Positions 1 to 64,000 are shown, counted from the stretch's first letter. The stretch is 64,000 nt of DNA from Candidatus Caldarchaeum subterraneum (GCA_000270325.1 BA000048.1:1413481-1477480); one strand, 5' to 3'. Notes: generated by a model from the letters alone, not told the origin. Numbers and translations: made by a program.

Positions 1-1018
1 CTTCTCTGACCCAGTTTTCATGCGGCACGACTATCTCGGGTGTGTCCTCGATGCTGACGATTTTCGCCGAGGGGTTGATGAATACGCTCGCAGCCCTCAG
101 GGCGGTGGTTTTACCCGAAGCCGTCTCCCCGCAGAACCATATGCTCATCCCATGTTCGAGCATTATCCATAGATAGGCTGCTTCGAGGCTGCTCATCGTC
201 CCCCAGCTTATCAGGTCGGCTATACTCACGGGTTTCTCGGAGAATTTTCTGATGGTGAAGTTGCTGCCATGTCTGCTTACGTCGCTGCCGAAGACGATGT
301 TTATTCTGCTGCCATCTGGGAGTGAAGCGTCCACAATTGGCTTACGGAAGTTGACGGGCCTTCCTATTCTCTCCGCCAGCTTGACGACGAAAGCGTCGAG
401 CTCTTCCTGGTCTGAAAAGCTTATGTTTGTTTCGCAGCTTCCGAAGATTTTATGTTCAACGAATATGGGGCCGACGCCGTTGCATGAAATATCTTCGATA
501 TATTGGTCTCGGATGAATGCCTCAAGTGTTCCGAGATAGACTTTGTCCAGGATTACGCTGTTCCGGATTATGTCGGCGGTTGTCTGGTTGGCGGCGAGCT
601 TCTCCACAATCCCCTTCCTGTAAATCGGCTTATAGTCAAAATCCTCGAGTGTATCATCTATTTCGAGAAACATGTCGAGAAGCTCGTTGAGTAGTTTTTC
701 ATGTTCTTCGCGTGTGGTGTAGTCCATCTCGGGTGTGATGAGCCTCGCCAAGCCTTTTTCAACTATTTTGTTTATCTCCATGGGAGCCATTGTGAATGGG
801 CTTATGACGTTGTAGGACGATCTTTCGCTCGGCCTCGACTCGATGTGTATGAATAACGGGTCTCCGACTGGGTAGATGATGCTGAAGCTCCGGAGGCTGC
901 GCATTTCTCGGCTGAGTTGCTCTACATAGGAGGCTGTTTTGCCCTGAAGCCTCAGCTCCTCGATATACATTCTTAGATGAGGGTTTTCCATCAGAACTCT
1001 CGAGGGCACGCTGCTCAT
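1..1018 (-). CDS. arlI: Archaellum ATPase ArlI/FlaI, 3'-partial at window start (N-terminal 339 aa present)
   Basis: I translated the reverse complement myself: it gives MSSVPSRVLMENPHLRMYIEELRLQGKTASYVEQLSREM... continuing to ...MSIWFCGETASGKTTALRAASVFINPSAKIVSIEDTPEIVVPHENW. That is a Walker A GETASGKTT in the type II/IV secretion ATPase family. The ATG is at 1018..1016. The ORF is missing from the track because it runs off the window. Confidence 0.85.
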   Translation of the reverse strand, partial: MSSVPSRVLMENPHLRMYIEELRLQGKTASYVEQLSREMRSLRSFSIIYPVGDPLFIHIESRPSERSSYNVISPFTMAPMEINKIVEKGLARLITPEMDYTTREEHEKLLNELLDMFLEIDDTLEDFDYKPIYRKGIVEKLAANQTTADIIRNSVILDKVYLGTLEAFIRDQYIEDISCNGVGPIFVEHKIFGSCETNISFSDQEELDAFVVKLAERIGRPVNFRKPIVDASLPDGSRINIVFGSDVSRHGSNFTIRKFSEKPVSIADLISWGTMSSLEAAYLWIMLEHGMSIWFCGETASGKTTALRAASVFINPSAKIVSIEDTPEIVVPHENWVRE

Positions 1019-1023
1019 GGTTT

Positions 1024-1743
1024 CTACGCCTTGGCCTGCGAGAAAGGCAGCACCCTGATGCCGAAGACCTGGTCAACCTCGAAGGCTATGGTCAACCCGC
1101 TTTTCTCAGCGCCCTTAAGCTTCATGACCTGCAGAACTCTGACAATTCTCTCACCCATCTCCTTTACGCTGAGCACGAAATGGACATCTGATATAGAGCG
1201 TAATCTGAGGAAAAGGTCGGTGTCGAGTGCATGCGAGTGTATGCTTAGGAAAATCGTTTTGCCTTCTTCGTCAACAATGTTTCTGAGGACTGTGAAGAAG
1301 TTGAGGATGTCTGTTGTCGATGCGTTGGTGAGGAGATAGGTCATCGAGTCTATGAAGAATACGTTTTCCTTTGAACGGCTTTGGATGAAGGCTGTGACGA
1401 GTCGGAGCAGCTTGGTGTATTGCTGTGATGACCAGCTAAAGTTTCTCACATGCATCTCACCTATTTTCAGCCTTCCTGTGATGATGAAGTATGAGGGATT
1501 CCATGACAACGAGGCCATACTCTCCCTAACGGCCCTCATACTCCCCTCTGTGCTGAGCAGGTAGCAGTTGAACCCGGAGAGTAATGCTCCATAGCAGTAT
1601 TGTAGTGTCAGGACTGATTTTCCGCTGTCGTTGGGGCCTTCGATAAGGCAGAGGGCGGGTGTCTTTATATGGCCGATTTTACGGTCCAGTTCGCTGTTAA
1701 AGGCTCTGATGTATCCTTCGGTCAATTCTCCGTCACCACCCAA
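1024..1743 (-). CDS. arlH: Archaellum accessory protein ArlH/FlaH (KaiC/RecA-like ATPase)
   Basis: 239 aa with Walker A GPNDSGKS. Position between arlF and arlI matches the crenarchaeal arlX-G-F-H-I operon. Confidence 0.8.
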   Translation of the reverse strand: MGGDGELTEGYIRAFNSELDRKIGHIKTPALCLIEGPNDSGKSVLTLQYCYGALLSGFNCYLLSTEGSMRAVRESMASLSWNPSYFIITGRLKIGEMHVRNFSWSSQQYTKLLRLVTAFIQSRSKENVFFIDSMTYLLTNASTTDILNFFTVLRNIVDEEGKTIFLSIHSHALDTDLFLRLRSISDVHFVLSVKEMGERIVRVLQVMKLKGAEKSGLTIAFEVDQVFGIRVLPFSQAKA

Positions 1744-2219
1744 AACCTGGCCAAAATGGCCTGAGACGAGTTGACAGCCTCCTCAAGTGTTGCATTGATG
1801 TAGATTGTTTCCCCGATGTTCCAAACACCTTCAAGCTCGGGGCTGAGAACCATAGGGTCAAGAGCCTCATCTGACTCGCCCAGCTTCACATCAATAATCT
1901 GCCACCCCGGAGTCTCGCCGAAGTTAAGCCTGCGTATCCTACGTACTCCGTCTTCGTTAAAGTAGATGATGAATAGGTCAGCCACCTTGATGTGTTTTGA
2001 AGGGATGTCGACGGGCCCGTAGTTTTGGATGCTTAGGTATACATTGTTTCCCGAAACATTTGTGATTGTGGGTTCGAGTTTCTTTAGGGATGATCTGCGT
2101 GATTGATTCAGCTCAGCCATCGTCGCCGCCGCGTCATACACGTTCAGGAAGTATCCGAGGAATTGTAGAATTATAAGAGTGGTTATGCCAAATGACACCA
2201 GCAATCCATAGACCGACAT
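1722..2219 (-). CDS. arlF: Archaellum protein ArlF/FlaF (N-terminal TM helix plus beta-sandwich)
   Basis: 165 aa with an N-terminal hydrophobic helix. Assigned by operon position upstream of arlH. Confidence 0.55.
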   Translation of the reverse strand: MSVYGLLVSFGITTLIILQFLGYFLNVYDAAATMAELNQSRRSSLKKLEPTITNVSGNNVYLSIQNYGPVDIPSKHIKVADLFIIYFNEDGVRRIRRLNFGETPGWQIIDVKLGESDEALDPMVLSPELEGVWNIGETIYINATLEEAVNSSQAILARFWVVTEN

Positions 2220-2226
2220 TTTTCAA

Positions 2227-2715
2227 TCAACCTACCGAAAATACATAGGACGAGGAGAAGTATGGGCCGGCTATTTTCACGGTGTATTCGCCGGGGTTTA
2301 GAGGTGTCTCGAGCTGCATGGTGATCGCAAGGGTTTCACCCCATGACCAGCCGTTGTCATTCAGGGTTTCTTTTAGGATGCTGTATCTCCAGCGGTAGGG
2401 CCCATGTCCGTGCTTCATCAGGAAAAACGTATCTCTTCCCACGAGGAATATGTCGGAGGCCTCGATTTCGGCGTAGGAGATTCTCTCAGTCCCCACGTTT
2501 TTCAGCCAAAGATACACAACGCTGCGGTTGTCGCTCACATATCCCATCAGGGGCTCAACGCTCGTCAGCGCTTCTCTCTTCATTCTGCTTACCTTGGCTT
2601 GATTGGCTTGCTTCAATTCATCCACGAAGCTGAACATCGTCGAAGCATAGGCCGAGGCTGTTATGATGAGTGAGATGACGAAGATTGCTTCGGCCACTAT
2701 GTAGGCGCCTGTCAA
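2227..2715 (-). CDS. arlG: Archaellum protein ArlG/FlaG
   Basis: 162 aa with an N-terminal TM helix. Position between arlX and arlF. Confidence 0.55.
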   Translation of the reverse strand: MTGAYIVAEAIFVISLIITASAYASTMFSFVDELKQANQAKVSRMKREALTSVEPLMGYVSDNRSVVYLWLKNVGTERISYAEIEASDIFLVGRDTFFLMKHGHGPYRWRYSILKETLNDNGWSWGETLAITMQLETPLNPGEYTVKIAGPYFSSSYVFSVG

Positions 2716-3332
2716 ACCTGACGACCACCCCAGCTTTTGCCGAGAAACTTTAGGTTACCAGCTGAGGAGAGAAGCAGAAAGGTTATCGGGTTTTCACGAT
2801 CTTTGACAAGCAGTGAGAGCATGTAGAGAACTATGAGGAAGTCGTTGAAGCTTGGAGGATGCGGCGGGGCCTGTTCTATTCTTGTATCCTTCTCCATTGT
2901 AGAAATGAATTCAAGAGCCTCCTTAATCCCCTCCAGCAAATTTTTCGGAATGAGGTTGCGCCAAGCCAGCATGTTAACTAAGTTGATGAGGTTATCTCTA
3001 CCAATTATCACAACCATCAGTTCTACGGCGGCCAACGTTGTGATGAAGGAGTCAAGTTCGTTGAAGCCCTGACGCAGCACCGACTCCTTGGCCAAACCCC
3101 CCTCTTGATGCGTCTTTGTATGCTCCTCAGCCGAACTGTCTGAGGCCAGTTTTGGCCGATTTTCCTCAACAACGACATCCTCAACCGCCCCTCTCAGGTA
3201 GACAAACGGGTTCTCAGCAGCATTCATCATCTCCCTAATTTCCAGCAAAGTCTTCTCAAGGGGCTCCCGGATGCGGCGAATTTCCTCCTCAAGCTTCTTT
3301 ATCCGCTTATCCCCGGTAACATTTTCGGCCAA
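2712..3332 (-). CDS. arlX: Archaellum protein ArlX/FlaX-like (coiled-coil, crenarchaeal type)
   Basis: 206 aa. It is the first gene of the minus-strand archaellum operon, has a coiled-coil N-terminus, and overlaps arlG by 4 nt. Confidence 0.45.
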   Translation of the reverse strand: MAENVTGDKRIKKLEEEIRRIREPLEKTLLEIREMMNAAENPFVYLRGAVEDVVVEENRPKLASDSSAEEHTKTHQEGGLAKESVLRQGFNELDSFITTLAAVELMVVIIGRDNLINLVNMLAWRNLIPKNLLEGIKEALEFISTMEKDTRIEQAPPHPPSFNDFLIVLYMLSLLVKDRENPITFLLLSSAGNLKFLGKSWGGRQV

Positions 3333-3449
3333 TTTTTTTCACCTCCAACAATGACATGGTCCATTCGACCAAGAAAATATGGGTTAAGAAATAAGCTTTA
3401 CTAGAATCAGACACAAATAATACAAAAGTCCAAAAAATCTCTAACAAAC

Positions 3450-3465
3450 CTTATATTTATCCGCA
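3450..3465 (+). promoter_or_regulatory. Archaeal TATA/BRE-like element (ccttatatttatcc) about 25 bp upstream of the arlB start
   Basis: AT-rich TATA box in the 150-bp divergent intergenic region between arlX and arlB. Confidence 0.4.
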
Positions 3466-3506
3466 GACAGTTATCAGTCGCAGAAATGAAAAACCAAACA
3501 AAAATA

Positions 3507-4065
3507 ATGAAAAAACAACAACAAAGGTCTGACGGGACTAGAGACGGCCATAATATTGATAGCCTTCGTCATCGTAGCCAGCGCCTTCAGCTTCGCCGTC
3601 CTAAACCTCGGCCTCTTCACCACACAGAAAACAGGCGAAGTCATGCAGGCAGGTCTCGAGGAGACTTTGTCATCTATCGAGACAGCTGGGGCTGTTGTGG
3701 CAAAGAGCTCCAACGGAAGCATAACCGAGATCGTCATCTACATCAAGTCTTCGGTGGGTAAGGGCGAGGTTGACGTACGTTCGGGCAAGCTCGTCATCAC
3801 CTACAGAGACAAAGCCATCTTTAGGGAGAACATCTACACCAACAACTCAACAATTACAACGGTATATCAAGTGACGGGAGACGGAGACACTGTACTGGAA
3901 TACGGCGAAGTCTTCGCTGTCAAAATAGACGTAACCGCGATTTCTGGGGCTAGCCTGGCGCCCAACGATGTCTTCAGCGTCGAGATCAAGCCGCCGCAGG
4001 GTTCGTTGCTTAAGGTTGAGCGGAGGCTTCCGCCGTCTTTCGACCCCGTCATGGACCTGACTTAA
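3507..4065 (+). CDS. arlB: Archaellin ArlB/FlaB with class III signal peptide. The N-terminus is disrupted by a 1-nt frame break in an A6 tract at 3510-3515
   Basis: The 3556..4065 frame extends upstream in frame as KNNNKGLTGLETAIILIAFVIVASAFSFAVLNLGLFTTQKTG. This is the conserved archaellin prepilin-like N-terminus (KG|LTGLETAIILIAF). An in-frame TGA sits at 3508-3510. The only ATGs (3486 and 3507) are in the -1 frame, reading MKNQTKIMKKQQQR. Confidence 0.8.
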
Positions 4066-4069
4066 ACTC

Positions 4070-4100
4070 CCCCACCCCTCCCCCTATTTTTTTATACCAC
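4070..4100 (+). terminator. C-rich then oligo-T tract (cccccacccctccccctattttttta) downstream of arlB
   Basis: Archaeal intrinsic terminators are oligo-T runs, and this one sits 5-35 nt after the arlB stop. Confidence 0.3.
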
Positions 4101-4171
4101 CATTTTTTCCATAAATTATGCGACTATCATGTCGACCTATTTCACCGTTTGTATGATTTTTAGGAGGTGGT

Positions 4172-4840
4172 TTGTTGCAGGGGGATGATGTTTTGCTCGG
4201 TGCTTCTCCGGCAGCCTATGCAGAGTGGGTTGCTAGAGATTTTCAGAGGCTGAGGTCAGCGAACCACAGCGCTGTGATGAAAAAATGTGACGTGGTGTTT
4301 CTACGCGGCGACGGAGCTAAGCCAAGCCGCTACATAGTCAATGTATTGAACAAAACTTTCACGGTTGAGCTTGACGAGGGTAAGGTGGTGGACTTGATGA
4401 CTGGAAAAGATGCAGGCGAAAAACTCAGCTACGTGATTCTGGAGTATTTGCTGGGTGAGGGGGCGGCTGGGCAGGATAGCTGGCAGCCACTTGACACACT
4501 CTTAAAGACATCTGCCTACCTCTCCTACTACCAGAAAACCGTTCTCAACCCGCTTCTGAAAACCTTTGGAAACCAGGCCCTGTTGTTTGAGGAGTCTTCA
4601 CGCATGCTCGGAGGCAAGAGGGAGAAACTTGGTGGAACAGCATATTCCTTCACATTTCTACCCAAGGTAAGGCTGCTGATACAGGTTTGGTTCGGTGACG
4701 AGACCGAGATGCGTAAAACATCTATAAACGCGTCCTACAACATGTCCGCAGCCAAGTTCCTGAAACCCACTCCCCTCCTCATAGCCTTCGAAATTTTGAC
4801 AACCCTCTTAACCAAGACGATTAAGAAACAGAAAACCTAG
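4172..4840 (+). CDS. Hypothetical protein (222 aa)
   Basis: Long ORF with good codon structure and a TTG/GTG start. No motif recognised. Confidence 0.4.
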   Translation: MLQGDDVLLGASPAAYAEWVARDFQRLRSANHSAVMKKCDVVFLRGDGAKPSRYIVNVLNKTFTVELDEGKVVDLMTGKDAGEKLSYVILEYLLGEGAAGQDSWQPLDTLLKTSAYLSYYQKTVLNPLLKTFGNQALLFEESSRMLGGKREKLGGTAYSFTFLPKVRLLIQVWFGDETEMRKTSINASYNMSAAKFLKPTPLLIAFEILTTLLTKTIKKQKT

Positions 4841-5349
4841 CTCCACTCCTCATCAGCAACCCCTGACAAATGATTTACGTAACGGGCTGCTGTGAAAAAA
4901 AACTTTGAAAGAAAGTTGAGAAAAGAAAAGGCGAGGGGGTCCACCTCCGATGTGTCGCCGAGTCTAACCAGTGTTCTCTCAGCTCTGCGAGCCACAGCCC
5001 TACATACATGCAGATATGCCGCGGCTTCTGCTCCACCGGGGTAAATAAACCGTCTCAAAAGCGGGAGCCTGTTCTCCATCTCTTTCTCAAAAAGTCTGAG
5101 CTCATCCAAACAAGCCCTGACGCGGTCAAGGGGGTGATTTGGAACCGCCAAATATGAGCCGATGTGGAATAATGCTTCCTGAATCTTTTTAAGAGATTGT
5201 CTAAGCTCTTCGTCCACGGTGAGAGAGCGGGCGACGCCGACGAAGGCGGATAACTCGTCAACCGTGCCTAAAGCCTCTAAAAGCGGATGATTCTTCTTAA
5301 CCTTGCCCCGGCCCGGTAGAAAGGTTTCATCATCCTTTTTTTCGCTCAA
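4837..5349 (-). CDS. ATP:cob(I)alamin adenosyltransferase, PduO/MMAB type
   Basis: N-terminus LPGRGKVKKNHPLLEALGTVDELSAFVGVAR matches the PduO-type motif (GDxGxT... RVEAYGTVDELN). Confidence 0.7.
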   Translation of the reverse strand: MSEKKDDETFLPGRGKVKKNHPLLEALGTVDELSAFVGVARSLTVDEELRQSLKKIQEALFHIGSYLAVPNHPLDRVRACLDELRLFEKEMENRLPLLRRFIYPGGAEAAAYLHVCRAVARRAERTLVRLGDTSEVDPLAFSFLNFLSKFFFTAARYVNHLSGVADEEWS

Positions 5350-6473
5350 CTTTTCTGAACCATCTTCCTTATCTTCTCAAAGCTGATGGCTGGCGTCGGC
5401 TTCTCGGGAACAATTCCCTGCGGCCTTATGATTAAGACTATTATCAGCGCGATGCCGAACAGCAGTCTGTCGAGCCAGACGATGCTGAAGGGGATAAACG
5501 GTTCGAGCAGATAGTTGTAGGTGAGTATTGCTTGGCGTAGAATGACGAAGACAAGTGTTCCAAGCAGTACTCCTCTGTTGTTCCCCGCTCCGCCGATAAT
5601 CACCATGACCCAGGGCCAGAAAGTCCATGTGAAACGGTCGTAGTTGTTGGCTATAACCGCAACCGAGTTAAAGGCCCAGAGAGCACCAGCGACAGCCGCC
5701 ATCATAGACGAGACTACCAGAATTTTCTGCTTAACCCGTACAACATCTATGCCCAGAACCTCGGCCGCCATCTCACTGTCCCTAACAGCCCTCAGCACAC
5801 GGCCCGCCGGAGAATAGGTGACGGACCTTACATAGAGGAAGAAAAGCACGGCCACGGTGAGCATGACTAAGGTGGCTGCATAAGGTCGTAGTCCTCCGAG
5901 CCAGCCGTATGGGTCGGGGACAGCGACACCCAACGTGCCGCCAACCAGGGTTCTGTCAAGATAGCCTATTTGGCGGAGAAACTCTCCCATAGCCAGCAGC
6001 GTCATCGCGAGGTAATCCTCCCTCAGCCTAATGCTGGGGTAAGACGCTATGAAGCCGAGTCCTGCGCCGACGATGGCCGCCAACCCAACCATGGCAACCA
6101 GCAGAGCTATCGAGAGCACGGGGTCGTTCACGAGAACACGTCTAACACAGTCTATCACAACAGCGTTGTCCTCGATGTAGTCAATACTATCCATGAGCTT
6201 TGGCTTGACCTGTACAAGGGTGCTGAGACACTCCGCCAGCACAGGGTTGTCCTGCACCGCTCTGTAGCCCGCGAAGAGGTTGAGCTGACTCGCCAATATC
6301 CGTCCCGGAACCGCGCCCACAACAAACGCACCCCCCGCGACGGCGAGTACTTTTCCGAAGTTAGGTATCCCTGTGAAGCCATACTCGAAGTTGAGGCTGA
6401 CGTTAACCATCAAGTAGATAGCAACATAGCCGAGGACATTCAATAGGAAGATGATAAGCTGCTCGTCTATCAC
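5346..6473 (-). CDS. livM: Branched-chain amino acid ABC transporter permease (LivM-like)
   Basis: 375 aa polytopic membrane protein. Adjacent to a LivH-like permease and divergent from the SBP and two ATPases. Confidence 0.75.
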   Translation of the reverse strand: MIDEQLIIFLLNVLGYVAIYLMVNVSLNFEYGFTGIPNFGKVLAVAGGAFVVGAVPGRILASQLNLFAGYRAVQDNPVLAECLSTLVQVKPKLMDSIDYIEDNAVVIDCVRRVLVNDPVLSIALLVAMVGLAAIVGAGLGFIASYPSIRLREDYLAMTLLAMGEFLRQIGYLDRTLVGGTLGVAVPDPYGWLGGLRPYAATLVMLTVAVLFFLYVRSVTYSPAGRVLRAVRDSEMAAEVLGIDVVRVKQKILVVSSMMAAVAGALWAFNSVAVIANNYDRFTWTFWPWVMVIIGGAGNNRGVLLGTLVFVILRQAILTYNYLLEPFIPFSIVWLDRLLFGIALIIVLIIRPQGIVPEKPTPAISFEKIRKMVQKS

Positions 6474-7408
6474 TCCGACCCACCTCTCGGAACTTGTTTA
6501 AAGACGCTACTTAACCTGAGAGAGACCAAACCCTGCGGCACCAGCAGAAGAGTTATCGCCATAGCCAATATGGGTATCAGTGGTCTGTAAACCGTTATCC
6601 AAGGCCCGAAAGAAAGACCCAGCTGACGTGTCCCAAGAACCTCCACAAACCCCAGCAGATACCCACCTGCAACTGCTCCATAGATGTTCTGCAGCCCGCC
6701 TACAATGGCCGCCGCGAAAATGCTGATGAGTAATTCGCTGCCGTAGTTGGGGCTTCCCTGAAACCAGAGGGCCAGTAGCGAGCCTGCGACTCCGCCCAAG
6801 CCGCCGGCGAGGAACCATGAAAATGTGTATGCTCTTTTCACGTTGATGCCCAGTGTCCCGGCTAGGGATGGGTTTTCTATCGCCGCCCTCAGCCCGATGC
6901 CGAAACGTGTTTTGTTTAGAAGCAGGTAGAGCAGAAAAACGGTTGAGACAGCGAGAGCAGGAGCAATTATAAACACCCCTGGCTCCCCGAAAATTCTCAC
7001 ATCAAATTTTCTAATTAGAAAGCCTCTGCTCTGGACCTTGAACGTCTGGGTGAAGTAGTCGGCGTAGATGTTGAGCACCGCGATGAGTATGAGCTCGAAA
7101 GCTATTGTGGCAATCATCTGAGACACTAGGCTCGCGTCACGGGAAATCAGAGGCCGCAAAACCAGTAGATACAACGCGAGCGCAGCCAGGCCACCCAAAA
7201 GGAAAGCAGGTAGAAGAGAAAGATAAGCAGGTTGATTAAAAGCAGAGGTCATCGTAAGCATTGTCATCATCCCGATGGATGCGAAGCTGCCGTGGCTGAA
7301 GTTGGGAACCTTTGTTGTGAGATAATTAAGTGTGAGTCCAAGGGTTAAGAGGCTGAGCATGCTGGCGAAAATAACCGCATCTCTTATAACAGGGTCGATG
7401 AACACCAT
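6470..7408 (-). CDS. livH: Branched-chain amino acid ABC transporter permease (LivH-like)
   Basis: 312 aa polytopic membrane protein. Overlaps livM by 4 nt. Confidence 0.75.
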   Translation of the reverse strand: MVFIDPVIRDAVIFASMLSLLTLGLTLNYLTTKVPNFSHGSFASIGMMTMLTMTSAFNQPAYLSLLPAFLLGGLAALALYLLVLRPLISRDASLVSQMIATIAFELILIAVLNIYADYFTQTFKVQSRGFLIRKFDVRIFGEPGVFIIAPALAVSTVFLLYLLLNKTRFGIGLRAAIENPSLAGTLGINVKRAYTFSWFLAGGLGGVAGSLLALWFQGSPNYGSELLISIFAAAIVGGLQNIYGAVAGGYLLGFVEVLGTRQLGLSFGPWITVYRPLIPILAMAITLLLVPQGLVSLRLSSVFKQVPRGGSE

Positions 7409-7485
7409 GAATTTTCTCTCCTTTTCTTCACACTAACCCTTGTATTAATAATTTTTAGAGGAAAGCTTCTAATGACCAATTTTTG

Positions 7486-7500
7486 AAAACGTTTATAAAG
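7486..7500 (+). promoter_or_regulatory. TATA-like element (aaacgtttataaagg) about 25 bp upstream of the SBP gene
   Basis: AT-rich box in the divergent intergenic region 7409-7522. Confidence 0.3.
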
Positions 7501-7522
7501 GTCTAACGACCTCCTAAAAAAC

Positions 7523-8854
7523 ATGAACAGAAAAAGCTCAGCAGGGGTTTCATCCTCTGTAGCTGGCGCTGCTGCTGTCGTTGCATTGATTGTCGGCTTG
7601 TTGATAGGCGGCATCGGTCTCGGCCCCATACTCTCCCCTGCCCAAACCATAACACAGACAAAAACAGTGGCTACGACCGCGACTGTTACAGCTGCAGCGG
7701 GTTTAACAGGTGAGGTCACTATAGGTAGTTTGCTGTGTCTCAGCGCTGTTCTTTCCTCCTATGCTGAAAACGAGCGAGTAGCGATGGACCTTGCCGCGAG
7801 AGAAGTGAACGACTTTCTCCAACGTGCTGGTGCAGGTTTTAGAATTCGCATGATTCATGAAGACACAGCCTGCAACCCCGCAACCGCCGAGGAAAAGATT
7901 CGTAGCCTCAATGCTAGAGGCGTTAAGCTGGTAGTTGGGCCCATGACTTCGGCTGAGGTTAGGCAGATAAAGAGCTATGTGGACGCGAACAAAATCCTGA
8001 TAATCTCGCAGTCATCGACGGCTCCTGACCTCAAGATACCCAACGACTTCGTATTCAGGTTCACCACAGCAGACGATATACAAGGCCCCATAGGACCGCG
8101 GCTCGCTAAGCTACTTGGCATAACACACTTCCTATATGTCTGGAGAGGAGACGCATGGGGTGATGGCCTGCACACGGTATCCACAGGTGAGGCAAAAAAG
8201 CTCGGATTAAACCTCGTCTTCGAGCTAAGATACGCCCCTGATAAAACCGAGTTCTCAGCAGAAGTCTCCCAACTCAACGCCAAGGTCACGGAACTCCTCA
8301 ACCAAGGAGTTTCTCCAGACAAAATAATGGTGGAAATCGTCGGCTTTGACGAGGTCGTAGCATTCCTCTCAGCTGCGAACGAATATCCGAACCTCAAGCG
8401 TATAAAGTGGTTTGGAAGCGACGGAACTGCGGTGACAGCTGCCATCTTCCAAGACCCAGCCGCCACAGGTTTCGCTGAGCAGGTCAAGTGGATTAATCCA
8501 TTGTTCTTTGCAACCACACCAGACAGAAAGGCCCGTGTCGACGCCGAGGTTCTCCGCGTACTCGGCAGGTCTCCACCTGACGCCTACAGCTACGCGGCAT
8601 ACAGCGCTGTCTGGGCTTACGCCCTCGCTTTGATGGCTACACAGAAGTATGACGCTGAAGCCGTGAGAGCTGTTTTGCCCACGATTGCGGCCGATTTCCT
8701 CAGCCTCAAGCTCGACGACGCAGGCGACCTTCCATACTCCGACTACATACTCTGGGTCGTCAAAACAGTTGACGGGAAGCCGAGATGGGTTGAGGCAGGG
8801 CGCTACGTCTACGCCTCAGGCACTTTTGAGTGGGCCGAGGGCTTCACTCCATAA
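7523..8854 (+). CDS. ABC transporter substrate-binding protein (LivK/amino-acid type) with N-terminal membrane anchor and Thr-rich linker
   Basis: Periplasmic-binding-protein-like body after a TM helix and a TQTKTVATTATVTAAAG linker. Precedes two ABC ATPases. Confidence 0.75.
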   Translation: MNRKSSAGVSSSVAGAAAVVALIVGLLIGGIGLGPILSPAQTITQTKTVATTATVTAAAGLTGEVTIGSLLCLSAVLSSYAENERVAMDLAAREVNDFLQRAGAGFRIRMIHEDTACNPATAEEKIRSLNARGVKLVVGPMTSAEVRQIKSYVDANKILIISQSSTAPDLKIPNDFVFRFTTADDIQGPIGPRLAKLLGITHFLYVWRGDAWGDGLHTVSTGEAKKLGLNLVFELRYAPDKTEFSAEVSQLNAKVTELLNQGVSPDKIMVEIVGFDEVVAFLSAANEYPNLKRIKWFGSDGTAVTAAIFQDPAATGFAEQVKWINPLFFATTPDRKARVDAEVLRVLGRSPPDAYSYAAYSAVWAYALALMATQKYDAEAVRAVLPTIAADFLSLKLDDAGDLPYSDYILWVVKTVDGKPRWVEAGRYVYASGTFEWAEGFTP

Positions 8855-8890
8855 TTTTCTTAAATACATCCCACACCTTTTTTCTTAGGG

Positions 8891-9652
8891 ATGGAAAACA
8901 TTATACTTGATGTTAGAGATGTTTACAAAAGCTTCGGCGGATTGTATGCGCTGAATGGAGCATCTCTACGTGTGAAGAAAGGCTCTCTATCACTGTTGAT
9001 TGGGCCTAACGGAAGCGGTAAAACAACCCTCATCAACACCGTGACAGGCGTCTACAAGCCCGAGGCCGGCAAGATAATTTTCGAGGATAGGAACATTACG
9101 GGTCTTAAGCCGCATGTCATCTACAAGCTCGGACTGGTGAGAACATGGCAAATACCTCAGCCCTTCTACTCCATGACCGTGCTCGAGAACCTCCTAGTGT
9201 CGGATAAGAACAAAAAAGGAGATGGGTTGTTGTCCGCGCTTCTCCGGTCGCGATGGATAGATAGGGAGATGGAGTTGACGCAGAAAGCTTTTGAAATTTT
9301 GAAACTGCTAAAGCTTGACCATCTCTGGGACCACAGGGCAAGCGAGCTCAGCGGAGGCCAGATGAAGCTCCTCGAAACAGGACGAGCACTGATGAGCGGC
9401 GCAAAAATGATATTGATGGACGAGCCTGCCGCGGGTCTCAACCCAGTACTCGCACACGAAGTATTCACACACCTAAGAAACGTCTGCAAAAAACTCGGGG
9501 CAACGCTTCTTCTAGTGGAACACAGGCTGGACATAGCGATACCATATGTTGACCATGTCTACGCCATGCATCTCGGTAAAGTTATCGCTGAGGGAGAGCC
9601 TCAAGAGGTTTTGACCAACAGCTTGGTCGTGGAAAGCTACTTGGGTGGCTGA
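8891..9652 (+). CDS. livG: ABC transporter ATP-binding protein (LivG-like)
   Basis: Walker A GPNGSGKTT, ABC signature LSGGQ, Walker B ILMDEP. Confidence 0.85.
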   Translation: MENIILDVRDVYKSFGGLYALNGASLRVKKGSLSLLIGPNGSGKTTLINTVTGVYKPEAGKIIFEDRNITGLKPHVIYKLGLVRTWQIPQPFYSMTVLENLLVSDKNKKGDGLLSALLRSRWIDREMELTQKAFEILKLLKLDHLWDHRASELSGGQMKLLETGRALMSGAKMILMDEPAAGLNPVLAHEVFTHLRNVCKKLGATLLLVEHRLDIAIPYVDHVYAMHLGKVIAEGEPQEVLTNSLVVESYLGG

Positions 9653-9654
9653 CT

Positions 9655-10356
9655 ATGTTGATGACACAGGGTCTCGGAGCAGGTTACAAAAAGCTTCAAG
9701 TTTTGTTCGATGTCTCGGTTACGGTGCCCGAGAAACAGCTCACAGTGGTGGTGGGCCCTAACGGAAGCGGCAAAAGCACATTCCTCAAAACAATATTCGG
9801 CCTGACCAAAATCTACTCGGGAAAAATCATGCTCGACGGAGTCGACATAACAGGTCTTCAGCCCCATGAAATCGCATACCACGGCATATCTTATGTTCCA
9901 CAGGTGGATAACATATTCAGCAACCTAACAGTATACGAAAACCTGCTTATCGCAACCCATGGACTGGACATCGACGAGTCGGCGATAGACGATGTCATGG
10001 AGATGTTTCCGCATCTAAAAACCTACCGTAACAAAAAAGCGGCTTTAATGAGCGGGGGTGAGAGGCAGATGCTCGCCATAGCCATGTCTCTCCTCAGAAA
10101 ACCCAAGATAATGCTCTTCGACGAGCCGACTGGCAACCTCTCACCGAAAATGGCCATCACAATCTTCAACATAATCAAAGACCTCCGAGAAAACTATGGG
10201 AAAACAATCCTCCTAGCTGAACAGAACGCGAAAAAAGCTCTCGAAATAGGTGATAAGGCAATACTCCTAGTAAGCGGGAAAACGGTCTACCAAGGCGACG
10301 CCAACGCATTGCTTACGCATGAGGAGCTGGGGAAGCTTTACCTCGGAATCAAATGA
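9655..10356 (+). CDS. livF: ABC transporter ATP-binding protein (LivF-like)
   Basis: Walker A GPNGSGKST, signature MSGGE, Walker B MLFDEP. Confidence 0.85.
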   Translation: MLMTQGLGAGYKKLQVLFDVSVTVPEKQLTVVVGPNGSGKSTFLKTIFGLTKIYSGKIMLDGVDITGLQPHEIAYHGISYVPQVDNIFSNLTVYENLLIATHGLDIDESAIDDVMEMFPHLKTYRNKKAALMSGGERQMLAIAMSLLRKPKIMLFDEPTGNLSPKMAITIFNIIKDLRENYGKTILLAEQNAKKALEIGDKAILLVSGKTVYQGDANALLTHEELGKLYLGIK

Positions 10357-10969
10357 GGTTCAATAGTTCTTGCAAACTGTTAAGATGAATGTCTGCATAA
10401 GGGCAGCCGCGGGTATGTATTTCGGCCGTCCTCATACCCAGCCGCTTGGCAGGCTCAAGCTCAACCTCACATCTGTCACCCACGTACAAGGCCTCCTCGG
10501 GAGAGGCGTCAGCCATCGACAGCAGTAGACGAAACCCTTCGAGGCTGGGCTTGGGCTCCGCATCATCACTCGTGACAAGGGCATCATAGCATCCATCATC
10601 AACGCCCAAGCAGCCGAGAACCTTCAACGCAAGCTTTTTCCCCGAATTCGTGTGCAGCCCCACGAAAAGCTTTCTATCCCTAACCTCGGCGAAGAACCGT
10701 TTAAGAGATGCGTCGGGCGCAAGAAACCTGCATGGCTGAACCTTCTCCGCGAGCAGTGAGTAGAATTTTCTCCGATCTATTCCAAGAACCTCCACGGATT
10801 TGCTCACGGTCTTGTGAATTTTTTTTGTCTGATAGAGTTTTTTGAAGGCCTCTGCCTTGTCTACTCCAAGGCATTCTGCTATGACTGTCACCGCCGAGGT
10901 TAGTAGATGTTGTTCATAGTCGCTGCTTCTGTAGAGTGTGCCGTCGATGTCTAGGAAAATTGCTTTCAA
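10349..10969 (-). CDS. HAD-superfamily hydrolase
   Basis: N-terminal FLDIDGTL (DxDGT) motif and a C-terminal GDR motif. Confidence 0.6.
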   Translation of the reverse strand: MKAIFLDIDGTLYRSSDYEQHLLTSAVTVIAECLGVDKAEAFKKLYQTKKIHKTVSKSVEVLGIDRRKFYSLLAEKVQPCRFLAPDASLKRFFAEVRDRKLFVGLHTNSGKKLALKVLGCLGVDDGCYDALVTSDDAEPKPSLEGFRLLLSMADASPEEALYVGDRCEVELEPAKRLGMRTAEIHTRGCPYADIHLNSLQELLNLI

Positions 10970-11976
10970 ACTATTCCGAGGGATTGGTTGGTGGCTTTTA
11001 TGCTCTGCTCGGCCGCTGCTTCTCCCATGAGGGCCCTGATGGCGTCTATGTTTTCGGGGACAACTATTGCCTCCTGATGCACACCAAGGTAGAGAAAGAC
11101 CTCGTTATCTTTGACGGTGACAGAGTCTCCGATAACACAGGCCTCGTAAATGTCTCCACGAGGTCTTCCAAGCTCGCGACCATACTCGTAGAGGTTGGCT
11201 GTTCCTTTGAAGCCTTCGGATTTCCAGAAAAGCTTTACACGGGTGGTCTCGGCGAGTGTTTTCAACACGTTTTCTCTTGTTGGTTTTTGCCGCAGGGATA
11301 GGATGAGGCTGTGGAGATGCATGTGTGTTGTCGGAACTTTGAGCGCCATGGTCACGATGTCAATATGTGGAAGAACTGTGTTGACGTCTTCGGCGTGGTG
11401 GGAGGGTATCTCTACAGGGTCGAGCACCACCGCGTCAATCACACCCTTAGACGTCTCCTCAGGGTCAACAGCCCGCCTCGCTATAACGACACGCGCCCTC
11501 TCCAAACCAAAAGCAGAGTCAAAAGCATTCAACACTCTACACAACCCAGTCGTGTTACAGGAAACAACCCTAACACTATTTCTTCCAACAGCTCTCTCAT
11601 AGTTACACTGGGCCACGAAACTCGTCTCAGCCACATCCGCCTCCTCTCCACCCTGGAAAACAGCCCTCACACCAGCTCCGAAATATTTTTCGCGATAGGT
11701 TTTCCCCACGTCGCCAGGTGTGCAATCCACAATCACGTCAACCTCCTTGAGTAGGTCGTCCAAAACACCTGAGACATCGAACCCGGCCCTCCTAAACTTG
11801 GAAACACCCGATTCATCAACACAATACAACGGAATATTCTTCTCAACAGCCAGGCGTGCCTTGTAGTCCGGTGTGTTTTTCACCACTCCCACGAGCTTCA
11901 TATCGTTTTGCTTCATGACAGCGTCAGCGACTCTGCGGCCTATGGTTCCATACCCGTTTATCCCAACTCTTATCAC
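10966..11976 (-). CDS. gap: Glyceraldehyde-3-phosphate dehydrogenase, archaeal type
   Basis: MIRVGINGYGTIGRRVADAV Rossmann N-terminus with a catalytic VVSCNTTGL-type Cys. Conserved pgk-gap operon. Confidence 0.9.
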   Translation of the reverse strand: MIRVGINGYGTIGRRVADAVMKQNDMKLVGVVKNTPDYKARLAVEKNIPLYCVDESGVSKFRRAGFDVSGVLDDLLKEVDVIVDCTPGDVGKTYREKYFGAGVRAVFQGGEEADVAETSFVAQCNYERAVGRNSVRVVSCNTTGLCRVLNAFDSAFGLERARVVIARRAVDPEETSKGVIDAVVLDPVEIPSHHAEDVNTVLPHIDIVTMALKVPTTHMHLHSLILSLRQKPTRENVLKTLAETTRVKLFWKSEGFKGTANLYEYGRELGRPRGDIYEACVIGDSVTVKDNEVFLYLGVHQEAIVVPENIDAIRALMGEAAAEQSIKATNQSLGIV

Positions 11977-13193
11977 GCCGAAGCACCTCTATGCCTTTTC
12001 GCGCTTCTCATCAAGGCCTCTATAAGTGGAAGACGCTGTCCAGCCAAGAACATCACGAGAGCGCCTCCTGCTGTGCTGACATGGTCCACCCAATCCTTTA
12101 CACCAAGCCTCTCCAGAGCAGCTGAGAGATGCCCTCCACTAACTATTGATGTGCCGAGAGAACCGGCCGCCGCCAGCAAAAGCTCGTCCGTCCCCCTCTC
12201 AAAACCCTTCTTCTCAAACATGCCGGGCGGGCCGCTGATGAAAATGGTGCCAGAGCTTTTGATTATCTTCGAGTATTTCCTGATTGTTTGCTCGCCGATG
12301 TCAAGAACTTTTCCAGGGTCCTCTATGCTCGAGATAGGTATCTCCACACGCTCGCCATCTTTTTCGATTGCAACATCATCGGGTAGGCTGAATTTGCCAC
12401 GATACTCATGCAGGATTGACTGGGCTTTTGGCACATATTTCTCGAGGTCTCCTGTTAGCGGTTTTTTCAAGGCTCCCGCAGCTCGTAGAAAGACCAGGCC
12501 TATCAGTCCAGTTAACAACACGTTGTCGGCTCTGCCGTTCTGTATAAGCGCGGTGATGGCTTCGAGCCTGTCGGAGACCTTCGAGCCGCCTAGCACAGCT
12601 GTGTAGGGAGCCTTGGAGGTCATCATTACGCGGTTAAGTGACTTGAGCTCCCGTGCCACAAGATATCCTGCACAAGTGGGCAATACCTCCGCGAACCCTA
12701 CGATAGATGGATGAGCTCTATGAGCCGTTGGGAAAGCATCTAAAACGCAGATGTCAAAAAGAGGTGCAAGTCTCTTGACGATGTGTGTTTTCGCAGCCTC
12801 CTCCGGGCTATACTCATAGTTTTCCTCGGCCGCGAACCTCAGGTTCTCGAGGAGAAGAACCTCGCCGGGTTTGAGGCTTTTTATGGCTGCTCGCGAAGCC
12901 TCGCCAAAAACGTCTTCCACAAACTTTACACGCTTGCCCAAAACCTCGGAAAGTGCCTCAGCATGTATGCTGAGCGAGACATAGTCATAGCGGCCAACCC
13001 TGCCTTGATGAGAGCCGAGAACAATCTTAGCCCCGTTCAAATGTCTAACAGTGAAAGAGGACTCCCGGATACGATGCAGCTCGAGTAGACGCCCGGTCTC
13101 TGGGTCAATAGGAGTGTTGAGGTCGGCACGCACAAAAACAGTTTTTCCCGAGACATCGAAGTCATCAATTGTAAGAAAATCGACGAAGCTCAC
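11973..13193 (-). CDS. pgk: Phosphoglycerate kinase
   Basis: 406 aa with N-terminal FVRADLNTPID and C-terminal GGG...STAGGA motifs. Confidence 0.9.
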   Translation of the reverse strand: MSFVDFLTIDDFDVSGKTVFVRADLNTPIDPETGRLLELHRIRESSFTVRHLNGAKIVLGSHQGRVGRYDYVSLSIHAEALSEVLGKRVKFVEDVFGEASRAAIKSLKPGEVLLLENLRFAAEENYEYSPEEAAKTHIVKRLAPLFDICVLDAFPTAHRAHPSIVGFAEVLPTCAGYLVARELKSLNRVMMTSKAPYTAVLGGSKVSDRLEAITALIQNGRADNVLLTGLIGLVFLRAAGALKKPLTGDLEKYVPKAQSILHEYRGKFSLPDDVAIEKDGERVEIPISSIEDPGKVLDIGEQTIRKYSKIIKSSGTIFISGPPGMFEKKGFERGTDELLLAAAGSLGTSIVSGGHLSAALERLGVKDWVDHVSTAGGALVMFLAGQRLPLIEALMRSAKRHRGASA

Positions 13194-13270
13194 AACCCCA
13201 CATGCTCATGACAAGATAAAAACGTTTCAACAAAAAACTTTATAGAAACAATTAGAAACATTCTCAGAAT

Positions 13271-13344
13271 GGGCCGGTAGATCAGTCTGGAAGATCGCCC
13301 GCTTGGCGTGCGGGAGGTCCTGGGTTCAAATCCCAGCCGGTCCA
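13271..13344 (+). tRNA. tRNA-Ala (anticodon GGC), no encoded CCA
   Basis: Cloverleaf GGGCCGG/CCGGTCC acceptor with the G3:U70 Ala identity pair, anticodon loop CTTGGCGTG, T-loop GGTTCAAATCC. A TATA-like ctttatagaaa lies about 30 bp upstream. Confidence 0.9.
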
Positions 13345-13377
13345 CTTGTTTATGGATAAGGTTTAACAGGGATACTG

Positions 13378-14499
13378 TTGATTTTTTCGGCTGTGAGGAG
13401 AAGGGTTTTTCTCGCTGTGCTCGGTTCAGCATCTGCTTTGGGGGCGGCGGCGTTCGTCTCCTCATTTATCAAGGTTGGGGAAAAACCGTCGTTAAGCGTC
13501 GAAGTGGTTGCCGAAAAGTTGTCTGTGCCATGGTCGATTTCATTCATTTCAGGGGACGAAGCTTTGTTTACTGAGAGAAACGGTGCGGTGAAGCTTCTCA
13601 CCCTTTCAACGGGCAGGGTTGAGGAGGTTGGGCGATTTGAGGTAGCAGCCGTTGGTGAAGGAGGCCTGCTCGGAATAGAAACACTCAGAGCCGGTGGAAA
13701 AACAATCGCCTATCTCTATCACAGCTACAGAGAAGGTGGAAAAATCTTCAACAAAGTCGTCAGAACCATCTACAGCGGCAGGCTGCAGGACCATGTTGAG
13801 ATTATCTCAGGCATACCGGGTGGAACCGTTCACAACGGCGGACGGTTAAAAATAGGTCCAGACAACTTGCTCTACATCACGACGGGCGAGGGAGGAGTGC
13901 CCGACCTTTCGCAGGACACAGACTCGCTTGGTGGAAAAATTCTTAGACTAATGCCTGACGGCGGAGTCCCTCAAGATAACCCCTTCAAAACACCTGTCTA
14001 TGCGCTGGGGTTGAGAAACCCGCAGGGGCTCGCCTGGCATCCGGAGACAGGGCGGCTTTACTGCACAGACCACGGCCCCAGCGGCGAAGGCCTGCGAATA
14101 GCCCATGACGAGGTGAACTTAATCAAACCCGGCGCCAACTATGGATGGCCCATAGTAATCGGAGACGCTGGCGATGAAAAGTATGTGAAACCAGTTATTC
14201 ACAGCGGGTTGGAGACATGGGCGCCTTCCGGATGCTGTTTCTACACGGGCAGAGGAAACCAAGAGTTTCGGAGCTCGTTTTTCTTCGCAGCCCTGCGAGG
14301 CAGACATCTGCATAGGCTTGTCTTCGATGAAGAAGGCTACAGAGTTGTTTTATCCGAGAAGCTCTTCGACGGCCAGTTCGGAAGGCTCCGTGATGTCGTT
14401 GAGGGTCCCGACGGAAACCTCTACATTTTAACAAGCAACCGCGATGGAAGAGGCTCGCCCGCTCCCGATGACGATAGAATAATTCACGTCACTCTTTAG
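13378..14499 (+). CDS. PQQ-dependent soluble sugar (glucose/sorbosone) dehydrogenase-family beta-propeller protein
   Basis: 373 aa with a signal-like N-terminus, repeated propeller blades, and the C-terminal GPDGNLYILTSNRDGRG motif typical of the SGDH family. Confidence 0.7.
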   Translation: MIFSAVRRRVFLAVLGSASALGAAAFVSSFIKVGEKPSLSVEVVAEKLSVPWSISFISGDEALFTERNGAVKLLTLSTGRVEEVGRFEVAAVGEGGLLGIETLRAGGKTIAYLYHSYREGGKIFNKVVRTIYSGRLQDHVEIISGIPGGTVHNGGRLKIGPDNLLYITTGEGGVPDLSQDTDSLGGKILRLMPDGGVPQDNPFKTPVYALGLRNPQGLAWHPETGRLYCTDHGPSGEGLRIAHDEVNLIKPGANYGWPIVIGDAGDEKYVKPVIHSGLETWAPSGCCFYTGRGNQEFRSSFFFAALRGRHLHRLVFDEEGYRVVLSEKLFDGQFGRLRDVVEGPDGNLYILTSNRDGRGSPAPDDDRIIHVTL

Positions 14500-14788
14500 A
14501 AAGTTTATCCTTGATGTAGAGGGTCCAGTAGGTCAACGGGTCCGTATCACCATGTGTGGAGGCGCCCGAGATGTAGTATTCGTCAAGCTCGTCAGCAAGC
14601 TTCTCCACCTCATCTTCTGAAAGCTTAAGAGAGCTTCGCAGCTTCTCCATTTCCGATGATAGAGATGATACCTCGCTGTCCATTTTGAGGTCGCGGAAAA
14701 ACCTCATCCTGTTCACCAGAGAATACAGTCTCTCCACCTTGTCCATCAACTCAGCCTCGAAATCTCCAGCATCGCTACCTGAGACCAA
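14489..14788 (-). CDS. Hypothetical acidic coiled-coil protein
   Basis: ORF only. Confidence 0.3.
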   Translation of the reverse strand: MVSGSDAGDFEAELMDKVERLYSLVNRMRFFRDLKMDSEVSSLSSEMEKLRSSLKLSEDEVEKLADELDEYYISGASTHGDTDPLTYWTLYIKDKLSKE

Positions 14789-15029
14789 ATGCCTCGACAG
14801 ATAATGTTTTGGAGTTGATTAAAAAGGTAAACCGCCTAAACATCCGCTCCCCCTTTCTCCTAAACACTCCAGCCACCTCATACACCTCCCCCCTATCAAA
14901 AGTTCTCACAATCTCGAACTCCACCTCACCATACCTCTTCTCCAAATAGGCCCTGACAGCATCCACCACTCTCTCAAGCTCCACACAACACTCATCATAC
15001 CTCCCGCTAAAATTTTTTACCAACATCAC
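14775..15029 (-). CDS. Hypothetical protein (84 aa)
   Basis: ORF only. Tandem with the previous ORF. Confidence 0.3.
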   Translation of the reverse strand: MMLVKNFSGRYDECCVELERVVDAVRAYLEKRYGEVEFEIVRTFDRGEVYEVAGVFRRKGERMFRRFTFLINSKTLSVEAFGLR

Positions 15030-15043
15030 TCGCCCTTAAACTA

Positions 15044-17512
15044 ATGACTACACAGCCATACCTAAAGGCTGGAAGAGACTTCGCTTTTCCCGACTACAAG
15101 CCAAGATATCCACGTCAAACAAGCTTCAAGATAAACCACTACCGTCTCGAGCTCAAAGTCGACATAGAGGACAGAAGAGTGGACGGTTATGCGGAGATTA
15201 GGCTAACCAGTAACGGGTCGATGGCTGAGCTCGACGCCGTGGATTTCCAGATTCTCGAGGTTACTGGTGTCAAAGAAAGAGATTATGATGGAAAATTACT
15301 AACTCTCTTCTTTGATGGGGCGGGTGAAAAAGTTGTTGGGATAAGGTACAGGGCTTGGCCGCGGACGGGTGTCCATTTTGTTGAGAAGGAGAAGGGTTAC
15401 GGTTTTCCCTTCGTGTGGAGCCACGGTGAGCCCGAGTATCACAGAAACTGGATGCCGATCTACGACTATCCCAATATGAAGTTTACGACAGAGTTGTTGG
15501 TTACGGTGCCACAGCCTCTAGAAGTTGTCTCCAACGGTGAACTGTTAGACAGGAGAAACAACGCCGACGGCACATCCACTTTTCACTGGCAGATGGATAA
15601 GCCTCATCCAGCATATCTCATCAGCTTTGTTGCAGGAGTGTTCGACAAAGATGAGGAGATGGTCGACGGCGTCCGCCTCGAATACTATGTGCCGAAAGGC
15701 TTAGGAAAACTGGTGAAAAACTCTTTCAACAAAACCGCTGACATAATCAGGTTTTTCAGCAACTACCTGAATTATCCCTACCCCTTTAAGAGCTATCGAC
15801 AGGTCTGTGTCCCAGAGTTTGTTGTCGGCGGCATGGAGAACACAACAGCCACAACCCTGACAGACCTCACTCTCCACGACGACCACGCCCACATGGATTT
15901 CAGCAGCGACCCGCTTGTCGCCCACGAGGCGGCTCACCAGTGGTTCGGAGACCTTGTCACCTGCCGAGACTGGTCGCACATCTGGCTCAACGAATCCTTC
16001 GCAACATACCTCGAAAACCTATACCTAAGACATGACAAAGGAAACGACGAGTTTCTATACGAGCTATACAACGACCTCCAATCATATCTCGACGAATACA
16101 AACGACGATACTCGCGCCCCGTGGTCTATCGGGTCTACAAATACCCTGAGGAGCTTTTCGACAGACATGCATACCCAAAAGGCGGGCTGGTGCTCCATAC
16201 CATCAAGAACATCGTTGGTGAGGAAAGTTTCCGGAAAGCCTTGAACCTGTTTCTGACCCGTCACCAATACTCAAACGCCGACACAGAAGATTTGCGCAAG
16301 GCTCTCGAGGAATCATCAGGCATGATGCTGGAGAAGGTGTTTGAGCAGCTTGTGTATTCTGCTGGGCATCCCGTGGTCAAGGTGAGCTATCGATGGGAGC
16401 CTGAGACAAACTTGTTCAAGATTAGTTTTAAGCAGGTTCAGGCAGAGGATTCGCCAGAAACCTATGGACTCAGTCTGGATGTTGTAATCCACTCTGGTGG
16501 AGAGAAGGTTGAGAGAAAAATTTCTCTTGAAGAACGAGAAACAACGCTTTTCCTATCCATGAAAAACAGGCCAGAACATGTCTGCGTAGACCCTGAGCTC
16601 AAGGTTCTACGTGTCCTAGACATCGAGAGACCGCTCGAAGAGGCTCTCTCGATGGTTGAGAAATGTGGAAGCGTTGTCTGCAGAATAGAGATGATTGACT
16701 CTTTGGCGAAACATGGTGGACGTAGGGTTGTCGAGGTGTTGGAGAGAGTTATCTCGGGTGACCCGTTTTGGGGGGTTTCCTACAGGGCCGCTAAGGCCCT
16801 AGGAGAGATAAAGACTGAGGAGGCGAAAGCCGCTCTTCTCCGTGTCCTCCAAAAAGTGAAGCATCCGAAAATCCGCAGGGGAATAGTGGAGGCCCGCGGC
16901 TCCTTCGAAAAAGACACCGAGGTGATGAGGATGTTGGCAAAAGTCGTTGAAGACACAGTCGAGTCATATTATGTTAGACAGGCTGCGGCGATTTCACTTG
17001 GGCGGCTTAAGCTGGATGAAGCAGTTCCAGTTCTCGTGAAGGCCCTTGACTACCCCTCCCACGCACATGTTATCCCATCTGGCGCAGTCCAGGGACTGGC
17101 TGAAACAGGTCTGGAAAAAGTCTATGAACATGTCTCTAAGAGAGTTGAGAAAAGCTATCCGACTCCTGTTCGCGTGTCAGCGACCGTGGCTCTCGCAAAA
17201 TTCCCAGAGAAACACGAAACATACACCTTACTCGAGAGGCTGTCGGAAGACAGTAACGAGCGTGTCCGCCACGCGGTTGTCGCCGCCGCCCGTGAATTGA
17301 TGGACCCAAGGCTTTTACCCATGCTGGACAAAATGGCTGAGAAGGATTTGAATGAGAGGGTGAGACGGGGCGCAAGGGAAGTCTCTAAGAAGATTAGAGA
17401 CCATCTCGAGAAGGGTGTTGAATACAAGTCGCTGCGGGAGGAGCTTGAGAAAATACGGGAGGAGAACAGGCGGCTGGCTGAGAGGCTTTACAGGGTTGAG
17501 GGTAAGGTTTAA
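15044..17512 (+). CDS. M1-family zinc aminopeptidase (tricorn-interacting factor F3/aminopeptidase N-like) with C-terminal HEAT-like repeats
   Basis: HEAAHQWFGD (HExxH) plus the downstream WLNESFATY glutamate, and a GGMEN-type exopeptidase motif (VGGMEN). 822 aa. Confidence 0.85.
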   Translation: MTTQPYLKAGRDFAFPDYKPRYPRQTSFKINHYRLELKVDIEDRRVDGYAEIRLTSNGSMAELDAVDFQILEVTGVKERDYDGKLLTLFFDGAGEKVVGIRYRAWPRTGVHFVEKEKGYGFPFVWSHGEPEYHRNWMPIYDYPNMKFTTELLVTVPQPLEVVSNGELLDRRNNADGTSTFHWQMDKPHPAYLISFVAGVFDKDEEMVDGVRLEYYVPKGLGKLVKNSFNKTADIIRFFSNYLNYPYPFKSYRQVCVPEFVVGGMENTTATTLTDLTLHDDHAHMDFSSDPLVAHEAAHQWFGDLVTCRDWSHIWLNESFATYLENLYLRHDKGNDEFLYELYNDLQSYLDEYKRRYSRPVVYRVYKYPEELFDRHAYPKGGLVLHTIKNIVGEESFRKALNLFLTRHQYSNADTEDLRKALEESSGMMLEKVFEQLVYSAGHPVVKVSYRWEPETNLFKISFKQVQAEDSPETYGLSLDVVIHSGGEKVERKISLEERETTLFLSMKNRPEHVCVDPELKVLRVLDIERPLEEALSMVEKCGSVVCRIEMIDSLAKHGGRRVVEVLERVISGDPFWGVSYRAAKALGEIKTEEAKAALLRVLQKVKHPKIRRGIVEARGSFEKDTEVMRMLAKVVEDTVESYYVRQAAAISLGRLKLDEAVPVLVKALDYPSHAHVIPSGAVQGLAETGLEKVYEHVSKRVEKSYPTPVRVSATVALAKFPEKHETYTLLERLSEDSNERVRHAVVAAARELMDPRLLPMLDKMAEKDLNERVRRGAREVSKKIRDHLEKGVEYKSLREELEKIREENRRLAERLYRVEGKV

Positions 17513-17550
17513 CAGCCTCATACAAGTTTGATGGCTCGGCGGCGATGATG

Positions 17551-17608
17551 AACAGAAACGCTTGAAAAGTGATAGCCTCTGGGGTATCTGAGCCGCTAAA
17601 CCAGCGTC
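17551..17608 (+). ncRNA. Candidate C/D-box sRNA
   Basis: 5' stem GCGGC, then box C ATGATGA, a 12-nt spacer, degenerate D'/C' boxes (GTGATAG), a 12-nt spacer, box D CTGA, and 3' stem GCCGC. The stems are complementary. Total about 58 nt in an intergenic 3' region. Confidence 0.45.
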
Positions 17609-17994
17609 TCCACAGACTCGACAATATCTCTGACCGTTATCATACCCACCAAGTTGTTGTTCCTGTCGACTACGGGAAGATGTCTAATGTTGTTAGACAC
17701 CATTATGTTTTTTGCCTCGTTCAGGGAAGCATCCTCCCTAACCACGATGACTTCACGCGTCATGTAGTCGCTTATTTTCGAATCATAGTCTACACGTAGC
17801 GCAAAAAACTTCACGAAATCTTTCTCCGTAACTATGCCAGCGACTTTTCCATCCGAGACAACCACGACGCTGCTCACCTTTGACTGAATCATTTTCTCCG
17901 CAATATCGGAGAGCTTTTCATCACCCTTCGCCGTGACGACCCTGCGGGACATTATTTCCGAAACCTTTACCCCAAGCAACCCAACATAATACAT
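17596..17994 (-). CDS. CBS-domain pair protein
   Basis: 132 aa with tandem CBS motifs. Confidence 0.7.
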   Translation of the reverse strand: MYYVGLLGVKVSEIMSRRVVTAKGDEKLSDIAEKMIQSKVSSVVVVSDGKVAGIVTEKDFVKFFALRVDYDSKISDYMTREVIVVREDASLNEAKNIMVSNNIRHLPVVDRNNNLVGMITVRDIVESVETLV

Positions 17995-18013
17995 TTTTTG
18001 GCCAATAAATCAT

Positions 18014-18808
18014 TTACTCGAGCGACAGGAGGCTCGGCAGCTCAACAAGGCTGTCTACAACCATGTCTGCCTCCGATATCTTGTCTCTGAAGAGCTCAAA
18101 GGCACCGGTTTTCACAAGTATGCATCGAGCCCCCACAGCCCTTGCCGCTGCCACGTCGGTGTCGACACGGTCGCCTACAAAAACCACCTCTGAGGCCTGG
18201 AGACCTAGAGTCTCCAAAGCCATTTGAGAGGAGATTGGCGACGGCTTACCCACCGAAAATGGTTTCACGCCAGTGGCGGCTGAAAGCATGGCTATGATGG
18301 AGCCCGCTCCCGGCATAAACCCTTCTTCTGTAGGATAGATGTTGTCGAGGTTTGTCGCTATGAATTTTGCACCATTTCTTATAGCTTGGGAGGCGTTCGC
18401 GGCTTTCTGATAAGTGAAGCCTCTGTCCAGACCTGCTACCACGTATTCGGCCAGCTTCCATTGGCTGTGGTCTATAATCCGCAGCCCCAGCTGCAGAGCC
18501 TCTCTTGATATGCCCTCTTCCCCCACGACGAGGACATGGGCCCCAGGATGCTCTGTCGCCACATACCTGGCCGCTAGATAACCAGATGTCAAAATCTCTG
18601 AGACATAGGCATGGATTCCCATGCGGTTTAGCTTCTCGAGATACTGAGTTCTTGTCAGGGTGGAGTTGTTTGTCATAAAAACAAGCTTCAGCTTTTTGCG
18701 GAGTCTGTTGACGGCTTCGGGTGCGCCTGGAAGCGGCTTGGAGCCTATGTAGATGGTGCCGTCCATGTCGAGGACGAGGCCTTTAACCTTTTCCAGCGTA
18801 ACCTTCAC
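18014..18808 (-). CDS. HAD-IIA family sugar phosphatase (NagD/4-nitrophenylphosphatase-like)
   Basis: LVLDMDGTIY motif and C-terminal VGDRVDTD. Confidence 0.75.
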   Translation of the reverse strand: MKVTLEKVKGLVLDMDGTIYIGSKPLPGAPEAVNRLRKKLKLVFMTNNSTLTRTQYLEKLNRMGIHAYVSEILTSGYLAARYVATEHPGAHVLVVGEEGISREALQLGLRIIDHSQWKLAEYVVAGLDRGFTYQKAANASQAIRNGAKFIATNLDNIYPTEEGFMPGAGSIIAMLSAATGVKPFSVGKPSPISSQMALETLGLQASEVVFVGDRVDTDVAAARAVGARCILVKTGAFELFRDKISEADMVVDSLVELPSLLSLE

Positions 18809-18815
18809 CTCTCTG

Positions 18816-19265
18816 TTAGACGCTTTCTTTTACGGCCGCGAGGGAAACACATGTAATCGTTTTCCCTACCCCCGGCATGTTTCTTATTTTGTCGACGACG
18901 AGGGAGCCGATGGACTGCATAGACTCTGACCTCACCTTCACTATGATGTCCCATTCCCCTGTGATGACGTGTGCCTCCACCACCTCCGGAAGTTTCGCGA
19001 TGTCCTCGGCCAGTTTTTTCTGCGAAGTTGTTCCCTGCTGGAAAGATACGAGGACGAAGGCTGTGGCTGGTTTGCCAAGCTTAGAATGGTCAAGCTGAAC
19101 CGTGAACTTCTTAATCACGCCCAACTGCTTCAGTCGCTTAATTCTTTCCTGAACGGTTGTGCGCGGCATCTTAACCTTAGCCGCTATGGCTGAAACCGTC
19201 TGTTCGGCGTCTTCTACAAGCTCTTCAAGTATTTTCAGGTCTTTGTCGTCGAGTTCGGTTGACAT
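18816..19265 (-). CDS. Lrp/AsnC family transcriptional regulator
   Basis: N-terminal HTH (LDDKDLKILEELVEDAEQTVSAIAAKVKMPRTTVQERIKRL) plus a RAM domain. Confidence 0.8.
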   Translation of the reverse strand: MSTELDDKDLKILEELVEDAEQTVSAIAAKVKMPRTTVQERIKRLKQLGVIKKFTVQLDHSKLGKPATAFVLVSFQQGTTSQKKLAEDIAKLPEVVEAHVITGEWDIIVKVRSESMQSIGSLVVDKIRNMPGVGKTITCVSLAAVKESV

Positions 19266-19370
19266 AATGACGGTTAATTATTGGGAAGGCTTTGTATTAT
19301 TTTTGCTGTTGTTCGCTGTTTGTCGAAGTCTTTGTCTGCAAAAGCCTTTTAATAGGGCTGGGAGAACCGA

Positions 19371-20423
19371 TTGAACATGCCGAAGATAAGGGATGCGGCT
19401 ATTCACGGTTATGGTTGCTATCTTCCAAGGTATAGATTATCTGGTGAGGAGATTGCAAGGGTATGGGGTAAATCCTCCGCCGAGCTGCCTGTTAAGGAGA
19501 AGGCTGTGGCGGGGCTGGATGAGGACACTATAACCATGGCCGCCGAGGCGGCGCGGATAGCCTTGGCTCGGGCCGGTGTGGAGCCCTCAAAGGTTCAGGC
19601 GGTTCACGTGGGAACAGAGTCCAAACCATACGCCGTCAAGCCTTCTGGAACTCTGGTCGCCGAAATCCTCGGAGTATCCCGCCATGTAACCACCGCCGAT
19701 TTCGAGTTCGCCTGCAAAGCGGGGACAGAGGCTATGCAGATGGTTACCGCTCTCGTCGAGACAGGGAGAATTGAGTTTGGGCTTGCCATAGGGGCGGATA
19801 CCGCGCAGGGGAGGCCGGGTGACGCCCTTGAATACACCGCTGCAAGCGGGGCCGCCGCCTACCTCATAGGACGCAACGGCTCAGACTGTATTGCGAAATT
19901 TGAATACTCGACATCATACGTGTCTGACACGCCCGACTTCTGGAGAAGAAGCTATGAACGGTATCCGATGCATGGGTCCCGCTTCACAGGCGAGCCAGCT
20001 TACTTCCACCACACATTGTCCGCCTTAAAGACCCTGCTAGAAGAAAACGGTTTCACCATCAACGACATAGACTATTTTGTTTTCCACCAGCCCAACGTAA
20101 AATTCCCCCTCGCGGTGTCAAAGATACTTTCCATACCTGTCGAGAAGGTGAAGCCTGGAATTGTTGCGGATGTGGTGGGTAACACTTACGCCGCGTGCTC
20201 GATGATTGGGCTTGCAAAGGTCTTAGACATAGCTAAGCCGGGCCAACGTATAGTGATGACGTCTTATGGCTCGGGAGCCGGGAGCGACTCATTTGTGTTA
20301 ACCGTGTGTGACGGGATTGAGGAGAAACGTGGCAGGGGCCCGACTTTTAGCCAACTTCTCAGCCGTAGAAAACCGATAGATTACTCGACCTATCTAAAGT
20401 TCAGGGAGAAGATAAGGGTGTAG
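19371..20423 (+). CDS. Hydroxymethylglutaryl-CoA synthase (archaeal)
   Basis: N-terminus IHGYGCYLPRYRLSGEEIA and thiolase-fold condensing enzyme. First gene of the HMGCS-thiolase-DUF35 triad. Confidence 0.9.
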   Translation: MNMPKIRDAAIHGYGCYLPRYRLSGEEIARVWGKSSAELPVKEKAVAGLDEDTITMAAEAARIALARAGVEPSKVQAVHVGTESKPYAVKPSGTLVAEILGVSRHVTTADFEFACKAGTEAMQMVTALVETGRIEFGLAIGADTAQGRPGDALEYTAASGAAAYLIGRNGSDCIAKFEYSTSYVSDTPDFWRRSYERYPMHGSRFTGEPAYFHHTLSALKTLLEENGFTINDIDYFVFHQPNVKFPLAVSKILSIPVEKVKPGIVADVVGNTYAACSMIGLAKVLDIAKPGQRIVMTSYGSGAGSDSFVLTVCDGIEEKRGRGPTFSQLLSRRKPIDYSTYLKFREKIRV

Positions 20424-20427
20424 CGGG

Positions 20428-21582
20428 TTGCGGGCTGTATTGGTCGGAGCGGGGTTGACGAAGGTGGAGGAGCACTGGGACAAAGGCTTGACAGAGCTTA
20501 TGGCGGAGGCTTCTCTTCAAGCACTCGATTCAGCGGGCGTCTCAACAGTTGACGCGGTATACGTCTCAAACGCGTTCGGACAAGTTTTGCAGGAGCAGTC
20601 AAACATAGGAGCATACCTCGCGGAGGAGCTTGGCATTAGGGGTGTCTCTGCTTCAAGGTTTGAGGCAGGTGGGGCCTCAGGCTTGGCCGCTGTGATAGCC
20701 GCTGTAGCGGCGGTTTCATCCGGTTTATACAAATCTGTTCTCGTTGTCGGCGGCGAGAAAATGTCTGAAGCAACGTCAGAGGATTTCGTGTCGCTGCTCA
20801 CGACTGAAGAGTCGGCCGAATCGGTTGCAGCCCTTGGAGTGACGCAATTGGCGGAGGCGGCTCTGCTCTACAAAGAATACTTGAAACGCAACCGCCTAGA
20901 GCATGAAGATGTTGCATATTTTTCCGTCCTTGGTCACGAGCATTCTCAAACCGCGCCGCATGCACAGTATCAGTTTAGAATCACCCTCGACAACGTAGTA
21001 AACTCGCCCGTCGTGGCTGACCCCATCAGACGACTCGAGACAACCGCTCCAGCAGATGGAGCAGCCGCTGTTTTAATTGCTTCCCGGGAAACGGCCCTAA
21101 AAACGGATGGTTACAGGGCCGTGGTTTCAGGAGTAGGCGCGGCCACCGACTATCTGTCGCCGTTTGACCGAGAGGACCCTCTGTGGCTCAGTAGCTTGTC
21201 GCTGGCTTCTCAGAGGGCTTTGGAACTGGCGGGGAGAAAGGTGTCCGAACTCGATTTTCTGGAGGTTCACGATAGCTATAGCCTGTTGGCGCCGCTTTCG
21301 CTTGAGGCTATTGGGGCGGCTGAGGCTGGTGAACCCTGTCATCTTGCCCGCAAAGGCTGGTGGACGTTGTCCGGAGAGATGCCAGTCAACACCTTCGGTG
21401 GTTTAAAGGGCCGCGGAAACCCAGTCGGGGCCTCTGGCCTCTACGCCTTGGTCGAAAGCTATCTTCAACTGACTGGTCGCGCTGGAAAAAATCAGGTCGA
21501 CGGTGCGAAGGTGGGGATGGTGTCCTCGATGGCTGGGCTGGGCTCGCTAGCGGCAGCCGTTGTCGTGGAGGCGTGGGTGTAG
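20428..21582 (+). CDS. Acetyl-CoA C-acetyltransferase (archaeal thiolase)
   Basis: 384 aa thiolase-like protein, 4 nt after HMGCS. Confidence 0.85.
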   Translation: MRAVLVGAGLTKVEEHWDKGLTELMAEASLQALDSAGVSTVDAVYVSNAFGQVLQEQSNIGAYLAEELGIRGVSASRFEAGGASGLAAVIAAVAAVSSGLYKSVLVVGGEKMSEATSEDFVSLLTTEESAESVAALGVTQLAEAALLYKEYLKRNRLEHEDVAYFSVLGHEHSQTAPHAQYQFRITLDNVVNSPVVADPIRRLETTAPADGAAAVLIASRETALKTDGYRAVVSGVGAATDYLSPFDREDPLWLSSLSLASQRALELAGRKVSELDFLEVHDSYSLLAPLSLEAIGAAEAGEPCHLARKGWWTLSGEMPVNTFGGLKGRGNPVGASGLYALVESYLQLTGRAGKNQVDGAKVGMVSSMAGLGSLAAAVVVEAWV

Positions 21583-21982
21583 TATGTCGACGAGACCATC
21601 CTCTTACTGGCGTCTCCGCCCATATCTCTACAGGCTTGAGGGAAACCGTTGCACACAGTGCGGCCACTTTAACCCGCTCGCGCGAAAGATATGTAGGAAA
21701 TGTGGCTCCCGCCGCCTCGAGCGAGACAGGCTCGCCGGCCGTGGTAAACTAAGGCATTTTACTGTTGTGTATCAGCCTCAGACAGGATTTGAGAAAACGG
21801 TTCCATATGTGGTCGCTTGGGTTGAGATGTCTGACGGAACCCAGATAATAGGCCAAGTTACAGACTGTGAGCCATCGGAACTTTCCGTAGGCATGGATGT
21901 CGAAACGGTTGTGAGAAAAATACGTGTAGATGGTGAGTCTAAGCTGATAGTTTACGGAGTAAAGTTTAGGCCAGTGCTTTAA
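21560..21982 (+). CDS. DUF35 OB-fold/zinc-ribbon scaffold protein of the thiolase/HMGCS complex
   Basis: CTQCGHF...CRKCGS zinc ribbon followed by an OB fold. Overlaps the thiolase 3' end. Confidence 0.8.
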   Translation: MSWRRGCSMSTRPSSYWRLRPYLYRLEGNRCTQCGHFNPLARKICRKCGSRRLERDRLAGRGKLRHFTVVYQPQTGFEKTVPYVVAWVEMSDGTQIIGQVTDCEPSELSVGMDVETVVRKIRVDGESKLIVYGVKFRPVL

Positions 21983-22773
21983 CGGTTGGCTAGGCTTTTC
22001 CAGAGAAGAATTACAGCATACTCCCTTGGTATCGATTCTTGCTGAGCTATTTTCTCAATCTCCGCCCTAGCCACGGCCTCGGCCCGCTGTCCATGTGAGA
22101 GAATGTATTTTTTCTTGATTTCTTCGAAGAGCTTGGCCGGCTCCTCTTTGTTGGTGGTTATGTCGGCTATGTTGCGTGGGAGGTCTGAAAGCTGTTTAAC
22201 CATTTCCTCCACCATCTTTAACCTGTTGCGGAGGCTTGCGAGCTTTTTCCGCAGCTCAGGTATCTTGGCCTCCAGCTCCTCTCTGATGCCCACACCTCTG
22301 CCAGAGTCCGAGTCCTTCTCCAGCTGCATCGTGTTGAGCTCTATGCTTGACCAGATAAGCTCCTCCTCGACCTGCGCAAACTCCGACCCTAAAGCCTCTT
22401 TCGCTGCCTTCAACCTCTCCAAGACCTCTCCGCTTTTCTCCAGCAACGCGTTCCTTTTTTCGGCAAGTCTGCTCAGGATATTTCTTACCAGCTGAGGCCT
22501 TAGTTCCTCCATCTTAATGCAGTAAAGCATGAAGTTACGGTCCAAACCGCGTAAACGTTCAATTTCCCGCATAAGTTCATCATACATCTTAAGAGCCTCG
22601 TCAAGCTCGTCGCCGACCGGCTGCTGCGTCACAGCCTCCTCGACAGGCTTCACACTCTCCTCTTTGACAGTTTGTTCCTCTTGTGGTGGTGTGGGAGGAA
22701 CAACCTCTACATCTGGAGATGTCTCAGGCTTCTGCGGCGACGGCTTGATACGGAGAACAATCTTCTTCGGCAA
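21979..22773 (-). CDS. Coiled-coil protein, hypothetical (downstream of and co-oriented with the JAMM gene)
   Basis: 264 aa with a Pro/Glu-rich N-terminus and long heptad-like segments. Confidence 0.4.
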   Translation of the reverse strand: MPKKIVLRIKPSPQKPETSPDVEVVPPTPPQEEQTVKEESVKPVEEAVTQQPVGDELDEALKMYDELMREIERLRGLDRNFMLYCIKMEELRPQLVRNILSRLAEKRNALLEKSGEVLERLKAAKEALGSEFAQVEEELIWSSIELNTMQLEKDSDSGRGVGIREELEAKIPELRKKLASLRNRLKMVEEMVKQLSDLPRNIADITTNKEEPAKLFEEIKKKYILSHGQRAEAVARAEIEKIAQQESIPREYAVILLWKSLANR

Positions 22774-22804
22774 CCTTCAGCGACCCCGTTCCAGCTGCCT
22801 CCAA

Positions 22805-23413
22805 TTATGCTCCGAATAGCTTTTTAGCTTTTCCCAGCAGACTCTCCTGCTCTTCTGACAAAGGCTTGTCCCTCGTCTTACCAGAGGACTCGCCTAAGAT
22901 ATGCATAAAGTCAAAGGTGCTTAATGCGTGGAAAGTGCTTTCGAGAAGTTTCGCCCGATGCACTCCTATGCTCACGGGAAGGGAGACAACCCTCCCCTCT
23001 TTCGATATCTGGAAAACCTTGAACTTGAGAGAGGAGATTCTTCGTGTTTTGGCATAATCAACGGGGTCCACCACAAGGGCTACAGCCTTGCTGAACATTG
23101 CTTGGTATCGCTTCTGGGTGTCGATGTCCGTTGGCGAAAGAAAAACATCAAGCCCCGGATGCGAATGATACCATCCAACTATGTAGAGGTTTTTATCTGA
23201 TTTGGAGAGTTCTTCTGCAACCTTTGCCATAACCATCTCGTCAAGCTGCACGTAAGCAGGTGTACCGTACTGCTCACCCGTGACAGCATCCCATATCTCG
23301 AGAACCTTTCCTGCCGACTTGCCGACCAGCAAGCCCGCCACTTCACGCTGGAGGCTTGACGCAGCGTGTTTAACCACCTTCGCCAAGGCCAGCGGATAGA
23401 TTCTTACACGCAT
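22805..23413 (-). CDS. JAMM/MPN+ metalloprotease, Rpn11-like deubiquitinase
   Basis: Complete JAMM motif: upstream Glu (REVAGLLVG) and HSHPGLDVFLSPTD (HxHx7Sx2D). Confidence 0.85.
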   Translation of the reverse strand: MRVRIYPLALAKVVKHAASSLQREVAGLLVGKSAGKVLEIWDAVTGEQYGTPAYVQLDEMVMAKVAEELSKSDKNLYIVGWYHSHPGLDVFLSPTDIDTQKRYQAMFSKAVALVVDPVDYAKTRRISSLKFKVFQISKEGRVVSLPVSIGVHRAKLLESTFHALSTFDFMHILGESSGKTRDKPLSEEQESLLGKAKKLFGA

Positions 23414-23517
23414 TAGCAGACCATCGTCTAGGACGGTAATAAAAGTGACGCTCCGAGAAACGTTGTTGAATATTACCGAGGTATTTTGTTCACTGGCTCG
23501 AGGTTTGACTTCTGGTT

Positions 23518-23535
23518 AATCCTTATATATGCTGC
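23518..23535 (+). promoter_or_regulatory. TATA-like element (aatccttatatatgc) about 22 bp upstream of the Ub gene
   Basis: Sits in the 140-bp divergent intergenic region between the JAMM and Ub genes. It shares the ccttatat core with the arlB promoter element. Confidence 0.35.
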
Positions 23536-23553
23536 GGTTGTGAGGAGTCCAGA

Positions 23554-23817
23554 ATGAAGATTAAGATTGTTCCCGCTGTCGGAGGAGGTTCACCCTTGGA
23601 GCTCGAGGTTGCTCCAAACGCCACCGTCGGCGCAGTTCGGACGAAGGTTTGCGCTATGAAGAAACTGCCACCCGACACCACCCGCCTAACCTACAAGGGT
23701 AGAGCCCTCAAAGACACCGAAACTCTTGAGAGTCTCGGCGTGGCTGATGGAGACAAATTCGTACTCATCACGCGGACGGTGGGTGGATGTGGAGAGCCAA
23801 TACGTCGAGCTGCCTGA
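23554..23817 (+). CDS. Ubiquitin homolog (pro-form: beta-grasp ending in GlyGly plus a 9-aa C-terminal extension CGEPIRRAA)
   Basis: LPPDTTRLTYKGRALKDTETLESLGVADGDKFVLITRTVGG aligns with ubiquitin [41 protein letters not shown]. The N-terminal MKIKIV strand resembles MQIFVK. Confidence 0.85.
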   Translation: MKIKIVPAVGGGSPLELEVAPNATVGAVRTKVCAMKKLPPDTTRLTYKGRALKDTETLESLGVADGDKFVLITRTVGGCGEPIRRAA

Positions 23818-24295
23818 AAACGCGTGGTACAGGCGGCTGGCTCTCGAGTATGCTTTGATTCAGGAGAATGAACCCACCTTCACACCCGTCGAAAACGACC
23901 TAACTCATTACGAGGGAGTCATAGTCGGCTCAGGCGAATATGAGGGAGGCTTTTTCAGAGTAGAAATAATCATTCCACGGTCTTACCCATATTTCCCACC
24001 CGATGTTATTTGGCACACACGGATATGGCATCCAAACTTCTCTGACAGCGTCCCCGCAAGAGTCTGTGAATCAATTTTCAAAGACCACTGGTCACCCTCT
24101 CTCCGCATAGTGGCCGTAATCGAGTCTTTGAGAAACCTTTTGACAAACCCCAACCCCGAGGACCCGCTCAACCCCGTCGCAGCATTTGAGTACAAGAACA
24201 GGCCCGACCTCTTCTACAGCCGTGTTAGGCAGTTTGTCGAAACATATGCTACGCCTGAGCAGGCTTTCGGAAAGAAGCGTTGGAAGGGTTTGTAG
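23726..24295 (+). CDS. Ubiquitin-conjugating enzyme E2 (UBC fold). Start is uncertain: ATG 23726/23747 or GTG 23783/23789; it overlaps the Ub 3' end
   Basis: UBC hallmark HPN motif with the downstream catalytic Cys (RIWHPNFSDSVPARVCESIF). The N-terminal helix is RRLALEYALIQENEP. Confidence 0.8.
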   Translation: MRVSAWLMETNSYSSRGRWVDVESQYVELPENAWYRRLALEYALIQENEPTFTPVENDLTHYEGVIVGSGEYEGGFFRVEIIIPRSYPYFPPDVIWHTRIWHPNFSDSVPARVCESIFKDHWSPSLRIVAVIESLRNLLTNPNPEDPLNPVAAFEYKNRPDLFYSRVRQFVETYATPEQAFGKKRWKGL

Positions 24296-25479
24296 TGTTG
24301 GGTGAGGTTGACGCGCTGTCGAGGTACGATCGCCAGCTACGGCTCGAGGGATGGGACCAGAACAAGCTCCTGTCGGGTAGGGTGATTGTAGCAGGTGTGG
24401 GGGCGCTTGGATGCGAGGTTGCGAAAAACCTCGCTCTTATGGGAGTTGGCGAGCTCCTCCTCATAGACAACGACTATGTCGAGCTTTCCAACCTCAGCAG
24501 ACAGATGCTCTACACCGACCAAGACATAGGAAGACCAAAAGCCTCTACGGCTGAGAAAAAAATATCCTTGATGAATCCTCTCGTGAAGGCGAAAGGCCTG
24601 CACACAGATGTCCGAAAAATCCCCGAGGAAACCTTCGCCGAGGCCGATGTCATAGTCTCAGCCGTCGACAACTGGCCGACAAGAAGATGGATGAACTCGA
24701 TGGCGGTGCATGTCGGAACTCCGCTTGTCGACGTAGCCACCGACGGCTACTATGGAAATGTTCAAACAGTGATACCCGGTGTCACCAGCTGCCTGGAATG
24801 CCATGCAGAGGCCCTTATTCCCTCGGACATACAGGCCTCGGAATGCTCTCTACGCCGCCGCACCCCAAACGACCTCGTCAAAGACCTTAGTGAACGAGGC
24901 ATATCAATAAACTTGTCCGATGCCGAGACTCTCTTCCAACACAACATCAAAACAGTCTACGACATCAAGTTCGCGCCGCAGACAGTGTTGGATCAAATGG
25001 ATAAGTCACTCAGAGAACAAGTCATCCAGCTCCGTTCACTGCTTAACCCCAAGATGCCCGCTCTACAGAGCATATCAGCAACCGTCTCAGGCCTTGCCTC
25101 GTTCGAAGTAGTCCGTTTACTTCATAAAGGTTCTCTGGGCAGGTCGTTGAACGGTATGATGGTTTTCGACGGGCTGAGGGGGAGGCTTTCGCGTATAAAG
25201 CTGGAGAGAAACGTGAACTGCCACGTATGCGGCTACAGCGAGGACAAGCCTGTGCAGATAAATGTTGCGCCTAACGAAACTATCGCCGACCTAAGAGAGA
25301 GAATATCCAACCTTCTAATGTTTCCTGACACCCGTTTACAACACGGCGCAAAACTATTGGATGACACGGCTGATATTACATCGGCAGGCATATGTGATGG
25401 AGACATACTTTATATCCATTCAAGCAGGAGAGCAACACCGGTGGCTGTGAAGGTGAAGCTGATTGAGGCTGGTGATTAG
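24280..25479 (+). CDS. Ubiquitin-activating enzyme E1-like (ThiF/MoeB/UBA family) with C-terminal ubiquitin-fold domain. Likely start is the GTG at 24295 overlapping the E2 stop (taGTG)
   Basis: YDRQLRLEGWDQNKL plus the Rossmann motif VAGVGALGCEVAKNL. A Cys-containing crossover region (CLECH...C) and a beta-grasp-like C-terminus. Confidence 0.85.
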   Translation: MEGFVVLGEVDALSRYDRQLRLEGWDQNKLLSGRVIVAGVGALGCEVAKNLALMGVGELLLIDNDYVELSNLSRQMLYTDQDIGRPKASTAEKKISLMNPLVKAKGLHTDVRKIPEETFAEADVIVSAVDNWPTRRWMNSMAVHVGTPLVDVATDGYYGNVQTVIPGVTSCLECHAEALIPSDIQASECSLRRRTPNDLVKDLSERGISINLSDAETLFQHNIKTVYDIKFAPQTVLDQMDKSLREQVIQLRSLLNPKMPALQSISATVSGLASFEVVRLLHKGSLGRSLNGMMVFDGLRGRLSRIKLERNVNCHVCGYSEDKPVQINVAPNETIADLRERISNLLMFPDTRLQHGAKLLDDTADITSAGICDGDILYIHSSRRATPVAVKVKLIEAGD

Positions 25480-25690
25480 AGAGGTCAACGCAGGGTTTTG
25501 GAACCCCTTTGAGGAGCCGAAGCCAAGGCCGAAGCAAGAGAACTGTGTAATTTGTGGCCTGGAGATGGGGAATGAAAAAACATATTCATGTCCTCACTGT
25601 GGAGCAGTTGGTCACATGTCGTGTTTCGACGACTGGCTGGTGGTGAAGCAGACGTGCCCGCTTTGCCGCAGGCCGCTGGTAGAGATGTGA
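25463..25690 (+). CDS. Small RING-type zinc-finger protein (putative E3). Likely start is the GTG at 25472 overlapping the E1 stop
   Basis: CVICx10CPHCx4Hx2Cx10CPLC, a C4HC3 cross-brace spacing, in a protein of about 72 aa. Confidence 0.8.
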   Translation: MRLVIREVNAGFWNPFEEPKPRPKQENCVICGLEMGNEKTYSCPHCGAVGHMSCFDDWLVVKQTCPLCRRPLVEM

Positions 25691-25691
25691 G

Positions 25692-26003
25692 ATGAGCGGA
25701 GAAGAAAACGAGAAAGTAATCGAGCTGGACTATTTGGAGACGCCGAAAGGAGCAGTAGCAAGGTTCGAGGGTGTCCGGCAGCTGGCTGAGGTTCTTGCAG
25801 AGGTTATCGAGGAAATTGACAAGATGAAAGAGCGGCTGCAAACACTGTCCGAAAGCAGTCAGACTCCCGAGAACCTCGAGCGCAGGCTGAAATACATAGA
25901 GGACCAGCTGATTGTGCTTAGCGACGACGTGAGAGAGATATTAAACGCCCTCGGGGAGTTGTCTGCGACGGTTGCGCAGATAAAAAAGGCTTTGAAGCTA
26001 TGA
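25692..26003 (+). CDS. Small helical/coiled-coil protein, last gene of the Ub operon
   Basis: The ATG sits 1 nt after the RING gene stop (tgagATG). 103 aa, acidic and helical. Confidence 0.4.
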   Translation: MSGEENEKVIELDYLETPKGAVARFEGVRQLAEVLAEVIEEIDKMKERLQTLSESSQTPENLERRLKYIEDQLIVLSDDVREILNALGELSATVAQIKKALKL

Positions 26004-26906
26004 TGTCAGGAAGGCTCGTCTCATCTCTGTGATTAGCTCGTTAAGTTCGGTTCGACGTCTCTCCATCTCAGCTATCTCTCTGGCCAGCGTCTCCTTGTAG
26101 GCTTCCAGCTTCTTAACCTCCTCCCTCAACTTGTTGGAAGTCTCTATCAAAGTCTCCGCTTCTGCCTTGCTTTTCTCCAGAGCTGCTAGACGCTCCTCAA
26201 GCTCCCTCTCCCTGCGTATCATCCTCTCCATCCTTATCTCCCGCAGCTTAAACAGCTTATCCATCTCTCTTCCAAAGTTTTCAAGCTTTTTCTGAGCCTC
26301 CTCAAATGATGTGAGGTAGCGTTCCGACAGGATGTTTATCTCTGTCTCGAGCGCTTCTTTCTTGGTGATAAGCTGCTTCAGCGTCTCCTGCGCCTCCGCT
26401 ATCTGCTTCTCCTTTGACTCAAGCTCCTCACGCCACTTCAGAACCTCCTCGCGAAGCCTAGACAAGCTCTCCCTCTCCTGCATAAGCCTCTGAACTTCCT
26501 TAACCAGCTCAGCACGCTGGTTCGACAAAAGGTCAGCCGTCTCATGCAAGCTCTCACTAAGCGACTTGACCTCCTCCGTTAACCCCCTATACGAGTCCAG
26601 CGCCTGGTCCAGAAGATACGCCTTCTCGACAACAGACTGCAGGGATGACAGAGTTCTCTGAGGAGATGAAACCTGCTCAAGAACCTGGCGGACATCCTCC
26701 TTGAGCTTGGCCAAGGCTTCTTCGAGCAGGCTTATTCTTTCTTCAAGCTTTTCTATGACCTGTACCCTTATGGCCGCGACCTCTTTACGGAGGTCGGCTA
26801 TGCTGTCTGACTTTCTCGGCAGCAGACCCATGGCTGAATTTGGGGTCTGCATGATTATAAACCCTACTTGGTAGTGTAAGATAGAGAATGGCCAAGTATT
26901 GTTCAA
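25998..26906 (-). CDS. Long coiled-coil protein, hypothetical
   Basis: 302 aa, essentially all heptad-rich E/K/R/L sequence. Convergent with the Ub operon. Confidence 0.4.
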   Translation of the reverse strand: MNNTWPFSILHYQVGFIIMQTPNSAMGLLPRKSDSIADLRKEVAAIRVQVIEKLEERISLLEEALAKLKEDVRQVLEQVSSPQRTLSSLQSVVEKAYLLDQALDSYRGLTEEVKSLSESLHETADLLSNQRAELVKEVQRLMQERESLSRLREEVLKWREELESKEKQIAEAQETLKQLITKKEALETEINILSERYLTSFEEAQKKLENFGREMDKLFKLREIRMERMIRRERELEERLAALEKSKAEAETLIETSNKLREEVKKLEAYKETLAREIAEMERRRTELNELITEMRRAFLTS

Positions 26907-27651
26907 AGGTTTTCGTGGGGCATGTTTTTATAAGGTGGGGCATCTGGGTTTAATCGGCATGGTTGTGTCTGAGAGACGGTTGCTCGTTCGGTTTTTTCAG
27001 ATAGGCTCGGTGCTGGCTTTGGCGGGCAGCATACATGTGCTGACCCTTCTCCTTCCATGGTACACTGTAAGGGCTGACAGCGTTTCAACCTCTGTTTTGA
27101 GCGGCTACCTGCTACCCGAGACACTGGCCCTCTCAGTGGCCGGAGGAGTTTTGGCGGGTCTGTCTTTGTTGGTGACATCCTTTAGCCAGCGTCCCATGGC
27201 GGTGAGAACCGTGCTAGTTGTCTTATCGCTTTTAGGAGGGGTGCTAGCCATGGTTTCTCCGCTCTATCTCGGGCTTGTCAGGGTTCCGGCTCTAAGCGTG
27301 GCTGGCGAGCCGGGCATAGGGTTCTTCATAGCACTTTTCTCCGCCATAGTTATTCTTGCGTTAGGAGGAGTGGCTCTTATGACACGGCCGCGTGTGGTCG
27401 AGATTCCATATCAAGGCTATGGTGGCGTGAGCGGGGCTACAGTGTCGTCCACACAGCCGATGGAGACAACCTCTTTTGAAGTTGCCGGTGAGGTTGAGGA
27501 GGGAGTAGTCTGCCCCATTTGCTACACATCCGTGGAAGCTGAAAATGCTGTTAGATGCTCCTCATGCGGTGTAGTTTTTCACTCTGGATGCCTTGACGCA
27601 TATGTAAACATAAACGGTACTTGCCCAAACTGTGGAAGAGCCGTTGTCTAG
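26899..27651 (+). CDS. Polytopic membrane protein with C-terminal cytosolic C4HC3 RING/PHD-like zinc finger
   Basis: Four to five hydrophobic helices, then CPICx11CSSCx4Hx2Cx9CPNC. The spacing is the same as in the small RING protein at 25463. Confidence 0.6.
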   Translation: MFKGFRGACFYKVGHLGLIGMVVSERRLLVRFFQIGSVLALAGSIHVLTLLLPWYTVRADSVSTSVLSGYLLPETLALSVAGGVLAGLSLLVTSFSQRPMAVRTVLVVLSLLGGVLAMVSPLYLGLVRVPALSVAGEPGIGFFIALFSAIVILALGGVALMTRPRVVEIPYQGYGGVSGATVSSTQPMETTSFEVAGEVEEGVVCPICYTSVEAENAVRCSSCGVVFHSGCLDAYVNINGTCPNCGRAVV

Positions 27652-27662
27652 CGTGAGTCTGC

Positions 27663-29111
27663 ATGGGCCTCGAGGAAATCGTTAAACTCGGTCTTGAGCG
27701 GGGGTTTTTCTTTCCGTCGGCGGAGATTTACGCCGGGTCTCCGGCGGGCTTCTGGGAATATGGGCACCTAGGAGCACTGCTCAAACGCAAGTTCATAGAC
27801 GCGTGGCATCGCCTAATGGTGCGAAGAGATGAGATGCTTCTCGTCGATGGTTCGCAGATTCTTCCCAAACCCGTTTTCGTCGCATCTGGTCATCTAGCCA
27901 CATTCGCAGACCCCATAACACGCTGTAAATCATGCAAGTCCGTTTATCGAATAGATAGGCTGCTGGAGGAGAAGCTGGGCATAAAGGTTCCGGAAAGGAC
28001 TCCACCCGAGCAGATTGACGAGATTATTGCTGAGCATGGTTTCCGTTGCCCTGCATGCGGGGGAGAACTGGACAAAGTCTCCCTGTTCAACATGATGTTC
28101 GGTGTTTCTCTGGGGGCGTCGGGCGATGAGGGATATCTCAGGCCCGAGACGTGTCAAAACATCTTCATAGATTTTCCACGTGTTTACAAGATTTCGCGGA
28201 GAAAGCTGCCGCTCGCGCTCGCACAGGTGGGGAAAAGCTTCCGTAACGAGATATCACCTCGCCAATCACTTATCAGGCTCCGGGAGTTTACACAGGCAGA
28301 GATAGAGGTTTTCTTCAACCCACGCACAGCCAACGAATTTGCGAAGGCCAAGACAGTTGCTGACAAAGAGTTAAACATGTGGGTTGGAGAGAGGGTTGAA
28401 AAAATCACATGCGAAAGAGCTGTTGAGAGTGGTCTGGTTTCGAGTTGGCTCGTCGCATATTATCTCTGGCTTGTGCAGGACTTCTATTTCCGCTTAGGCA
28501 TAGGCTCGGACAGGCTTAGGTTCAGGAGGCTCGGTGATGATGAGAAGGCTTTCTACGCCGCCGAGGCCTGGGATTTAGAGGTGCTTACCTCGACTGGGTG
28601 GGTGGAGCTTGTTGCATGTAACAACCGAACCGACTATGACCTCGGTGGGCATCAGAGGGTTAGCGGAGTCGACCTACGGGTAACGGAGGATGGGGAGAGC
28701 TTTCTGCCGCATGTTTTCGAGCTTTCGATGGGTGTTGACAGAAGCCTTCTCGCTCTTCTTGAGCACGGCTACGTCCAAGAAAATGGTAGGAGTGTTCTCC
28801 GTCTTCATCCAGCCCTCGCCCCATACACAATCGCGGTCTTCCCTCTGCTTGACAGGCCTGAGCTGACTCAGGTGGCCCAACAGCTCTACAACAAGCTGCA
28901 GCTGGATTTCGACACTTTCTATGACGAGAAGGGAAGCATAGGCAGAAGATACAGGAGACAGGATGAGATAGGCACACCCTTCTGCATAACAGTAGATTAT
29001 CAAACCTTGGAGGATAACACGGTGACCGTGCGTGACCGAGACACCATGAAACAGGAGCGGGTGAACATCGAAGTGCTCAAGAGCTACATATCGGATAAGC
29101 TCGTGATATAG
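27663..29111 (+). CDS. glyS: Glycine--tRNA ligase (archaeal/eukaryotic alpha2 type)
   Basis: N-terminus RGFFFPSAEIYAGSPAGFWEYGHLGALLKRKFIDAW and class II aaRS motifs. 482 aa. Confidence 0.85.
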   Translation: MGLEEIVKLGLERGFFFPSAEIYAGSPAGFWEYGHLGALLKRKFIDAWHRLMVRRDEMLLVDGSQILPKPVFVASGHLATFADPITRCKSCKSVYRIDRLLEEKLGIKVPERTPPEQIDEIIAEHGFRCPACGGELDKVSLFNMMFGVSLGASGDEGYLRPETCQNIFIDFPRVYKISRRKLPLALAQVGKSFRNEISPRQSLIRLREFTQAEIEVFFNPRTANEFAKAKTVADKELNMWVGERVEKITCERAVESGLVSSWLVAYYLWLVQDFYFRLGIGSDRLRFRRLGDDEKAFYAAEAWDLEVLTSTGWVELVACNNRTDYDLGGHQRVSGVDLRVTEDGESFLPHVFELSMGVDRSLLALLEHGYVQENGRSVLRLHPALAPYTIAVFPLLDRPELTQVAQQLYNKLQLDFDTFYDEKGSIGRRYRRQDEIGTPFCITVDYQTLEDNTVTVRDRDTMKQERVNIEVLKSYISDKLVI

Positions 29112-29132
29112 CTGCGCATGTTTAAATAATCG

Positions 29133-29507
29133 ATGGAGCCCGATACATCGATGGCGGACACTCTCTCACTCATCATATACATAGTTGTCTCGGCGCTGCT
29201 GCCCGTTCTACTAATCATAGGTTCCAAGCTCCTCTCACCCAAAAAACCAGCAAGACGTAAGCGACTTTCTTTCGAGAGTGGCCAGGTTCCATTTGGCTGG
29301 ACAGAGTCATCGTTTCCCGTCGAATACTTTCCCTACGCTATTATCTACATAGCCTACGCGGTCATCGCCCTAGCTGTCTTCCTCTCCGTTGTAGCTGTCA
29401 TCGACAACCCAGGCGCAGCTCTCAACGTAGTTGTTTTGCTAGCTGTTCTCAGCGCTTCATCGATATACGCAGCCGCAACCCTAAAGAATTTGCCGCAGAG
29501 GCTGTAG
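29133..29507 (+). CDS. nuoA: NADH-quinone oxidoreductase subunit A
   Basis: Three-TM 124-aa protein with a conserved FESG motif. Confidence 0.8.
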   Translation: MEPDTSMADTLSLIIYIVVSALLPVLLIIGSKLLSPKKPARRKRLSFESGQVPFGWTESSFPVEYFPYAIIYIAYAVIALAVFLSVVAVIDNPGAALNVVVLLAVLSASSIYAAATLKNLPQRL

Positions 29508-29511
29508 AGAG

Positions 29512-30543
29512 ATGGTTGTAGCCTTACCTCCTCCTTTACAGGAGCTTGTCAGGTTTCTGGCGAGTGAGAGCTTCGTAAAGGCTGCTGTCTTCCCGGGAGC
29601 AACCTTCGTGGCGGTATTGGGCATATTGTCCGTATGGTATGAGAGAAAGCTTCTCGCACGCATTATGCTTCGCCCCGGGCCTCTTCACGTGGGCAAGTAT
29701 GGTGGATGGCTGCAGGTAATCGCTGACGCAGTCAAGTTTCTCTCAAAAGAGTTCATCATCCCGGCACGGGCCAAGAAAAAACTGTTTGTCACCATGCCTC
29801 TCACAGCACTTTTCCTTTCAGCTCTCCTCTTCGCCTTCCTCCCTTTCAGTGAGTACTGGGTGATTTACAGAAGCGAGATAGGTGTCCTACTCGTCTTTGT
29901 GCTGATAGCTCTCACACCTATTCCATTGATTATAGCGGGATGGGCCGCGGGAAGCAAGTACAGCTTCGTCGGCATGCTGAGGTTCGCTTTCCAGATATTT
30001 GCATACGAAGTCCCCCTTTTCATAGCGTTGGCTGGTGTTATTCTCGCGGCAAAAACCTTCGACATAGTCGAGATTGTGAACGCACAGTATGCTCTACCGT
30101 TTATCGTCACACAGTTCATAGGATTTCTCGTCTTCTTTATAGCCGCGGTCAGTGAGGCGGAGCGGATACCGTTTGACCTTCCAACGGCGGAGCAGGAGCT
30201 TGTGGAGGGATGGATGGTTGAGTACGGGGGTGTAGGATTTCTCGGTATTCAGCTAGCCATGTACACTAAGCTTGACGCTCTCCTGTTCCTTACCGTCAAC
30301 CTATACCTCGGCGGATGGCATGGCCCAGCTATACCAGGTGTACCAGAGACAATTCTCCACCCCTTCTGGGTCTTCGTGAAGTTCCTCATACTTTTGACAA
30401 TCGTGTTCATGTTTAGAGGCGTCTACACCCGCATAACCATCAGAAAAATCCTCGACTTGGGCTGGAGATACCTCATACCTCTTGGCTTCATCAACCTCTT
30501 TCTCGTCAGCCTCACAATCTATCTGCCAACTTTCCTAGCCTAG
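29512..30543 (+). CDS. nuoH: NADH-quinone oxidoreductase subunit H
   Basis: 343 aa polytopic protein resembling NuoH/ND1. Confidence 0.8.
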   Translation: MVVALPPPLQELVRFLASESFVKAAVFPGATFVAVLGILSVWYERKLLARIMLRPGPLHVGKYGGWLQVIADAVKFLSKEFIIPARAKKKLFVTMPLTALFLSALLFAFLPFSEYWVIYRSEIGVLLVFVLIALTPIPLIIAGWAAGSKYSFVGMLRFAFQIFAYEVPLFIALAGVILAAKTFDIVEIVNAQYALPFIVTQFIGFLVFFIAAVSEAERIPFDLPTAEQELVEGWMVEYGGVGFLGIQLAMYTKLDALLFLTVNLYLGGWHGPAIPGVPETILHPFWVFVKFLILLTIVFMFRGVYTRITIRKILDLGWRYLIPLGFINLFLVSLTIYLPTFLA

Positions 30544-30896
30544 CCTTTTCTCATCCTTTTCAGCTTAAACTCCAAGCCTGTTGAGACGATGTTGGCTCTC
30601 ACGATTGTGTAAACGACTTGGTCAAGCATGCGTCCAAAAGTCATGTCATCCATATTGGCTCCTCCGGTTTCGTAAATTTTTTGAAGCTGCTCCATGTTGT
30701 TATCGAGGTCCAGATGCCCGGACAGGTGTTGGTATATAGGGATGCCCCTGATTTCCTGATGAATCTTCACGGATTCAGTGAAGTACGTAAAGTCTTCTGT
30801 GTCGAGGAATGACCTAAGTGTTTTTGCGAGTAGACGCAGCTTTTTCAGTAGTTCATGGGCCTCGGGTCTCTCTTTCGGGGTTAGCTCTGTCGCCAT
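30540..30896 (-). CDS. Hypothetical protein (118 aa), upstream of the nuoI-like gene
   Basis: ORF only. Confidence 0.35.
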   Translation of the reverse strand: MATELTPKERPEAHELLKKLRLLAKTLRSFLDTEDFTYFTESVKIHQEIRGIPIYQHLSGHLDLDNNMEQLQKIYETGGANMDDMTFGRMLDQVVYTIVRANIVSTGLEFKLKRMRKG

Positions 30897-30898
30897 GG

Positions 30899-31807
30899 CT
30901 ATCCTCTCAACGCGGTGACGAGTTTGTCGAACCAGCCCAGCTCGGCCGGCGGCCCTCTAACACCGGGTTTGGCGAGCTTCTTGGGGCTGTAGAAGAGGGA
31001 GCGTCTATCGGTGTCCGAGAGCTCGATCTCGGGCGTCATCTCGAGGGCGTAGAAGGGGCATGCGTCTACGCAGAAGCCGCAGAAGACGCAGCGGCCATAG
31101 TCGACCGCGGGGAAGTATGACTTCTTGTTGTGGGCGAGTTTTTCATCAATTTTCGTGATGGCTAAAACAGCCTCATATGTGCCGTTGCTGAGCCTGTGGT
31201 ATTCGTCTTCTTTGTCGGCGCCCTGCACCTCGATGACTTGGTCGCTCCACCCGTTTCCGCGAGCCCATGTGAGGAAGCTGTCGAAATATGACTCGAGGAC
31301 AGCCTCGGACCTATATGAGTAGATGGGCTCTGCGTTCAGCTTCCACTCATAGCCCTCACCAGCCTGCTGCAGGGCCCTCAAATCATTCCATACAACGTCT
31401 ACCACTGGATGCGAATTCGGTGCAGCGCCGTTTTCACTAACGCCCAATCGGGTGACCAGGTTCTCGACAAAGTCTACAGCCGATTTCTCACCTTTCCTAT
31501 AATCCTCCACAAACTTTTTCCCGAGCTTGAGGGATGCATTGAACCCGTAGACCATCATGATGGCTTCGGCCACGTTTTGGCATGCTATGTCGCATAGGCT
31601 GCAGCCGGTGCATTTGTCGAGATAGAGGATGTGTCTGCCTTTGAAGCCTGGGTAGGCTATGCTTGCCTTGGGGTCGTATCGATAGTTTTCACCCGTCGTG
31701 TTGATGATTTTCTCGTAGGGATACTTTATCGTGACTGTGGGCATAAACACGTGTTTCAGGGCGACTATCATCGGCTTAACTATCCTTGCAAACGTCTCGA
31801 AAACCAA
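30899..31807 (-). CDS. nuoI: NuoI-like 2x[4Fe-4S] ferredoxin subunit with about 160-aa insertion between the two clusters
   Basis: NuoI N-terminus TIKYPYEK...RYDP...GRHILYLDKCTGCSLCDIACQ and second cluster CVFCGFCVDACP, separated by about 160 residues. Confidence 0.65.
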   Translation of the reverse strand: MVFETFARIVKPMIVALKHVFMPTVTIKYPYEKIINTTGENYRYDPKASIAYPGFKGRHILYLDKCTGCSLCDIACQNVAEAIMMVYGFNASLKLGKKFVEDYRKGEKSAVDFVENLVTRLGVSENGAAPNSHPVVDVVWNDLRALQQAGEGYEWKLNAEPIYSYRSEAVLESYFDSFLTWARGNGWSDQVIEVQGADKEDEYHRLSNGTYEAVLAITKIDEKLAHNKKSYFPAVDYGRCVFCGFCVDACPFYALEMTPEIELSDTDRRSLFYSPKKLAKPGVRGPPAELGWFDKLVTALRG

Positions 31808-31850
31808 CGCGCGTCACCTAGCGAAAAGCCGTCCCAGGATAAATAGGTAA

Positions 31851-32222
31851 TCAGTTAACAATTACACGGTTCGTCTGCTTGGCGAGGAGATATTTCCTAT
31901 ATAGCCTGTGGCCGAAAAGAGCGTTAAAGATTGTCAACAGCTGGAGAGTCACGTGGGTGGCGATAAACACTGGCAGCGGTTGTTTCAGAATCACTATCAC
32001 TACTATAGCCGTTATGAAGATGAAGAAGTGTACGAGGATTGCTGCCACGACCGATGTTGTCTGGTATTTCTTCACGGCCTCTTCTATTGGTGATGTTTCA
32101 CTTGGCTTCAGGCTTGACCACCTGTTGACGAGTTTTATCCAACTGGTTGAGATATTCTCCTGGAAAGTCTGGCATGTGGTTCTTGATGGATTGCCACGGG
32201 TCTGCGTCAGCCTTTGGCCCAA
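31851..32222 (-). CDS. Small two-TM membrane protein, possible oxidase accessory subunit. Start uncertain; the track ORF overlaps the coxI 3' end
   Basis: Two hydrophobic helices. Confidence 0.25.
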   Translation of the reverse strand: MGQRLTQTRGNPSRTTCQTFQENISTSWIKLVNRWSSLKPSETSPIEEAVKKYQTTSVVAAILVHFFIFITAIVVIVILKQPLPVFIATHVTLQLLTIFNALFGHRLYRKYLLAKQTNRVIVN

Positions 32223-33672
32223 ACTTCCAGCTCAGCAGCACGTTTAACAAGAAGACTGCGGTGCCTATGCCTATTAGAAAAGCTCCAACAGAGGCAACTA
32301 CATGCCAGGGTTGGTACTCGGGGACATAGCTGTAGTATCGCCGCGGCATACCCATCAAACCGAGGATCATCATCGACATGAAGACAAGATACTGTCCGAC
32401 GTTAGCTGTTATTGCATGGATTTTGCCGAGGGATTCGCTGTACATTCTCTTGGTCAAGTATGGGAAGTAGTAGTATGTTGCGGCGAAAGCTGCTTGGGAT
32501 ATGGCGCCGAAGAGGATGAAGTGCATGTGGCCTACAACCCAGTAGGTGTCGTGGACGTGCCAGTCGACAGGTATCGCTGGATGGAAAACACCTGTTATCC
32601 CCCCGACAATAAATGTGGCTATGAACGAGAGCGTGAATATTGTTGGAGTGTTGTACCTTATTTTTCCTCCCCACAGTGTTGCCTCCCAGTTAACCACTTT
32701 AACGCCGGATGGAATGGCGACAAGCATCGTCATTATCATGAACGGGGCGAGGGTCAGTGGTGATAACCCGGTGGTGAACATGTGGTGGGCCCATACACCG
32801 AAGCTGAGCACCGCTATGAGAACCGATGACAGTGCTATCATCCGGTAGCCGACGATGGGTTTCTTGACGAGGCGAGGCAGTATCTCTGATATTATGCCCA
32901 TGGCGGGGATGACTAGTATGTAGACCTCTGGGTGGCCGAAGAACCAGAAGAGATGTTGCCAAAGGATTGGGTCGCCTCCCTGTGCGGGGAGATAGAAGCC
33001 TGTTCCAAGGTTTCTGTCGAGCAGTAGCATGGTTAAGCCGAACGCCAGTGGGGGAACGGCGAAAATTATGATGAAAGCAGTTACAACCCATGACCATACG
33101 AATAGAGGAAGCCTCCACCACCCCATGTCAGCTCTTCTAAGCCGCCAAGTCGTGACTATGAAGTTCAAGGCCCCAACCATCGACGAGGTGCCTGCTACAT
33201 GCAGGCTCAGTATCCAAAGGTCGACTCCAACACTAGGCTCAATCACAGAGAGTGTTGCATAACCTGTCCAGCCTATGTTTGCCCAGCTCGACATGAGCAG
33301 GACACCGGCTGCCAGAAACAGCCAGAAGCTCAGGGCATTGAGCTTGGGATAATACATGTCCGGAGCCCCTATCATTTTGGGGATTAGATAGTTTCCCAGA
33401 CCAGCGAAAACTGGCATGGCCCAGAAGAAGACCATCAATGTGCCATGTATCGTGAAAAGTGAGGAGTAGGTGTTTGAGTCTACTAGGTTGCCCTGAGGCG
33501 TGGCCAGCTCAAACCGCATCAACAGAGCCAACAGTCCACCGATGACGAGGAAGACATAGGATGCGGCGATGTATAGCATTCCTATGTGGGCGTGGTTGGT
33601 TGTCGACAGGATCTGGTAGAGGCTCTTGTACCATGGCTTGGGTTGAGTTTTTTCCATTGTTACCGCGGTCAT
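32098..33672 (-). CDS. coxA: Heme-copper oxidase subunit I
   Basis: 524 aa, 12+ TM helices, with conserved GHPEVYILVIPAMG and HHMF motifs. Confidence 0.9.
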   Translation of the reverse strand: MTAVTMEKTQPKPWYKSLYQILSTTNHAHIGMLYIAASYVFLVIGGLLALLMRFELATPQGNLVDSNTYSSLFTIHGTLMVFFWAMPVFAGLGNYLIPKMIGAPDMYYPKLNALSFWLFLAAGVLLMSSWANIGWTGYATLSVIEPSVGVDLWILSLHVAGTSSMVGALNFIVTTWRLRRADMGWWRLPLFVWSWVVTAFIIIFAVPPLAFGLTMLLLDRNLGTGFYLPAQGGDPILWQHLFWFFGHPEVYILVIPAMGIISEILPRLVKKPIVGYRMIALSSVLIAVLSFGVWAHHMFTTGLSPLTLAPFMIMTMLVAIPSGVKVVNWEATLWGGKIRYNTPTIFTLSFIATFIVGGITGVFHPAIPVDWHVHDTYWVVGHMHFILFGAISQAAFAATYYYFPYLTKRMYSESLGKIHAITANVGQYLVFMSMMILGLMGMPRRYYSYVPEYQPWHVVASVGAFLIGIGTAVFLLNVLLSWKFGPKADADPWQSIKNHMPDFPGEYLNQLDKTRQQVVKPEAK

Positions 33673-34097
33673 GGCTCAACCACCATGTTCGCTCTCATAC
33701 TGTAGTGGCCTTGTCCACAGAACTCTGCGCATTGTATTAAATATGTCCCTGGCTCCAACGGAGTTACATAGAGGACGTTTGTGCGGCCGGGTACGACGTC
33801 TTTCTTCAACCCAAAGTCTCTAAGGTAGAAGCTATGGATGACGTCTTCGGAGTTTAGCTCGAGTCTCACGGTTTGGCCTGCCTTGACACGGAGCTCGCCG
33901 CTGACGGTTCCATCGGGGTAGACAAACTGCCAGGCAAACTGGCGTGCGACAACCTTGACCGTCAAATCCGCTGGCTTATTTGCTTCGAGGTCATTCAAAA
34001 CATTCCACGACCAGAAACCGATTACAACGAACAGTATTAATGCGCCGACGATTGTAGCGTTCTCCACCAGCTTAACCCTTTCCATGCCATCATTCAC
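33669..34097 (-). CDS. coxB: Heme-copper oxidase subunit II (cupredoxin, CuA site)
   Basis: CuA ligand motif CAEFCGQGHYSM (CxExCGxxHxxM) with an N-terminal TM helix. Confidence 0.85.
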   Translation of the reverse strand: MNDGMERVKLVENATIVGALILFVVIGFWSWNVLNDLEANKPADLTVKVVARQFAWQFVYPDGTVSGELRVKAGQTVRLELNSEDVIHSFYLRDFGLKKDVVPGRTNVLYVTPLEPGTYLIQCAEFCGQGHYSMRANMVVEP

Positions 34098-34323
34098 CTT
34101 TTTCTCTGAATTTATACATCATGAAGAAGAGTGCGCCGATGAATATGGAGCCCACCGCGGAGCCGGCGATGTAAACAAATTGGTAGAGCCTGTTAATTTC
34201 TATGGTTTGGGGTGACAGGGGTCTGAAGAGCTGCCCAAAGTTTCCTAGGATAAGTAGGGTTGAGAAGATGGCGAAGATTATTAGAGCGAGTACGAGGTAG
34301 TCTGTTGTCCTTGTCTCAGACAT
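34090..34323 (-). CDS. Small 2-TM membrane protein in the cox operon
   Basis: 77 aa and hydrophobic. Confidence 0.35.
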   Translation of the reverse strand: MSETRTTDYLVLALIIFAIFSTLLILGNFGQLFRPLSPQTIEINRLYQFVYIAGSAVGSIFIGALFFMMYKFREKGE

Positions 34324-34774
34324 GGGGGACCATCTCCGGGGCTGTATTTTTGTGTTTTTCCTGTATGCGTATGACGTAGGCTGCGGTGGCTAACGAGGAG
34401 TGGAGCGCTAAAACGGTTGCAGCAACCGCTTGATGAGCGGCTATGACTATTGGAGGTATGGCTGTGAAGATTACCACCGCGCCCACCACGAAAACCTGCA
34501 GCAAAAGCGCTGCGAAAGCATATACGGCCAGGGGACGGAGTGTGGTTCTCCAGCCGAGGTAGAAGGTGTAGACTCCTGAGAGGAAGGTGATGAAGGCAAC
34601 GATTCGGTGTCCGAATTCGAGGAGAATGAATGGGTCGTTTTCGAGTGGGCAGAGGGGCCAGTCGGGACACGCCATTCCCGCGCCAACCTTGCTCACATAG
34701 CTGCCTAGGGACATCGTCAAAATCGCCAGTAGCGATGTGCCGAGGGCGGAGTAGAAAACCCGCCTAAGATTCAT
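34316..34774 (-). CDS. ctaA: Heme A synthase, short archaeal form (CtaA/Cox15-like)
   Basis: GAGMACPDWPLCP matches the conserved CPDWPLC motif of CtaA. Four TM helices and a His in TM2 (FGHRIVA). Confidence 0.6.
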   Translation of the reverse strand: MNLRRVFYSALGTSLLAILTMSLGSYVSKVGAGMACPDWPLCPLENDPFILLEFGHRIVAFITFLSGVYTFYLGWRTTLRPLAVYAFAALLLQVFVVGAVVIFTAIPPIVIAAHQAVAATVLALHSSLATAAYVIRIQEKHKNTAPEMVPHV

Positions 34775-34801
34775 TTGGAGAAAAAGTCTCTGTGCGTTTA
34801 T

Positions 34802-35689
34802 TTATATGTAGCCGGGCATCACTTCTTTGGAAAACTTCTCCATATCTTTAACATAGTCTTCGGCGGGTTTGTCTCCAAAATAGAGAGCAAAGTGTGTGAC
34901 ATTTAGATTGATGTATTGTTCTATGGTGTCGATTATCTTGTTGGGGGAGCCTGTGAGGATTGCCCTGTTCTCGCCTGCTCTGACCTTTACGACTTGGGGG
35001 GTTTTTCCCGAGAAGTCTACGGTGAAACGTCCTGATATTTTGAAGCCCTCGGTCTTACTAATGTTGGAAACCCGTTCGCTAAGTGTGTCAAGAGTTATGC
35101 CTGTGAAGTGCCACGCCTGACCATGTTTCATGGCTCGTCTTAAGGCGTGTTCGCTGTTTCCGCCAATCCAGATCGGTGGACCGCCATTCTGTGCAGGGGC
35201 GGGTTCGAAGATACCGGCTTCCACCTTGTAGTATCGGCCTTTGAAAGATACTTCTCCCCCTTGCCACAGCTGTTTAATGAGTTGAAGGGCTTCGTCAAAC
35301 CTGCGTCCCCTGTTTCTAAAATTCATACCGAGGTTTTGGAACTCTTCTTCACACCATCCAGCTCCAAACCCCGCCACCACCCGTCCTCCGCTGAGCACAT
35401 CGATGGCTGCCAGAGCTTTTGCCACTTGGACAGGTTCCCTCATAGGAAGAATTAGCACAGAGGAGCCGACCTTAACCTCTTCAGTAACAGATGCGACGTG
35501 GGCCATGGTGGTGATAGCTTCGAGGATGTTTCCGTAAGGATACCTCTGGGTCGGAGGCAGCAGCAAATGGTCGGTTATCCACACTGACTCGTACCCAAGC
35601 TCCTCAGCTTCTGATGCGATGACATCTATAGACTTGGGTGAGAGATGTTTTCCGAAGTTGGGTAGACAGACGCCGAACTCGATTCTCAT
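34802..35689 (-). CDS. Luciferase-like monooxygenase (LLM) family, possibly F420-dependent oxidoreductase
   Basis: TIM-barrel LLM family N-terminus GYESVWITDH. Confidence 0.7.
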   Translation of the reverse strand: MRIEFGVCLPNFGKHLSPKSIDVIASEAEELGYESVWITDHLLLPPTQRYPYGNILEAITTMAHVASVTEEVKVGSSVLILPMREPVQVAKALAAIDVLSGGRVVAGFGAGWCEEEFQNLGMNFRNRGRRFDEALQLIKQLWQGGEVSFKGRYYKVEAGIFEPAPAQNGGPPIWIGGNSEHALRRAMKHGQAWHFTGITLDTLSERVSNISKTEGFKISGRFTVDFSGKTPQVVKVRAGENRAILTGSPNKIIDTIEQYINLNVTHFALYFGDKPAEDYVKDMEKFSKEVMPGYI

Positions 35690-37089
35690 ATCTCAACACC
35701 CGCAAGCCTGCGGCTGAGACGTAACAGCTTTCTCACCACATCATATGCATCGACGCCGAACACAACCGCCATAGGCTCCTTGCCCACATCTCCACGGTGA
35801 TAAACAACGTCCACCACGCCGCCTGCTTTTCTTATAGCCTCCTCTATCCCCCACGGAATGGTGCGTCCCTCCTCTTTCTTAACCTCCTCAGGCTCGGCGC
35901 CTCTGTCATATGATGAGACGCTTAGGCCAAGGGCCTCTAATGTGGAAAGTATTTCATCGTCGAATCGAATGTTGGCGGCGCTTTTTACGGATGGGTCATG
36001 TTTCATGGCTGTCAGTACGGCGTTGGCGACGTGTCGTGATGCGCCGAACCACGGCTCCAAGGCAGATGTGAACCCGTCAGGTGTTTTTACTATGCGGCCT
36101 GGTACACCCACCACATCTTCGGGCGAGGACGCGTATTCGGTTGCGACCACGATGTTTGACCCGCTCTCGGGAATTAACCGCTGGAAAGATTCTTCCCGCT
36201 CAATCATCTTCAACGCTTCTTTTAGCTGGCGGAGTGCTGTCAGTTTTTCGGAGTTTTCGTAGACGGCTCCTGTGGGGTGGACAGGGCCGTAGCCGCGTCC
36301 GATGTCTAATCCTCTTTTTATTGCTTCGTTTACGAACCTCTGGGCCGCTTGGACCGCTTGGGGGATTTTCCAGCCTTTGGCGAGGTAGGCCGCAGTGGCT
36401 GATGCGAATACGCATCCAGTTCCATGGGTGTTGCGTGTATGGATTTTCTCGGCGGCAAACTTGTATATGTTACCTGCGTACAGGAGGATGTCCATGGTTG
36501 TTTCACCGGGTAGGTGTCCACCCTTAACCACCACCGCCTCGGGCCCCATCTCAGCTATCCTATGAGCAGCATCCACCATTTCCTCAGCGGAGCTGATCTC
36601 GATGCCTGTCAACAGCTTTGCCTCGTTTATGTTTGGGGTTACCACGGTTGCCAGCGGCAGCAGCTTCTTCACGAGGGCGTCAACGGCGTTGGGCTTCAGC
36701 AATGGCGCACCACTCTTAGCGACCGCAACAGGGTCAACAACCAGTGGAACCTTTATCTCCGATAACTCGTCTGCAACAGATTCGATAATCTCCTCGCTGA
36801 ACAGCATGCCGGTTTTGACGGCGTCAACACCGATGTCAACGGTGACGACGCGTATCTGCTCCCTAATTATTTCGGCGGGTACTTGGTGAATAGCAGTTAC
36901 AGTTTCTGTGTTTTGGGCTGTTATGCAGGTGATGGCTGACATGCCGTGAACTCCGAGTGCGGCAAATGTTTTAAGGTCCGCTTGAATCCCGGCGCCACCG
37001 CCTGAGTCCGACCCTGCGACGGTCAGGACGCGTTTAACCATGCCCATAGCTCCCCTCGGTGTTATAAAAGCTGAACCTTTTCTTGACAA
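35686..37089 (-). CDS. thiDN: Bifunctional ThiD-ThiN: hydroxymethylpyrimidine/phosphomethylpyrimidine kinase fused to archaeal thiamine-phosphate synthase ThiN
   Basis: ThiD N-terminal VLTVAGSDSGGGAGIQADLKTFAALGVHG plus a C-terminal ThiN domain of about 180 aa. Confidence 0.8.
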   Translation of the reverse strand: MSRKGSAFITPRGAMGMVKRVLTVAGSDSGGGAGIQADLKTFAALGVHGMSAITCITAQNTETVTAIHQVPAEIIREQIRVVTVDIGVDAVKTGMLFSEEIIESVADELSEIKVPLVVDPVAVAKSGAPLLKPNAVDALVKKLLPLATVVTPNINEAKLLTGIEISSAEEMVDAAHRIAEMGPEAVVVKGGHLPGETTMDILLYAGNIYKFAAEKIHTRNTHGTGCVFASATAAYLAKGWKIPQAVQAAQRFVNEAIKRGLDIGRGYGPVHPTGAVYENSEKLTALRQLKEALKMIEREESFQRLIPESGSNIVVATEYASSPEDVVGVPGRIVKTPDGFTSALEPWFGASRHVANAVLTAMKHDPSVKSAANIRFDDEILSTLEALGLSVSSYDRGAEPEEVKKEEGRTIPWGIEEAIRKAGGVVDVVYHRGDVGKEPMAVVFGVDAYDVVRKLLRLSRRLAGVEI

Positions 37090-38314
37090 CCCCGGCAGAC
37101 CTTCTCTCTTCAGCCGTCATGTTGAACACATTCTGGAGCATGTCCAGATAGTTTTTAGAAGGTTCTACGCCTCTTCGCGACATCATTCTCTTGGCTGTTT
37201 CGAGGGCCTGCTCGATGTTGAGCTCAATTTTTTCCGTGGGTGTGTGTATTGTGTAGGATGGGATGTCTGTCTGAGCTTCTCGGTAGACGTGGCTTGCTAC
37301 TCCGATTTTTACACCGCCTGAAACCATGGTGCCTATTCCTGTTTTGACGTGGTCTGCGAAGAATGAGCCGAGGAACTGTCTCCCGGTTTCGACCCTTCTG
37401 CCCTCAACGGTCATTCTAAAGCTGCCGTAGGTGTTTTTCATGTTGGAGACTGTTGTTCCAGCGGCTATGTTCACCCACTCGCCCACCACGCTGTGTCCCA
37501 AAAACCCGTAATGCCTCTTGTTGGAATATCCCATAAAGACACATCCCTCAACCTCGCCGCCAACTCTGCACACGGGCCCGAAAGAGCAGCTCGCGATGTA
37601 TGAGTTTGGGAAAATGCGGGATGATTTCCCAACATAGCATGGACCAACAATTTTCGTGAACGACTCCACAACAACGCCCTCATCAAGCACAATTGGGCCT
37701 TTCCTATCATCCAAGACCACATGATTATCCAATTCAACCTCCCCGCGGGCAAACACAAGGTCTCTCTGACCGTAACTTGTCTTTTCTCCGAAAACCTCAT
37801 CCAGAATTAGCTTGGGTGAGAGCTCAACTATGTCCCACAGGTTGTTGACGAGGTTCGCCTCCAGCTCCCTCTTGGTCAAGTGGTGCACCGGGATTTCGAC
37901 CCTTTTTCCCGGCGTTGTCAGGCTTTGCCAGAAATTTTCGGGGAGGTCTGGCTCGGCCAGCTTAACTGCCGCAACTTCTCCACCAACGTAGAATACACAG
38001 CCGGGTTCTGCTTTTCTGAGCGTCTCCGCCACCACCTTGTTTACGACGAGTCTACCGTTGATGAGTAATGTTTCGCCCTCTGTCGGCGGCATGTTTACAA
38101 TGGCCTCTGGATACTTCTCCCCCAAGACCTGTGAGAGATGTTGTCTTGTGTAGAGATGGATTTGCGCCACGTCGGTGAAGTGGTGTTTTATTTTCTCGAC
38201 GTTGGTGCCGGTTCCTATGAATATGTCGTAGACGGGTTTTGTGGTTGTTAGGGGCCAGAACCGCAGTAGGCCGGGGTCCTCGTAGACGCAGATGTTCATG
38301 AGGCTTCTTGTCAA
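37034..38314 (-). CDS. Left-handed beta-helix (hexapeptide repeat) protein with a nucleotidyltransferase-like N-domain
   Basis: Repeating [LIV]G-x4 hexapeptides in the C-terminal half. Confidence 0.35.
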   Translation of the reverse strand: MTRSLMNICVYEDPGLLRFWPLTTTKPVYDIFIGTGTNVEKIKHHFTDVAQIHLYTRQHLSQVLGEKYPEAIVNMPPTEGETLLINGRLVVNKVVAETLRKAEPGCVFYVGGEVAAVKLAEPDLPENFWQSLTTPGKRVEIPVHHLTKRELEANLVNNLWDIVELSPKLILDEVFGEKTSYGQRDLVFARGEVELDNHVVLDDRKGPIVLDEGVVVESFTKIVGPCYVGKSSRIFPNSYIASCSFGPVCRVGGEVEGCVFMGYSNKRHYGFLGHSVVGEWVNIAAGTTVSNMKNTYGSFRMTVEGRRVETGRQFLGSFFADHVKTGIGTMVSGGVKIGVASHVYREAQTDIPSYTIHTPTEKIELNIEQALETAKRMMSRRGVEPSKNYLDMLQNVFNMTAEERRSAGVVKKRFSFYNTEGSYGHG

Positions 38315-38865
38315 CGGCTGGAATTAAGGTTGATAACTATGTTAACATGCTTTGATAGTTCCTCTACTCTCCGTTTCTCCGATTCCGTGAGACCTGTTCC
38401 AAAGTCCTCGGCCAGCCTTGTTCCGTAGTAGGCTGTCGCGATGAAGGTGGAGGCTTTCTCAACATATGCAAGTAGCTCAGCTGCCTCGGCTCCGTGGAGA
38501 AATATAGTGACGTCGTTGACTGCGAGGACAGGTGTCGGATTCTGAATAAATTCATTGAATAGTCTCTTGGCGGTCTCGAGATTTGAGTGGACGTATTTTT
38601 TGAGTTCTTCCGCGTTGCATGCCATGAGCCGTGGTGCGTAGATGTTGGGTGGTCGCTTGTAGTGGAGGCCGTCGACTCTCATGTGTTCTGTTAATGGGCC
38701 GCCTACGTCCATTATGCGTGGGGGCGCGAGGTCTATGACGGTTATGCTGCATGGCCCCAGCTTGGTGAGAAGGTTCTGGAGGACTTGGGCGAGGAGGCTT
38801 GTTTTTCCCGAGCCTGCCTCTCCGATGATAAGGGTTCTTTTGCCCAGCAGCTCCTCGGGGTTCAA
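38311..38865 (-). CDS. P-loop NTPase, hypothetical
   Basis: Walker A GEAGSGKTSL and Walker B-like ITVIDLAPP. Confidence 0.4.
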   Translation of the reverse strand: MNPEELLGKRTLIIGEAGSGKTSLLAQVLQNLLTKLGPCSITVIDLAPPRIMDVGGPLTEHMRVDGLHYKRPPNIYAPRLMACNAEELKKYVHSNLETAKRLFNEFIQNPTPVLAVNDVTIFLHGAEAAELLAYVEKASTFIATAYYGTRLAEDFGTGLTESEKRRVEELSKHVNIVINLNSSR

Positions 38866-39443
38866 CGCTGTCTGCGTATTGTTGCGGTGATGGCTCTGGA
38901 TATAACTCCATATCTTTCTGCCGCGAGTAGGAAGAGGAATCCCGCCACAGTGCCTATGATGGAGCTAACGGCCCAGCCTCCCCAGAGCAAGAGAAGGGCT
39001 GGCCAGAACCCGAGTGTCTCAAGGTTACGGAGCATGACTGCCGCGGGCCCCACCGCTGGCCCTATACCCGGCGCCACTACCGCGAGCGCTATTGTTCCAC
39101 CTATCAACACAGTGCCTATTGGTTCTGCGAAAGCAGCCAGATACCTTAGACGAGGATTCCGTAATCTTTTAAGCAGAATGTAGAATAGGCCGACCAACAC
39201 CGCTCCGGGAATGCCGCCCGGGTATGCGAACACTGTCCCCGTTCCCAGCGCAATCCGCACTGTTCCGATTATGATTGCGACAATTGCTCCCCAGAGCGGG
39301 CCCAGCAGAACGCCTGAGAGTACGTTGATGAAATGCTGGCCCGGAAAAGCTCTTGACCCAAGCCATTCAAACATCATGGGAGATATTACTATCCCTAGAG
39401 CGCTCAAAGCCGATGCTAGAGCCACTTTTTTGGAGAGGTTCAT
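38862..39443 (-). CDS. ECF-transporter S-component-like membrane protein, possibly ThiW-type
   Basis: 193 aa with 5-6 TM helices and Gly-rich helices, located upstream of thiDN. Confidence 0.4.
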   Translation of the reverse strand: MNLSKKVALASALSALGIVISPMMFEWLGSRAFPGQHFINVLSGVLLGPLWGAIVAIIIGTVRIALGTGTVFAYPGGIPGAVLVGLFYILLKRLRNPRLRYLAAFAEPIGTVLIGGTIALAVVAPGIGPAVGPAAVMLRNLETLGFWPALLLLWGGWAVSSIIGTVAGFLFLLAAERYGVISRAITATIRRQR

Positions 39444-39488
39444 GTAATTGCTGTGTTTCTAAAGGATATAAGGATATGAATAAGTGGC

Positions 39489-39895
39489 TTATTTCCAAAC
39501 CCAGTAGCTGCTCGTCAGGTAGTTGACAGCCATGCCAGCCAACACGCCCACGATGTTGGAAACCAGATAAAATATCCCCAGGAAATCGGTTAGGAGATAT
39601 AGGATGCCTAGCGAAGTTATGGTTCCCGCTATTCTTGAGCCGTGGAATTTGAGAGGCGTCCGGGTATGCCTGTGGGCCCTGCTCTGTCTCGGAAGGTCCA
39701 GTACTCGTTGAGGAAAAAGTTGTTGAGAATAGAGATTTCGAGGCTTATAACGGCGGCTATGAGATACAGCCTCTCGCCAAAGACATAGTTTGTGAGCAGG
39801 AAGAGCGCTACTGTGTTTACGACGAGGCCGACGCCGCCCACCACGCTAAACTTGATGAGCCTCGGGATATCTAAGCTCCTTAGAAAACTTCTCAT
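39489..39895 (-). pseudogene. GtrA-family membrane protein disrupted by a frameshift
   Basis: The N-terminal half (39895..39629) has 2 TMs and ends ...NEYWTFRDRAGP. The -1 frame then continues LKFHGSRIAGTITSLGILYLLTDFLGIFYLVSNIVGVLAGMAVNYLTSSYWVWK* to 39489. This holds the conserved GtrA C-terminal NYxxxxxWVW. Confidence 0.55.
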
Positions 39896-39899
39896 CTCT

Positions 39900-40991
39900 T
39901 CACCCTTCTGAGAAGATGTTGAGGCTTGTCTGGCCTGAGACAGGCTTAAGTCCTGTGAACCTCACTCCAACACGTCTAAGCATCATCTTCTCATCTGTCT
40001 CGAGAAGTTTTGTCAAGAGAATGCGCAGGGTTCTCAAAACCTCGTCGAGAGACGCTCCAAACCGTATGTCAGCCTGTCGAGTGATTGTTTCTAGACGCGT
40101 GGTTATAGCTATCAACCCTATCTTTGAGGCGAAAAACTTAGCCGACGCAAGCCTCGTGTAAGCCTGTGAAGCGGCTGCCGCAAGCGTCTCCATGACCTCC
40201 TCGACTTCGCGAGTGTTCCGTTTAAGGGTGACTATTTTGCTCAACTGCTTAGGCGGAGGCCTCTCCTCTATAACCTCGTCATAAATTCCCCTTGAAGCTA
40301 GGTAAAGGTATTGGGCTTTCTTTGGCCCGAAAAGTTCCTCGAGCTTCTCCAGACTTTGACGCGAAAGGTCGCCGACTGTTTTGATTTGGTGCTCGGCGAG
40401 GATTGACTCTGTTTTAGCCCCTATGCCGGGCAGGTTCTTGACAGGAAGGTCACTTAGGAACTCTTCCAAATTTTCTGGTTTCACGACTGTGAGGCCATCA
40501 GGCTTCGAGTAATCGGCCGCCATCTTAGCTACGACACGGTTAGGGCCTATCCCAACGCTGCAAGTTAAACCAAAATTTGCCCTGATCATTTCCTTAACTT
40601 CTTTCGCGAATTCCTCGGCCTCGGCGTAGTCGCTTCCCACGGCCTGTGTAACATCCATCACGGCCTCGTCTACGCTCTCCACACGGAGGGGTGTGTTGAA
40701 TTTCTTGAGGTTGTCCATGATTTGGCGCGAGATGTTTGCATAGTGTTCTAGCCGCACGGGAAGAATTACTGCCTCCTCTGGTAGAAGCTTCTTGGCTGCT
40801 TTTATGGGCATTCCTGCTTTTACCCCGAATCTTCTCGCCACATAGTTTGCTGAGCTCACTACTCCGCTGTCGGAAGTTCTTCCTGAGAAGACGCATACGC
40901 AGAGCGGCTTACCCCTTAGCTCAGGGTTTTCGACCTCCTCAATCTGGGCGAAAAAATAGTCAAGGTCTAGGAATAGAACAATCCGCGGCAA
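39900..40991 (-). CDS. dinB: DNA polymerase IV (Y-family, Dpo4/DinB). Start probably the TTG at 40991
   Basis: IVLFLDLDYFFAQIEEVENPELRGKPLCVCV...SANYVARRFGVKAGMP. A conserved Y-family palm and the Dpo4-like start MIVLFVDFDYFYAQ. Confidence 0.85.
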   Translation of the reverse strand: MPRIVLFLDLDYFFAQIEEVENPELRGKPLCVCVFSGRTSDSGVVSSANYVARRFGVKAGMPIKAAKKLLPEEAVILPVRLEHYANISRQIMDNLKKFNTPLRVESVDEAVMDVTQAVGSDYAEAEEFAKEVKEMIRANFGLTCSVGIGPNRVVAKMAADYSKPDGLTVVKPENLEEFLSDLPVKNLPGIGAKTESILAEHQIKTVGDLSRQSLEKLEELFGPKKAQYLYLASRGIYDEVIEERPPPKQLSKIVTLKRNTREVEEVMETLAAAASQAYTRLASAKFFASKIGLIAITTRLETITRQADIRFGASLDEVLRTLRILLTKLLETDEKMMLRRVGVRFTGLKPVSGQTSLNIFSEG

Positions 40992-41047
40992 TTCCGGAAA
41001 ATCTTCCTCGGAACGGTATAAAAGCCTCCACGCATTACATAGAGGTG

Positions 41048-41998
41048 ATGCGTAGGATAGGGATTGCTCGGGGGCCACAGCTTTTTCTATACAGTTTTCC
41101 CGAGCCGCATCCCTTGAACAGGGTAAGGCTTGAGGCCTTCTACCAAAAGCTTGACAGCGAAGGGAAAAATTTGCAGGGTTTGTTGTTTGTCGAGCCGGAA
41201 AAAGCAGGGAAAGACGATGTGATGCTTTTCCACACACCTGCTTATGTCGAGTTTGTCGAAGAAAGATGCAGGGTGGGAAAAGGTTACCTCGACTACGGTG
41301 ACACACCCGCTTTCCCGGGCTGTTTCGAAGCAGCTTCATACGTCGTTGGAACAACGCTTAAACTGCTACGCATGATTATCTCCGGCGAGATTTCGGCAGG
41401 TTTCAACCCGATGGGTGGCCTGCATCACGCGAGACGTGACAGAGCTGGCGGGTTCTGCATATTTAACGATGCCGGGGTGGCCATCGAGTATCTCCTCAGA
41501 CGCGAAAACATGCGGAACGTCGCCTACGTAGACATTGATGCTCATCATGGAGACGGTGTCTGCTATGACTTCTACAGCGAAAAGCGTGTGATTTTCGCCG
41601 ACATCCATCAAGATGGGCGCACACTTTACCCGGGGACAGGTTTTCGAAATGAGACAGGCGAGGGTGAGGCGCGTGGAACCAAGCTCAACATTCCGCTTTT
41701 GCCCTATTCGGGTGACGAGGAGTTTTTCCAAGCATTTCAGGAGGTTGAGCAATTTCTCGAGAAACATGAGTTTGATTTTCTGCTGCTACAGTGTGGAGCT
41801 GACGGGTTGATGGGAGACCCGCTTACAAACCTCCAATACTCTGCGAGGGCCCACGGCTACGCGGCTTCGAGGCTTCTCAAGATTGCTGAGAAGAAGTGTG
41901 GAGGTAGGATTCTCGCGATGGGTGGAGGAGGATATGACCCTGTGAATGTGGCGCATGCGTGGACAGCCGTTGTGAAGGCGTTTGCAGAGCAGGGTTAG
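41048..41998 (+). CDS. Histone deacetylase-family protein (AcuC/acetoin utilization/HDAC class)
   Basis: Metal-binding DIDAHHGDG, catalytic HH (GGLHHARRD) and CGADGL motifs. ATG at 41048. Confidence 0.8.
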   Translation: MRRIGIARGPQLFLYSFPEPHPLNRVRLEAFYQKLDSEGKNLQGLLFVEPEKAGKDDVMLFHTPAYVEFVEERCRVGKGYLDYGDTPAFPGCFEAASYVVGTTLKLLRMIISGEISAGFNPMGGLHHARRDRAGGFCIFNDAGVAIEYLLRRENMRNVAYVDIDAHHGDGVCYDFYSEKRVIFADIHQDGRTLYPGTGFRNETGEGEARGTKLNIPLLPYSGDEEFFQAFQEVEQFLEKHEFDFLLLQCGADGLMGDPLTNLQYSARAHGYAASRLLKIAEKKCGGRILAMGGGGYDPVNVAHAWTAVVKAFAEQG

Positions 41999-42614
41999 GG
42001 TTGGGAAAAAGGGGATAAGAGCACTCGGCGTCGCCGAGAGTTTTAGGAAGCGGCTGGGCTCACGCGCTGTTCTCGCAGGCGTCGTGATGAGGTCGGACCT
42101 GCTGGTGGACGGGTTTGTTTTCGGCGCCTGCACCGTTGGTGGCATGGACTCCACCGAGGCAGTTCTAGAGATGTGGCAGCGTCTCGGCCGCATGGACATC
42201 AACGTGGTCCTGTTGAGCGGAAGCGTAATCAGCTGGTTTAACGTCGTCGACCTCAACAAGCTTCATCAAACAATAGGCACTCCCTTGATATGCCTCAGCT
42301 ACCGCGATTCACGTGGTCTTGAGGAGGTTTTTAGGAGAAGGTTTCCGAGTGACTGGGAGCAGCGTCTTAGTGTTCACCTTCGCAACGGCGAAAGAAGCGA
42401 TGTAGTTCTGAAGACAGGCTACAAAGTCTATGTGCGATGCTTTGGTCTGCTGCCCACCGATGCCAAAACAGTTCTCGACAAGTTCACTGTCGACGGACGC
42501 TTCCCCGAGCCCGTTAGACTGGCTAAGCTTCTTGCGAGAGGAGCGTTAAACTATCTTGAGCCTTTTCTCGGCTCTGAATCCGGGTTCGCTGACGTAGGCC
42601 GGGAAACCACCTGA
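41982..42614 (+). CDS. DUF99/UPF0215 family protein
   Basis: About 210 aa with an archaeal-conserved fold. Confidence 0.4.
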   Translation: MQSRVRVGKKGIRALGVAESFRKRLGSRAVLAGVVMRSDLLVDGFVFGACTVGGMDSTEAVLEMWQRLGRMDINVVLLSGSVISWFNVVDLNKLHQTIGTPLICLSYRDSRGLEEVFRRRFPSDWEQRLSVHLRNGERSDVVLKTGYKVYVRCFGLLPTDAKTVLDKFTVDGRFPEPVRLAKLLARGALNYLEPFLGSESGFADVGRETT

Positions 42615-43595
42615 CAAAACTTCCACACCCTCACTGAAAACAGACCCCTCGCCCAAAACCGAGTTAACCAAATGCGAGCCGGGGCCGAGAAAACACTTCT
42701 CCAAGACCACAGAACCCGCTACCCTGCTTCTCCTACCTATGAATGAGCCTTGGCAAATGTAGCAAGGCCCCTCCAAAACCGAGCCCGACTCTATCACGCA
42801 TCCTTCCTCAACCATGACAGGACCATTTAGCTCGACATCCTCCCCCAACACAGTCCCCTCATCAATCGAGATGGCTTCGCCAAGGAAGTTGCTAAGGTAA
42901 ACATGGTTAACTCTGAGATAGTCCGCGGGCAGTCCGACATCAAACCACCAGCTTCTATCAAACACCTTCACACCGACGATGTGTCCCTGCGCGGCCAGCT
43001 GGTTGACTGCATCGGTCAGCTCTATCTCCCCGCGTTCAGAGAAACCCACCATCTCAAGGGCCTTGAAGATGTTTTTGCTGAAGATGTATATGCCTGCGTT
43101 CACGATTTTACCCGCGCCCGTCTTCTCCTCTATCTTGACCAGCCGCTCACCATCAAGCTTGATAGAGCCAAATCTCTTGCTCTCCTCCAGTTCCACAGCC
43201 GCCAACACGCTGTCAAACCCGCCCTCACGCCAAAAACCAAGCAACCGCCGCAGAACCATGTCGTTTACCGTAACGTCGCCGTAAACCACGAGAAAAACAT
43301 CTTCTCCCTCCAAAAACTCCCTACATTCTTTCAAGGCCTGGCCGGTGCCGAGAAGCTTCTTCTGCTCTATGAATGTCAGCCGTGGCCTATGAAGGTTCTT
43401 AAGGGCTTCCACCGCGTCATGTCCATGGTATCCAACTAGAACACCGACATCATCTATTCCAGCCGTGGAAAGGGCCTCGACAACCCATCTAATCAACGGC
43501 TTACCTGCGACGGGCAAAACATGCTTGGGTCTATTAATTGTCAGAGGCCTCAGCCTCTTACCGTAGCCAGCCGCGAAAACCACCGCTTTCAACAA
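42546..43595 (-). CDS. Sugar-1-phosphate nucleotidyltransferase with C-terminal LbH domain (GlmU/RmlA-like)
   Basis: N-terminal AVVFAAGYGKRLRPLT (GxGxRL) motif. Confidence 0.8.
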   Translation of the reverse strand: MLKAVVFAAGYGKRLRPLTINRPKHVLPVAGKPLIRWVVEALSTAGIDDVGVLVGYHGHDAVEALKNLHRPRLTFIEQKKLLGTGQALKECREFLEGEDVFLVVYGDVTVNDMVLRRLLGFWREGGFDSVLAAVELEESKRFGSIKLDGERLVKIEEKTGAGKIVNAGIYIFSKNIFKALEMVGFSERGEIELTDAVNQLAAQGHIVGVKVFDRSWWFDVGLPADYLRVNHVYLSNFLGEAISIDEGTVLGEDVELNGPVMVEEGCVIESGSVLEGPCYICQGSFIGRRSRVAGSVVLEKCFLGPGSHLVNSVLGEGSVFSEGVEVLSGGFPAYVSEPGFRAEKRLKIV

Positions 43596-43636
43596 ATTAT
43601 TACTTTAAAAACGCCTTATCAAGATACTTTCGAGGG

Positions 43637-44644
43637 ATGGCTCTCACTTTTGTGGGCGGTGGATTGGGCAGATTTGAGCATCTGACCATCGAGGCGCTTG
43701 AAACCGTGAAAAATGCGGAGAAAATCTATGTGGATACTTATACGAGCTTCTGGGCAGCTGACTTTTTCGACAAGCTCAGAGAGGCCGCGGGCCATGTTGT
43801 TGCAGCTGACCGGAAAATGCTCGAGGACAACGTTCACAAGCTTGTCTCAGAGGCCGTGGAAAATGAGATAGTTTTGCTGACCCCGGGAGACCCGTTTATA
43901 GCCACAACCCACCTCGCCATCAGAACACTCGCACACAGAAAAAACGTTTCAGTAAAAGTTGTCCACGGCGTTTCAGCGGTTTCAGCAGCGGTAAGCTCCT
44001 CAGGCCTCCACATCTACAAGTTCGGCAAAACAGCCACCATCCCAAAAACAACCGACTCCAACATGCTAAACGAAATCTTCAAAACAATCGAGACAAACCT
44101 CTCAAACAACCTCCACACCCTACTTCTTCTAGACACATCAGACAACGGACTCACAATTCCGGAAGCTGTAAAACAGCTACTCGACTACTCAAAACAACAT
44201 GGAAAAAACTTCATAAACCAAAACACGCTCATGGTGGCTTTAGCGAGGCTAGGGTTCCCGGACAACATGACCCTTGCCGCGCCCGCCGAGAAACTCATGA
44301 TACACAACTTTCCCCCGCCACCACACTCAATCATCATACCCTCGAGCCTCCACTTCACAGAAGAAGAAATTCTACAAACTTTCCACAAAGGCCCTTTATG
44401 CATCGCGGAAAACCCGTTAAAAAGCAGAGTAATGAACTATGTCGCAAAATGCCGGAGAATACTTGCCGAGCTTAGCGACTTTCATGAGCTCACAGACTAT
44501 CTTGGATATGTCTCAAGGTATGTGGAGGACGCTGAGCGCTTCGTGAAGGACGGGAATATGGTTGATGCACTTCTGGCGATAGGTTATGCGGAGGGCTTGC
44601 TTGACGCTCTGAGGCTGAGAGGCGAGGTGACATTTACTTGGTGA
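43637..44644 (+). CDS. dph5: Diphthine synthase (Dph5) with about 80-aa C-terminal extension
   Basis: MALTFVGGGLG tetrapyrrole-methylase-like N-terminus. ATG at 43637. Confidence 0.75.
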   Translation: MALTFVGGGLGRFEHLTIEALETVKNAEKIYVDTYTSFWAADFFDKLREAAGHVVAADRKMLEDNVHKLVSEAVENEIVLLTPGDPFIATTHLAIRTLAHRKNVSVKVVHGVSAVSAAVSSSGLHIYKFGKTATIPKTTDSNMLNEIFKTIETNLSNNLHTLLLLDTSDNGLTIPEAVKQLLDYSKQHGKNFINQNTLMVALARLGFPDNMTLAAPAEKLMIHNFPPPPHSIIIPSSLHFTEEEILQTFHKGPLCIAENPLKSRVMNYVAKCRRILAELSDFHELTDYLGYVSRYVEDAERFVKDGNMVDALLAIGYAEGLLDALRLRGEVTFTW

Positions 44645-45096
44645 AGAGCAGAACCGTTCTAACGACAGGAGCCTTCGACATCCTTCATCTCGGACACATG
44701 CTCATGCTAAAGGATGCCAAAAAACTCGCGGGCCCACGTGGGAAACTAGTCGTGGTCGTGGCCTCCGATAAAACAGTTAGACGCAATAAAGGACGCGCAC
44801 CCATATTCGGTGCACGTGAGAGGAAAAAGATGCTCCAATTCCTCAAGCCGGTTGACGAAGTGTTGATCGGCTATGACCCGGTCTCTTTTGAAAAAATTTT
44901 GAGGAAAGTTAGGCCGGATATCGTCGCTTTCGGCTATGACCAGCGGAAAATACGCGACCAGTTTCTGAGATTCTGCCGGGAGAGAAAGGTTAAGGTAAGG
45001 GTTGTGACGCTTAGGAAGCACAACGTCAACCCTGTTAGCAGCAGCGATGTTGTGAAACGGGTTCTAAGCCTCGGAAAGCGCGTAAGACGTCTTTAA
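44638..45096 (+). CDS. ribL: FAD synthase RibL / cytidylyltransferase-family nucleotidyltransferase
   Basis: TGAFDILHLGH (HxGH) motif. 152 aa. Confidence 0.7.
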   Translation: MVKSRTVLTTGAFDILHLGHMLMLKDAKKLAGPRGKLVVVVASDKTVRRNKGRAPIFGARERKKMLQFLKPVDEVLIGYDPVSFEKILRKVRPDIVAFGYDQRKIRDQFLRFCRERKVKVRVVTLRKHNVNPVSSSDVVKRVLSLGKRVRRL

Positions 45097-45188
45097 CCCT
45101 TCATAGAATATTTTTGGCTGTAGTGTCGCCGAGATTTTGACAAGCGAGCCGTCGACTAGTCCCAGTTTTTCCCTTAGATTGTGTTGGG

Positions 45189-45788
45189 CTATGAGTCTGC
45201 GACGGAGTTGTCGTATAGTGTGCGTTCGGGGAAAATCATGTAGGCTGGCTCTGTGTCGTTTACGGTTACCCTTACTGCCTTGACGTCACCGTATGTTCTT
45301 TTCTCGTCTCTAAACCCGTGTATCTCTATGTCAGCGTATTTCTGGAGAAGCATCTTGTTTTCTATCGAGTCTTTCGAGAGCAGTGTGATGTTCAAGGTTC
45401 CGGGATAGGGGATGAAGCCGAGTTTCTCCTGCATCTGCTTGACATAGTTGGGGAGAGACATGTAGTAAACGCCCTCACCGTATCCCGTGAAAACTCTGCC
45501 CTCAAGGACAACCTTGACGGGCCTCTCGAAAATCATTTTCAGTGTAAGGTATAGGTCCAGCAGTCTTGCAACACCTTTTTGCGTAAGCTTGACGTAGCTT
45601 GTTCGGCCCACAACCCGGCGCTCAATCAACCCCTCCTTCTCAAGAAGTATCAAAAGCCTCGAGGCTGACTGCTGACTGGTTGAGAACTGTCGAGAAAGGA
45701 TTGGGGTGGTGATTTTGAGACTAGAGGTTATAGCGCCTGCTTCGGCGAGGTATATCAACACTCTTTCGCGGAGAGAGAGGTTTGCCAC
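45189..45788 (-). CDS. ribK: CTP-dependent riboflavin kinase with N-terminal wHTH (MJ0056 family)
   Basis: N-terminal HTH plus a C-terminal TGYGEG...PYPGTLN kinase core. Confidence 0.7.
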   Translation of the reverse strand: MANLSLRERVLIYLAEAGAITSSLKITTPILSRQFSTSQQSASRLLILLEKEGLIERRVVGRTSYVKLTQKGVARLLDLYLTLKMIFERPVKVVLEGRVFTGYGEGVYYMSLPNYVKQMQEKLGFIPYPGTLNITLLSKDSIENKMLLQKYADIEIHGFRDEKRTYGDVKAVRVTVNDTEPAYMIFPERTLYDNSVADS

Positions 45789-45868
45789 GTCAATTTTTTC
45801 AAGCCTTTAGCTTGATTTAAACGTAAGATCTGGTTAAACGGGGTGAAAAATGGGCGTAACGTTGAGAA

Positions 45869-46498
45869 CTAGACTGTTATTGATTCTTCAGCTTCGAGAC
45901 CTTTTTGTGTATAGAGAAGAAGGTCTATGCCGTTTCCGCTACCCGCGTCTCTGGCTATCGATGCTTTGATGGCTTTGGTAGCGAGGTCTCTTATCTCAGT
46001 CGCTGACATATCTTTCCGGTATAAGTTCTCGATTACTCCGACAGCTACCTCTGCACCCGTGCCCACCACCGCATAATCATCCTCTATCATGGAGCCTAGA
46101 GGGTCGAGGACAATAACATGCGGGCCCTGAGAATCGATGCCGCCGACAATCGTTTCCATAAAGTAGGGGAAGTATCTGTTGCCGAACAGGTTCCAAGAGA
46201 GTATCTTGGCCACGGTTTTTACACTGGGTTCGACACCTTGCTCAAGCCTGTAGAGGTTGACAACCGCCGTCACCTCCTTAATCATGTTCTGCATGTCGGC
46301 GACGACCCCTGCGCATGCCGCTCCCACGCTGTTGCTTATTTTGAAGACTTTTCTCGCCTGTTTTGACATCACGAAGTAGCCGTAGGCGAACCTTTTCTCA
46401 GCAGCTATCACGACGCTGTCCTTACCCCTTATTCCGAGGGTGGTGGCGCCTGGGTAGTATAGTGGGGCAGCCATGACAGTATCCCGTGGCTTCTTCAT
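45869..46498 (-). CDS. psmB: Proteasome subunit beta
   Basis: Propeptide followed by the catalytic TTLGIRGKDSVVIAAEKR. Confidence 0.9.
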   Translation of the reverse strand: MKKPRDTVMAAPLYYPGATTLGIRGKDSVVIAAEKRFAYGYFVMSKQARKVFKISNSVGAACAGVVADMQNMIKEVTAVVNLYRLEQGVEPSVKTVAKILSWNLFGNRYFPYFMETIVGGIDSQGPHVIVLDPLGSMIEDDYAVVGTGAEVAVGVIENLYRKDMSATEIRDLATKAIKASIARDAGSGNGIDLLLYTQKGLEAEESITV

Positions 46499-46556
46499 CT
46501 CGAGTGACTAATATAGGTTCGCGTCAACCATAAATCACGTCAACTTCACCATAGCC

Positions 46557-47642
46557 GTGATGGAGCGTTTTCTCGAACTCGATGGCTCGATAGGGGAGGG
46601 AGGTGGCCAGGTTCTTAGAGTAGCCTTAGCCATCTCCGCAATAATTGAAAGACCTCTCCATGTCTACAACATCAGGAAAAAGCGTAGCAACCCAGGGCTT
46701 CGTAACCAACATTTGACAGCCGTGAGGGCTGTTCAGCTTGCCTGCGGAGGAGAGGTGAGAAACGCCCACGTCGGCTCGACTGAGATATTTTTCAGCCCAG
46801 GAAGAATAACCGTAGATAGCTTGCTTCTTGACACCGGCACGGCGGGAAGCACTTCACTTGTTCTCCAGTCGCTCATCCCCGTCCTCTGCTTTGCGAAAGC
46901 AAGGACACAATTCCGGATACGCGGTGGAACAAACAACCCAAACGCCCCCACCTTCGAATATTTTCAGCAAATTTTCTTCCACTTTCTACAGACGATTGGA
47001 GTCGAATGTGGGCTGAGGCTTTTGAGACGAGGGTTTTACCCAAGGGGAGGCGGCGAGGTAGAGGGATACATCATCCCAGTCAAAAAAATCTCGGCTTTCA
47101 GCTTAACGGAGAGGCCTCAGCTCACAAAAGTATCCATCCATGCATACACCTCGAGACTACCGGCCCATGTTGCCAAGAGAATGGCCGAGTCATGTAAGCA
47201 ACGGCTTCAAGCCGAGGACATAACTGTGATAGAGACACGTGAAGAGGTTTTAACCGAGTCGATGCACAACTGCGCAATCGACCCGGGGGCTGGAATATTT
47301 GTCGCTGGGGAGTTTGACACTATCCGCATAGGTGTTGACAAGCTTGGAGAGAAGGGGGTTCCGGCGGAGAAGGTGGGCCAAGAAGCCGCTGAAAGCTTTC
47401 TCAAAGAATATCGAAGCGGCGCACCGGTCGACACTCATCTCGGCGACATGCTGGTAATTTATGCCGCTTTGGCCGAAGGTGTCTCAACATACCGTGTATC
47501 AACCCTCACCATGCATACGTTAACCAGCATAGAGGTCTGCAAAGCTCTTCTCGAAATCAAAGCCTCCGCGGATGGTGAACTGGGAGGCCCTGCAACAATC
47601 ACCATACACGGGGCGGGGATACTGAACAAAAATATATCATAG
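46557..47642 (+). CDS. rtcA: RNA 3'-terminal phosphate cyclase
   Basis: N-terminus LDGSIGEGGGQVLRVALAISAI. 361 aa. Confidence 0.85.
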   Translation: MMERFLELDGSIGEGGGQVLRVALAISAIIERPLHVYNIRKKRSNPGLRNQHLTAVRAVQLACGGEVRNAHVGSTEIFFSPGRITVDSLLLDTGTAGSTSLVLQSLIPVLCFAKARTQFRIRGGTNNPNAPTFEYFQQIFFHFLQTIGVECGLRLLRRGFYPRGGGEVEGYIIPVKKISAFSLTERPQLTKVSIHAYTSRLPAHVAKRMAESCKQRLQAEDITVIETREEVLTESMHNCAIDPGAGIFVAGEFDTIRIGVDKLGEKGVPAEKVGQEAAESFLKEYRSGAPVDTHLGDMLVIYAALAEGVSTYRVSTLTMHTLTSIEVCKALLEIKASADGELGGPATITIHGAGILNKNIS

Positions 47643-47660
47643 CTGGAGGAACGTTGCTGG

Positions 47661-48176
47661 ATGAAACGCGGACTCTTCATAGGCCGTTTCCAGCCTTTTC
47701 ACCTTGGTCATCTCCGCGCAGTTGAACACATTCTCAAAAAAGAGGATGAACTCATCATCGGCATCGGCTCAGCCCAATACAGCCACACACCAGAAAACCC
47801 CTTCACAGCAGGAGAACGCATAGAGATAATTATGAAAAGCCTCAGGCAAACAGTTGATACACGTCGTGTCTACCTGATACCTATACCGGATGTCGGCGAA
47901 CACAGGCTTTGGGTCAGCCAAGTCATCTCCTTCTGTCCGAGCTTCCAAACGGTTTACAGCAACAACGGCTTGGTCAAGGTGTTGTTTGAAGAGGTGGGAT
48001 ACAGGGTGGAACCTGTTCCCTTCTTTGACCGTGATTTGATGATGGGCCGTGAAATTAGGCGTCTCATCTCATCTGGCGGAGACTGGAGAAGCAGGCTTCA
48101 CCCTGACGCGGCAAAGTATCTCGCCGAGATAGGTGCAGAGAGGAGGCTGGCGACCATTCTCAAGCCCGACTTTTGA
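47661..48176 (+). CDS. nadM: Nicotinamide-nucleotide adenylyltransferase (archaeal NadM)
   Basis: GLFIGRFQPFHLGH motif. Confidence 0.85.
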   Translation: MKRGLFIGRFQPFHLGHLRAVEHILKKEDELIIGIGSAQYSHTPENPFTAGERIEIIMKSLRQTVDTRRVYLIPIPDVGEHRLWVSQVISFCPSFQTVYSNNGLVKVLFEEVGYRVEPVPFFDRDLMMGREIRRLISSGGDWRSRLHPDAAKYLAEIGAERRLATILKPDF

Positions 48177-48951
48177 CTAGAGATATTTTGTCGCCGGGTT
48201 TGATGCCAAATGTCGTTGACGCGTTTCCCCTGTTGATGGAAAGCTCCAAGTAGCCTGTTCCCCCCACCAGCAGAATAGGCTCCCCTATCTCTACCTCGGC
48301 GTAAAACCTGCCAACCGCGGCGACCGTCCGCCATTCATCGTTAACATAAACCTCTGCTTTTAACCAATCTCGCGGCAAAGCCCCCTCGATACAGGTTATC
48401 ACGTTACCGAACCTATCAACATGAAGAGCAACTGAATCCACCCTATCATCTCCCAGAACAGGCCTCGGTATCTGCAGCTGAACCATTGAAACATACGGCT
48501 CGGTCAGATGGGAGATGTCTTTATCAGCGGCGGCGAGGCCCGCGACATAGGCGAAAACATCTCTTCCATGAAAAGTGTTGGAAACGTTTGGAATAAGCTC
48601 GGTCTTTATACGGAATACTTGTCTAATTTTTTCACGTGCTGCAGCTGGGTAGAGGAGCCCGTTATCAGGGCCTATGAAGATTTTCCCTGACGTGGTTTCG
48701 ACGAATAGGGAGGCCCTTTCTCCACCGACCCCCGGGTCGACAACTGCGACGAAGATTGTGTTGCTTGGGAAGGATTTTGCGGCAAGCATCAGGAGGAAAG
48801 CTCCCTGCATTATGTTCTGGGGGTGGACTTGATGTGTAATATCGACGAGCACCACATCAGGGGTTTCCCTGAGAATTGTCGCCTTGACCTCTGCGACGTA
48901 GGTGTCCATGTCTCCGTAGTCTGTTAAAAGGGCGACGATAGGCTTATTCAT
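48160..48951 (-). CDS. SAM hydroxide adenosyltransferase (DUF62, fluorinase/chlorinase-like). Start trimmed to the [14 protein letters not shown] Met
   Basis: Conserved N-terminal LLTDYG motif. The track ORF is extended N-terminally and overlaps pth2. Confidence 0.7.
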
Positions 48952-48984
48952 CCTTTTATCCACCGCCTGGAAACATTCAGGGTA

Positions 48985-49341
48985 ATGGGTGGATTTAAGC
49001 AGGTGATTGTTGTGCGTTCTGATTTGAGGATGAGTGTGGGTAAGACGGCTGCTCAGGCTGGGCATGCGGCTGTTCTTGCTCTGGAGAGGACGCGTAGAAT
49101 GAGGCCCGAATGGGTTAGAAACTGGTTTGAGACGGGGCAGAAGAAAGTTGTTCTCCGTGTTTCCTCCGAGGAGGAGCTTCGCCGAATAGCGGCCGAGTGT
49201 AGTCGCCGTGGTTTGCCGTGGGAAATTGTTGAAGACGCGGGGCTAACCGAGCTTCCCCCTGGAACGGCCACTGCGCTCGGCATAGGCCCAGCGCCTGACG
49301 AGGAAGTGGACAAGGTAACTGGCAGTCTCCCGCTCCTCTGA
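48985..49341 (+). CDS. pth2: Peptidyl-tRNA hydrolase Pth2 (archaeal type)
   Basis: 118 aa with N-terminus [26 protein letters not shown]. Confidence 0.8.
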
Positions 49342-49352
49342 GGCGAAGCAAA

Positions 49353-50036
49353 ATGTATGAAGAATATTCACCCCACAGGCCACGATTAGTCTTCGTTATA
49401 ATAGTCGCCAACATAGTGGTCTGGCTTTTCATCAATATCGTCTTCACCAACCAAGTGGCTCTTAACAGGTTTCTTCTCAGCTTCGGGGCTGTACCGTTTT
49501 TCATTCTGAATGGGCAGAACCTCCTCAGCCTAATCAGTTACATGTTTATCCACGTTGATTTCTTACATATTTTCCTTAACATGTATGCTCTCTTTCTTTT
49601 CGGTAGAGATGTCGAGGAGCGGCTGGGGTCAGCCTTGTTTCTCGTTGTATATTTTTTGAGCGGGGTTGTGGCCGCGGTTTTTCACATGATTTATTACGCT
49701 GTTTTCATGTCACTGGAATGTAGTCCATTTGTTCGCCCTCTTCCGGCTGTTTGCGTGGTTCCGGCCATAGGTGCGTCGGGCGCCATCTTCGGCATCATGG
49801 GAAGCTATCTCGTCTTCTTTCCAAGGAGGCCTCTCGCAGCCTTTCTCTACCTCATACCAATCATCGCACCAGCATACATCGTCATCGCCTTCATCATCCT
49901 CATCCAGACCTTCTTCATGCTAACCATGCCATTCAGCACCATCGCCTACACAGCACATGTCGGAGGATTCATCGCAGGGCTTCTCACATCACTACCGTTC
50001 AGAAACCGTGGCCCCCGCTGGACCATTTATGGTTAG
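49353..50036 (+). CDS. Rhomboid-family intramembrane serine protease
   Basis: GASGAIFG (GxSG) in TM4 and a catalytic His in TM6 (AHVGGFIAG). Confidence 0.75.
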   Translation: MYEEYSPHRPRLVFVIIVANIVVWLFINIVFTNQVALNRFLLSFGAVPFFILNGQNLLSLISYMFIHVDFLHIFLNMYALFLFGRDVEERLGSALFLVVYFLSGVVAAVFHMIYYAVFMSLECSPFVRPLPAVCVVPAIGASGAIFGIMGSYLVFFPRRPLAAFLYLIPIIAPAYIVIAFIILIQTFFMLTMPFSTIAYTAHVGGFIAGLLTSLPFRNRGPRWTIYG

Positions 50037-50076
50037 CAACCTATAATAATAAGCCGCCACATTTCTGCTCAAAGAC

Positions 50077-50733
50077 ATGTACCCGCAGACAAGAACCTTC
50101 TTCCCCGGATACATAAAAACAGGAATTTTCGGCTACAGGTTCGCGGACTCTAAAAACATAGTGTCGATGGTTGAGGAGAATGAGGTCCCGCCGCGTAAGG
50201 TCGACGAGACAATAGCTCGTTATGGTGTGGAGAAGGTTCACAGGGTTGAGACACCACGGGGGGTTGAATATTTTCTATTCAGGTTTCGCAACTTTAGGCT
50301 GATAAGGTATCTGCTTAACTGGGGTAGGATGGCTTCTCTCTTCCCCGCTCACATAACAACTGCATGCTGTTCGGTCGAGTTTGCTGCGACACATTCGCCG
50401 AGATACGACCCTGAGCGTTTTGGCTGGCTACCTGCTACGGGAAGCCTTCGCCAGAGCGATGTGCTTGTTGTGGAGGGAACGGTTACCTCCAAGATGGCTC
50501 AGAGACTTAGACTAGTCTATGACCAGATGCCTGAGCCGAAGTGGGTGATCGCTATGGGCGCATGCGCCATAAGCGGCGGATTATACGCTAAAGACAGCTA
50601 CAACGTCATACAGGGGATAGACGATATTCTCCCAGTTGATGTCTATGTTCCTGGATGTCCTCCAAACCCCTCGACGTTTTTCCAGGCCATTTTGTTGCTG
50701 AGGGAGAAAATCCTGTATGGGAGGGTTGCCTGA
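50077..50733 (+). CDS. nuoB: NADH-quinone oxidoreductase subunit B (N-terminal extension or uncertain start)
   Basis: LNWGRMASLFPAHITTACCSVEF with later GCPP cluster-N2 cysteines. Confidence 0.85.
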   Translation: MYPQTRTFFPGYIKTGIFGYRFADSKNIVSMVEENEVPPRKVDETIARYGVEKVHRVETPRGVEYFLFRFRNFRLIRYLLNWGRMASLFPAHITTACCSVEFAATHSPRYDPERFGWLPATGSLRQSDVLVVEGTVTSKMAQRLRLVYDQMPEPKWVIAMGACAISGGLYAKDSYNVIQGIDDILPVDVYVPGCPPNPSTFFQAILLLREKILYGRVA

Positions 50734-51218
50734 TGTCTGAAACCGTGCTTACCGTTGTCCAGGAGCTTGAGAACAAGTTTGGGAAGGCTTTGCTCGAGAA
50801 GGCTGTGGACACTCGTAAGCTTGTGAAAATCGTTGTTGATGCAGCGTCGTTGGTTGCTGTCGCCCGTTTTCTAAGGGACAATTATGGGCTCGACCATGTT
50901 AAGGCGGTCACAGGCGTGGATTTGAGCAGGCTTTTGAAGAAAGAGGACAAGATAGAGATCATTTATCATCTCGGCTCATACACGAGGCCCGAGCTGGCGA
51001 CGGCGGATATTGCGCTGTCGACCAAGCTGGATAAAAAGTCGCCGCGGATGCCTAGCCTCATCGATGTATGGCCTAGTGTAGAGTTTCATGAACGAGAGGT
51101 TTATGAAATGTTTGGAGTAGTTTTCGAGGGACATCCAGACTTGAGGAGGCTACTGTTGCCGGAGTACTGGAGCGATATACCGCCGATGCTGAAGGAGTAT
51201 GAGCCGCCTGGGAGGTGA
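50733..51218 (+). CDS. nuoC: NADH-quinone oxidoreductase subunit C (30 kDa)
   Basis: The ATG overlaps the nuoB stop (tgATG). Conserved EREVYEMFGVVFEGHPDLRRLLLP. Confidence 0.8.
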   Translation: MSETVLTVVQELENKFGKALLEKAVDTRKLVKIVVDAASLVAVARFLRDNYGLDHVKAVTGVDLSRLLKKEDKIEIIYHLGSYTRPELATADIALSTKLDKKSPRMPSLIDVWPSVEFHEREVYEMFGVVFEGHPDLRRLLLPEYWSDIPPMLKEYEPPGR

Positions 51219-51224
51219 AACAGG

Positions 51225-52448
51225 TTGACCGTGACGGAGCATAAGGAGATTAGAAAAATCGAGGTGTATGATGCCGGCGAAGGCGCTCTCAAGATGAGCT
51301 ACGGCCCCCAGCACCCCGGCACAGGACACTTCAGGCTAATCATCACCGTACTCGGCGACACAGTTCTCGAGGCTGAACCGGACCCGGGGTTCGTCCACAG
51401 AGGAGAGGAGAAGCTGGCGGAGTACAAGACATGGATTACAAACATACCTCATCTTGAGAGGCCCGTTATCCTCGACTCCGCGGGCATTCAGTATCCATAT
51501 GTCTTGGCTGTGGAGAAGCTGATGGGTATAGAAGCTCCCGAGAGGGCTAAATATCTACGCGTCATCATGGCGGAGCTGCAGCGTATCGCCAGCCACCTCT
51601 ACTGGTTCGCCCTCTACGGTGTCTTCTTAGGCAACTCAACCATGTTTCTATGGTGTTTCGGCGACCGAGAATATCTTGTTGACCTCACCTCGCTGATAGG
51701 CGGCCAACGCATAACCCACAGCTACTTTGAGCCCGGCGGCGTGCGCAACGACATGCCGTCAAGGGTTCCGCAAGACCTGTTGAAAGAGTTCAATCGTTAC
51801 TACCGGATGGTGATGGGGAGGGATTTGCCCGGCGACGCTGACCAGCTCCGCAAATACATCACATACGTCTGTGAATGTTTCGACAAGCGGCTTGACGACT
51901 ACTGGGACCTCTTCTTCAACAACGAGCTCTTCATATCAAGGACAAGGAACGTGGGCATTCTCAAGCCAGAGGATGCCATTAAGCTGGGAGTTGTTGGAAC
52001 AACTCTCAGAGCATCTGGAATAAAGTTTGACAATAGGGTAAACAACCCATACGACGCCTACAGCCAGCTCAAGTTCGAGATACCGATAGGGGAGCGAGGC
52101 GACTGCTATGACCGAGCCATCGTGGGCTTCAAGGAGATGAGAGAGAGCTGCAGAATCATCTCGCAAGCGGCCGAGATGATGCCCGACGGCCCCGTGAAGG
52201 TTAAGCAGCATCCGATTAACATCAGGGTGCCCGCGGGGGAGGCTGTGGCGAGGACAGAGGCTGCGCGCGGCGAGATGATGTACTATATTAGGAGCGAGGG
52301 AGGGGATAAGCCCTACCGCGTGAAAATAAGCACACCATCATTCCGACTAATACCTGCCATAAAGTATCTGCTCAGGGGGGAGGAGATAGCCAACATCCCG
52401 CCGATATACTGGTCTCTCAACTACTGGCCAGTTGAGGCTGACCGCTGA
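51225..52448 (+). CDS. nuoD: NADH-quinone oxidoreductase subunit D (49 kDa)
   Basis: 407 aa, NiFe-hydrogenase large-subunit-like, starting MSYGPQHPGTGHFRL. Confidence 0.9.
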   Translation: MTVTEHKEIRKIEVYDAGEGALKMSYGPQHPGTGHFRLIITVLGDTVLEAEPDPGFVHRGEEKLAEYKTWITNIPHLERPVILDSAGIQYPYVLAVEKLMGIEAPERAKYLRVIMAELQRIASHLYWFALYGVFLGNSTMFLWCFGDREYLVDLTSLIGGQRITHSYFEPGGVRNDMPSRVPQDLLKEFNRYYRMVMGRDLPGDADQLRKYITYVCECFDKRLDDYWDLFFNNELFISRTRNVGILKPEDAIKLGVVGTTLRASGIKFDNRVNNPYDAYSQLKFEIPIGERGDCYDRAIVGFKEMRESCRIISQAAEMMPDGPVKVKQHPINIRVPAGEAVARTEAARGEMMYYIRSEGGDKPYRVKISTPSFRLIPAIKYLLRGEEIANIPPIYWSLNYWPVEADR

Positions 52449-52450
52449 AT

Positions 52451-54934
52451 CTACATAAAGCTCTCTAGGCTTGTCAAACCGATGATGCTGTCGAAATCAA
52501 TCTCCAGCGGGTCGAGAACCTGCTCAAAAGTTGACCTCATGTACTCGATGTATTTGTCGACATCTATGTTCTCTCTTTTGGCCAGCTGGAGCGGCGTGAC
52601 ACCGTCTTTGTCCTTTGTCTTGACGTAGCTGATGATGTCGCCGGGCCCAACCTTAACACCGAGGCTCTGAAGCTTCTTCGCAGCCTTTACGTGCTGAGGC
52701 GTGGTCTTCTCATATCGCTCGATGGTCTTGGACATCATCACACGGAAAGCGAGCTGGTCAATTTCAAAGGTCCTGTTCTTTAGCCTCGAGTACCATGTCG
52801 CGATAACCTGTCGAATGTTCTTCTTCACCGTCTCCAGCTCCTCAGCAGACTTGACCTCGGCAAGTTGCTTCAACATGTCGTCGAAAGCCTCCTTGATGAA
52901 TACAGGGATGTTTCTCTTCTTCCCCGTGAGACCCTTTACGTCAACAACCCCCCTATCCGTGACACCTAGATAGTTTTTCTTCCTTTTGCTGAAGACGACG
53001 TAGCGGTAGACTTTGTCGAACTCGAGGTCGAGCCTGAATTTTTCACGGGCCCATCTAATCAGTTCATGGACAAGCTCCTGTTTCTCAGCCTTGAGGAATA
53101 TCGAGTCAGTGTCGCCGTACACCACGGTGACGCCGAGGGATTTCGCCTTCTCGACCGCTGAGGAGAAGACGTATCGTCCGATAGCTGTGGTGCTCTCGGC
53201 CAGCGGAGGGCAGTAGAGTGGAAATTCTTCAAACCCTAGCACTCCGTAGCTCGCATTTAGGAAAACCTTCAAAGCCCTCTGAACAACCTCATACCAGCTT
53301 CTAGTCACGGGGTCGAGGGACTTGTTTGAGGCCATCGGCTTATACCATCTGACGCGGATGTCTCTTATCACTCCGATGATGCTGCTCTGAACTCCTCTCT
53401 TCTCTCTGCACACCCAGTGTGTTGTCTCTGGGATGTTGTTTGTTCGGCATTTCTCGTGACTACAGTTTATCGTTTCGAAGCTTAGGTTGTATTCCTTCAG
53501 TATGCTTGGGTATAGGGAGGCGAAGTCGAGGACTGTGACGTTGAAGTGGATGCCGGGTACGGGTTCGACGACAAGGGCTCCGCGGTATTTCTTGCCCTCG
53601 ATGATTGCTTTAGTTGTTGTGCCTCCCTTCGCGGTTATCAACTCATCTTTCCGCGGAATAAGCCAATTGCGGCCTCGAAGCTCCCAGTAGAGAAGGTTCT
53701 TGATCCAGCCGCTTACCCCATGTCTGCACACATCCTCGATAGGCATTTTGCTTATCCGAGAAATTACAGCCATCAGCCGTAGGATGAGCCGGTCACCGGC
53801 CTCAACCATGTCGCGTAATAGACGCGAGTCTCGGTAGCTGTAGTCCGCAAGCTCCTGCAAAGACAGCTCGTTAAGTGTTTTTGTGAGCTCAACTTTTCCG
53901 ACTCCTATCAACGCCTTGGCTACGCCGTCAAGTGTGTGTTCGCGATATCTGTTGTCGAAGGCGTATACTTGTACTGATTTGTTGTTGAAGAATCTGTAGA
54001 GGTCTAGGTGTATCCCCCGTCGTAGAGAGGCTCCTTCTCTGCCGAGGGTGATGGGTATCCTGTTCTTCGGTATGCCGAGTTTTTCAGCCCTGTTGCGGAG
54101 ATATGGGAGGTCGAAGTCGTCGCCGTTGAAGGTCACCACTATGGGGTAAGAGTCCATTATCTCGAAGCATCTGCTTAACAGTGTTGTTTCGTCGTCAAAC
54201 ACCTCGACGCTGTATTCGCCGCCGTTGAAAGTCATGTCGACACCGTCCCGTCTCAGGACAAGGACTTTACCCATCCCCCTAGTGCCTGAGAAAGAGATTG
54301 CCACAACCCTGTCAACGGGGTTGCTTGGGCTGGGAACCTTGGTGGGCGAGTCGCTCAAAATCTCTATGTCAAGTCCGGTGAAATCGACCGCTGGGTGCTC
54401 AGACTCCAGCATCCGCAGCCATTTCTCCATCTCCTCCCTCTCCTCAGCCGGGAGGTCTGGGAAAAACTGTTGAAGAATGTTCTCCACTTTGGATTTCTCT
54501 CCAAACACCGGGGTGAGCATCCCATTCTTTTTCTCGTAAATCATGCTGGGGGTGAGACGCATGTCATAAACATAGTTCAGGTGATAGGGTATGTCTGCCT
54601 CCCACGCTGTGACAAGTTCGCGGATAGATTTTTTGCTTCCCCCAACAGCCAGAGGGTCAGTTGCCTGAATGAGTGTCATCTCCCGCATCCTATCAGCTAT
54701 GCTGTCATACTTTGTGACCTTGATGAAGGCCGTGGCACCTGCTTCACGCAGAGCCTGATTCTTCTCAAGCTCGTCAATCGGCCGGTCGGTTAAACAATAT
54801 GGCTTGTGACCTGTTGAGTCCATATGTATCTCCACGGTGTTTGTGGAGAGGTTGAGGAGCTTGAGAAATGCTTTCTTCTCCTGACCATCGTATCCTACCC
54901 CTAGTAGAAAATATCGCTCCGCCATGAAAGCCAA
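52451..54934 (-). CDS. polB: Family B DNA polymerase
   Basis: 827 aa with the polymerase motif C YGDTDS (TVVYGDTDSIFL) and exonuclease motifs. Confidence 0.9.
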   Translation of the reverse strand: MAFMAERYFLLGVGYDGQEKKAFLKLLNLSTNTVEIHMDSTGHKPYCLTDRPIDELEKNQALREAGATAFIKVTKYDSIADRMREMTLIQATDPLAVGGSKKSIRELVTAWEADIPYHLNYVYDMRLTPSMIYEKKNGMLTPVFGEKSKVENILQQFFPDLPAEEREEMEKWLRMLESEHPAVDFTGLDIEILSDSPTKVPSPSNPVDRVVAISFSGTRGMGKVLVLRRDGVDMTFNGGEYSVEVFDDETTLLSRCFEIMDSYPIVVTFNGDDFDLPYLRNRAEKLGIPKNRIPITLGREGASLRRGIHLDLYRFFNNKSVQVYAFDNRYREHTLDGVAKALIGVGKVELTKTLNELSLQELADYSYRDSRLLRDMVEAGDRLILRLMAVISRISKMPIEDVCRHGVSGWIKNLLYWELRGRNWLIPRKDELITAKGGTTTKAIIEGKKYRGALVVEPVPGIHFNVTVLDFASLYPSILKEYNLSFETINCSHEKCRTNNIPETTHWVCREKRGVQSSIIGVIRDIRVRWYKPMASNKSLDPVTRSWYEVVQRALKVFLNASYGVLGFEEFPLYCPPLAESTTAIGRYVFSSAVEKAKSLGVTVVYGDTDSIFLKAEKQELVHELIRWAREKFRLDLEFDKVYRYVVFSKRKKNYLGVTDRGVVDVKGLTGKKRNIPVFIKEAFDDMLKQLAEVKSAEELETVKKNIRQVIATWYSRLKNRTFEIDQLAFRVMMSKTIERYEKTTPQHVKAAKKLQSLGVKVGPGDIISYVKTKDKDGVTPLQLAKRENIDVDKYIEYMRSTFEQVLDPLEIDFDSIIGLTSLESFM

Positions 54935-54958
54935 GACTACATCGGTTTCGATGGATAT

Positions 54959-55846
54959 TTAGGTTTCCTCCGCAGAGGCCACTGTTTCAAAAATTATACG
55001 GGCGGCGAGCGCAGCGGTTGCGCCGTTGTCGAATAACGGGTTGACCTCGACCACATCCAAACCAGCTGGTCTAAAAGCTCCAAGGATTGAGACAAGGTCG
55101 ATAACCTGTGTCGGATTGAGGCCTTCTGGTTCGGGGTTCCCTACGCCGGGGCAAAATCCCGGGTCCACCACGTCGATGTCAACCGATATGTATGGACGAC
55201 CGTGTCCCACGGCCTCCTCAAGTATCTTCACCACTCTCCGCCTATCATCCATCTCACTCGCCTTGATGTACATGATTCCATGGTCTTTCGCAAACTTTTC
55301 TTCCGCGGGGTCGAAGCCCCTAACACCTAGGACGGCCACTGGTTTGTTGGGAAATTTTTCCACGAGGCGGCGTAAATACGATGCGTGATTGAACCGGAGA
55401 CCAAGATACTCGTCGCGAAGATCAAAATGTGCGTCGAGAACTATGATGCATGATGATTTCTCGGCGAGAGATTTGAAGCAAGAATATGTGAAGCTGTGTT
55501 CGCCGCCAATCATGATGGGGCTTTTTCCTGATGCGGATATGATCTCAACGACTTTTTCGACTTTTCTGAGCATTTTTGGCAGTTTGTATTCGAAGATGAT
55601 GTCGCCGAGGTCGGCTATTTTTGCTGTGGATATGTCGAAGCCTTTCCGATAGCTGTTGGCCTCGATGTTTGCGCTGAACCTGCGGACGGCCTCGGGGCCA
55701 TACCTACAACCGGGCCGAAAGCTGCTGGTCAAGTCATATGGGACGCCGAAAACACAGTATCGTGCTTTCTCATACCCAACTTCCACGCCGGAGAAAACCA
55801 TCCCCTTCTGCAGATAGAATGGTAGCTCGCTCGCCATCATGCCCAA
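54959..55846 (-). CDS. speB: Agmatinase (arginase family)
   Basis: Mn-binding motifs GGEHS, DAHFD and SVDIDVVDP. Confidence 0.85.
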   Translation of the reverse strand: MGMMASELPFYLQKGMVFSGVEVGYEKARYCVFGVPYDLTSSFRPGCRYGPEAVRRFSANIEANSYRKGFDISTAKIADLGDIIFEYKLPKMLRKVEKVVEIISASGKSPIMIGGEHSFTYSCFKSLAEKSSCIIVLDAHFDLRDEYLGLRFNHASYLRRLVEKFPNKPVAVLGVRGFDPAEEKFAKDHGIMYIKASEMDDRRRVVKILEEAVGHGRPYISVDIDVVDPGFCPGVGNPEPEGLNPTQVIDLVSILGAFRPAGLDVVEVNPLFDNGATAALAARIIFETVASAEET

Positions 55847-55893
55847 ACTTTGTTGAAATCGTTTAAATAGAGTTTTGCCCGTCCAGTGGATGG

Positions 55894-58107
55894 ATGTGGA
55901 ACTGGAGGACGCTCGCCGTCTTCGGCGTAGCTTTTCTCATTAGGGCTGTTTTGGCGCCCTTTTTCGGTCATTCATGGGACATGTATGTTTGGGTTAAAAG
56001 CGGTGAGATGTTCTCCAGCGGCGTCGACGTCTACTCTGTAAAGAATTTGACCGATTTTCCATGGGGTTTCTACGCTTATCCGCCTGTCTGGCTCTACTGG
56101 CTCGGGTTTGCCCATGCTATTTCCGGTTTTTTCCCGAGTCTGAGTTTTCAAGTCTTCGTTATAAAGCTCCCGATTATTTTTGCTGATCTGGCCGTGGCTG
56201 TTCTGGTTTCTAGGCTGGCGGCTGAAACAGGGGGGTTGAAGTATGCTGGATTGGCTTCGCTTCTCTGGCTCTTCAACCCTCTGGTCATCGCGATATCGGC
56301 TGTTTGGGGCATGTTCGACTCGATTGCGGTCGCATTATCCCTTTTCGGCGTCTTGCTAGCCTACCGGAGAAAATATGCGGCCTCGGCGTTTGTGCTGGGA
56401 TTTGGTGGAGCCGTCAAGCTCTACCCATTATTCCTCATGCTTCCGCTGCTAGTCTACATGAGGATAGGTGAACGAATATCCCTCAAGAAATCCCTCTTAA
56501 CAATCATAGCCTGTGTCTCTGGACTAATCTTGCCCGCCGCACCATACATCACCAACCCAATCCCCCTACTCGAGAAGCTGTTCTACCACTTTGGAAACAT
56601 CGGCAGCTTCACCTACTGGACAGCACTCAGCCTCGTATCGCCTCCAGCAGCCATTCCAGCGTTATCCTACGGCTTTTTCGCAGCAATACTCTACATCGTC
56701 TACAGAAGAACTCAAAAAAGCAATAGACCCAGCCTTTTCGACCTCTCACAATTAACATTAGTAGCTTTCCTAGCCACTTCCGCAAAGGTGAACGTCCAAT
56801 ACGTTTTATGGGTTCTGCCCTTTCTCACAATCTCGTCTCTGCGCAGCGCAAGCCGAGAGCTTCGTATGAACACTGTGCTTTTAGTGGTCGCTGGCGTCCT
56901 GTTTATCGCTGCCTCACAGGTGGCGCTCGCCATATTCGACCTGCGAAACCTTGGGAGGATAGTTGTTTCCCGTGAGGTTGAGTCGATGACTATTGGTGGC
57001 GTGGCCTTGGTTCTTTCCGCCATTTTCGGCGGCTCGAGGTTTATTGTTTTGTTTACATCGCTGATAGGTATCCGTAAGAATGTTTGGAATGTTCAGAGAA
57101 TCACTATTGTTTCGCTGTTGGTTGTTTTTGTTCTTGTTATAGCGGTTTTCCCCGTGGGCAGAGGCGTGGTTATGCCAAGGGCCTCGGTTGTCGTCGGAGT
57201 CACAGAGGGTGTTGAAGCCCTCTTCACGAAGACAGAGAGCTTTGGCGTAGAAGGGATTGCTGACAGGCTTTTCATGACTCATCTAGTGATTCCCTTCGGA
57301 CCCGAACCCTACATCTATGGAGGAAACTTTGGCGAATCCTCAAGGTTTAAGCTCACAAACGACATGTGGCTTGAAAAAGATTTGGCAAACCTGGCATCCA
57401 AGCTAAAAACAATGGGGATAAAACCTGTTCTCGGCCTCTACCTCAAGACAAGCTATGTCTCTGTACATTTTGGATACCATGGCTACAACTCTTCCAGATT
57501 ATTATCGGAGTTCGGGAGATGTGTGTCATCCGGCGGGGATATTGTTTTTTCCTGCTTGACTGACACGGGCGAGGTTTTCGGAGATTTTTTGGCTGAAAAA
57601 GTTGTTGCCGCTGTTTCTCGGATGGGGTATGACGGTGTTTATGTTTTGGGGTTTGACTGGATTAGGCCCGACGCAGACATCGATGGCTTTGCACAGTTTG
57701 TCGCGAGCTTGGCAACGAAGGCGAAGAGTAAGGGGCTTCTGGTGTTTGTTGAGGTCGACCCACTGGTAGCGAGATACGGGTTCTCTCCTGCAGTTGAAAA
57801 TGTTTTGACTCATGCCGAATACATCGTTTTGCTCACCAACCCGTTTGTCAAAAATCTTGAGAACCCTCTGCGGGGAAACTATACCATAGCCGAGTACAAG
57901 AGGCTGATGGAGATGTTTGTTGAGAAGGCTTCGGGCCGCGCCAAGGTGCTGTATTCTCTTCACGTCATGGATATTGCCAAGGGTTGGATGACGCCTGCTT
58001 TGCAGGTTCAGCTCGAGGTTAACGAGTTTTCCTCGGTTAGGAATGTTCATGGATATGCTGTTTACCATGTCAGCCGCTATTTGCCGATGAGGCTTACGGT
58101 CAGCTAG
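55894..58107 (+). CDS. Large membrane protein: GT-C-like (DUF2029-type) glycosyltransferase N-domain fused to a soluble TIM-barrel-like C-domain
   Basis: 737 aa. About 12 TM helices in the first 420 aa, then a 300-aa globular domain. Confidence 0.45.
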   Translation: MWNWRTLAVFGVAFLIRAVLAPFFGHSWDMYVWVKSGEMFSSGVDVYSVKNLTDFPWGFYAYPPVWLYWLGFAHAISGFFPSLSFQVFVIKLPIIFADLAVAVLVSRLAAETGGLKYAGLASLLWLFNPLVIAISAVWGMFDSIAVALSLFGVLLAYRRKYAASAFVLGFGGAVKLYPLFLMLPLLVYMRIGERISLKKSLLTIIACVSGLILPAAPYITNPIPLLEKLFYHFGNIGSFTYWTALSLVSPPAAIPALSYGFFAAILYIVYRRTQKSNRPSLFDLSQLTLVAFLATSAKVNVQYVLWVLPFLTISSLRSASRELRMNTVLLVVAGVLFIAASQVALAIFDLRNLGRIVVSREVESMTIGGVALVLSAIFGGSRFIVLFTSLIGIRKNVWNVQRITIVSLLVVFVLVIAVFPVGRGVVMPRASVVVGVTEGVEALFTKTESFGVEGIADRLFMTHLVIPFGPEPYIYGGNFGESSRFKLTNDMWLEKDLANLASKLKTMGIKPVLGLYLKTSYVSVHFGYHGYNSSRLLSEFGRCVSSGGDIVFSCLTDTGEVFGDFLAEKVVAAVSRMGYDGVYVLGFDWIRPDADIDGFAQFVASLATKAKSKGLLVFVEVDPLVARYGFSPAVENVLTHAEYIVLLTNPFVKNLENPLRGNYTIAEYKRLMEMFVEKASGRAKVLYSLHVMDIAKGWMTPALQVQLEVNEFSSVRNVHGYAVYHVSRYLPMRLTVS

Positions 58108-58555
58108 TGTCGGGAGGTAGTCGTCTCCATTTCGGCACCTGCGGATAAGCAACACCGTTAATATCCACTACAGCTGTTCCGAGAAGATGTTCCCTGTAAC
58201 GGCCTATCACTGTTTTATGGTTTTGTTTCCCAACCTTCACCGGGTCTCCTCTCATCCACTTTAGGGCATCCTCTTTCGTAAGCTCAACCACATGAGCCTC
58301 TGGAGGCAGTGTGACGAATTTGCAGCCCTCAATAGTTAGGGTGACAAAGTTTTTCCTCTGCTTGGCCACGTAGATACCCGCGTTCATAACTCCTCGGAAA
58401 AGTGTGGCGGCTCGATAAGCTTCTTCCGTCAAGGCCCTTACCTTGCCCTCACCTGTTTTCACGAACACATAACCCTCTGTCAGCAGCCTTGCCCCGAAGC
58501 CCTTCAACACCTCGTCAGAGAGATGTTGAAGCTCATGTCTCTCCATCTTTTTCAA
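58100..58555 (-). CDS. PUA-like domain protein, hypothetical (downstream of the NSUN methyltransferase)
   Basis: 151 aa with a C-terminal beta-rich PUA-like segment. Confidence 0.3.
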   Translation of the reverse strand: MKKMERHELQHLSDEVLKGFGARLLTEGYVFVKTGEGKVRALTEEAYRAATLFRGVMNAGIYVAKQRKNFVTLTIEGCKFVTLPPEAHVVELTKEDALKWMRGDPVKVGKQNHKTVIGRYREHLLGTAVVDINGVAYPQVPKWRRLPPDTS

Positions 58556-58564
58556 GCCTAGTGC

Positions 58565-59527
58565 TCACCCAGGCTTCCTAATCTTAGCTATGTAAAAGCC
58601 CTCGGCACCGCTCTGAAAAGGCCATATCCTCACTGTCTTACGCACCTCTGGTGAAAAAATTCGTCCACCCCATTCATCAAACCCCCAATCACACTCGAGA
58701 CCGTTTAGCTTAATCGGAAGTACTTCAGCCTCTTCAAATTTCTCCAACAAATTGTTCACGACGGTCTCGTTTTCGAATGGATGGAACGTGCAGGTGGAAT
58801 ATATCAGAATGCCTCCGGGCTTTAGGGCCATGTATCCGGAGAACAATAGGCTTGTCTGAAGCCTAGACAGCCTCGCCGAGGAACCCGTTGTCCAGTTTCG
58901 TAAAACGCTCCAGTCTTTGGAGCCTATGCCGAGAGATGTGCAGGGCGCGTCTATCATGACTCTGTCAAACATCCCCCTATACCTGTAGCCGAACCTTCTC
59001 CCGTCCGCGAGGGTCAACACACCGTTAACAACCCCGCATCTCTGCATGTTAGATGAGAGGGCTTTGATACGTGTCCTCGAGACATCGTTTGCCACAACCA
59101 CGCCTTCACCTCTCAACCTGGCCGCTATGTGAGTTGTTTTGCTGCCTGGGGCGGCGCAGAGGTCGAGGACCCAGTGACCAGGCTCAACGTCCAAAAGCTC
59201 GGTGACAAGAATTGAGACGGGGCCCTGAGCATAAACATAGCCCAACATGTGCCAGAGAGAATCAGTCAACAACCCCTCCGGCTCCGCGTAAAAACCATCG
59301 ACCGTGAACGGAATCCTTCTAACGGTCAACCCCTCCTCTCGGAGCAGAATTAGACAATTTTCCCGGTCTATCTTGAGGGTGTTGACGCGGAAAGAATCAG
59401 GCAGCGGCCTAGAATACGCTTCGAGAAGCATGTCCATTTTATCGGGGATTATTGCCTCGAGGAAACTTCTCAATTCCTGTGACAGCTGAACACTCATTTT
59501 AACACACGACCCGTTGCAGACGCCCAA
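58565..59527 (-). CDS. NOL1/NOP2/Sun-family RNA cytosine-C5 methyltransferase
   Basis: SAM motif VLDLCAAPGSKTTHIA and catalytic PCT/TC motifs (DAPCTSLG, STCTFHP). Confidence 0.85.
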   Translation of the reverse strand: MGVCNGSCVKMSVQLSQELRSFLEAIIPDKMDMLLEAYSRPLPDSFRVNTLKIDRENCLILLREEGLTVRRIPFTVDGFYAEPEGLLTDSLWHMLGYVYAQGPVSILVTELLDVEPGHWVLDLCAAPGSKTTHIAARLRGEGVVVANDVSRTRIKALSSNMQRCGVVNGVLTLADGRRFGYRYRGMFDRVMIDAPCTSLGIGSKDWSVLRNWTTGSSARLSRLQTSLLFSGYMALKPGGILIYSTCTFHPFENETVVNNLLEKFEEAEVLPIKLNGLECDWGFDEWGGRIFSPEVRKTVRIWPFQSGAEGFYIAKIRKPG

Positions 59528-60117
59528 ATCAATAGGTCAAGCTCCGCGGGCGTTAAACCAATTTTCTCCGCATGGCTGACAAATTTTCTCTCATAGTCAA
59601 GGTAGCGCCATGGCGAAAAAGGGGAATCCACCTTGTTGATAATTCTGTTAGCGGCCATGTATCTAAGTATGTGTCTGTCGAGAATCGCGAGTCCATCGAA
59701 ACCGATGTTACGTAGAAAATGGCTCGCCTCCTTCATCCCCAGCCCCACCACAACATCCACAAGAAATCTCCTTATCTCCACATGCGACCTCCCACTTCTA
59801 ACAACAGCAAGAACATCACCAAACATCTTCAACGCGTCAACGATATGCCGAGCCTTTGTTCTATGAAACCTTACACCCGAATTCCTCAAAACAGATTCTA
59901 TCCTTGAAATTTCTCCTTGCCATAGAGCCCCCTTGTCGAAGAGTTTCTCAACCGCGGTTAATGCGCATAGTGCTTTGGTCTGTGGAGTGCACAAACAGTA
60001 GACAAGCTCCTCCAAAACCCTGTCATCATCGAAAAAATTTCGCCTAAACTGTTGGACAACAACTCTGATTTCATCCCTGTAGAGTGGCAGCTTCGACAAT
60101 ACGGCAGATGTCTTCAT
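59494..60117 (-). CDS. ogg: 8-oxoguanine DNA glycosylase, HhH-GPD superfamily (Ogg2-like)
   Basis: HhH motif GMKEASHFLRNIG with the catalytic Lys and Asp (LDRH). Confidence 0.65.
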   Translation of the reverse strand: MKTSAVLSKLPLYRDEIRVVVQQFRRNFFDDDRVLEELVYCLCTPQTKALCALTAVEKLFDKGALWQGEISRIESVLRNSGVRFHRTKARHIVDALKMFGDVLAVVRSGRSHVEIRRFLVDVVVGLGMKEASHFLRNIGFDGLAILDRHILRYMAANRIINKVDSPFSPWRYLDYERKFVSHAEKIGLTPAELDLLIWASATGRVLK

Positions 60118-61580
60118 CTATGGTCTTTGGTTGCCGAGCTCCTTTTAAAGAAAAGTTTGGTCTGCCCCATCGTCATAAGGCTGCTCGTTCTCACTTTCAG
60201 CATCAGCGGAATGTCCGAGACTATTTTGCCGAGTACGAGGCAGCGTCTTGGCGGCATCTTCTTGACGAGTAGCTTCACGGTTTCGGAGTCGATTTTCGAT
60301 ATTTTTGAAATTTTTTCTAGGTCTGTGTCGTTTGTGAAGTTGAACAGGAAAATGTTGTCGGCCTGTCTGTATACCAGCTCGGGTATGGTGTCTGGCTGAT
60401 TTGTTACAAAGATGGGGAACATTCCTATGTGTCTCATTCTAGTTACTAGGTCTTCCCAATAGGTCTCCCGGAGGTATAGATGTGCTTCCTCAGCTAACAG
60501 GAAAAGAGGCTCAATCTTGTTTGACGAGAGTAGCGTCGAGAGGTGGCTGAGTAGGTATTCGACGACAAGTCTTCTTGTGCTAGGTAGCAGTTTGGAGAGG
60601 TTGACCACGGTGACGTTTCCGCCTGGTCTTGGTTTGAGTAGTTCTGCGAGGTCTGTGGGGTCGTTGTCGGAAATGAAGCCTGAAGAGTTGATGCTCTCCA
60701 GCCTCGAGAGCAGGGCCTCGCGCACAGCCTCGTTCATCGGCTCGTTTTCCACAACATCCATCAAGTCGTCTAGACAGAAGTCTCCACATTCTTTTTCAAG
60801 CTTCTTCCATATTCTTCCAAGCTCTCTTAAGCTGGTTGCCGGAGTTCCGTAGACATGCTCCATTATGTCGTGAAAGGTCTTCAGCCCCATCATCCTCAAC
60901 GAGGCAGTGAAGTTTCTGCCAGGATGCAGAAGTGTAAGGGCGTCTGCGAGGTCGCTTTTACCGCCGTCAAACCTTTTATCCAGACTAAGGTACTCGCCGT
61001 TGACATCAAGCACAACAACGGTTCCCCCATTTGACACGATTCCCTCCACAATTATTTTGGCGAGATGTGATTTCCCGCTCTCTTTCTTTCCTGTTATGAT
61101 TGTTAGGCTGCCGTCAAGCCTAGTCAACGGAAGGTTTATCGGCTCTCCCCCTACTGTGCCGGGGCAGAAGAGAAATTGGTTTTCATCTCCAAGTATGAGC
61201 TGGTGGAGGAGATGTGGCCCGGCTTTTTCATGTGTGGCCGTGTATCTGCTTGGGAGCCATGGCGATGTTTGGGCCTGTAAACCGTTGTGGAAAATGGCGC
61301 GGACTTTGGCCGTTACGCACCGGACCTCCCGAACCATCATGGAGAGTGAGGATGTGTTGTAGGGGTCGAGTGAAGATACTCCATCAACCTCCGCGACTAT
61401 CAATTCTCTCAAAAGCTCCTCCACTCCCCCCGGCAAGTCAACATAACCGACGTCAACGACCTGTGCGAGCAGGAAACTATTTCCTTCACCTAATTTGATG
61501 TAGTCACCTATCTCAAAGTCGAGCTCTGAGGGCATGCATAGCAGCTCAAGAGTTTCTCCATGTTTCTGTAATATTTTCAT
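60114..61580 (-). CDS. HerA/FtsK-like (DUF87) ATPase
   Basis: Walker A TGKKESGKSH and HerA-type Walker B FLLAEEAHLY. N-terminal barrel-like domain. 488 aa. Confidence 0.55.
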   Translation of the reverse strand: MKILQKHGETLELLCMPSELDFEIGDYIKLGEGNSFLLAQVVDVGYVDLPGGVEELLRELIVAEVDGVSSLDPYNTSSLSMMVREVRCVTAKVRAIFHNGLQAQTSPWLPSRYTATHEKAGPHLLHQLILGDENQFLFCPGTVGGEPINLPLTRLDGSLTIITGKKESGKSHLAKIIVEGIVSNGGTVVVLDVNGEYLSLDKRFDGGKSDLADALTLLHPGRNFTASLRMMGLKTFHDIMEHVYGTPATSLRELGRIWKKLEKECGDFCLDDLMDVVENEPMNEAVREALLSRLESINSSGFISDNDPTDLAELLKPRPGGNVTVVNLSKLLPSTRRLVVEYLLSHLSTLLSSNKIEPLFLLAEEAHLYLRETYWEDLVTRMRHIGMFPIFVTNQPDTIPELVYRQADNIFLFNFTNDTDLEKISKISKIDSETVKLLVKKMPPRRCLVLGKIVSDIPLMLKVRTSSLMTMGQTKLFFKRSSATKDHR

Positions 61581-61587
61581 CTCTCTT

Positions 61588-62595
61588 TCACGAGTGTGTC
61601 AGCGGCCCAAAGAGGAAGCTTCTTAACGATGGTGATTGTGTGAACTTAATCTTGTGAAGAGCTTCGAGCCGAGCGCATATAGAGAGGATGTCTAATCGGC
61701 TGAGCTTTGCAAGCTGATGCGCCAGTATCAAAGACTCCGGATAGCCGTAGATGATTGCCTCGCTTGAGAGAAGTTGGTTGAGAAGCTGGATATCGTCGGC
61801 GGCGGAGACATCGACTCTGAAGGGAAAATATCGTGGCGAGAGGTGGGCCACGTATATTGAGCCGCAGTAGACTGGCCAACGCTCCGTCCTGCGCGGAGGC
61901 AGCTTAACGACGTAGGGGGGTGCCATGGTGCCTGCGACCGAGAGAATGTTTCGGCCCTGCAGAGTTAACGTGGTTGATTTAGAGAACGCGGCTACGCCGA
62001 GGCCGTTGCGATGGGACGACTCAACTATGCGGGCAACGACCTCTACGGGACTGTCGGCAGGACCTGCGGTCAAAGCTCCGTCGAGAAGAAGAATTCCGCC
62101 CTCTATAATTTGTGAGGCATGTAGTTGGAGAACTTTTTCGAAAAGGTTTCCGACAAGCTTGGGTGCGGTGGTTTGGTGGAAGGATGGTGTTTTGCCGTCC
62201 ACACCCAAAACATCAAAAAGTGATGAAAGTATCATGTCCACGTTGCGTGGAGAAGATGTGTAGACGAAGGGGCCGACCAACATAACCTCCAGCCCAGAAA
62301 CGTTTTTCCTCACTATGCTTCCGCGGACAGCCCAGAGGCCACCCTCCGCCGAGTCGGCAATCTTCACAGTGGACATGTCGCATGCAACAACAGGAACCCT
62401 TACCCCCGCCGGCTCTAGAGGAATGGCATCACATCCATCCATGTCCAGCTGGAACTCGTCTTCTTGGCTGTCGGTTGACGCTGTTTCTATCGCGACGGTG
62501 TGGTTTTTTAGACCAGTGAGGCTGTTTTGGGCTGTTTGTGTGAATGTTTCTAGGAGGGTTTGTAAGTGATGTTGTTGAATGGTCAGATTGCTCAT
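61588..62595 (-). CDS. NurA-like nuclease domain protein. Start taken at MSNLTIQQ; the track ORF extends to 62676
   Basis: Acidic motifs VVACDMS and ILLLDGAL resemble the NurA catalytic Asp residues. Paired with the HerA-like gene. Confidence 0.4.
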   Translation of the reverse strand: MSNLTIQQHHLQTLLETFTQTAQNSLTGLKNHTVAIETASTDSQEDEFQLDMDGCDAIPLEPAGVRVPVVACDMSTVKIADSAEGGLWAVRGSIVRKNVSGLEVMLVGPFVYTSSPRNVDMILSSLFDVLGVDGKTPSFHQTTAPKLVGNLFEKVLQLHASQIIEGGILLLDGALTAGPADSPVEVVARIVESSHRNGLGVAAFSKSTTLTLQGRNILSVAGTMAPPYVVKLPPRRTERWPVYCGSIYVAHLSPRYFPFRVDVSAADDIQLLNQLLSSEAIIYGYPESLILAHQLAKLSRLDILSICARLEALHKIKFTQSPSLRSFLFGPLTHS

Positions 62596-62676
62596 GATGT
62601 TCAACAACTTCACAGAAAGATTGGAGTTGTTGAAGTATTTAAATATTGCGCAACATGAGCAATAAACAGAACACAA

Positions 62677-63081
62677 TTGACAACAGCAAAAATCAAAATC
62701 AACATAGGCAACATAACGGTGGAAATAGAGGCTCCCGTCGACAAAATAGAAGAAGCCGTCAAAAACACCATCGCAGCCATCCGTTCAACAGAACAAGCAA
62801 CACCACAGCCGCAGACACAAACACGCAAACCAGTCACCTGTAAGAAAGCGGTGGAAGATTTGCTTGCCGATGGATGGCTTCAAACGGGCAGGACACTCGC
62901 TGAAGTTGTTTCCGAGCTCGAGAGACGCGGATTCCTATACGACACAACGGCCGTGGCCCATGTCCTGCTCGACCTCGTCAGAGAAGGAAAGCTCGAGAGA
63001 GTCGGAGAACCCCGTCGCTACATTTACCTAGCCAAGAAAACATCAGTCACTCAACGCTTAGAAGAAAACTCCACAAGATAA
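62677..63081 (+). CDS. Small wHTH protein (paralog 1), TTG start
   Basis: N-terminus KIKINIGNITVEIEAPVDKIEEAV and a C-terminal winged-helix-like LLDLVREGKLERVGEPRRYIYL. Confidence 0.4.
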   Translation: MTTAKIKINIGNITVEIEAPVDKIEEAVKNTIAAIRSTEQATPQPQTQTRKPVTCKKAVEDLLADGWLQTGRTLAEVVSELERRGFLYDTTAVAHVLLDLVREGKLERVGEPRRYIYLAKKTSVTQRLEENSTR

Positions 63082-63530
63082 TCGAGGCCATAAGGAGTGA
63101 TAGTGTAGCCGCCGCGTCCAACCCTTTTCAGCAAACTCTTCTGCACAAGCTCAGACAACCGGCCCGAGACCGTTTTCTCAGGCTTTCCAAGGGCTGAAGC
63201 AGCCTCTGAAGCGAGAAACTCGCCGCTGTCAGAATGACCGAGCAACTTGTTCAAGTAACGTGTCGAAGCATAGAGCAGCAGCGCTTCAGCTGTAGGTAAT
63301 TTGGACAAATCCGTTCTTAGATAGATTCCCTGCGAAGAGTCGTAGCTAACCCAGTCCTTGATTTTGTCGAGAATCTCCTCTACGCCGGCGGAGCTGCGCA
63401 GCTTTGAGGCAAGTGAGTAGGCTGGAATGTTTTTCTCGAGAAACTTTAGCACGCTTTGATAAACATCGGCGGGATCACCTTCAAAGTCCGCCCGCAACTC
63501 ACCGTAAGTAATAGTGATTTTCAGCTGCAT
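63051..63530 (-). CDS. Small wHTH protein (paralog 2)
   Basis: N-terminus LKITITYGELRADFEGDPADVYQSVLKFL and a C-terminal LSELVQKSLLKRVGRGGYTITPYGL. Confidence 0.4.
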   Translation of the reverse strand: MQLKITITYGELRADFEGDPADVYQSVLKFLEKNIPAYSLASKLRSSAGVEEILDKIKDWVSYDSSQGIYLRTDLSKLPTAEALLLYASTRYLNKLLGHSDSGEFLASEAASALGKPEKTVSGRLSELVQKSLLKRVGRGGYTITPYGLDYLVEFSSKR

Positions 63531-64000
63531 TTACTCACCCTCGATAGCTTTCATGCCTGTTGAAGGCTTAAAAAAGTAACGCCCTTCGTCGTCGCGGTCG
63601 ACAACACCTTCTTTCCACAATTCGCTGAGACGTGCACGAGCTACTTTTTCATCGATGTGTAGAATCTGCGCTACACGTTTGGGGCTTAGACCATCGGAGT
63701 CAAGGAAACCTAGTCGTCGGCCTGCATAGGCTCCTGCGAGACAGTAAACAATTCGTTTCTTTGTATCGGCTTCTGCGACTACATCTATGCCACCGTTGTT
63801 GACAACCACTTTTCCAATCATCTTCTCAAGCAGCTTACCCAAATCAACCTGTCCACTCAGCTTTGCAACAGCTTCAACAGGGCCGAGACGCTCGGAAAAA
63901 TAGCGGTTGACTAGCGCCCACACCTCCTCCTTATCGCCGCTGAACTCAACCTCGTTACCTCCATGCCTGATTCTAACCGTAACAACCGTGTCTCCGCTCA
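63531..64000 (-). CDS. Small wHTH protein (paralog 3), 5'-partial, running off the window end
   Basis: The frame stays open upstream of the listed GTG: ...DTVVTVRIRHGGNEVEFSGDKEEVWALVNRYF. This is the same N-terminal pattern as paralogs 1 and 2. C-terminal RLSELWKEGVVDRDDEGRYFFKP. Confidence 0.4.
   Translation of the reverse strand, partial: SGDTVVTVRIRHGGNEVEFSGDKEEVWALVNRYFSERLGPVEAVAKLSGQVDLGKLLEKMIGKVVVNNGGIDVVAEADTKKRIVYCLAGAYAGRRLGFLDSDGLSPKRVAQILHIDEKVARARLSELWKEGVVDRDDEGRYFFKPSTGMKAIEGE

Follow-up and report, generated by a model that had tools for sequence, protein, structure and literature searches.

One end of a 64-kb stretch of Candidatus Caldarchaeum subterraneum DNA (the window, the whole stretch of 64,000 nucleotides that was analysed) carries a chromosomal cassette that is vertically inherited across several archaeal classes. 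The cassette combines the genes of a NurA-like nuclease and a HerA-like ATPase with genes of small winged-helix proteins. It probably encodes a second, lineage-wide HerA–NurA-type DNA-processing module that includes a dedicated autoregulator (s134) and accessory wHTH proteins. In both directions of search, the joint occurrence of four protein families extends far beyond the synteny of their flanks, and the divergent promoter of the cassette contains a conserved element that is a module-specific putative operator.

Organization of the locus

The HerA-like protein is 100% identical to one of the proteins of Ca. Caldarchaeum subterraneum, the source organism. The HerA-like gene, the NurA-like gene and the three small genes named in an earlier reading of the sequence alone (the sequence-only reading) are all present, as follows.

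60114-61580, minus strand: HerA-like ATPase, 488 aa (ORF; Pfam DUF87)
61068-61091, minus strand: Walker A motif GKKESGKS of the HerA-like ATPase (translation)
60480-60500, minus strand: Walker B region LLAEEAH of the HerA-like ATPase (translation)
61588-62595, minus strand: NurA-like nuclease, 335 aa from ATG (ORF; Pfam NurA)
62636-62653, minus strand: candidate operator and TATA box, within the 81-bp divergent promoter region 62596-62676
62677-63081, plus strand: s134, 134 aa, divergent from the NurA-like gene
63051-63530, minus strand: s159, 159 aa, second gene of the s156–s159 operon
63531-64000, minus strand: s156 (CSUB_C1522), 156 aa, paralogue of s159, completed from positions 8261-8731 of contig L001
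59494-60117, minus strand: 8-oxoguanine DNA glycosylase gene (Pfam Ogg-HhH, 8.7e-52), context outside the module
58565-59527: rsmF-like gene, co-oriented with the 8-oxoguanine DNA glycosylase gene
58100-58555: 151-aa ORF, co-oriented with the 8-oxoguanine DNA glycosylase gene

Along the coding strand of the enzyme pair, the s156–s159 operon is followed by s134 in the opposite orientation, the operator and TATA box, and the nurA-like and herA-like genes. The sequence-only reading had placed HerA before NurA; the pairing is correct, but the coding-strand order is nurA-like first and herA-like second. The two genes are separated by a 7-nt spacer with no gene in between, and the 8-oxoguanine DNA glycosylase gene overlaps the HerA-like stop by 4 nt. 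On the other side of the cassette, the 3' end of s159 overlaps the convergent s134 gene by 31 nt, and the s156 stop codon abuts the s159 ATG. The s156 gene, annotated as encoding a hypothetical protein, does run off the window as the earlier reading had it, but only the initial T of its TTG start codon is lost, falling 1 nt past the edge; all 156 residues are encoded in L001. The 64-kb window and the 8.7 kb that follow it (L001) contain neither mre11 nor rad50, and the description of the pair as standalone holds.

The HerA-like ATPase and the NurA-like nuclease

The HerA-like protein belongs to the HerA/DUF87 ATPases of the FtsK–HerA superfamily. It matches the Pfam DUF87/HerA central domain (PF01935) with an E-value of 3.5e-16 (60.4 bits versus a gathering cut-off of 23.2) and retains all P-loop motifs. 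The G164, K166, G169, K170 and S171 residues of Walker A and the E364, E365, A366 and H367 residues of Walker B are invariant in 17 homologues. Conservation of the N-terminal MKIL... sequence among homologues shows that the start yielding 488 residues is the correct one, and the 473-aa call in public assemblies is too short. Pfam gives no HAS-barrel match in the HerA-like protein; the N-terminal 150 residues are nevertheless conserved among homologues. The protein lacks a membrane anchor, and its orthologues are 40–70% identical across three lineages.

The nearest solved relative of the HerA-like protein is S. solfataricus HerA (4D2I; family profile, E = 2.3e-18, residues 118–472), and the same profile matches anti-phage HerA structures more weakly than the repair HerA (1.6e-10 and worse). 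The NCBIfam equivalogs of the canonical double-strand-break-repair HerA are unmatched, with 26.2 bits versus a cut-off of 800 for HerA_Thermprot and 16.2 versus 970 for helicase_HerA (NF040937 and NF040819), and so is the anti-phage equivalog HerA_antiphage (NF042943; 30.5 bits versus 800). Among the PADLOC models, those for HerA reach no more than 35 bits, and mad8 reaches 57.6 bits, similar to the score of the generic Pfam DUF87 model.

Profile comparison likewise bears out the proposed identity of the second enzyme. The window NurA-like protein matches Pfam NurA (PF09376) marginally, at 23.1 bits versus a gathering cut-off of 21, and 33 of 36 orthologues match the same model (best E-value 5e-15). 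D73, D172 and H293 show no variation in the orthologue alignment, and E153 is conserved in at least 90%. A conserved C-terminal YPE..L..AH motif aligns to that of S. solfataricus NurA (2YGK; E = 0.004). The protein is a member of the NurA family that retains the D/E/D/H catalytic-type residues and is a predicted nuclease.

The small winged-helix proteins

The three small proteins had been proposed to be paralogues with a beta-hairpin-like N-terminus and a C-terminal winged helix. The paralogy of s159 and s156 is solid, with a BLASTP match across the full length (E = 5e-9). Between s134 and s159/s156, BLASTP finds no match, and a profile–profile comparison that aligns both the N-terminal hairpin and helix and the C-terminal wHTH (probability 57%, E = 1.1e-4) makes for weak paralogy. 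The proposed fold is borne out by the AlphaFold models of both families, which contain an N-terminal beta-hairpin and helix and a C-terminal winged helix. In the AF2 model of s134, a disordered linker connects these parts, and the wHTH (residues 55–119) is predicted with a pLDDT of about 90, whereas the hairpin is of low confidence (about 46). The s159 model (pLDDT 88.4) has an extra winged-helix-like middle subdomain between the hairpin and the C-terminal wHTH, and a Foldseek search of the PDB and BFVD returned no full-length structural match (TM ≤0.43).

The known wHTH families MarR, ArsR, TrmB, BlaI/Penicillinase_R, AbiEi and Csa3 all score below their Pfam or NCBIfam cut-offs, and these matches are confined to the C-terminal wHTH. 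PDB profile matches of the s159 family reach only positions of about 100–160, and s134 has no significant match to PDB profiles. In PADLOC, the small proteins match AbiEi and Csa3/CARF wHTH models weakly (E = 5e-5 to 1e-3; 5e-5 to 3e-4 for the s159/s156 wHTH against the Csa3/CARF-wHTH profiles), and s134 and the NurA-like protein have no match. The recognition helix of s134, YD.TAV(A/S)H.L.DLV(R/K), is nearly invariant across classes. Domains of the s134 type also occur fused to FtsK/HerA-type ATPases in proteins that include a coiled coil (P0277 and P0327; wHTH 37% identical, E = 2e-15), and a virus-like locus encodes one such wHTH in fusion with a packaging-type ATPase. The s134 protein is a predicted autoregulator or DNA-recognition subunit.

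Conservation and inheritance of the cassette

The cassette was compared across 80 species-level genomes (Caldarchaeales, other Nitrososphaeria and Bathyarchaeia), with one locus per genome kept. The HerA-like protein is found in 80 of the 80 loci and the NurA-like protein in 78. The s134 family is adjacent and divergent in 64–66 loci, and the s159/s156 family occurs in 49–53, with the next commonest neighbours reaching only 16–23. The four families thus stay together while their flanks change. A reciprocal metagenome search that started from the s134 protein, with counts limited to loci extending far enough, recovered an adjacent NurA-like gene in 61 of 64 loci and a HerA-like gene in 32 of 33. 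The link between the small wHTH genes and the pair is far stronger than had been suspected; these genes are indeed conserved in synteny across relatives, but together with the pair and not as generic regulators. Many relatives carry an additional s134-like gene at the head of the small-gene operon. Genes of the s156/s159 type are missing within 5 kb in about one-third of the loci, and s156 and s159 may therefore not be obligatory partners. The downstream ogg/rsmF-like block is not part of the conserved module, as it is kept in only 16 of the 80 loci (Caldarchaeales). Downstream of the HerA-like gene, 16 Nitrososphaeria loci carry a CdvB-like gene and, in convergent orientation, a MIT-AAA (CdvC-like) gene; this adjacency reflects one evolutionary event because it is confined to one clade.

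The NurA-like/HerA-like pair is present in at least 510 species-level genomes. Its identity falls with phylogenetic distance at a rate equal to that of neighbouring housekeeping genes; within Caldarchaeum, the HerA-like protein is 58–70% identical and PolB 62–67%. The gatD and gatE genes are conserved upstream in Nitrososphaeria and Bathyarchaeia alike. The sequence-only reading had regarded the region as typical of a defence island or an integrated element, a view that these data and the surroundings of the locus do not support. Beyond position 64000, the contig continues with ordinary genes (small membrane protein, FrhB-like, ferredoxin, B3_4, CBS, AFOR and aldo-keto reductase). No integrase or att site was found at the locus or in L001, and the two tRNA genes, about 2.4 and 3.7 kb off, form no border but are separated from it by ordinary genes. 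The GC, GC3 and tetranucleotide composition of 58–64 kb matches that of the window as a whole (z = −0.7 and +0.9), with no anomaly. The neighbourhoods of the 80 loci contain no Sir2, DUF4297 or other defence effector and no herA-mre11-rad50-nurA cluster. A mobile defence island was rejected on the grounds of housekeeping context, lineage-graded identity, gatD/gatE synteny and widespread distribution.

The divergent promoter element

In the 62596-62676 region, read directly from the sequence, a TTGCGCAA palindrome (62646-62653) abuts a TATTTAAATA TATA box (62636-62645). The composite of operator and TATA box occurs once in the 64-kb window versus 0.03 expected, whereas TTGCGCAA alone is not enriched (2 sites versus 1.2 expected). 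Across relatives, the palindromic element that abuts the TATA box of the s134/nurA-like divergent promoter takes the form WTGNNCAA. The motif [TA]TGNNCAAN[AG][TC]T[TA]A[TA]A is found once per locus at a fixed strand and position in 64 of the 80 genome loci, about 1 Mb of sequence contained a single off-target, and WTGNNCAA with the TATA motif is found in 67 of 69 metagenome loci having enough upstream sequence. It was not found in the promoters of the small-gene operon. The element is conserved though the module proteins have diverged to 25–45% identity.

Gene arrangement and conservation point to s134, rather than s156, s159 or an unlinked factor, as the probable binder of the operator. The identity of the s134 residue that follows the conserved His varies with the element's central dinucleotide (AG with S/T/G in 16 of 16; CA with A in 16 of 19), a covariation that is confounded by phylogeny. 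We propose that s134 binds WTGNNCAA through its nearly invariant recognition helix. Relative to the s134 promoter, the element would separate the TATA box from the start site, and relative to the nurA-herA promoter, it would take the BRE position. Given this position in both promoters, s134 binding would autoregulate s134 and gate the operon. The HerA-like protein as a hexamer and the NurA-like protein as a dimer would form a translocase–nuclease that processes DNA ends, by analogy with the canonical complex. The s156 and s159 proteins share the N-terminal beta-hairpin and may associate either with s134 or the enzyme, as additional subunits for DNA binding or targeting.

Comparison with known systems

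The module consists of the same two protein families as the canonical HerA–NurA of S. solfataricus (4D2I/2YGK), P. furiosus and T. kodakarensis. As in canonical HerA, the window ATPase has about 490 residues, a DUF87 core and Walker A and B motifs; as in the canonical pair, the genes are tightly coupled, and the D, E, D and H residues and the YPE..L..AH motif are kept. Unlike the canonical herA-mre11-rad50-nurA operon, the cassette lacks mre11 and rad50 in all 80 loci, has nurA before herA and in most loci contains two to four small beta-hairpin/winged-helix proteins and the operator. The ATPase is also very divergent from canonical HerA, as judged from the NCBIfam scores. FtsK reads KOPS through its winged-helix domain (gamma). 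The module resembles FtsK in that a motor of the FtsK–HerA superfamily is associated with winged-helix DNA recognition, and s134-type wHTH domains occur ATPase-fused, but its winged helix is a separate protein.

Sulfolobus carries a standalone nurA-herA operon in addition to the canonical operon (PMC5587795). In S. islandicus, the promoter of the separate operon SiRe_0094/0095 (= SiL_0094/0095) is bound by the wHTH regulator Csa3a (PMC5587795; PMC9976892), which induces the operon for CRISPR adaptation (PMC5587795). The window pair is likened to SiRe_0094/0095 by arrangement: both lie apart from a mre11-rad50 operon in Thermoproteota, and the promoter control by a winged-helix protein in S. 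islandicus is paralleled by a predicted winged-helix regulator in the window. Csa3a, however, has a CARF sensor domain and its gene lies elsewhere, whereas in the window the genes of the DNA-binding proteins form part of the cassette, and these proteins have no CARF domain and start with a beta-hairpin. A reconstruction of the AOA ancestor lists rad50, mre11, herA and nurA, a second herA (arCOG00280, FAM000368) and a nurA family without an arCOG (FAM003221) (PMC7554672 Table S3). One descendant lineage lost the second herA and the FAM003221 nurA jointly (Abby et al. 2020, PMC7554672), which fits a co-inherited pair in Nitrososphaeria. The window pair may correspond to these second thaumarchaeal families, a match made solely from their description; neither accompanying small wHTH genes nor a promoter element is mentioned in that study. 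By analogy with the thaumarchaeal ancestor and Sulfolobus, the pair is most likely a second HerA–NurA system beside a canonical rad50-mre11-herA-nurA set.

Alternative explanations

The pair could instead be the sole housekeeping HerA–NurA end-resection machine in a sequence-divergent form, with Mre11–Rad50 encoded elsewhere and the small wHTH proteins acting as local regulators. The ordinary context, vertical inheritance, a Sulfolobus repair HerA as nearest solved relative and an ogg repair gene translationally coupled downstream in Caldarchaeales would suit such a machine, and low NCBIfam scores are expected because the equivalogs were built on other classes. This explanation is nonetheless unlikely given how far those scores fall below the cut-offs, the coexistence of canonical and second gene sets in the thaumarchaeal reconstructions and in Sulfolobus, and the two to four dedicated DNA-binding paralogues, which exceed the needs of a simple regulator. 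HerA-family ATPases are effectors or scaffolds in several defence systems. An anti-virus system or part of an integrated element, in which wHTH repressors hold off a HerA–NurA effector until infection frees it, would accord with this precedent, with the weak PADLOC matches, with the Csa3a-induced operon and with the wHTH–ATPase fusion in a virus-like locus. Defence HerA proteins (Sir2–HerA and DUF4297–HerA) are likewise FtsK–HerA motors, acting as platforms for nucleases or other effectors. The cassette, however, lacks Sir2 and DUF4297, an integrase, an att site and a compositional shift, scores far below the HerA_antiphage cut-off and is distributed vertically rather than as an island, with ancient gatDE synteny retained; a defence function is highly improbable.

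The small proteins could also be mainly subunits or loaders of the machine, with a hetero-oligomer formed through the shared N-terminal beta-hairpins recognizing DNA for the HerA-like motor, akin to the FtsK gamma domain or to Mre11–Rad50 for canonical HerA–NurA. Up to four paralogues with a common N-terminal element are conserved alongside the enzymes, the ATPase–wHTH proteins are Rosetta-stone fusions, KOPS recognition provides a precedent, and the low-confidence s134 hairpin in the monomer model is as expected if a partner is needed. Divergent genes with a palindromic site on a shared promoter are, by contrast, the classic layout of an autoregulator, and the lack of TTGCGCAA enrichment and the absence of s156/s159 genes from many loci make a role mainly as subunits or loaders doubtful. 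HerA is a member of the FtsK–HerA pumping ATPases, and together with the Cdv-like neighbours this would allow a chromosome-segregation or division-coupled DNA pump with an FtsK-like role instead of repair. Such a pump is more improbable still than a defence function: the Cdv adjacency is limited to one clade, the ATPase lacks a membrane anchor, and its constant partner is a nuclease that retains its conserved acidic and histidine residues.

Implications

HerA–NurA, the archaeal counterpart of RecBCD or AddAB, is normally discussed only with Mre11–Rad50. The partnership of the NurA-like and HerA-like proteins with their own small winged-helix proteins and a promoter operator appears to be undescribed. 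No member of the DNA-binding partner family matches a curated family. The locus also cautions against reading a standalone HerA–NurA pair with small wHTH genes as a defence island until its distribution has been checked. In a bolder and rather unlikely version, the beta-hairpin/winged-helix proteins would join by their N-termini into a sequence- or structure-specific DNA-recognition platform that loads or directs the HerA-like and NurA-like proteins, in an undescribed multi-subunit DNA-processing machine. The platform would then be a trans-acting counterpart of the FtsK gamma domain, standing in for Mre11–Rad50, and Nitrososphaeria and Bathyarchaeia would gain a second, differently targeted end-processing pathway. 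In the favoured reading, a second HerA–NurA-type system would be a fixed part of the chromosome in several large and mostly uncultured lineages of archaea. The cassette offers s134, s156 and s159 as candidate targeting factors for a HerA-type motor and a testable candidate regulator–operator pair in lineages with almost no known transcription factor sites.

Organization of the nurA-like/herA-like cassette

The window ends in five genes, which encode a HerA-like ATPase, a NurA-like protein and three small winged helix-turn-helix (wHTH) proteins that are named s134, s159 and s156 after their lengths in residues.

Genes at the end of the window
60114–61580, minus strand: HerA-like ATPase, 488 aa (ORF, Walker motifs, Pfam DUF87)
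61588–62595, minus strand: NurA-like protein, 335 aa (ORF, Pfam NurA)
62677–63081, plus strand: s134, 134 aa, divergent from the NurA-like gene (ORF)
63051–63530, minus strand: s159, converging on s134 (ORF, tandem with s156)
63531 to window end, minus strand: s156, 156 aa, converging on s134 (ORF, complete in a longer contig)

The NurA-like gene is followed by the HerA-like gene after a 7-nt spacer, and the ATG of s159 is directly abutted by the s156 stop codon. Comparison with the longer contig shows that the window edge removes just the first base of the s156 start codon. The five ORFs, the Walker motifs and the Pfam matches confirm the gene set that a sequence-only reading had placed at 60–64 kb.

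The translated HerA-like protein contains Walker A (GKKESGKS) and Walker B (LLAEEAH) motifs, matches the Pfam family DUF87, ‘Helicase HerA, central domain’ (E = 3.5e-16), and is 100% identical to a Ca. Caldarchaeum subterraneum protein. The ATPase family profile aligns with Sulfolobus solfataricus HerA (4D2I) over residues 118–472 (E = 2.3e-18), and its matches to anti-phage HerA structures are clearly poorer (1.6e-10 and weaker). The scores against the NCBIfam repair-HerA equivalogs (26 and 16; cut-offs of 800 and 970, respectively) and the anti-phage HerA equivalog (30; cut-off of 800) are far below threshold. The NurA-like protein barely exceeds the Pfam NurA gathering score (23 versus 21 bits), and 33 of 36 NurA-like orthologues match the same family (best E = 5e-15). 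An alignment of the 36 orthologues displays invariant D73, D172 and H293 residues, an E153 residue conserved in at least 90%, an FSK lysine, an FRVD motif and a C-terminal YPE..L..AH motif; in the family profile, the C-terminal motif aligns to S. solfataricus NurA (2YGK; E = 0.004). Based on the domain and structure-profile matches and the sub-cut-off equivalog scores, both proteins are assigned as HerA and NurA family members at the domain level, not as orthologues of the characterized proteins.

Conservation of the cassette across lineages

ATPase relatives were sought in one genome per species, and at least 510 were found. Synteny was counted in the best 80 of these loci, which are derived from Caldarchaeales, other Nitrososphaeria and Bathyarchaeia.

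Gene families at the best 80 of at least 510 loci
NurA-like, upstream of HerA-like: 78/80
s134, divergent, directly upstream: 64–66/80
s159/s156 family: 49–53/80
gatD/gatE neighbor: 18–23/80
Nudix neighbor: 18/80
ogg/rsmF/151-aa ORF neighbors: 16/80
TM84, FrhB and PolB neighbors: 5–8/80

The loci that lack s134 are mostly truncated at the s134 end. Unbiased clustering of all ORFs from the 80 loci again places these four families first, followed after a steep drop in counts by gatD/gatE, Nudix and a CdvB-like gene; none of the clusters corresponds to mre11, rad50 or an integrase. Many Nitrososphaeria and Bathyarchaeia loci contain a fuller form in the order s134-like >, s156-like >, s159-like >, < s134, nurA-like >, herA-like >. 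In a reciprocal search, metagenome contigs were screened with the s134 family alignment and 80 independent loci were kept. Where at least 400 bp of sequence is available (64 loci), a NurA-like gene is divergently adjacent in 61, and where at least 1.8 kb is available (33 loci), a HerA-like gene comes next in 32. The co-occurrence of the four families and the agreement of the s134 search substantiate the earlier proposal that the small genes belong with the pair. Identity across relatives falls into tiers of 97%, 58–70%, about 50% and 40–45%, and within the genus it is in line with that of the adjoining housekeeping genes. Two cassette contigs (loci L077 and L078) are deposited in bacterial metagenome-assembled genomes (Acidiferrales and Krumholzibacteriaceae) yet display the Bathyarchaeia gene order, and are probably mis-binned in the public record.

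The genes downstream of the cassette differ between lineages. In 16 Nitrososphaeria loci (L015–L031; for example, L015 at about 7500–9400 and L012 at 9460–10188), a CdvB/ESCRT-III-like gene, whose product has a C-terminal winged helix, lies directly 3′ of the HerA-like gene and is followed by a convergent MIT-AAA (CdvC/Vps4-like) gene. This adjacency may be plain synteny within one clade or may hint at a link to cell division. In 18 Bathyarchaeia loci (L038–L085), the HerA-like gene is followed closely by a gene for a Nudix hydrolase of about 150 aa, in convergent orientation; its place is taken in Caldarchaeales by an 8-oxoguanine glycosylase gene coupled to the HerA-like gene. Two different oxidized-guanine-type functions adjoin the same cassette in different lineages, which may be coincidental.

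Genomic surroundings

The rest of the window is housekeeping in character (PolB, agmatinase, PGK, ProRS, COX1, NuoD, ThiD/ThiN and a Y-family polymerase). As the sequence-only reading had observed, no mre11 or rad50 lies between the two genes of the pair; both are absent from the whole 64-kb window, as are further HerA, NurA and small-protein paralogues. That reading had also suggested a defence island or integrated element, which finds no support. GC, GC3 and tetranucleotide composition at 58–64 kb is typical of the window. Beyond the window, longer contigs of the same population encode an 84-aa membrane protein, FrhB-like, ferredoxin, B3_4, CBS, AFOR and aldo-keto reductase proteins, and contain two tRNA genes at distances of 2.4 and 3.7 kb; no integrase was found in them. 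A mobile-element signature past the window was rejected because these contigs contain just metabolic genes and the two distant tRNAs.

Three other features of the window were recorded. A Y-family (Dpo4-like) translesion polymerase gene (39900–41354, minus strand), another DNA-damage-tolerance gene, lies 19 kb from the cassette and is not linked to it in other genomes. A 151-aa ORF (58100–58555, minus strand) downstream of an rsmB/F-like methyltransferase gene has no Pfam match, bears a weak similarity to the C-terminus of RsmF of the E. coli type (NCBIfam PRK11933 positions 383–454, E = 0.04) and is conserved together with ogg and rsmF in 16 loci of Caldarchaeales; the ORF may represent a C-terminal methyltransferase domain that has split off. 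Positions 22805–25690 contain a eukaryote-type ubiquitin-like modifier operon, which we take to be the already known system that Nunoura et al. 2011 reported from Ca. Caldiarchaeum subterraneum.

Ubiquitin-like modifier operon
22805–23413, minus strand: JAMM/Rpn11-like gene
23554–23817: ubiquitin-like gene, 87 aa, with a ..TVGG motif near the C-terminus
23726–24295: E2/UBC-like gene
24280–25479: E1/ThiF gene (Pfam, 1.7e-56)
25463–25690: RING-like Zn finger gene, 75 aa

The small winged-helix proteins

The three small genes had been read as paralogues. This holds for s159 and s156 (E = 5e-9), and s134 is related to them at the profile level alone (probability 57%, E = 1.1e-4), through an alignment of the hairpin and helix at the N-terminus and of the C-terminal wHTH, with the middle of s159 left unaligned. 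AlphaFold models s159 (pLDDT 88) as a β-hairpin, a winged-helix-like unit of three helices plus a hairpin, and a canonical wHTH. The s134 model (pLDDT 69) contains a confident wHTH at residues 55–119 and a disordered linker; its N-terminal hairpin and helix are of low confidence.

Foldseek returned no full-length match for either model in the PDB, or for s159 in a viral library (TM at most 0.43 for s159); the matches are generic wHTH regulators alone. Tandem winged-helix complexes (ESCRT-II, prompted by a weak EAP30 match of s156; ScpB/MukE; and TFIIF/A49-like) were considered for the small proteins, and such an identity is not claimed because no full-length match was obtained. The s134 and s159/s156 family profiles give generic wHTH matches or none in the PDB, and searches of the small proteins against PDB, Pfam, NCBIfam and PADLOC profiles yield sub-threshold wHTH matches, including Csa3/CARF-wHTH and AbiEi. 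An exhaustive profile search collected 646 cluster representatives of the s134 family; all ten that were looked up are unnamed or ‘hypothetical protein’, as are the other listed homologues.

P0277 and P0327 are fusion proteins in which a C-terminal wHTH, sharing 37% identity with the s134 wHTH (E = 2e-15), follows an FtsK/HerA-type ATPase and a coiled coil. P0277 (locus L087, 8001–9500) matches Pfam DUF87 and the PHROG ‘terminase large subunit’ (7e-9), and is surrounded by about 25 small unannotated ORFs adjoining a giant PKD-repeat protein. The locus probably belongs to a virus or mobile element of archaea, in which the ATPase for packaging or transfer probably carries an s134-type DNA-recognition domain.

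A conserved element in the divergent promoter

In the 81 bp that separate s134 from the NurA-like gene, direct reading identifies the palindrome TTGCGCAA fused to the TATA box TATTTAAATA. A degenerate form, [TA]TGNNCAAN[AG][TC]T[TA]A[TA]A, is present in 64 of the 80 genome loci, always singly, on the NurA/HerA strand and 60–150 bp upstream of the NurA-like gene. It is also present in 67 of the 69 metagenome loci whose upstream sequence is long enough. In the 64-kb window it occurs only once (0.03 expected), a search of both strands of about 1 Mb yields one off-target, and the promoters of the s156–s159 operons lack it. Further TTGNNCA half-sites occur upstream as direct or inverted repeats with lineage-dependent spacing. 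By standard archaeal promoter geometry, the palindrome would separate the near-palindromic TATA box from the expected start site in the s134 promoter, and would lie at the BRE position of the nurA–herA promoter.

A role of TTGCGCAA as a dispersed KOPS-like signal was rejected, as it is not enriched in the window (2 sites versus 1.2 expected). Two other operator candidates were discarded: the inverted repeat TTCAACAACT/AGTTGTTGAA, located close to the start of the nurA-like gene, is not conserved as such, and neither is the recurrent TTGGTGAA, which in Bathyarchaeia is the Shine-Dalgarno-like GGTGA that precedes this gene.

The s134 recognition helix, YD.TAV(A/S)H.L.DLV(R/K), is almost invariant in all three lineages, and the residue that follows the conserved histidine varies together with the two central bases of the element. 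AG occurs with S, T or G (16/16) and CA with A (16/19), and V is found mostly with CG, both in Caldarchaeum and in three Bathyarchaeia loci. The covariation is no more than suggestive, because phylogeny confounds it.

Discussion

Annotations of standalone NurA-like/HerA-like pairs already exist for archaea. No description was found in the searchable literature of an obligatory association with a β-hairpin/winged-helix protein family, of the structure of such proteins or of a conserved operator of the cassette.

The pair could simply be the housekeeping HerA–NurA, and no direct statement on canonical herA, mre11 and rad50 coexisting in Ca. C. subterraneum was found in the literature. The reconstructed ancestor of ammonia-oxidizing archaea contained rad50, mre11, herA and nurA and, in addition, a second herA family and an unclassified family of nurA, which were lost together (Abby et al., PMC7554672 Table S3), and S. 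islandicus has a separate nurA–herA operon under the wHTH regulator Csa3a (PMC5587795; PMC9976892). By analogy, these cases lend indirect support to the window pair as a second one; the housekeeping reading is a less likely but serious rival. A loader or subunit role of the small proteins in the machine itself draws support from the ATPase–wHTH fusions and the number of small paralogues, and is likewise considered a less likely reading.

The best-supported interpretation is a second HerA–NurA-type module, whose proteins are predicted to be enzymatically active, to form complexes and to bind the operator. The cassette would be vertically inherited and lineage-wide, with s134 as its dedicated autoregulator on the operator/TATA element and s156 and s159 as accessory DNA-binding partners.
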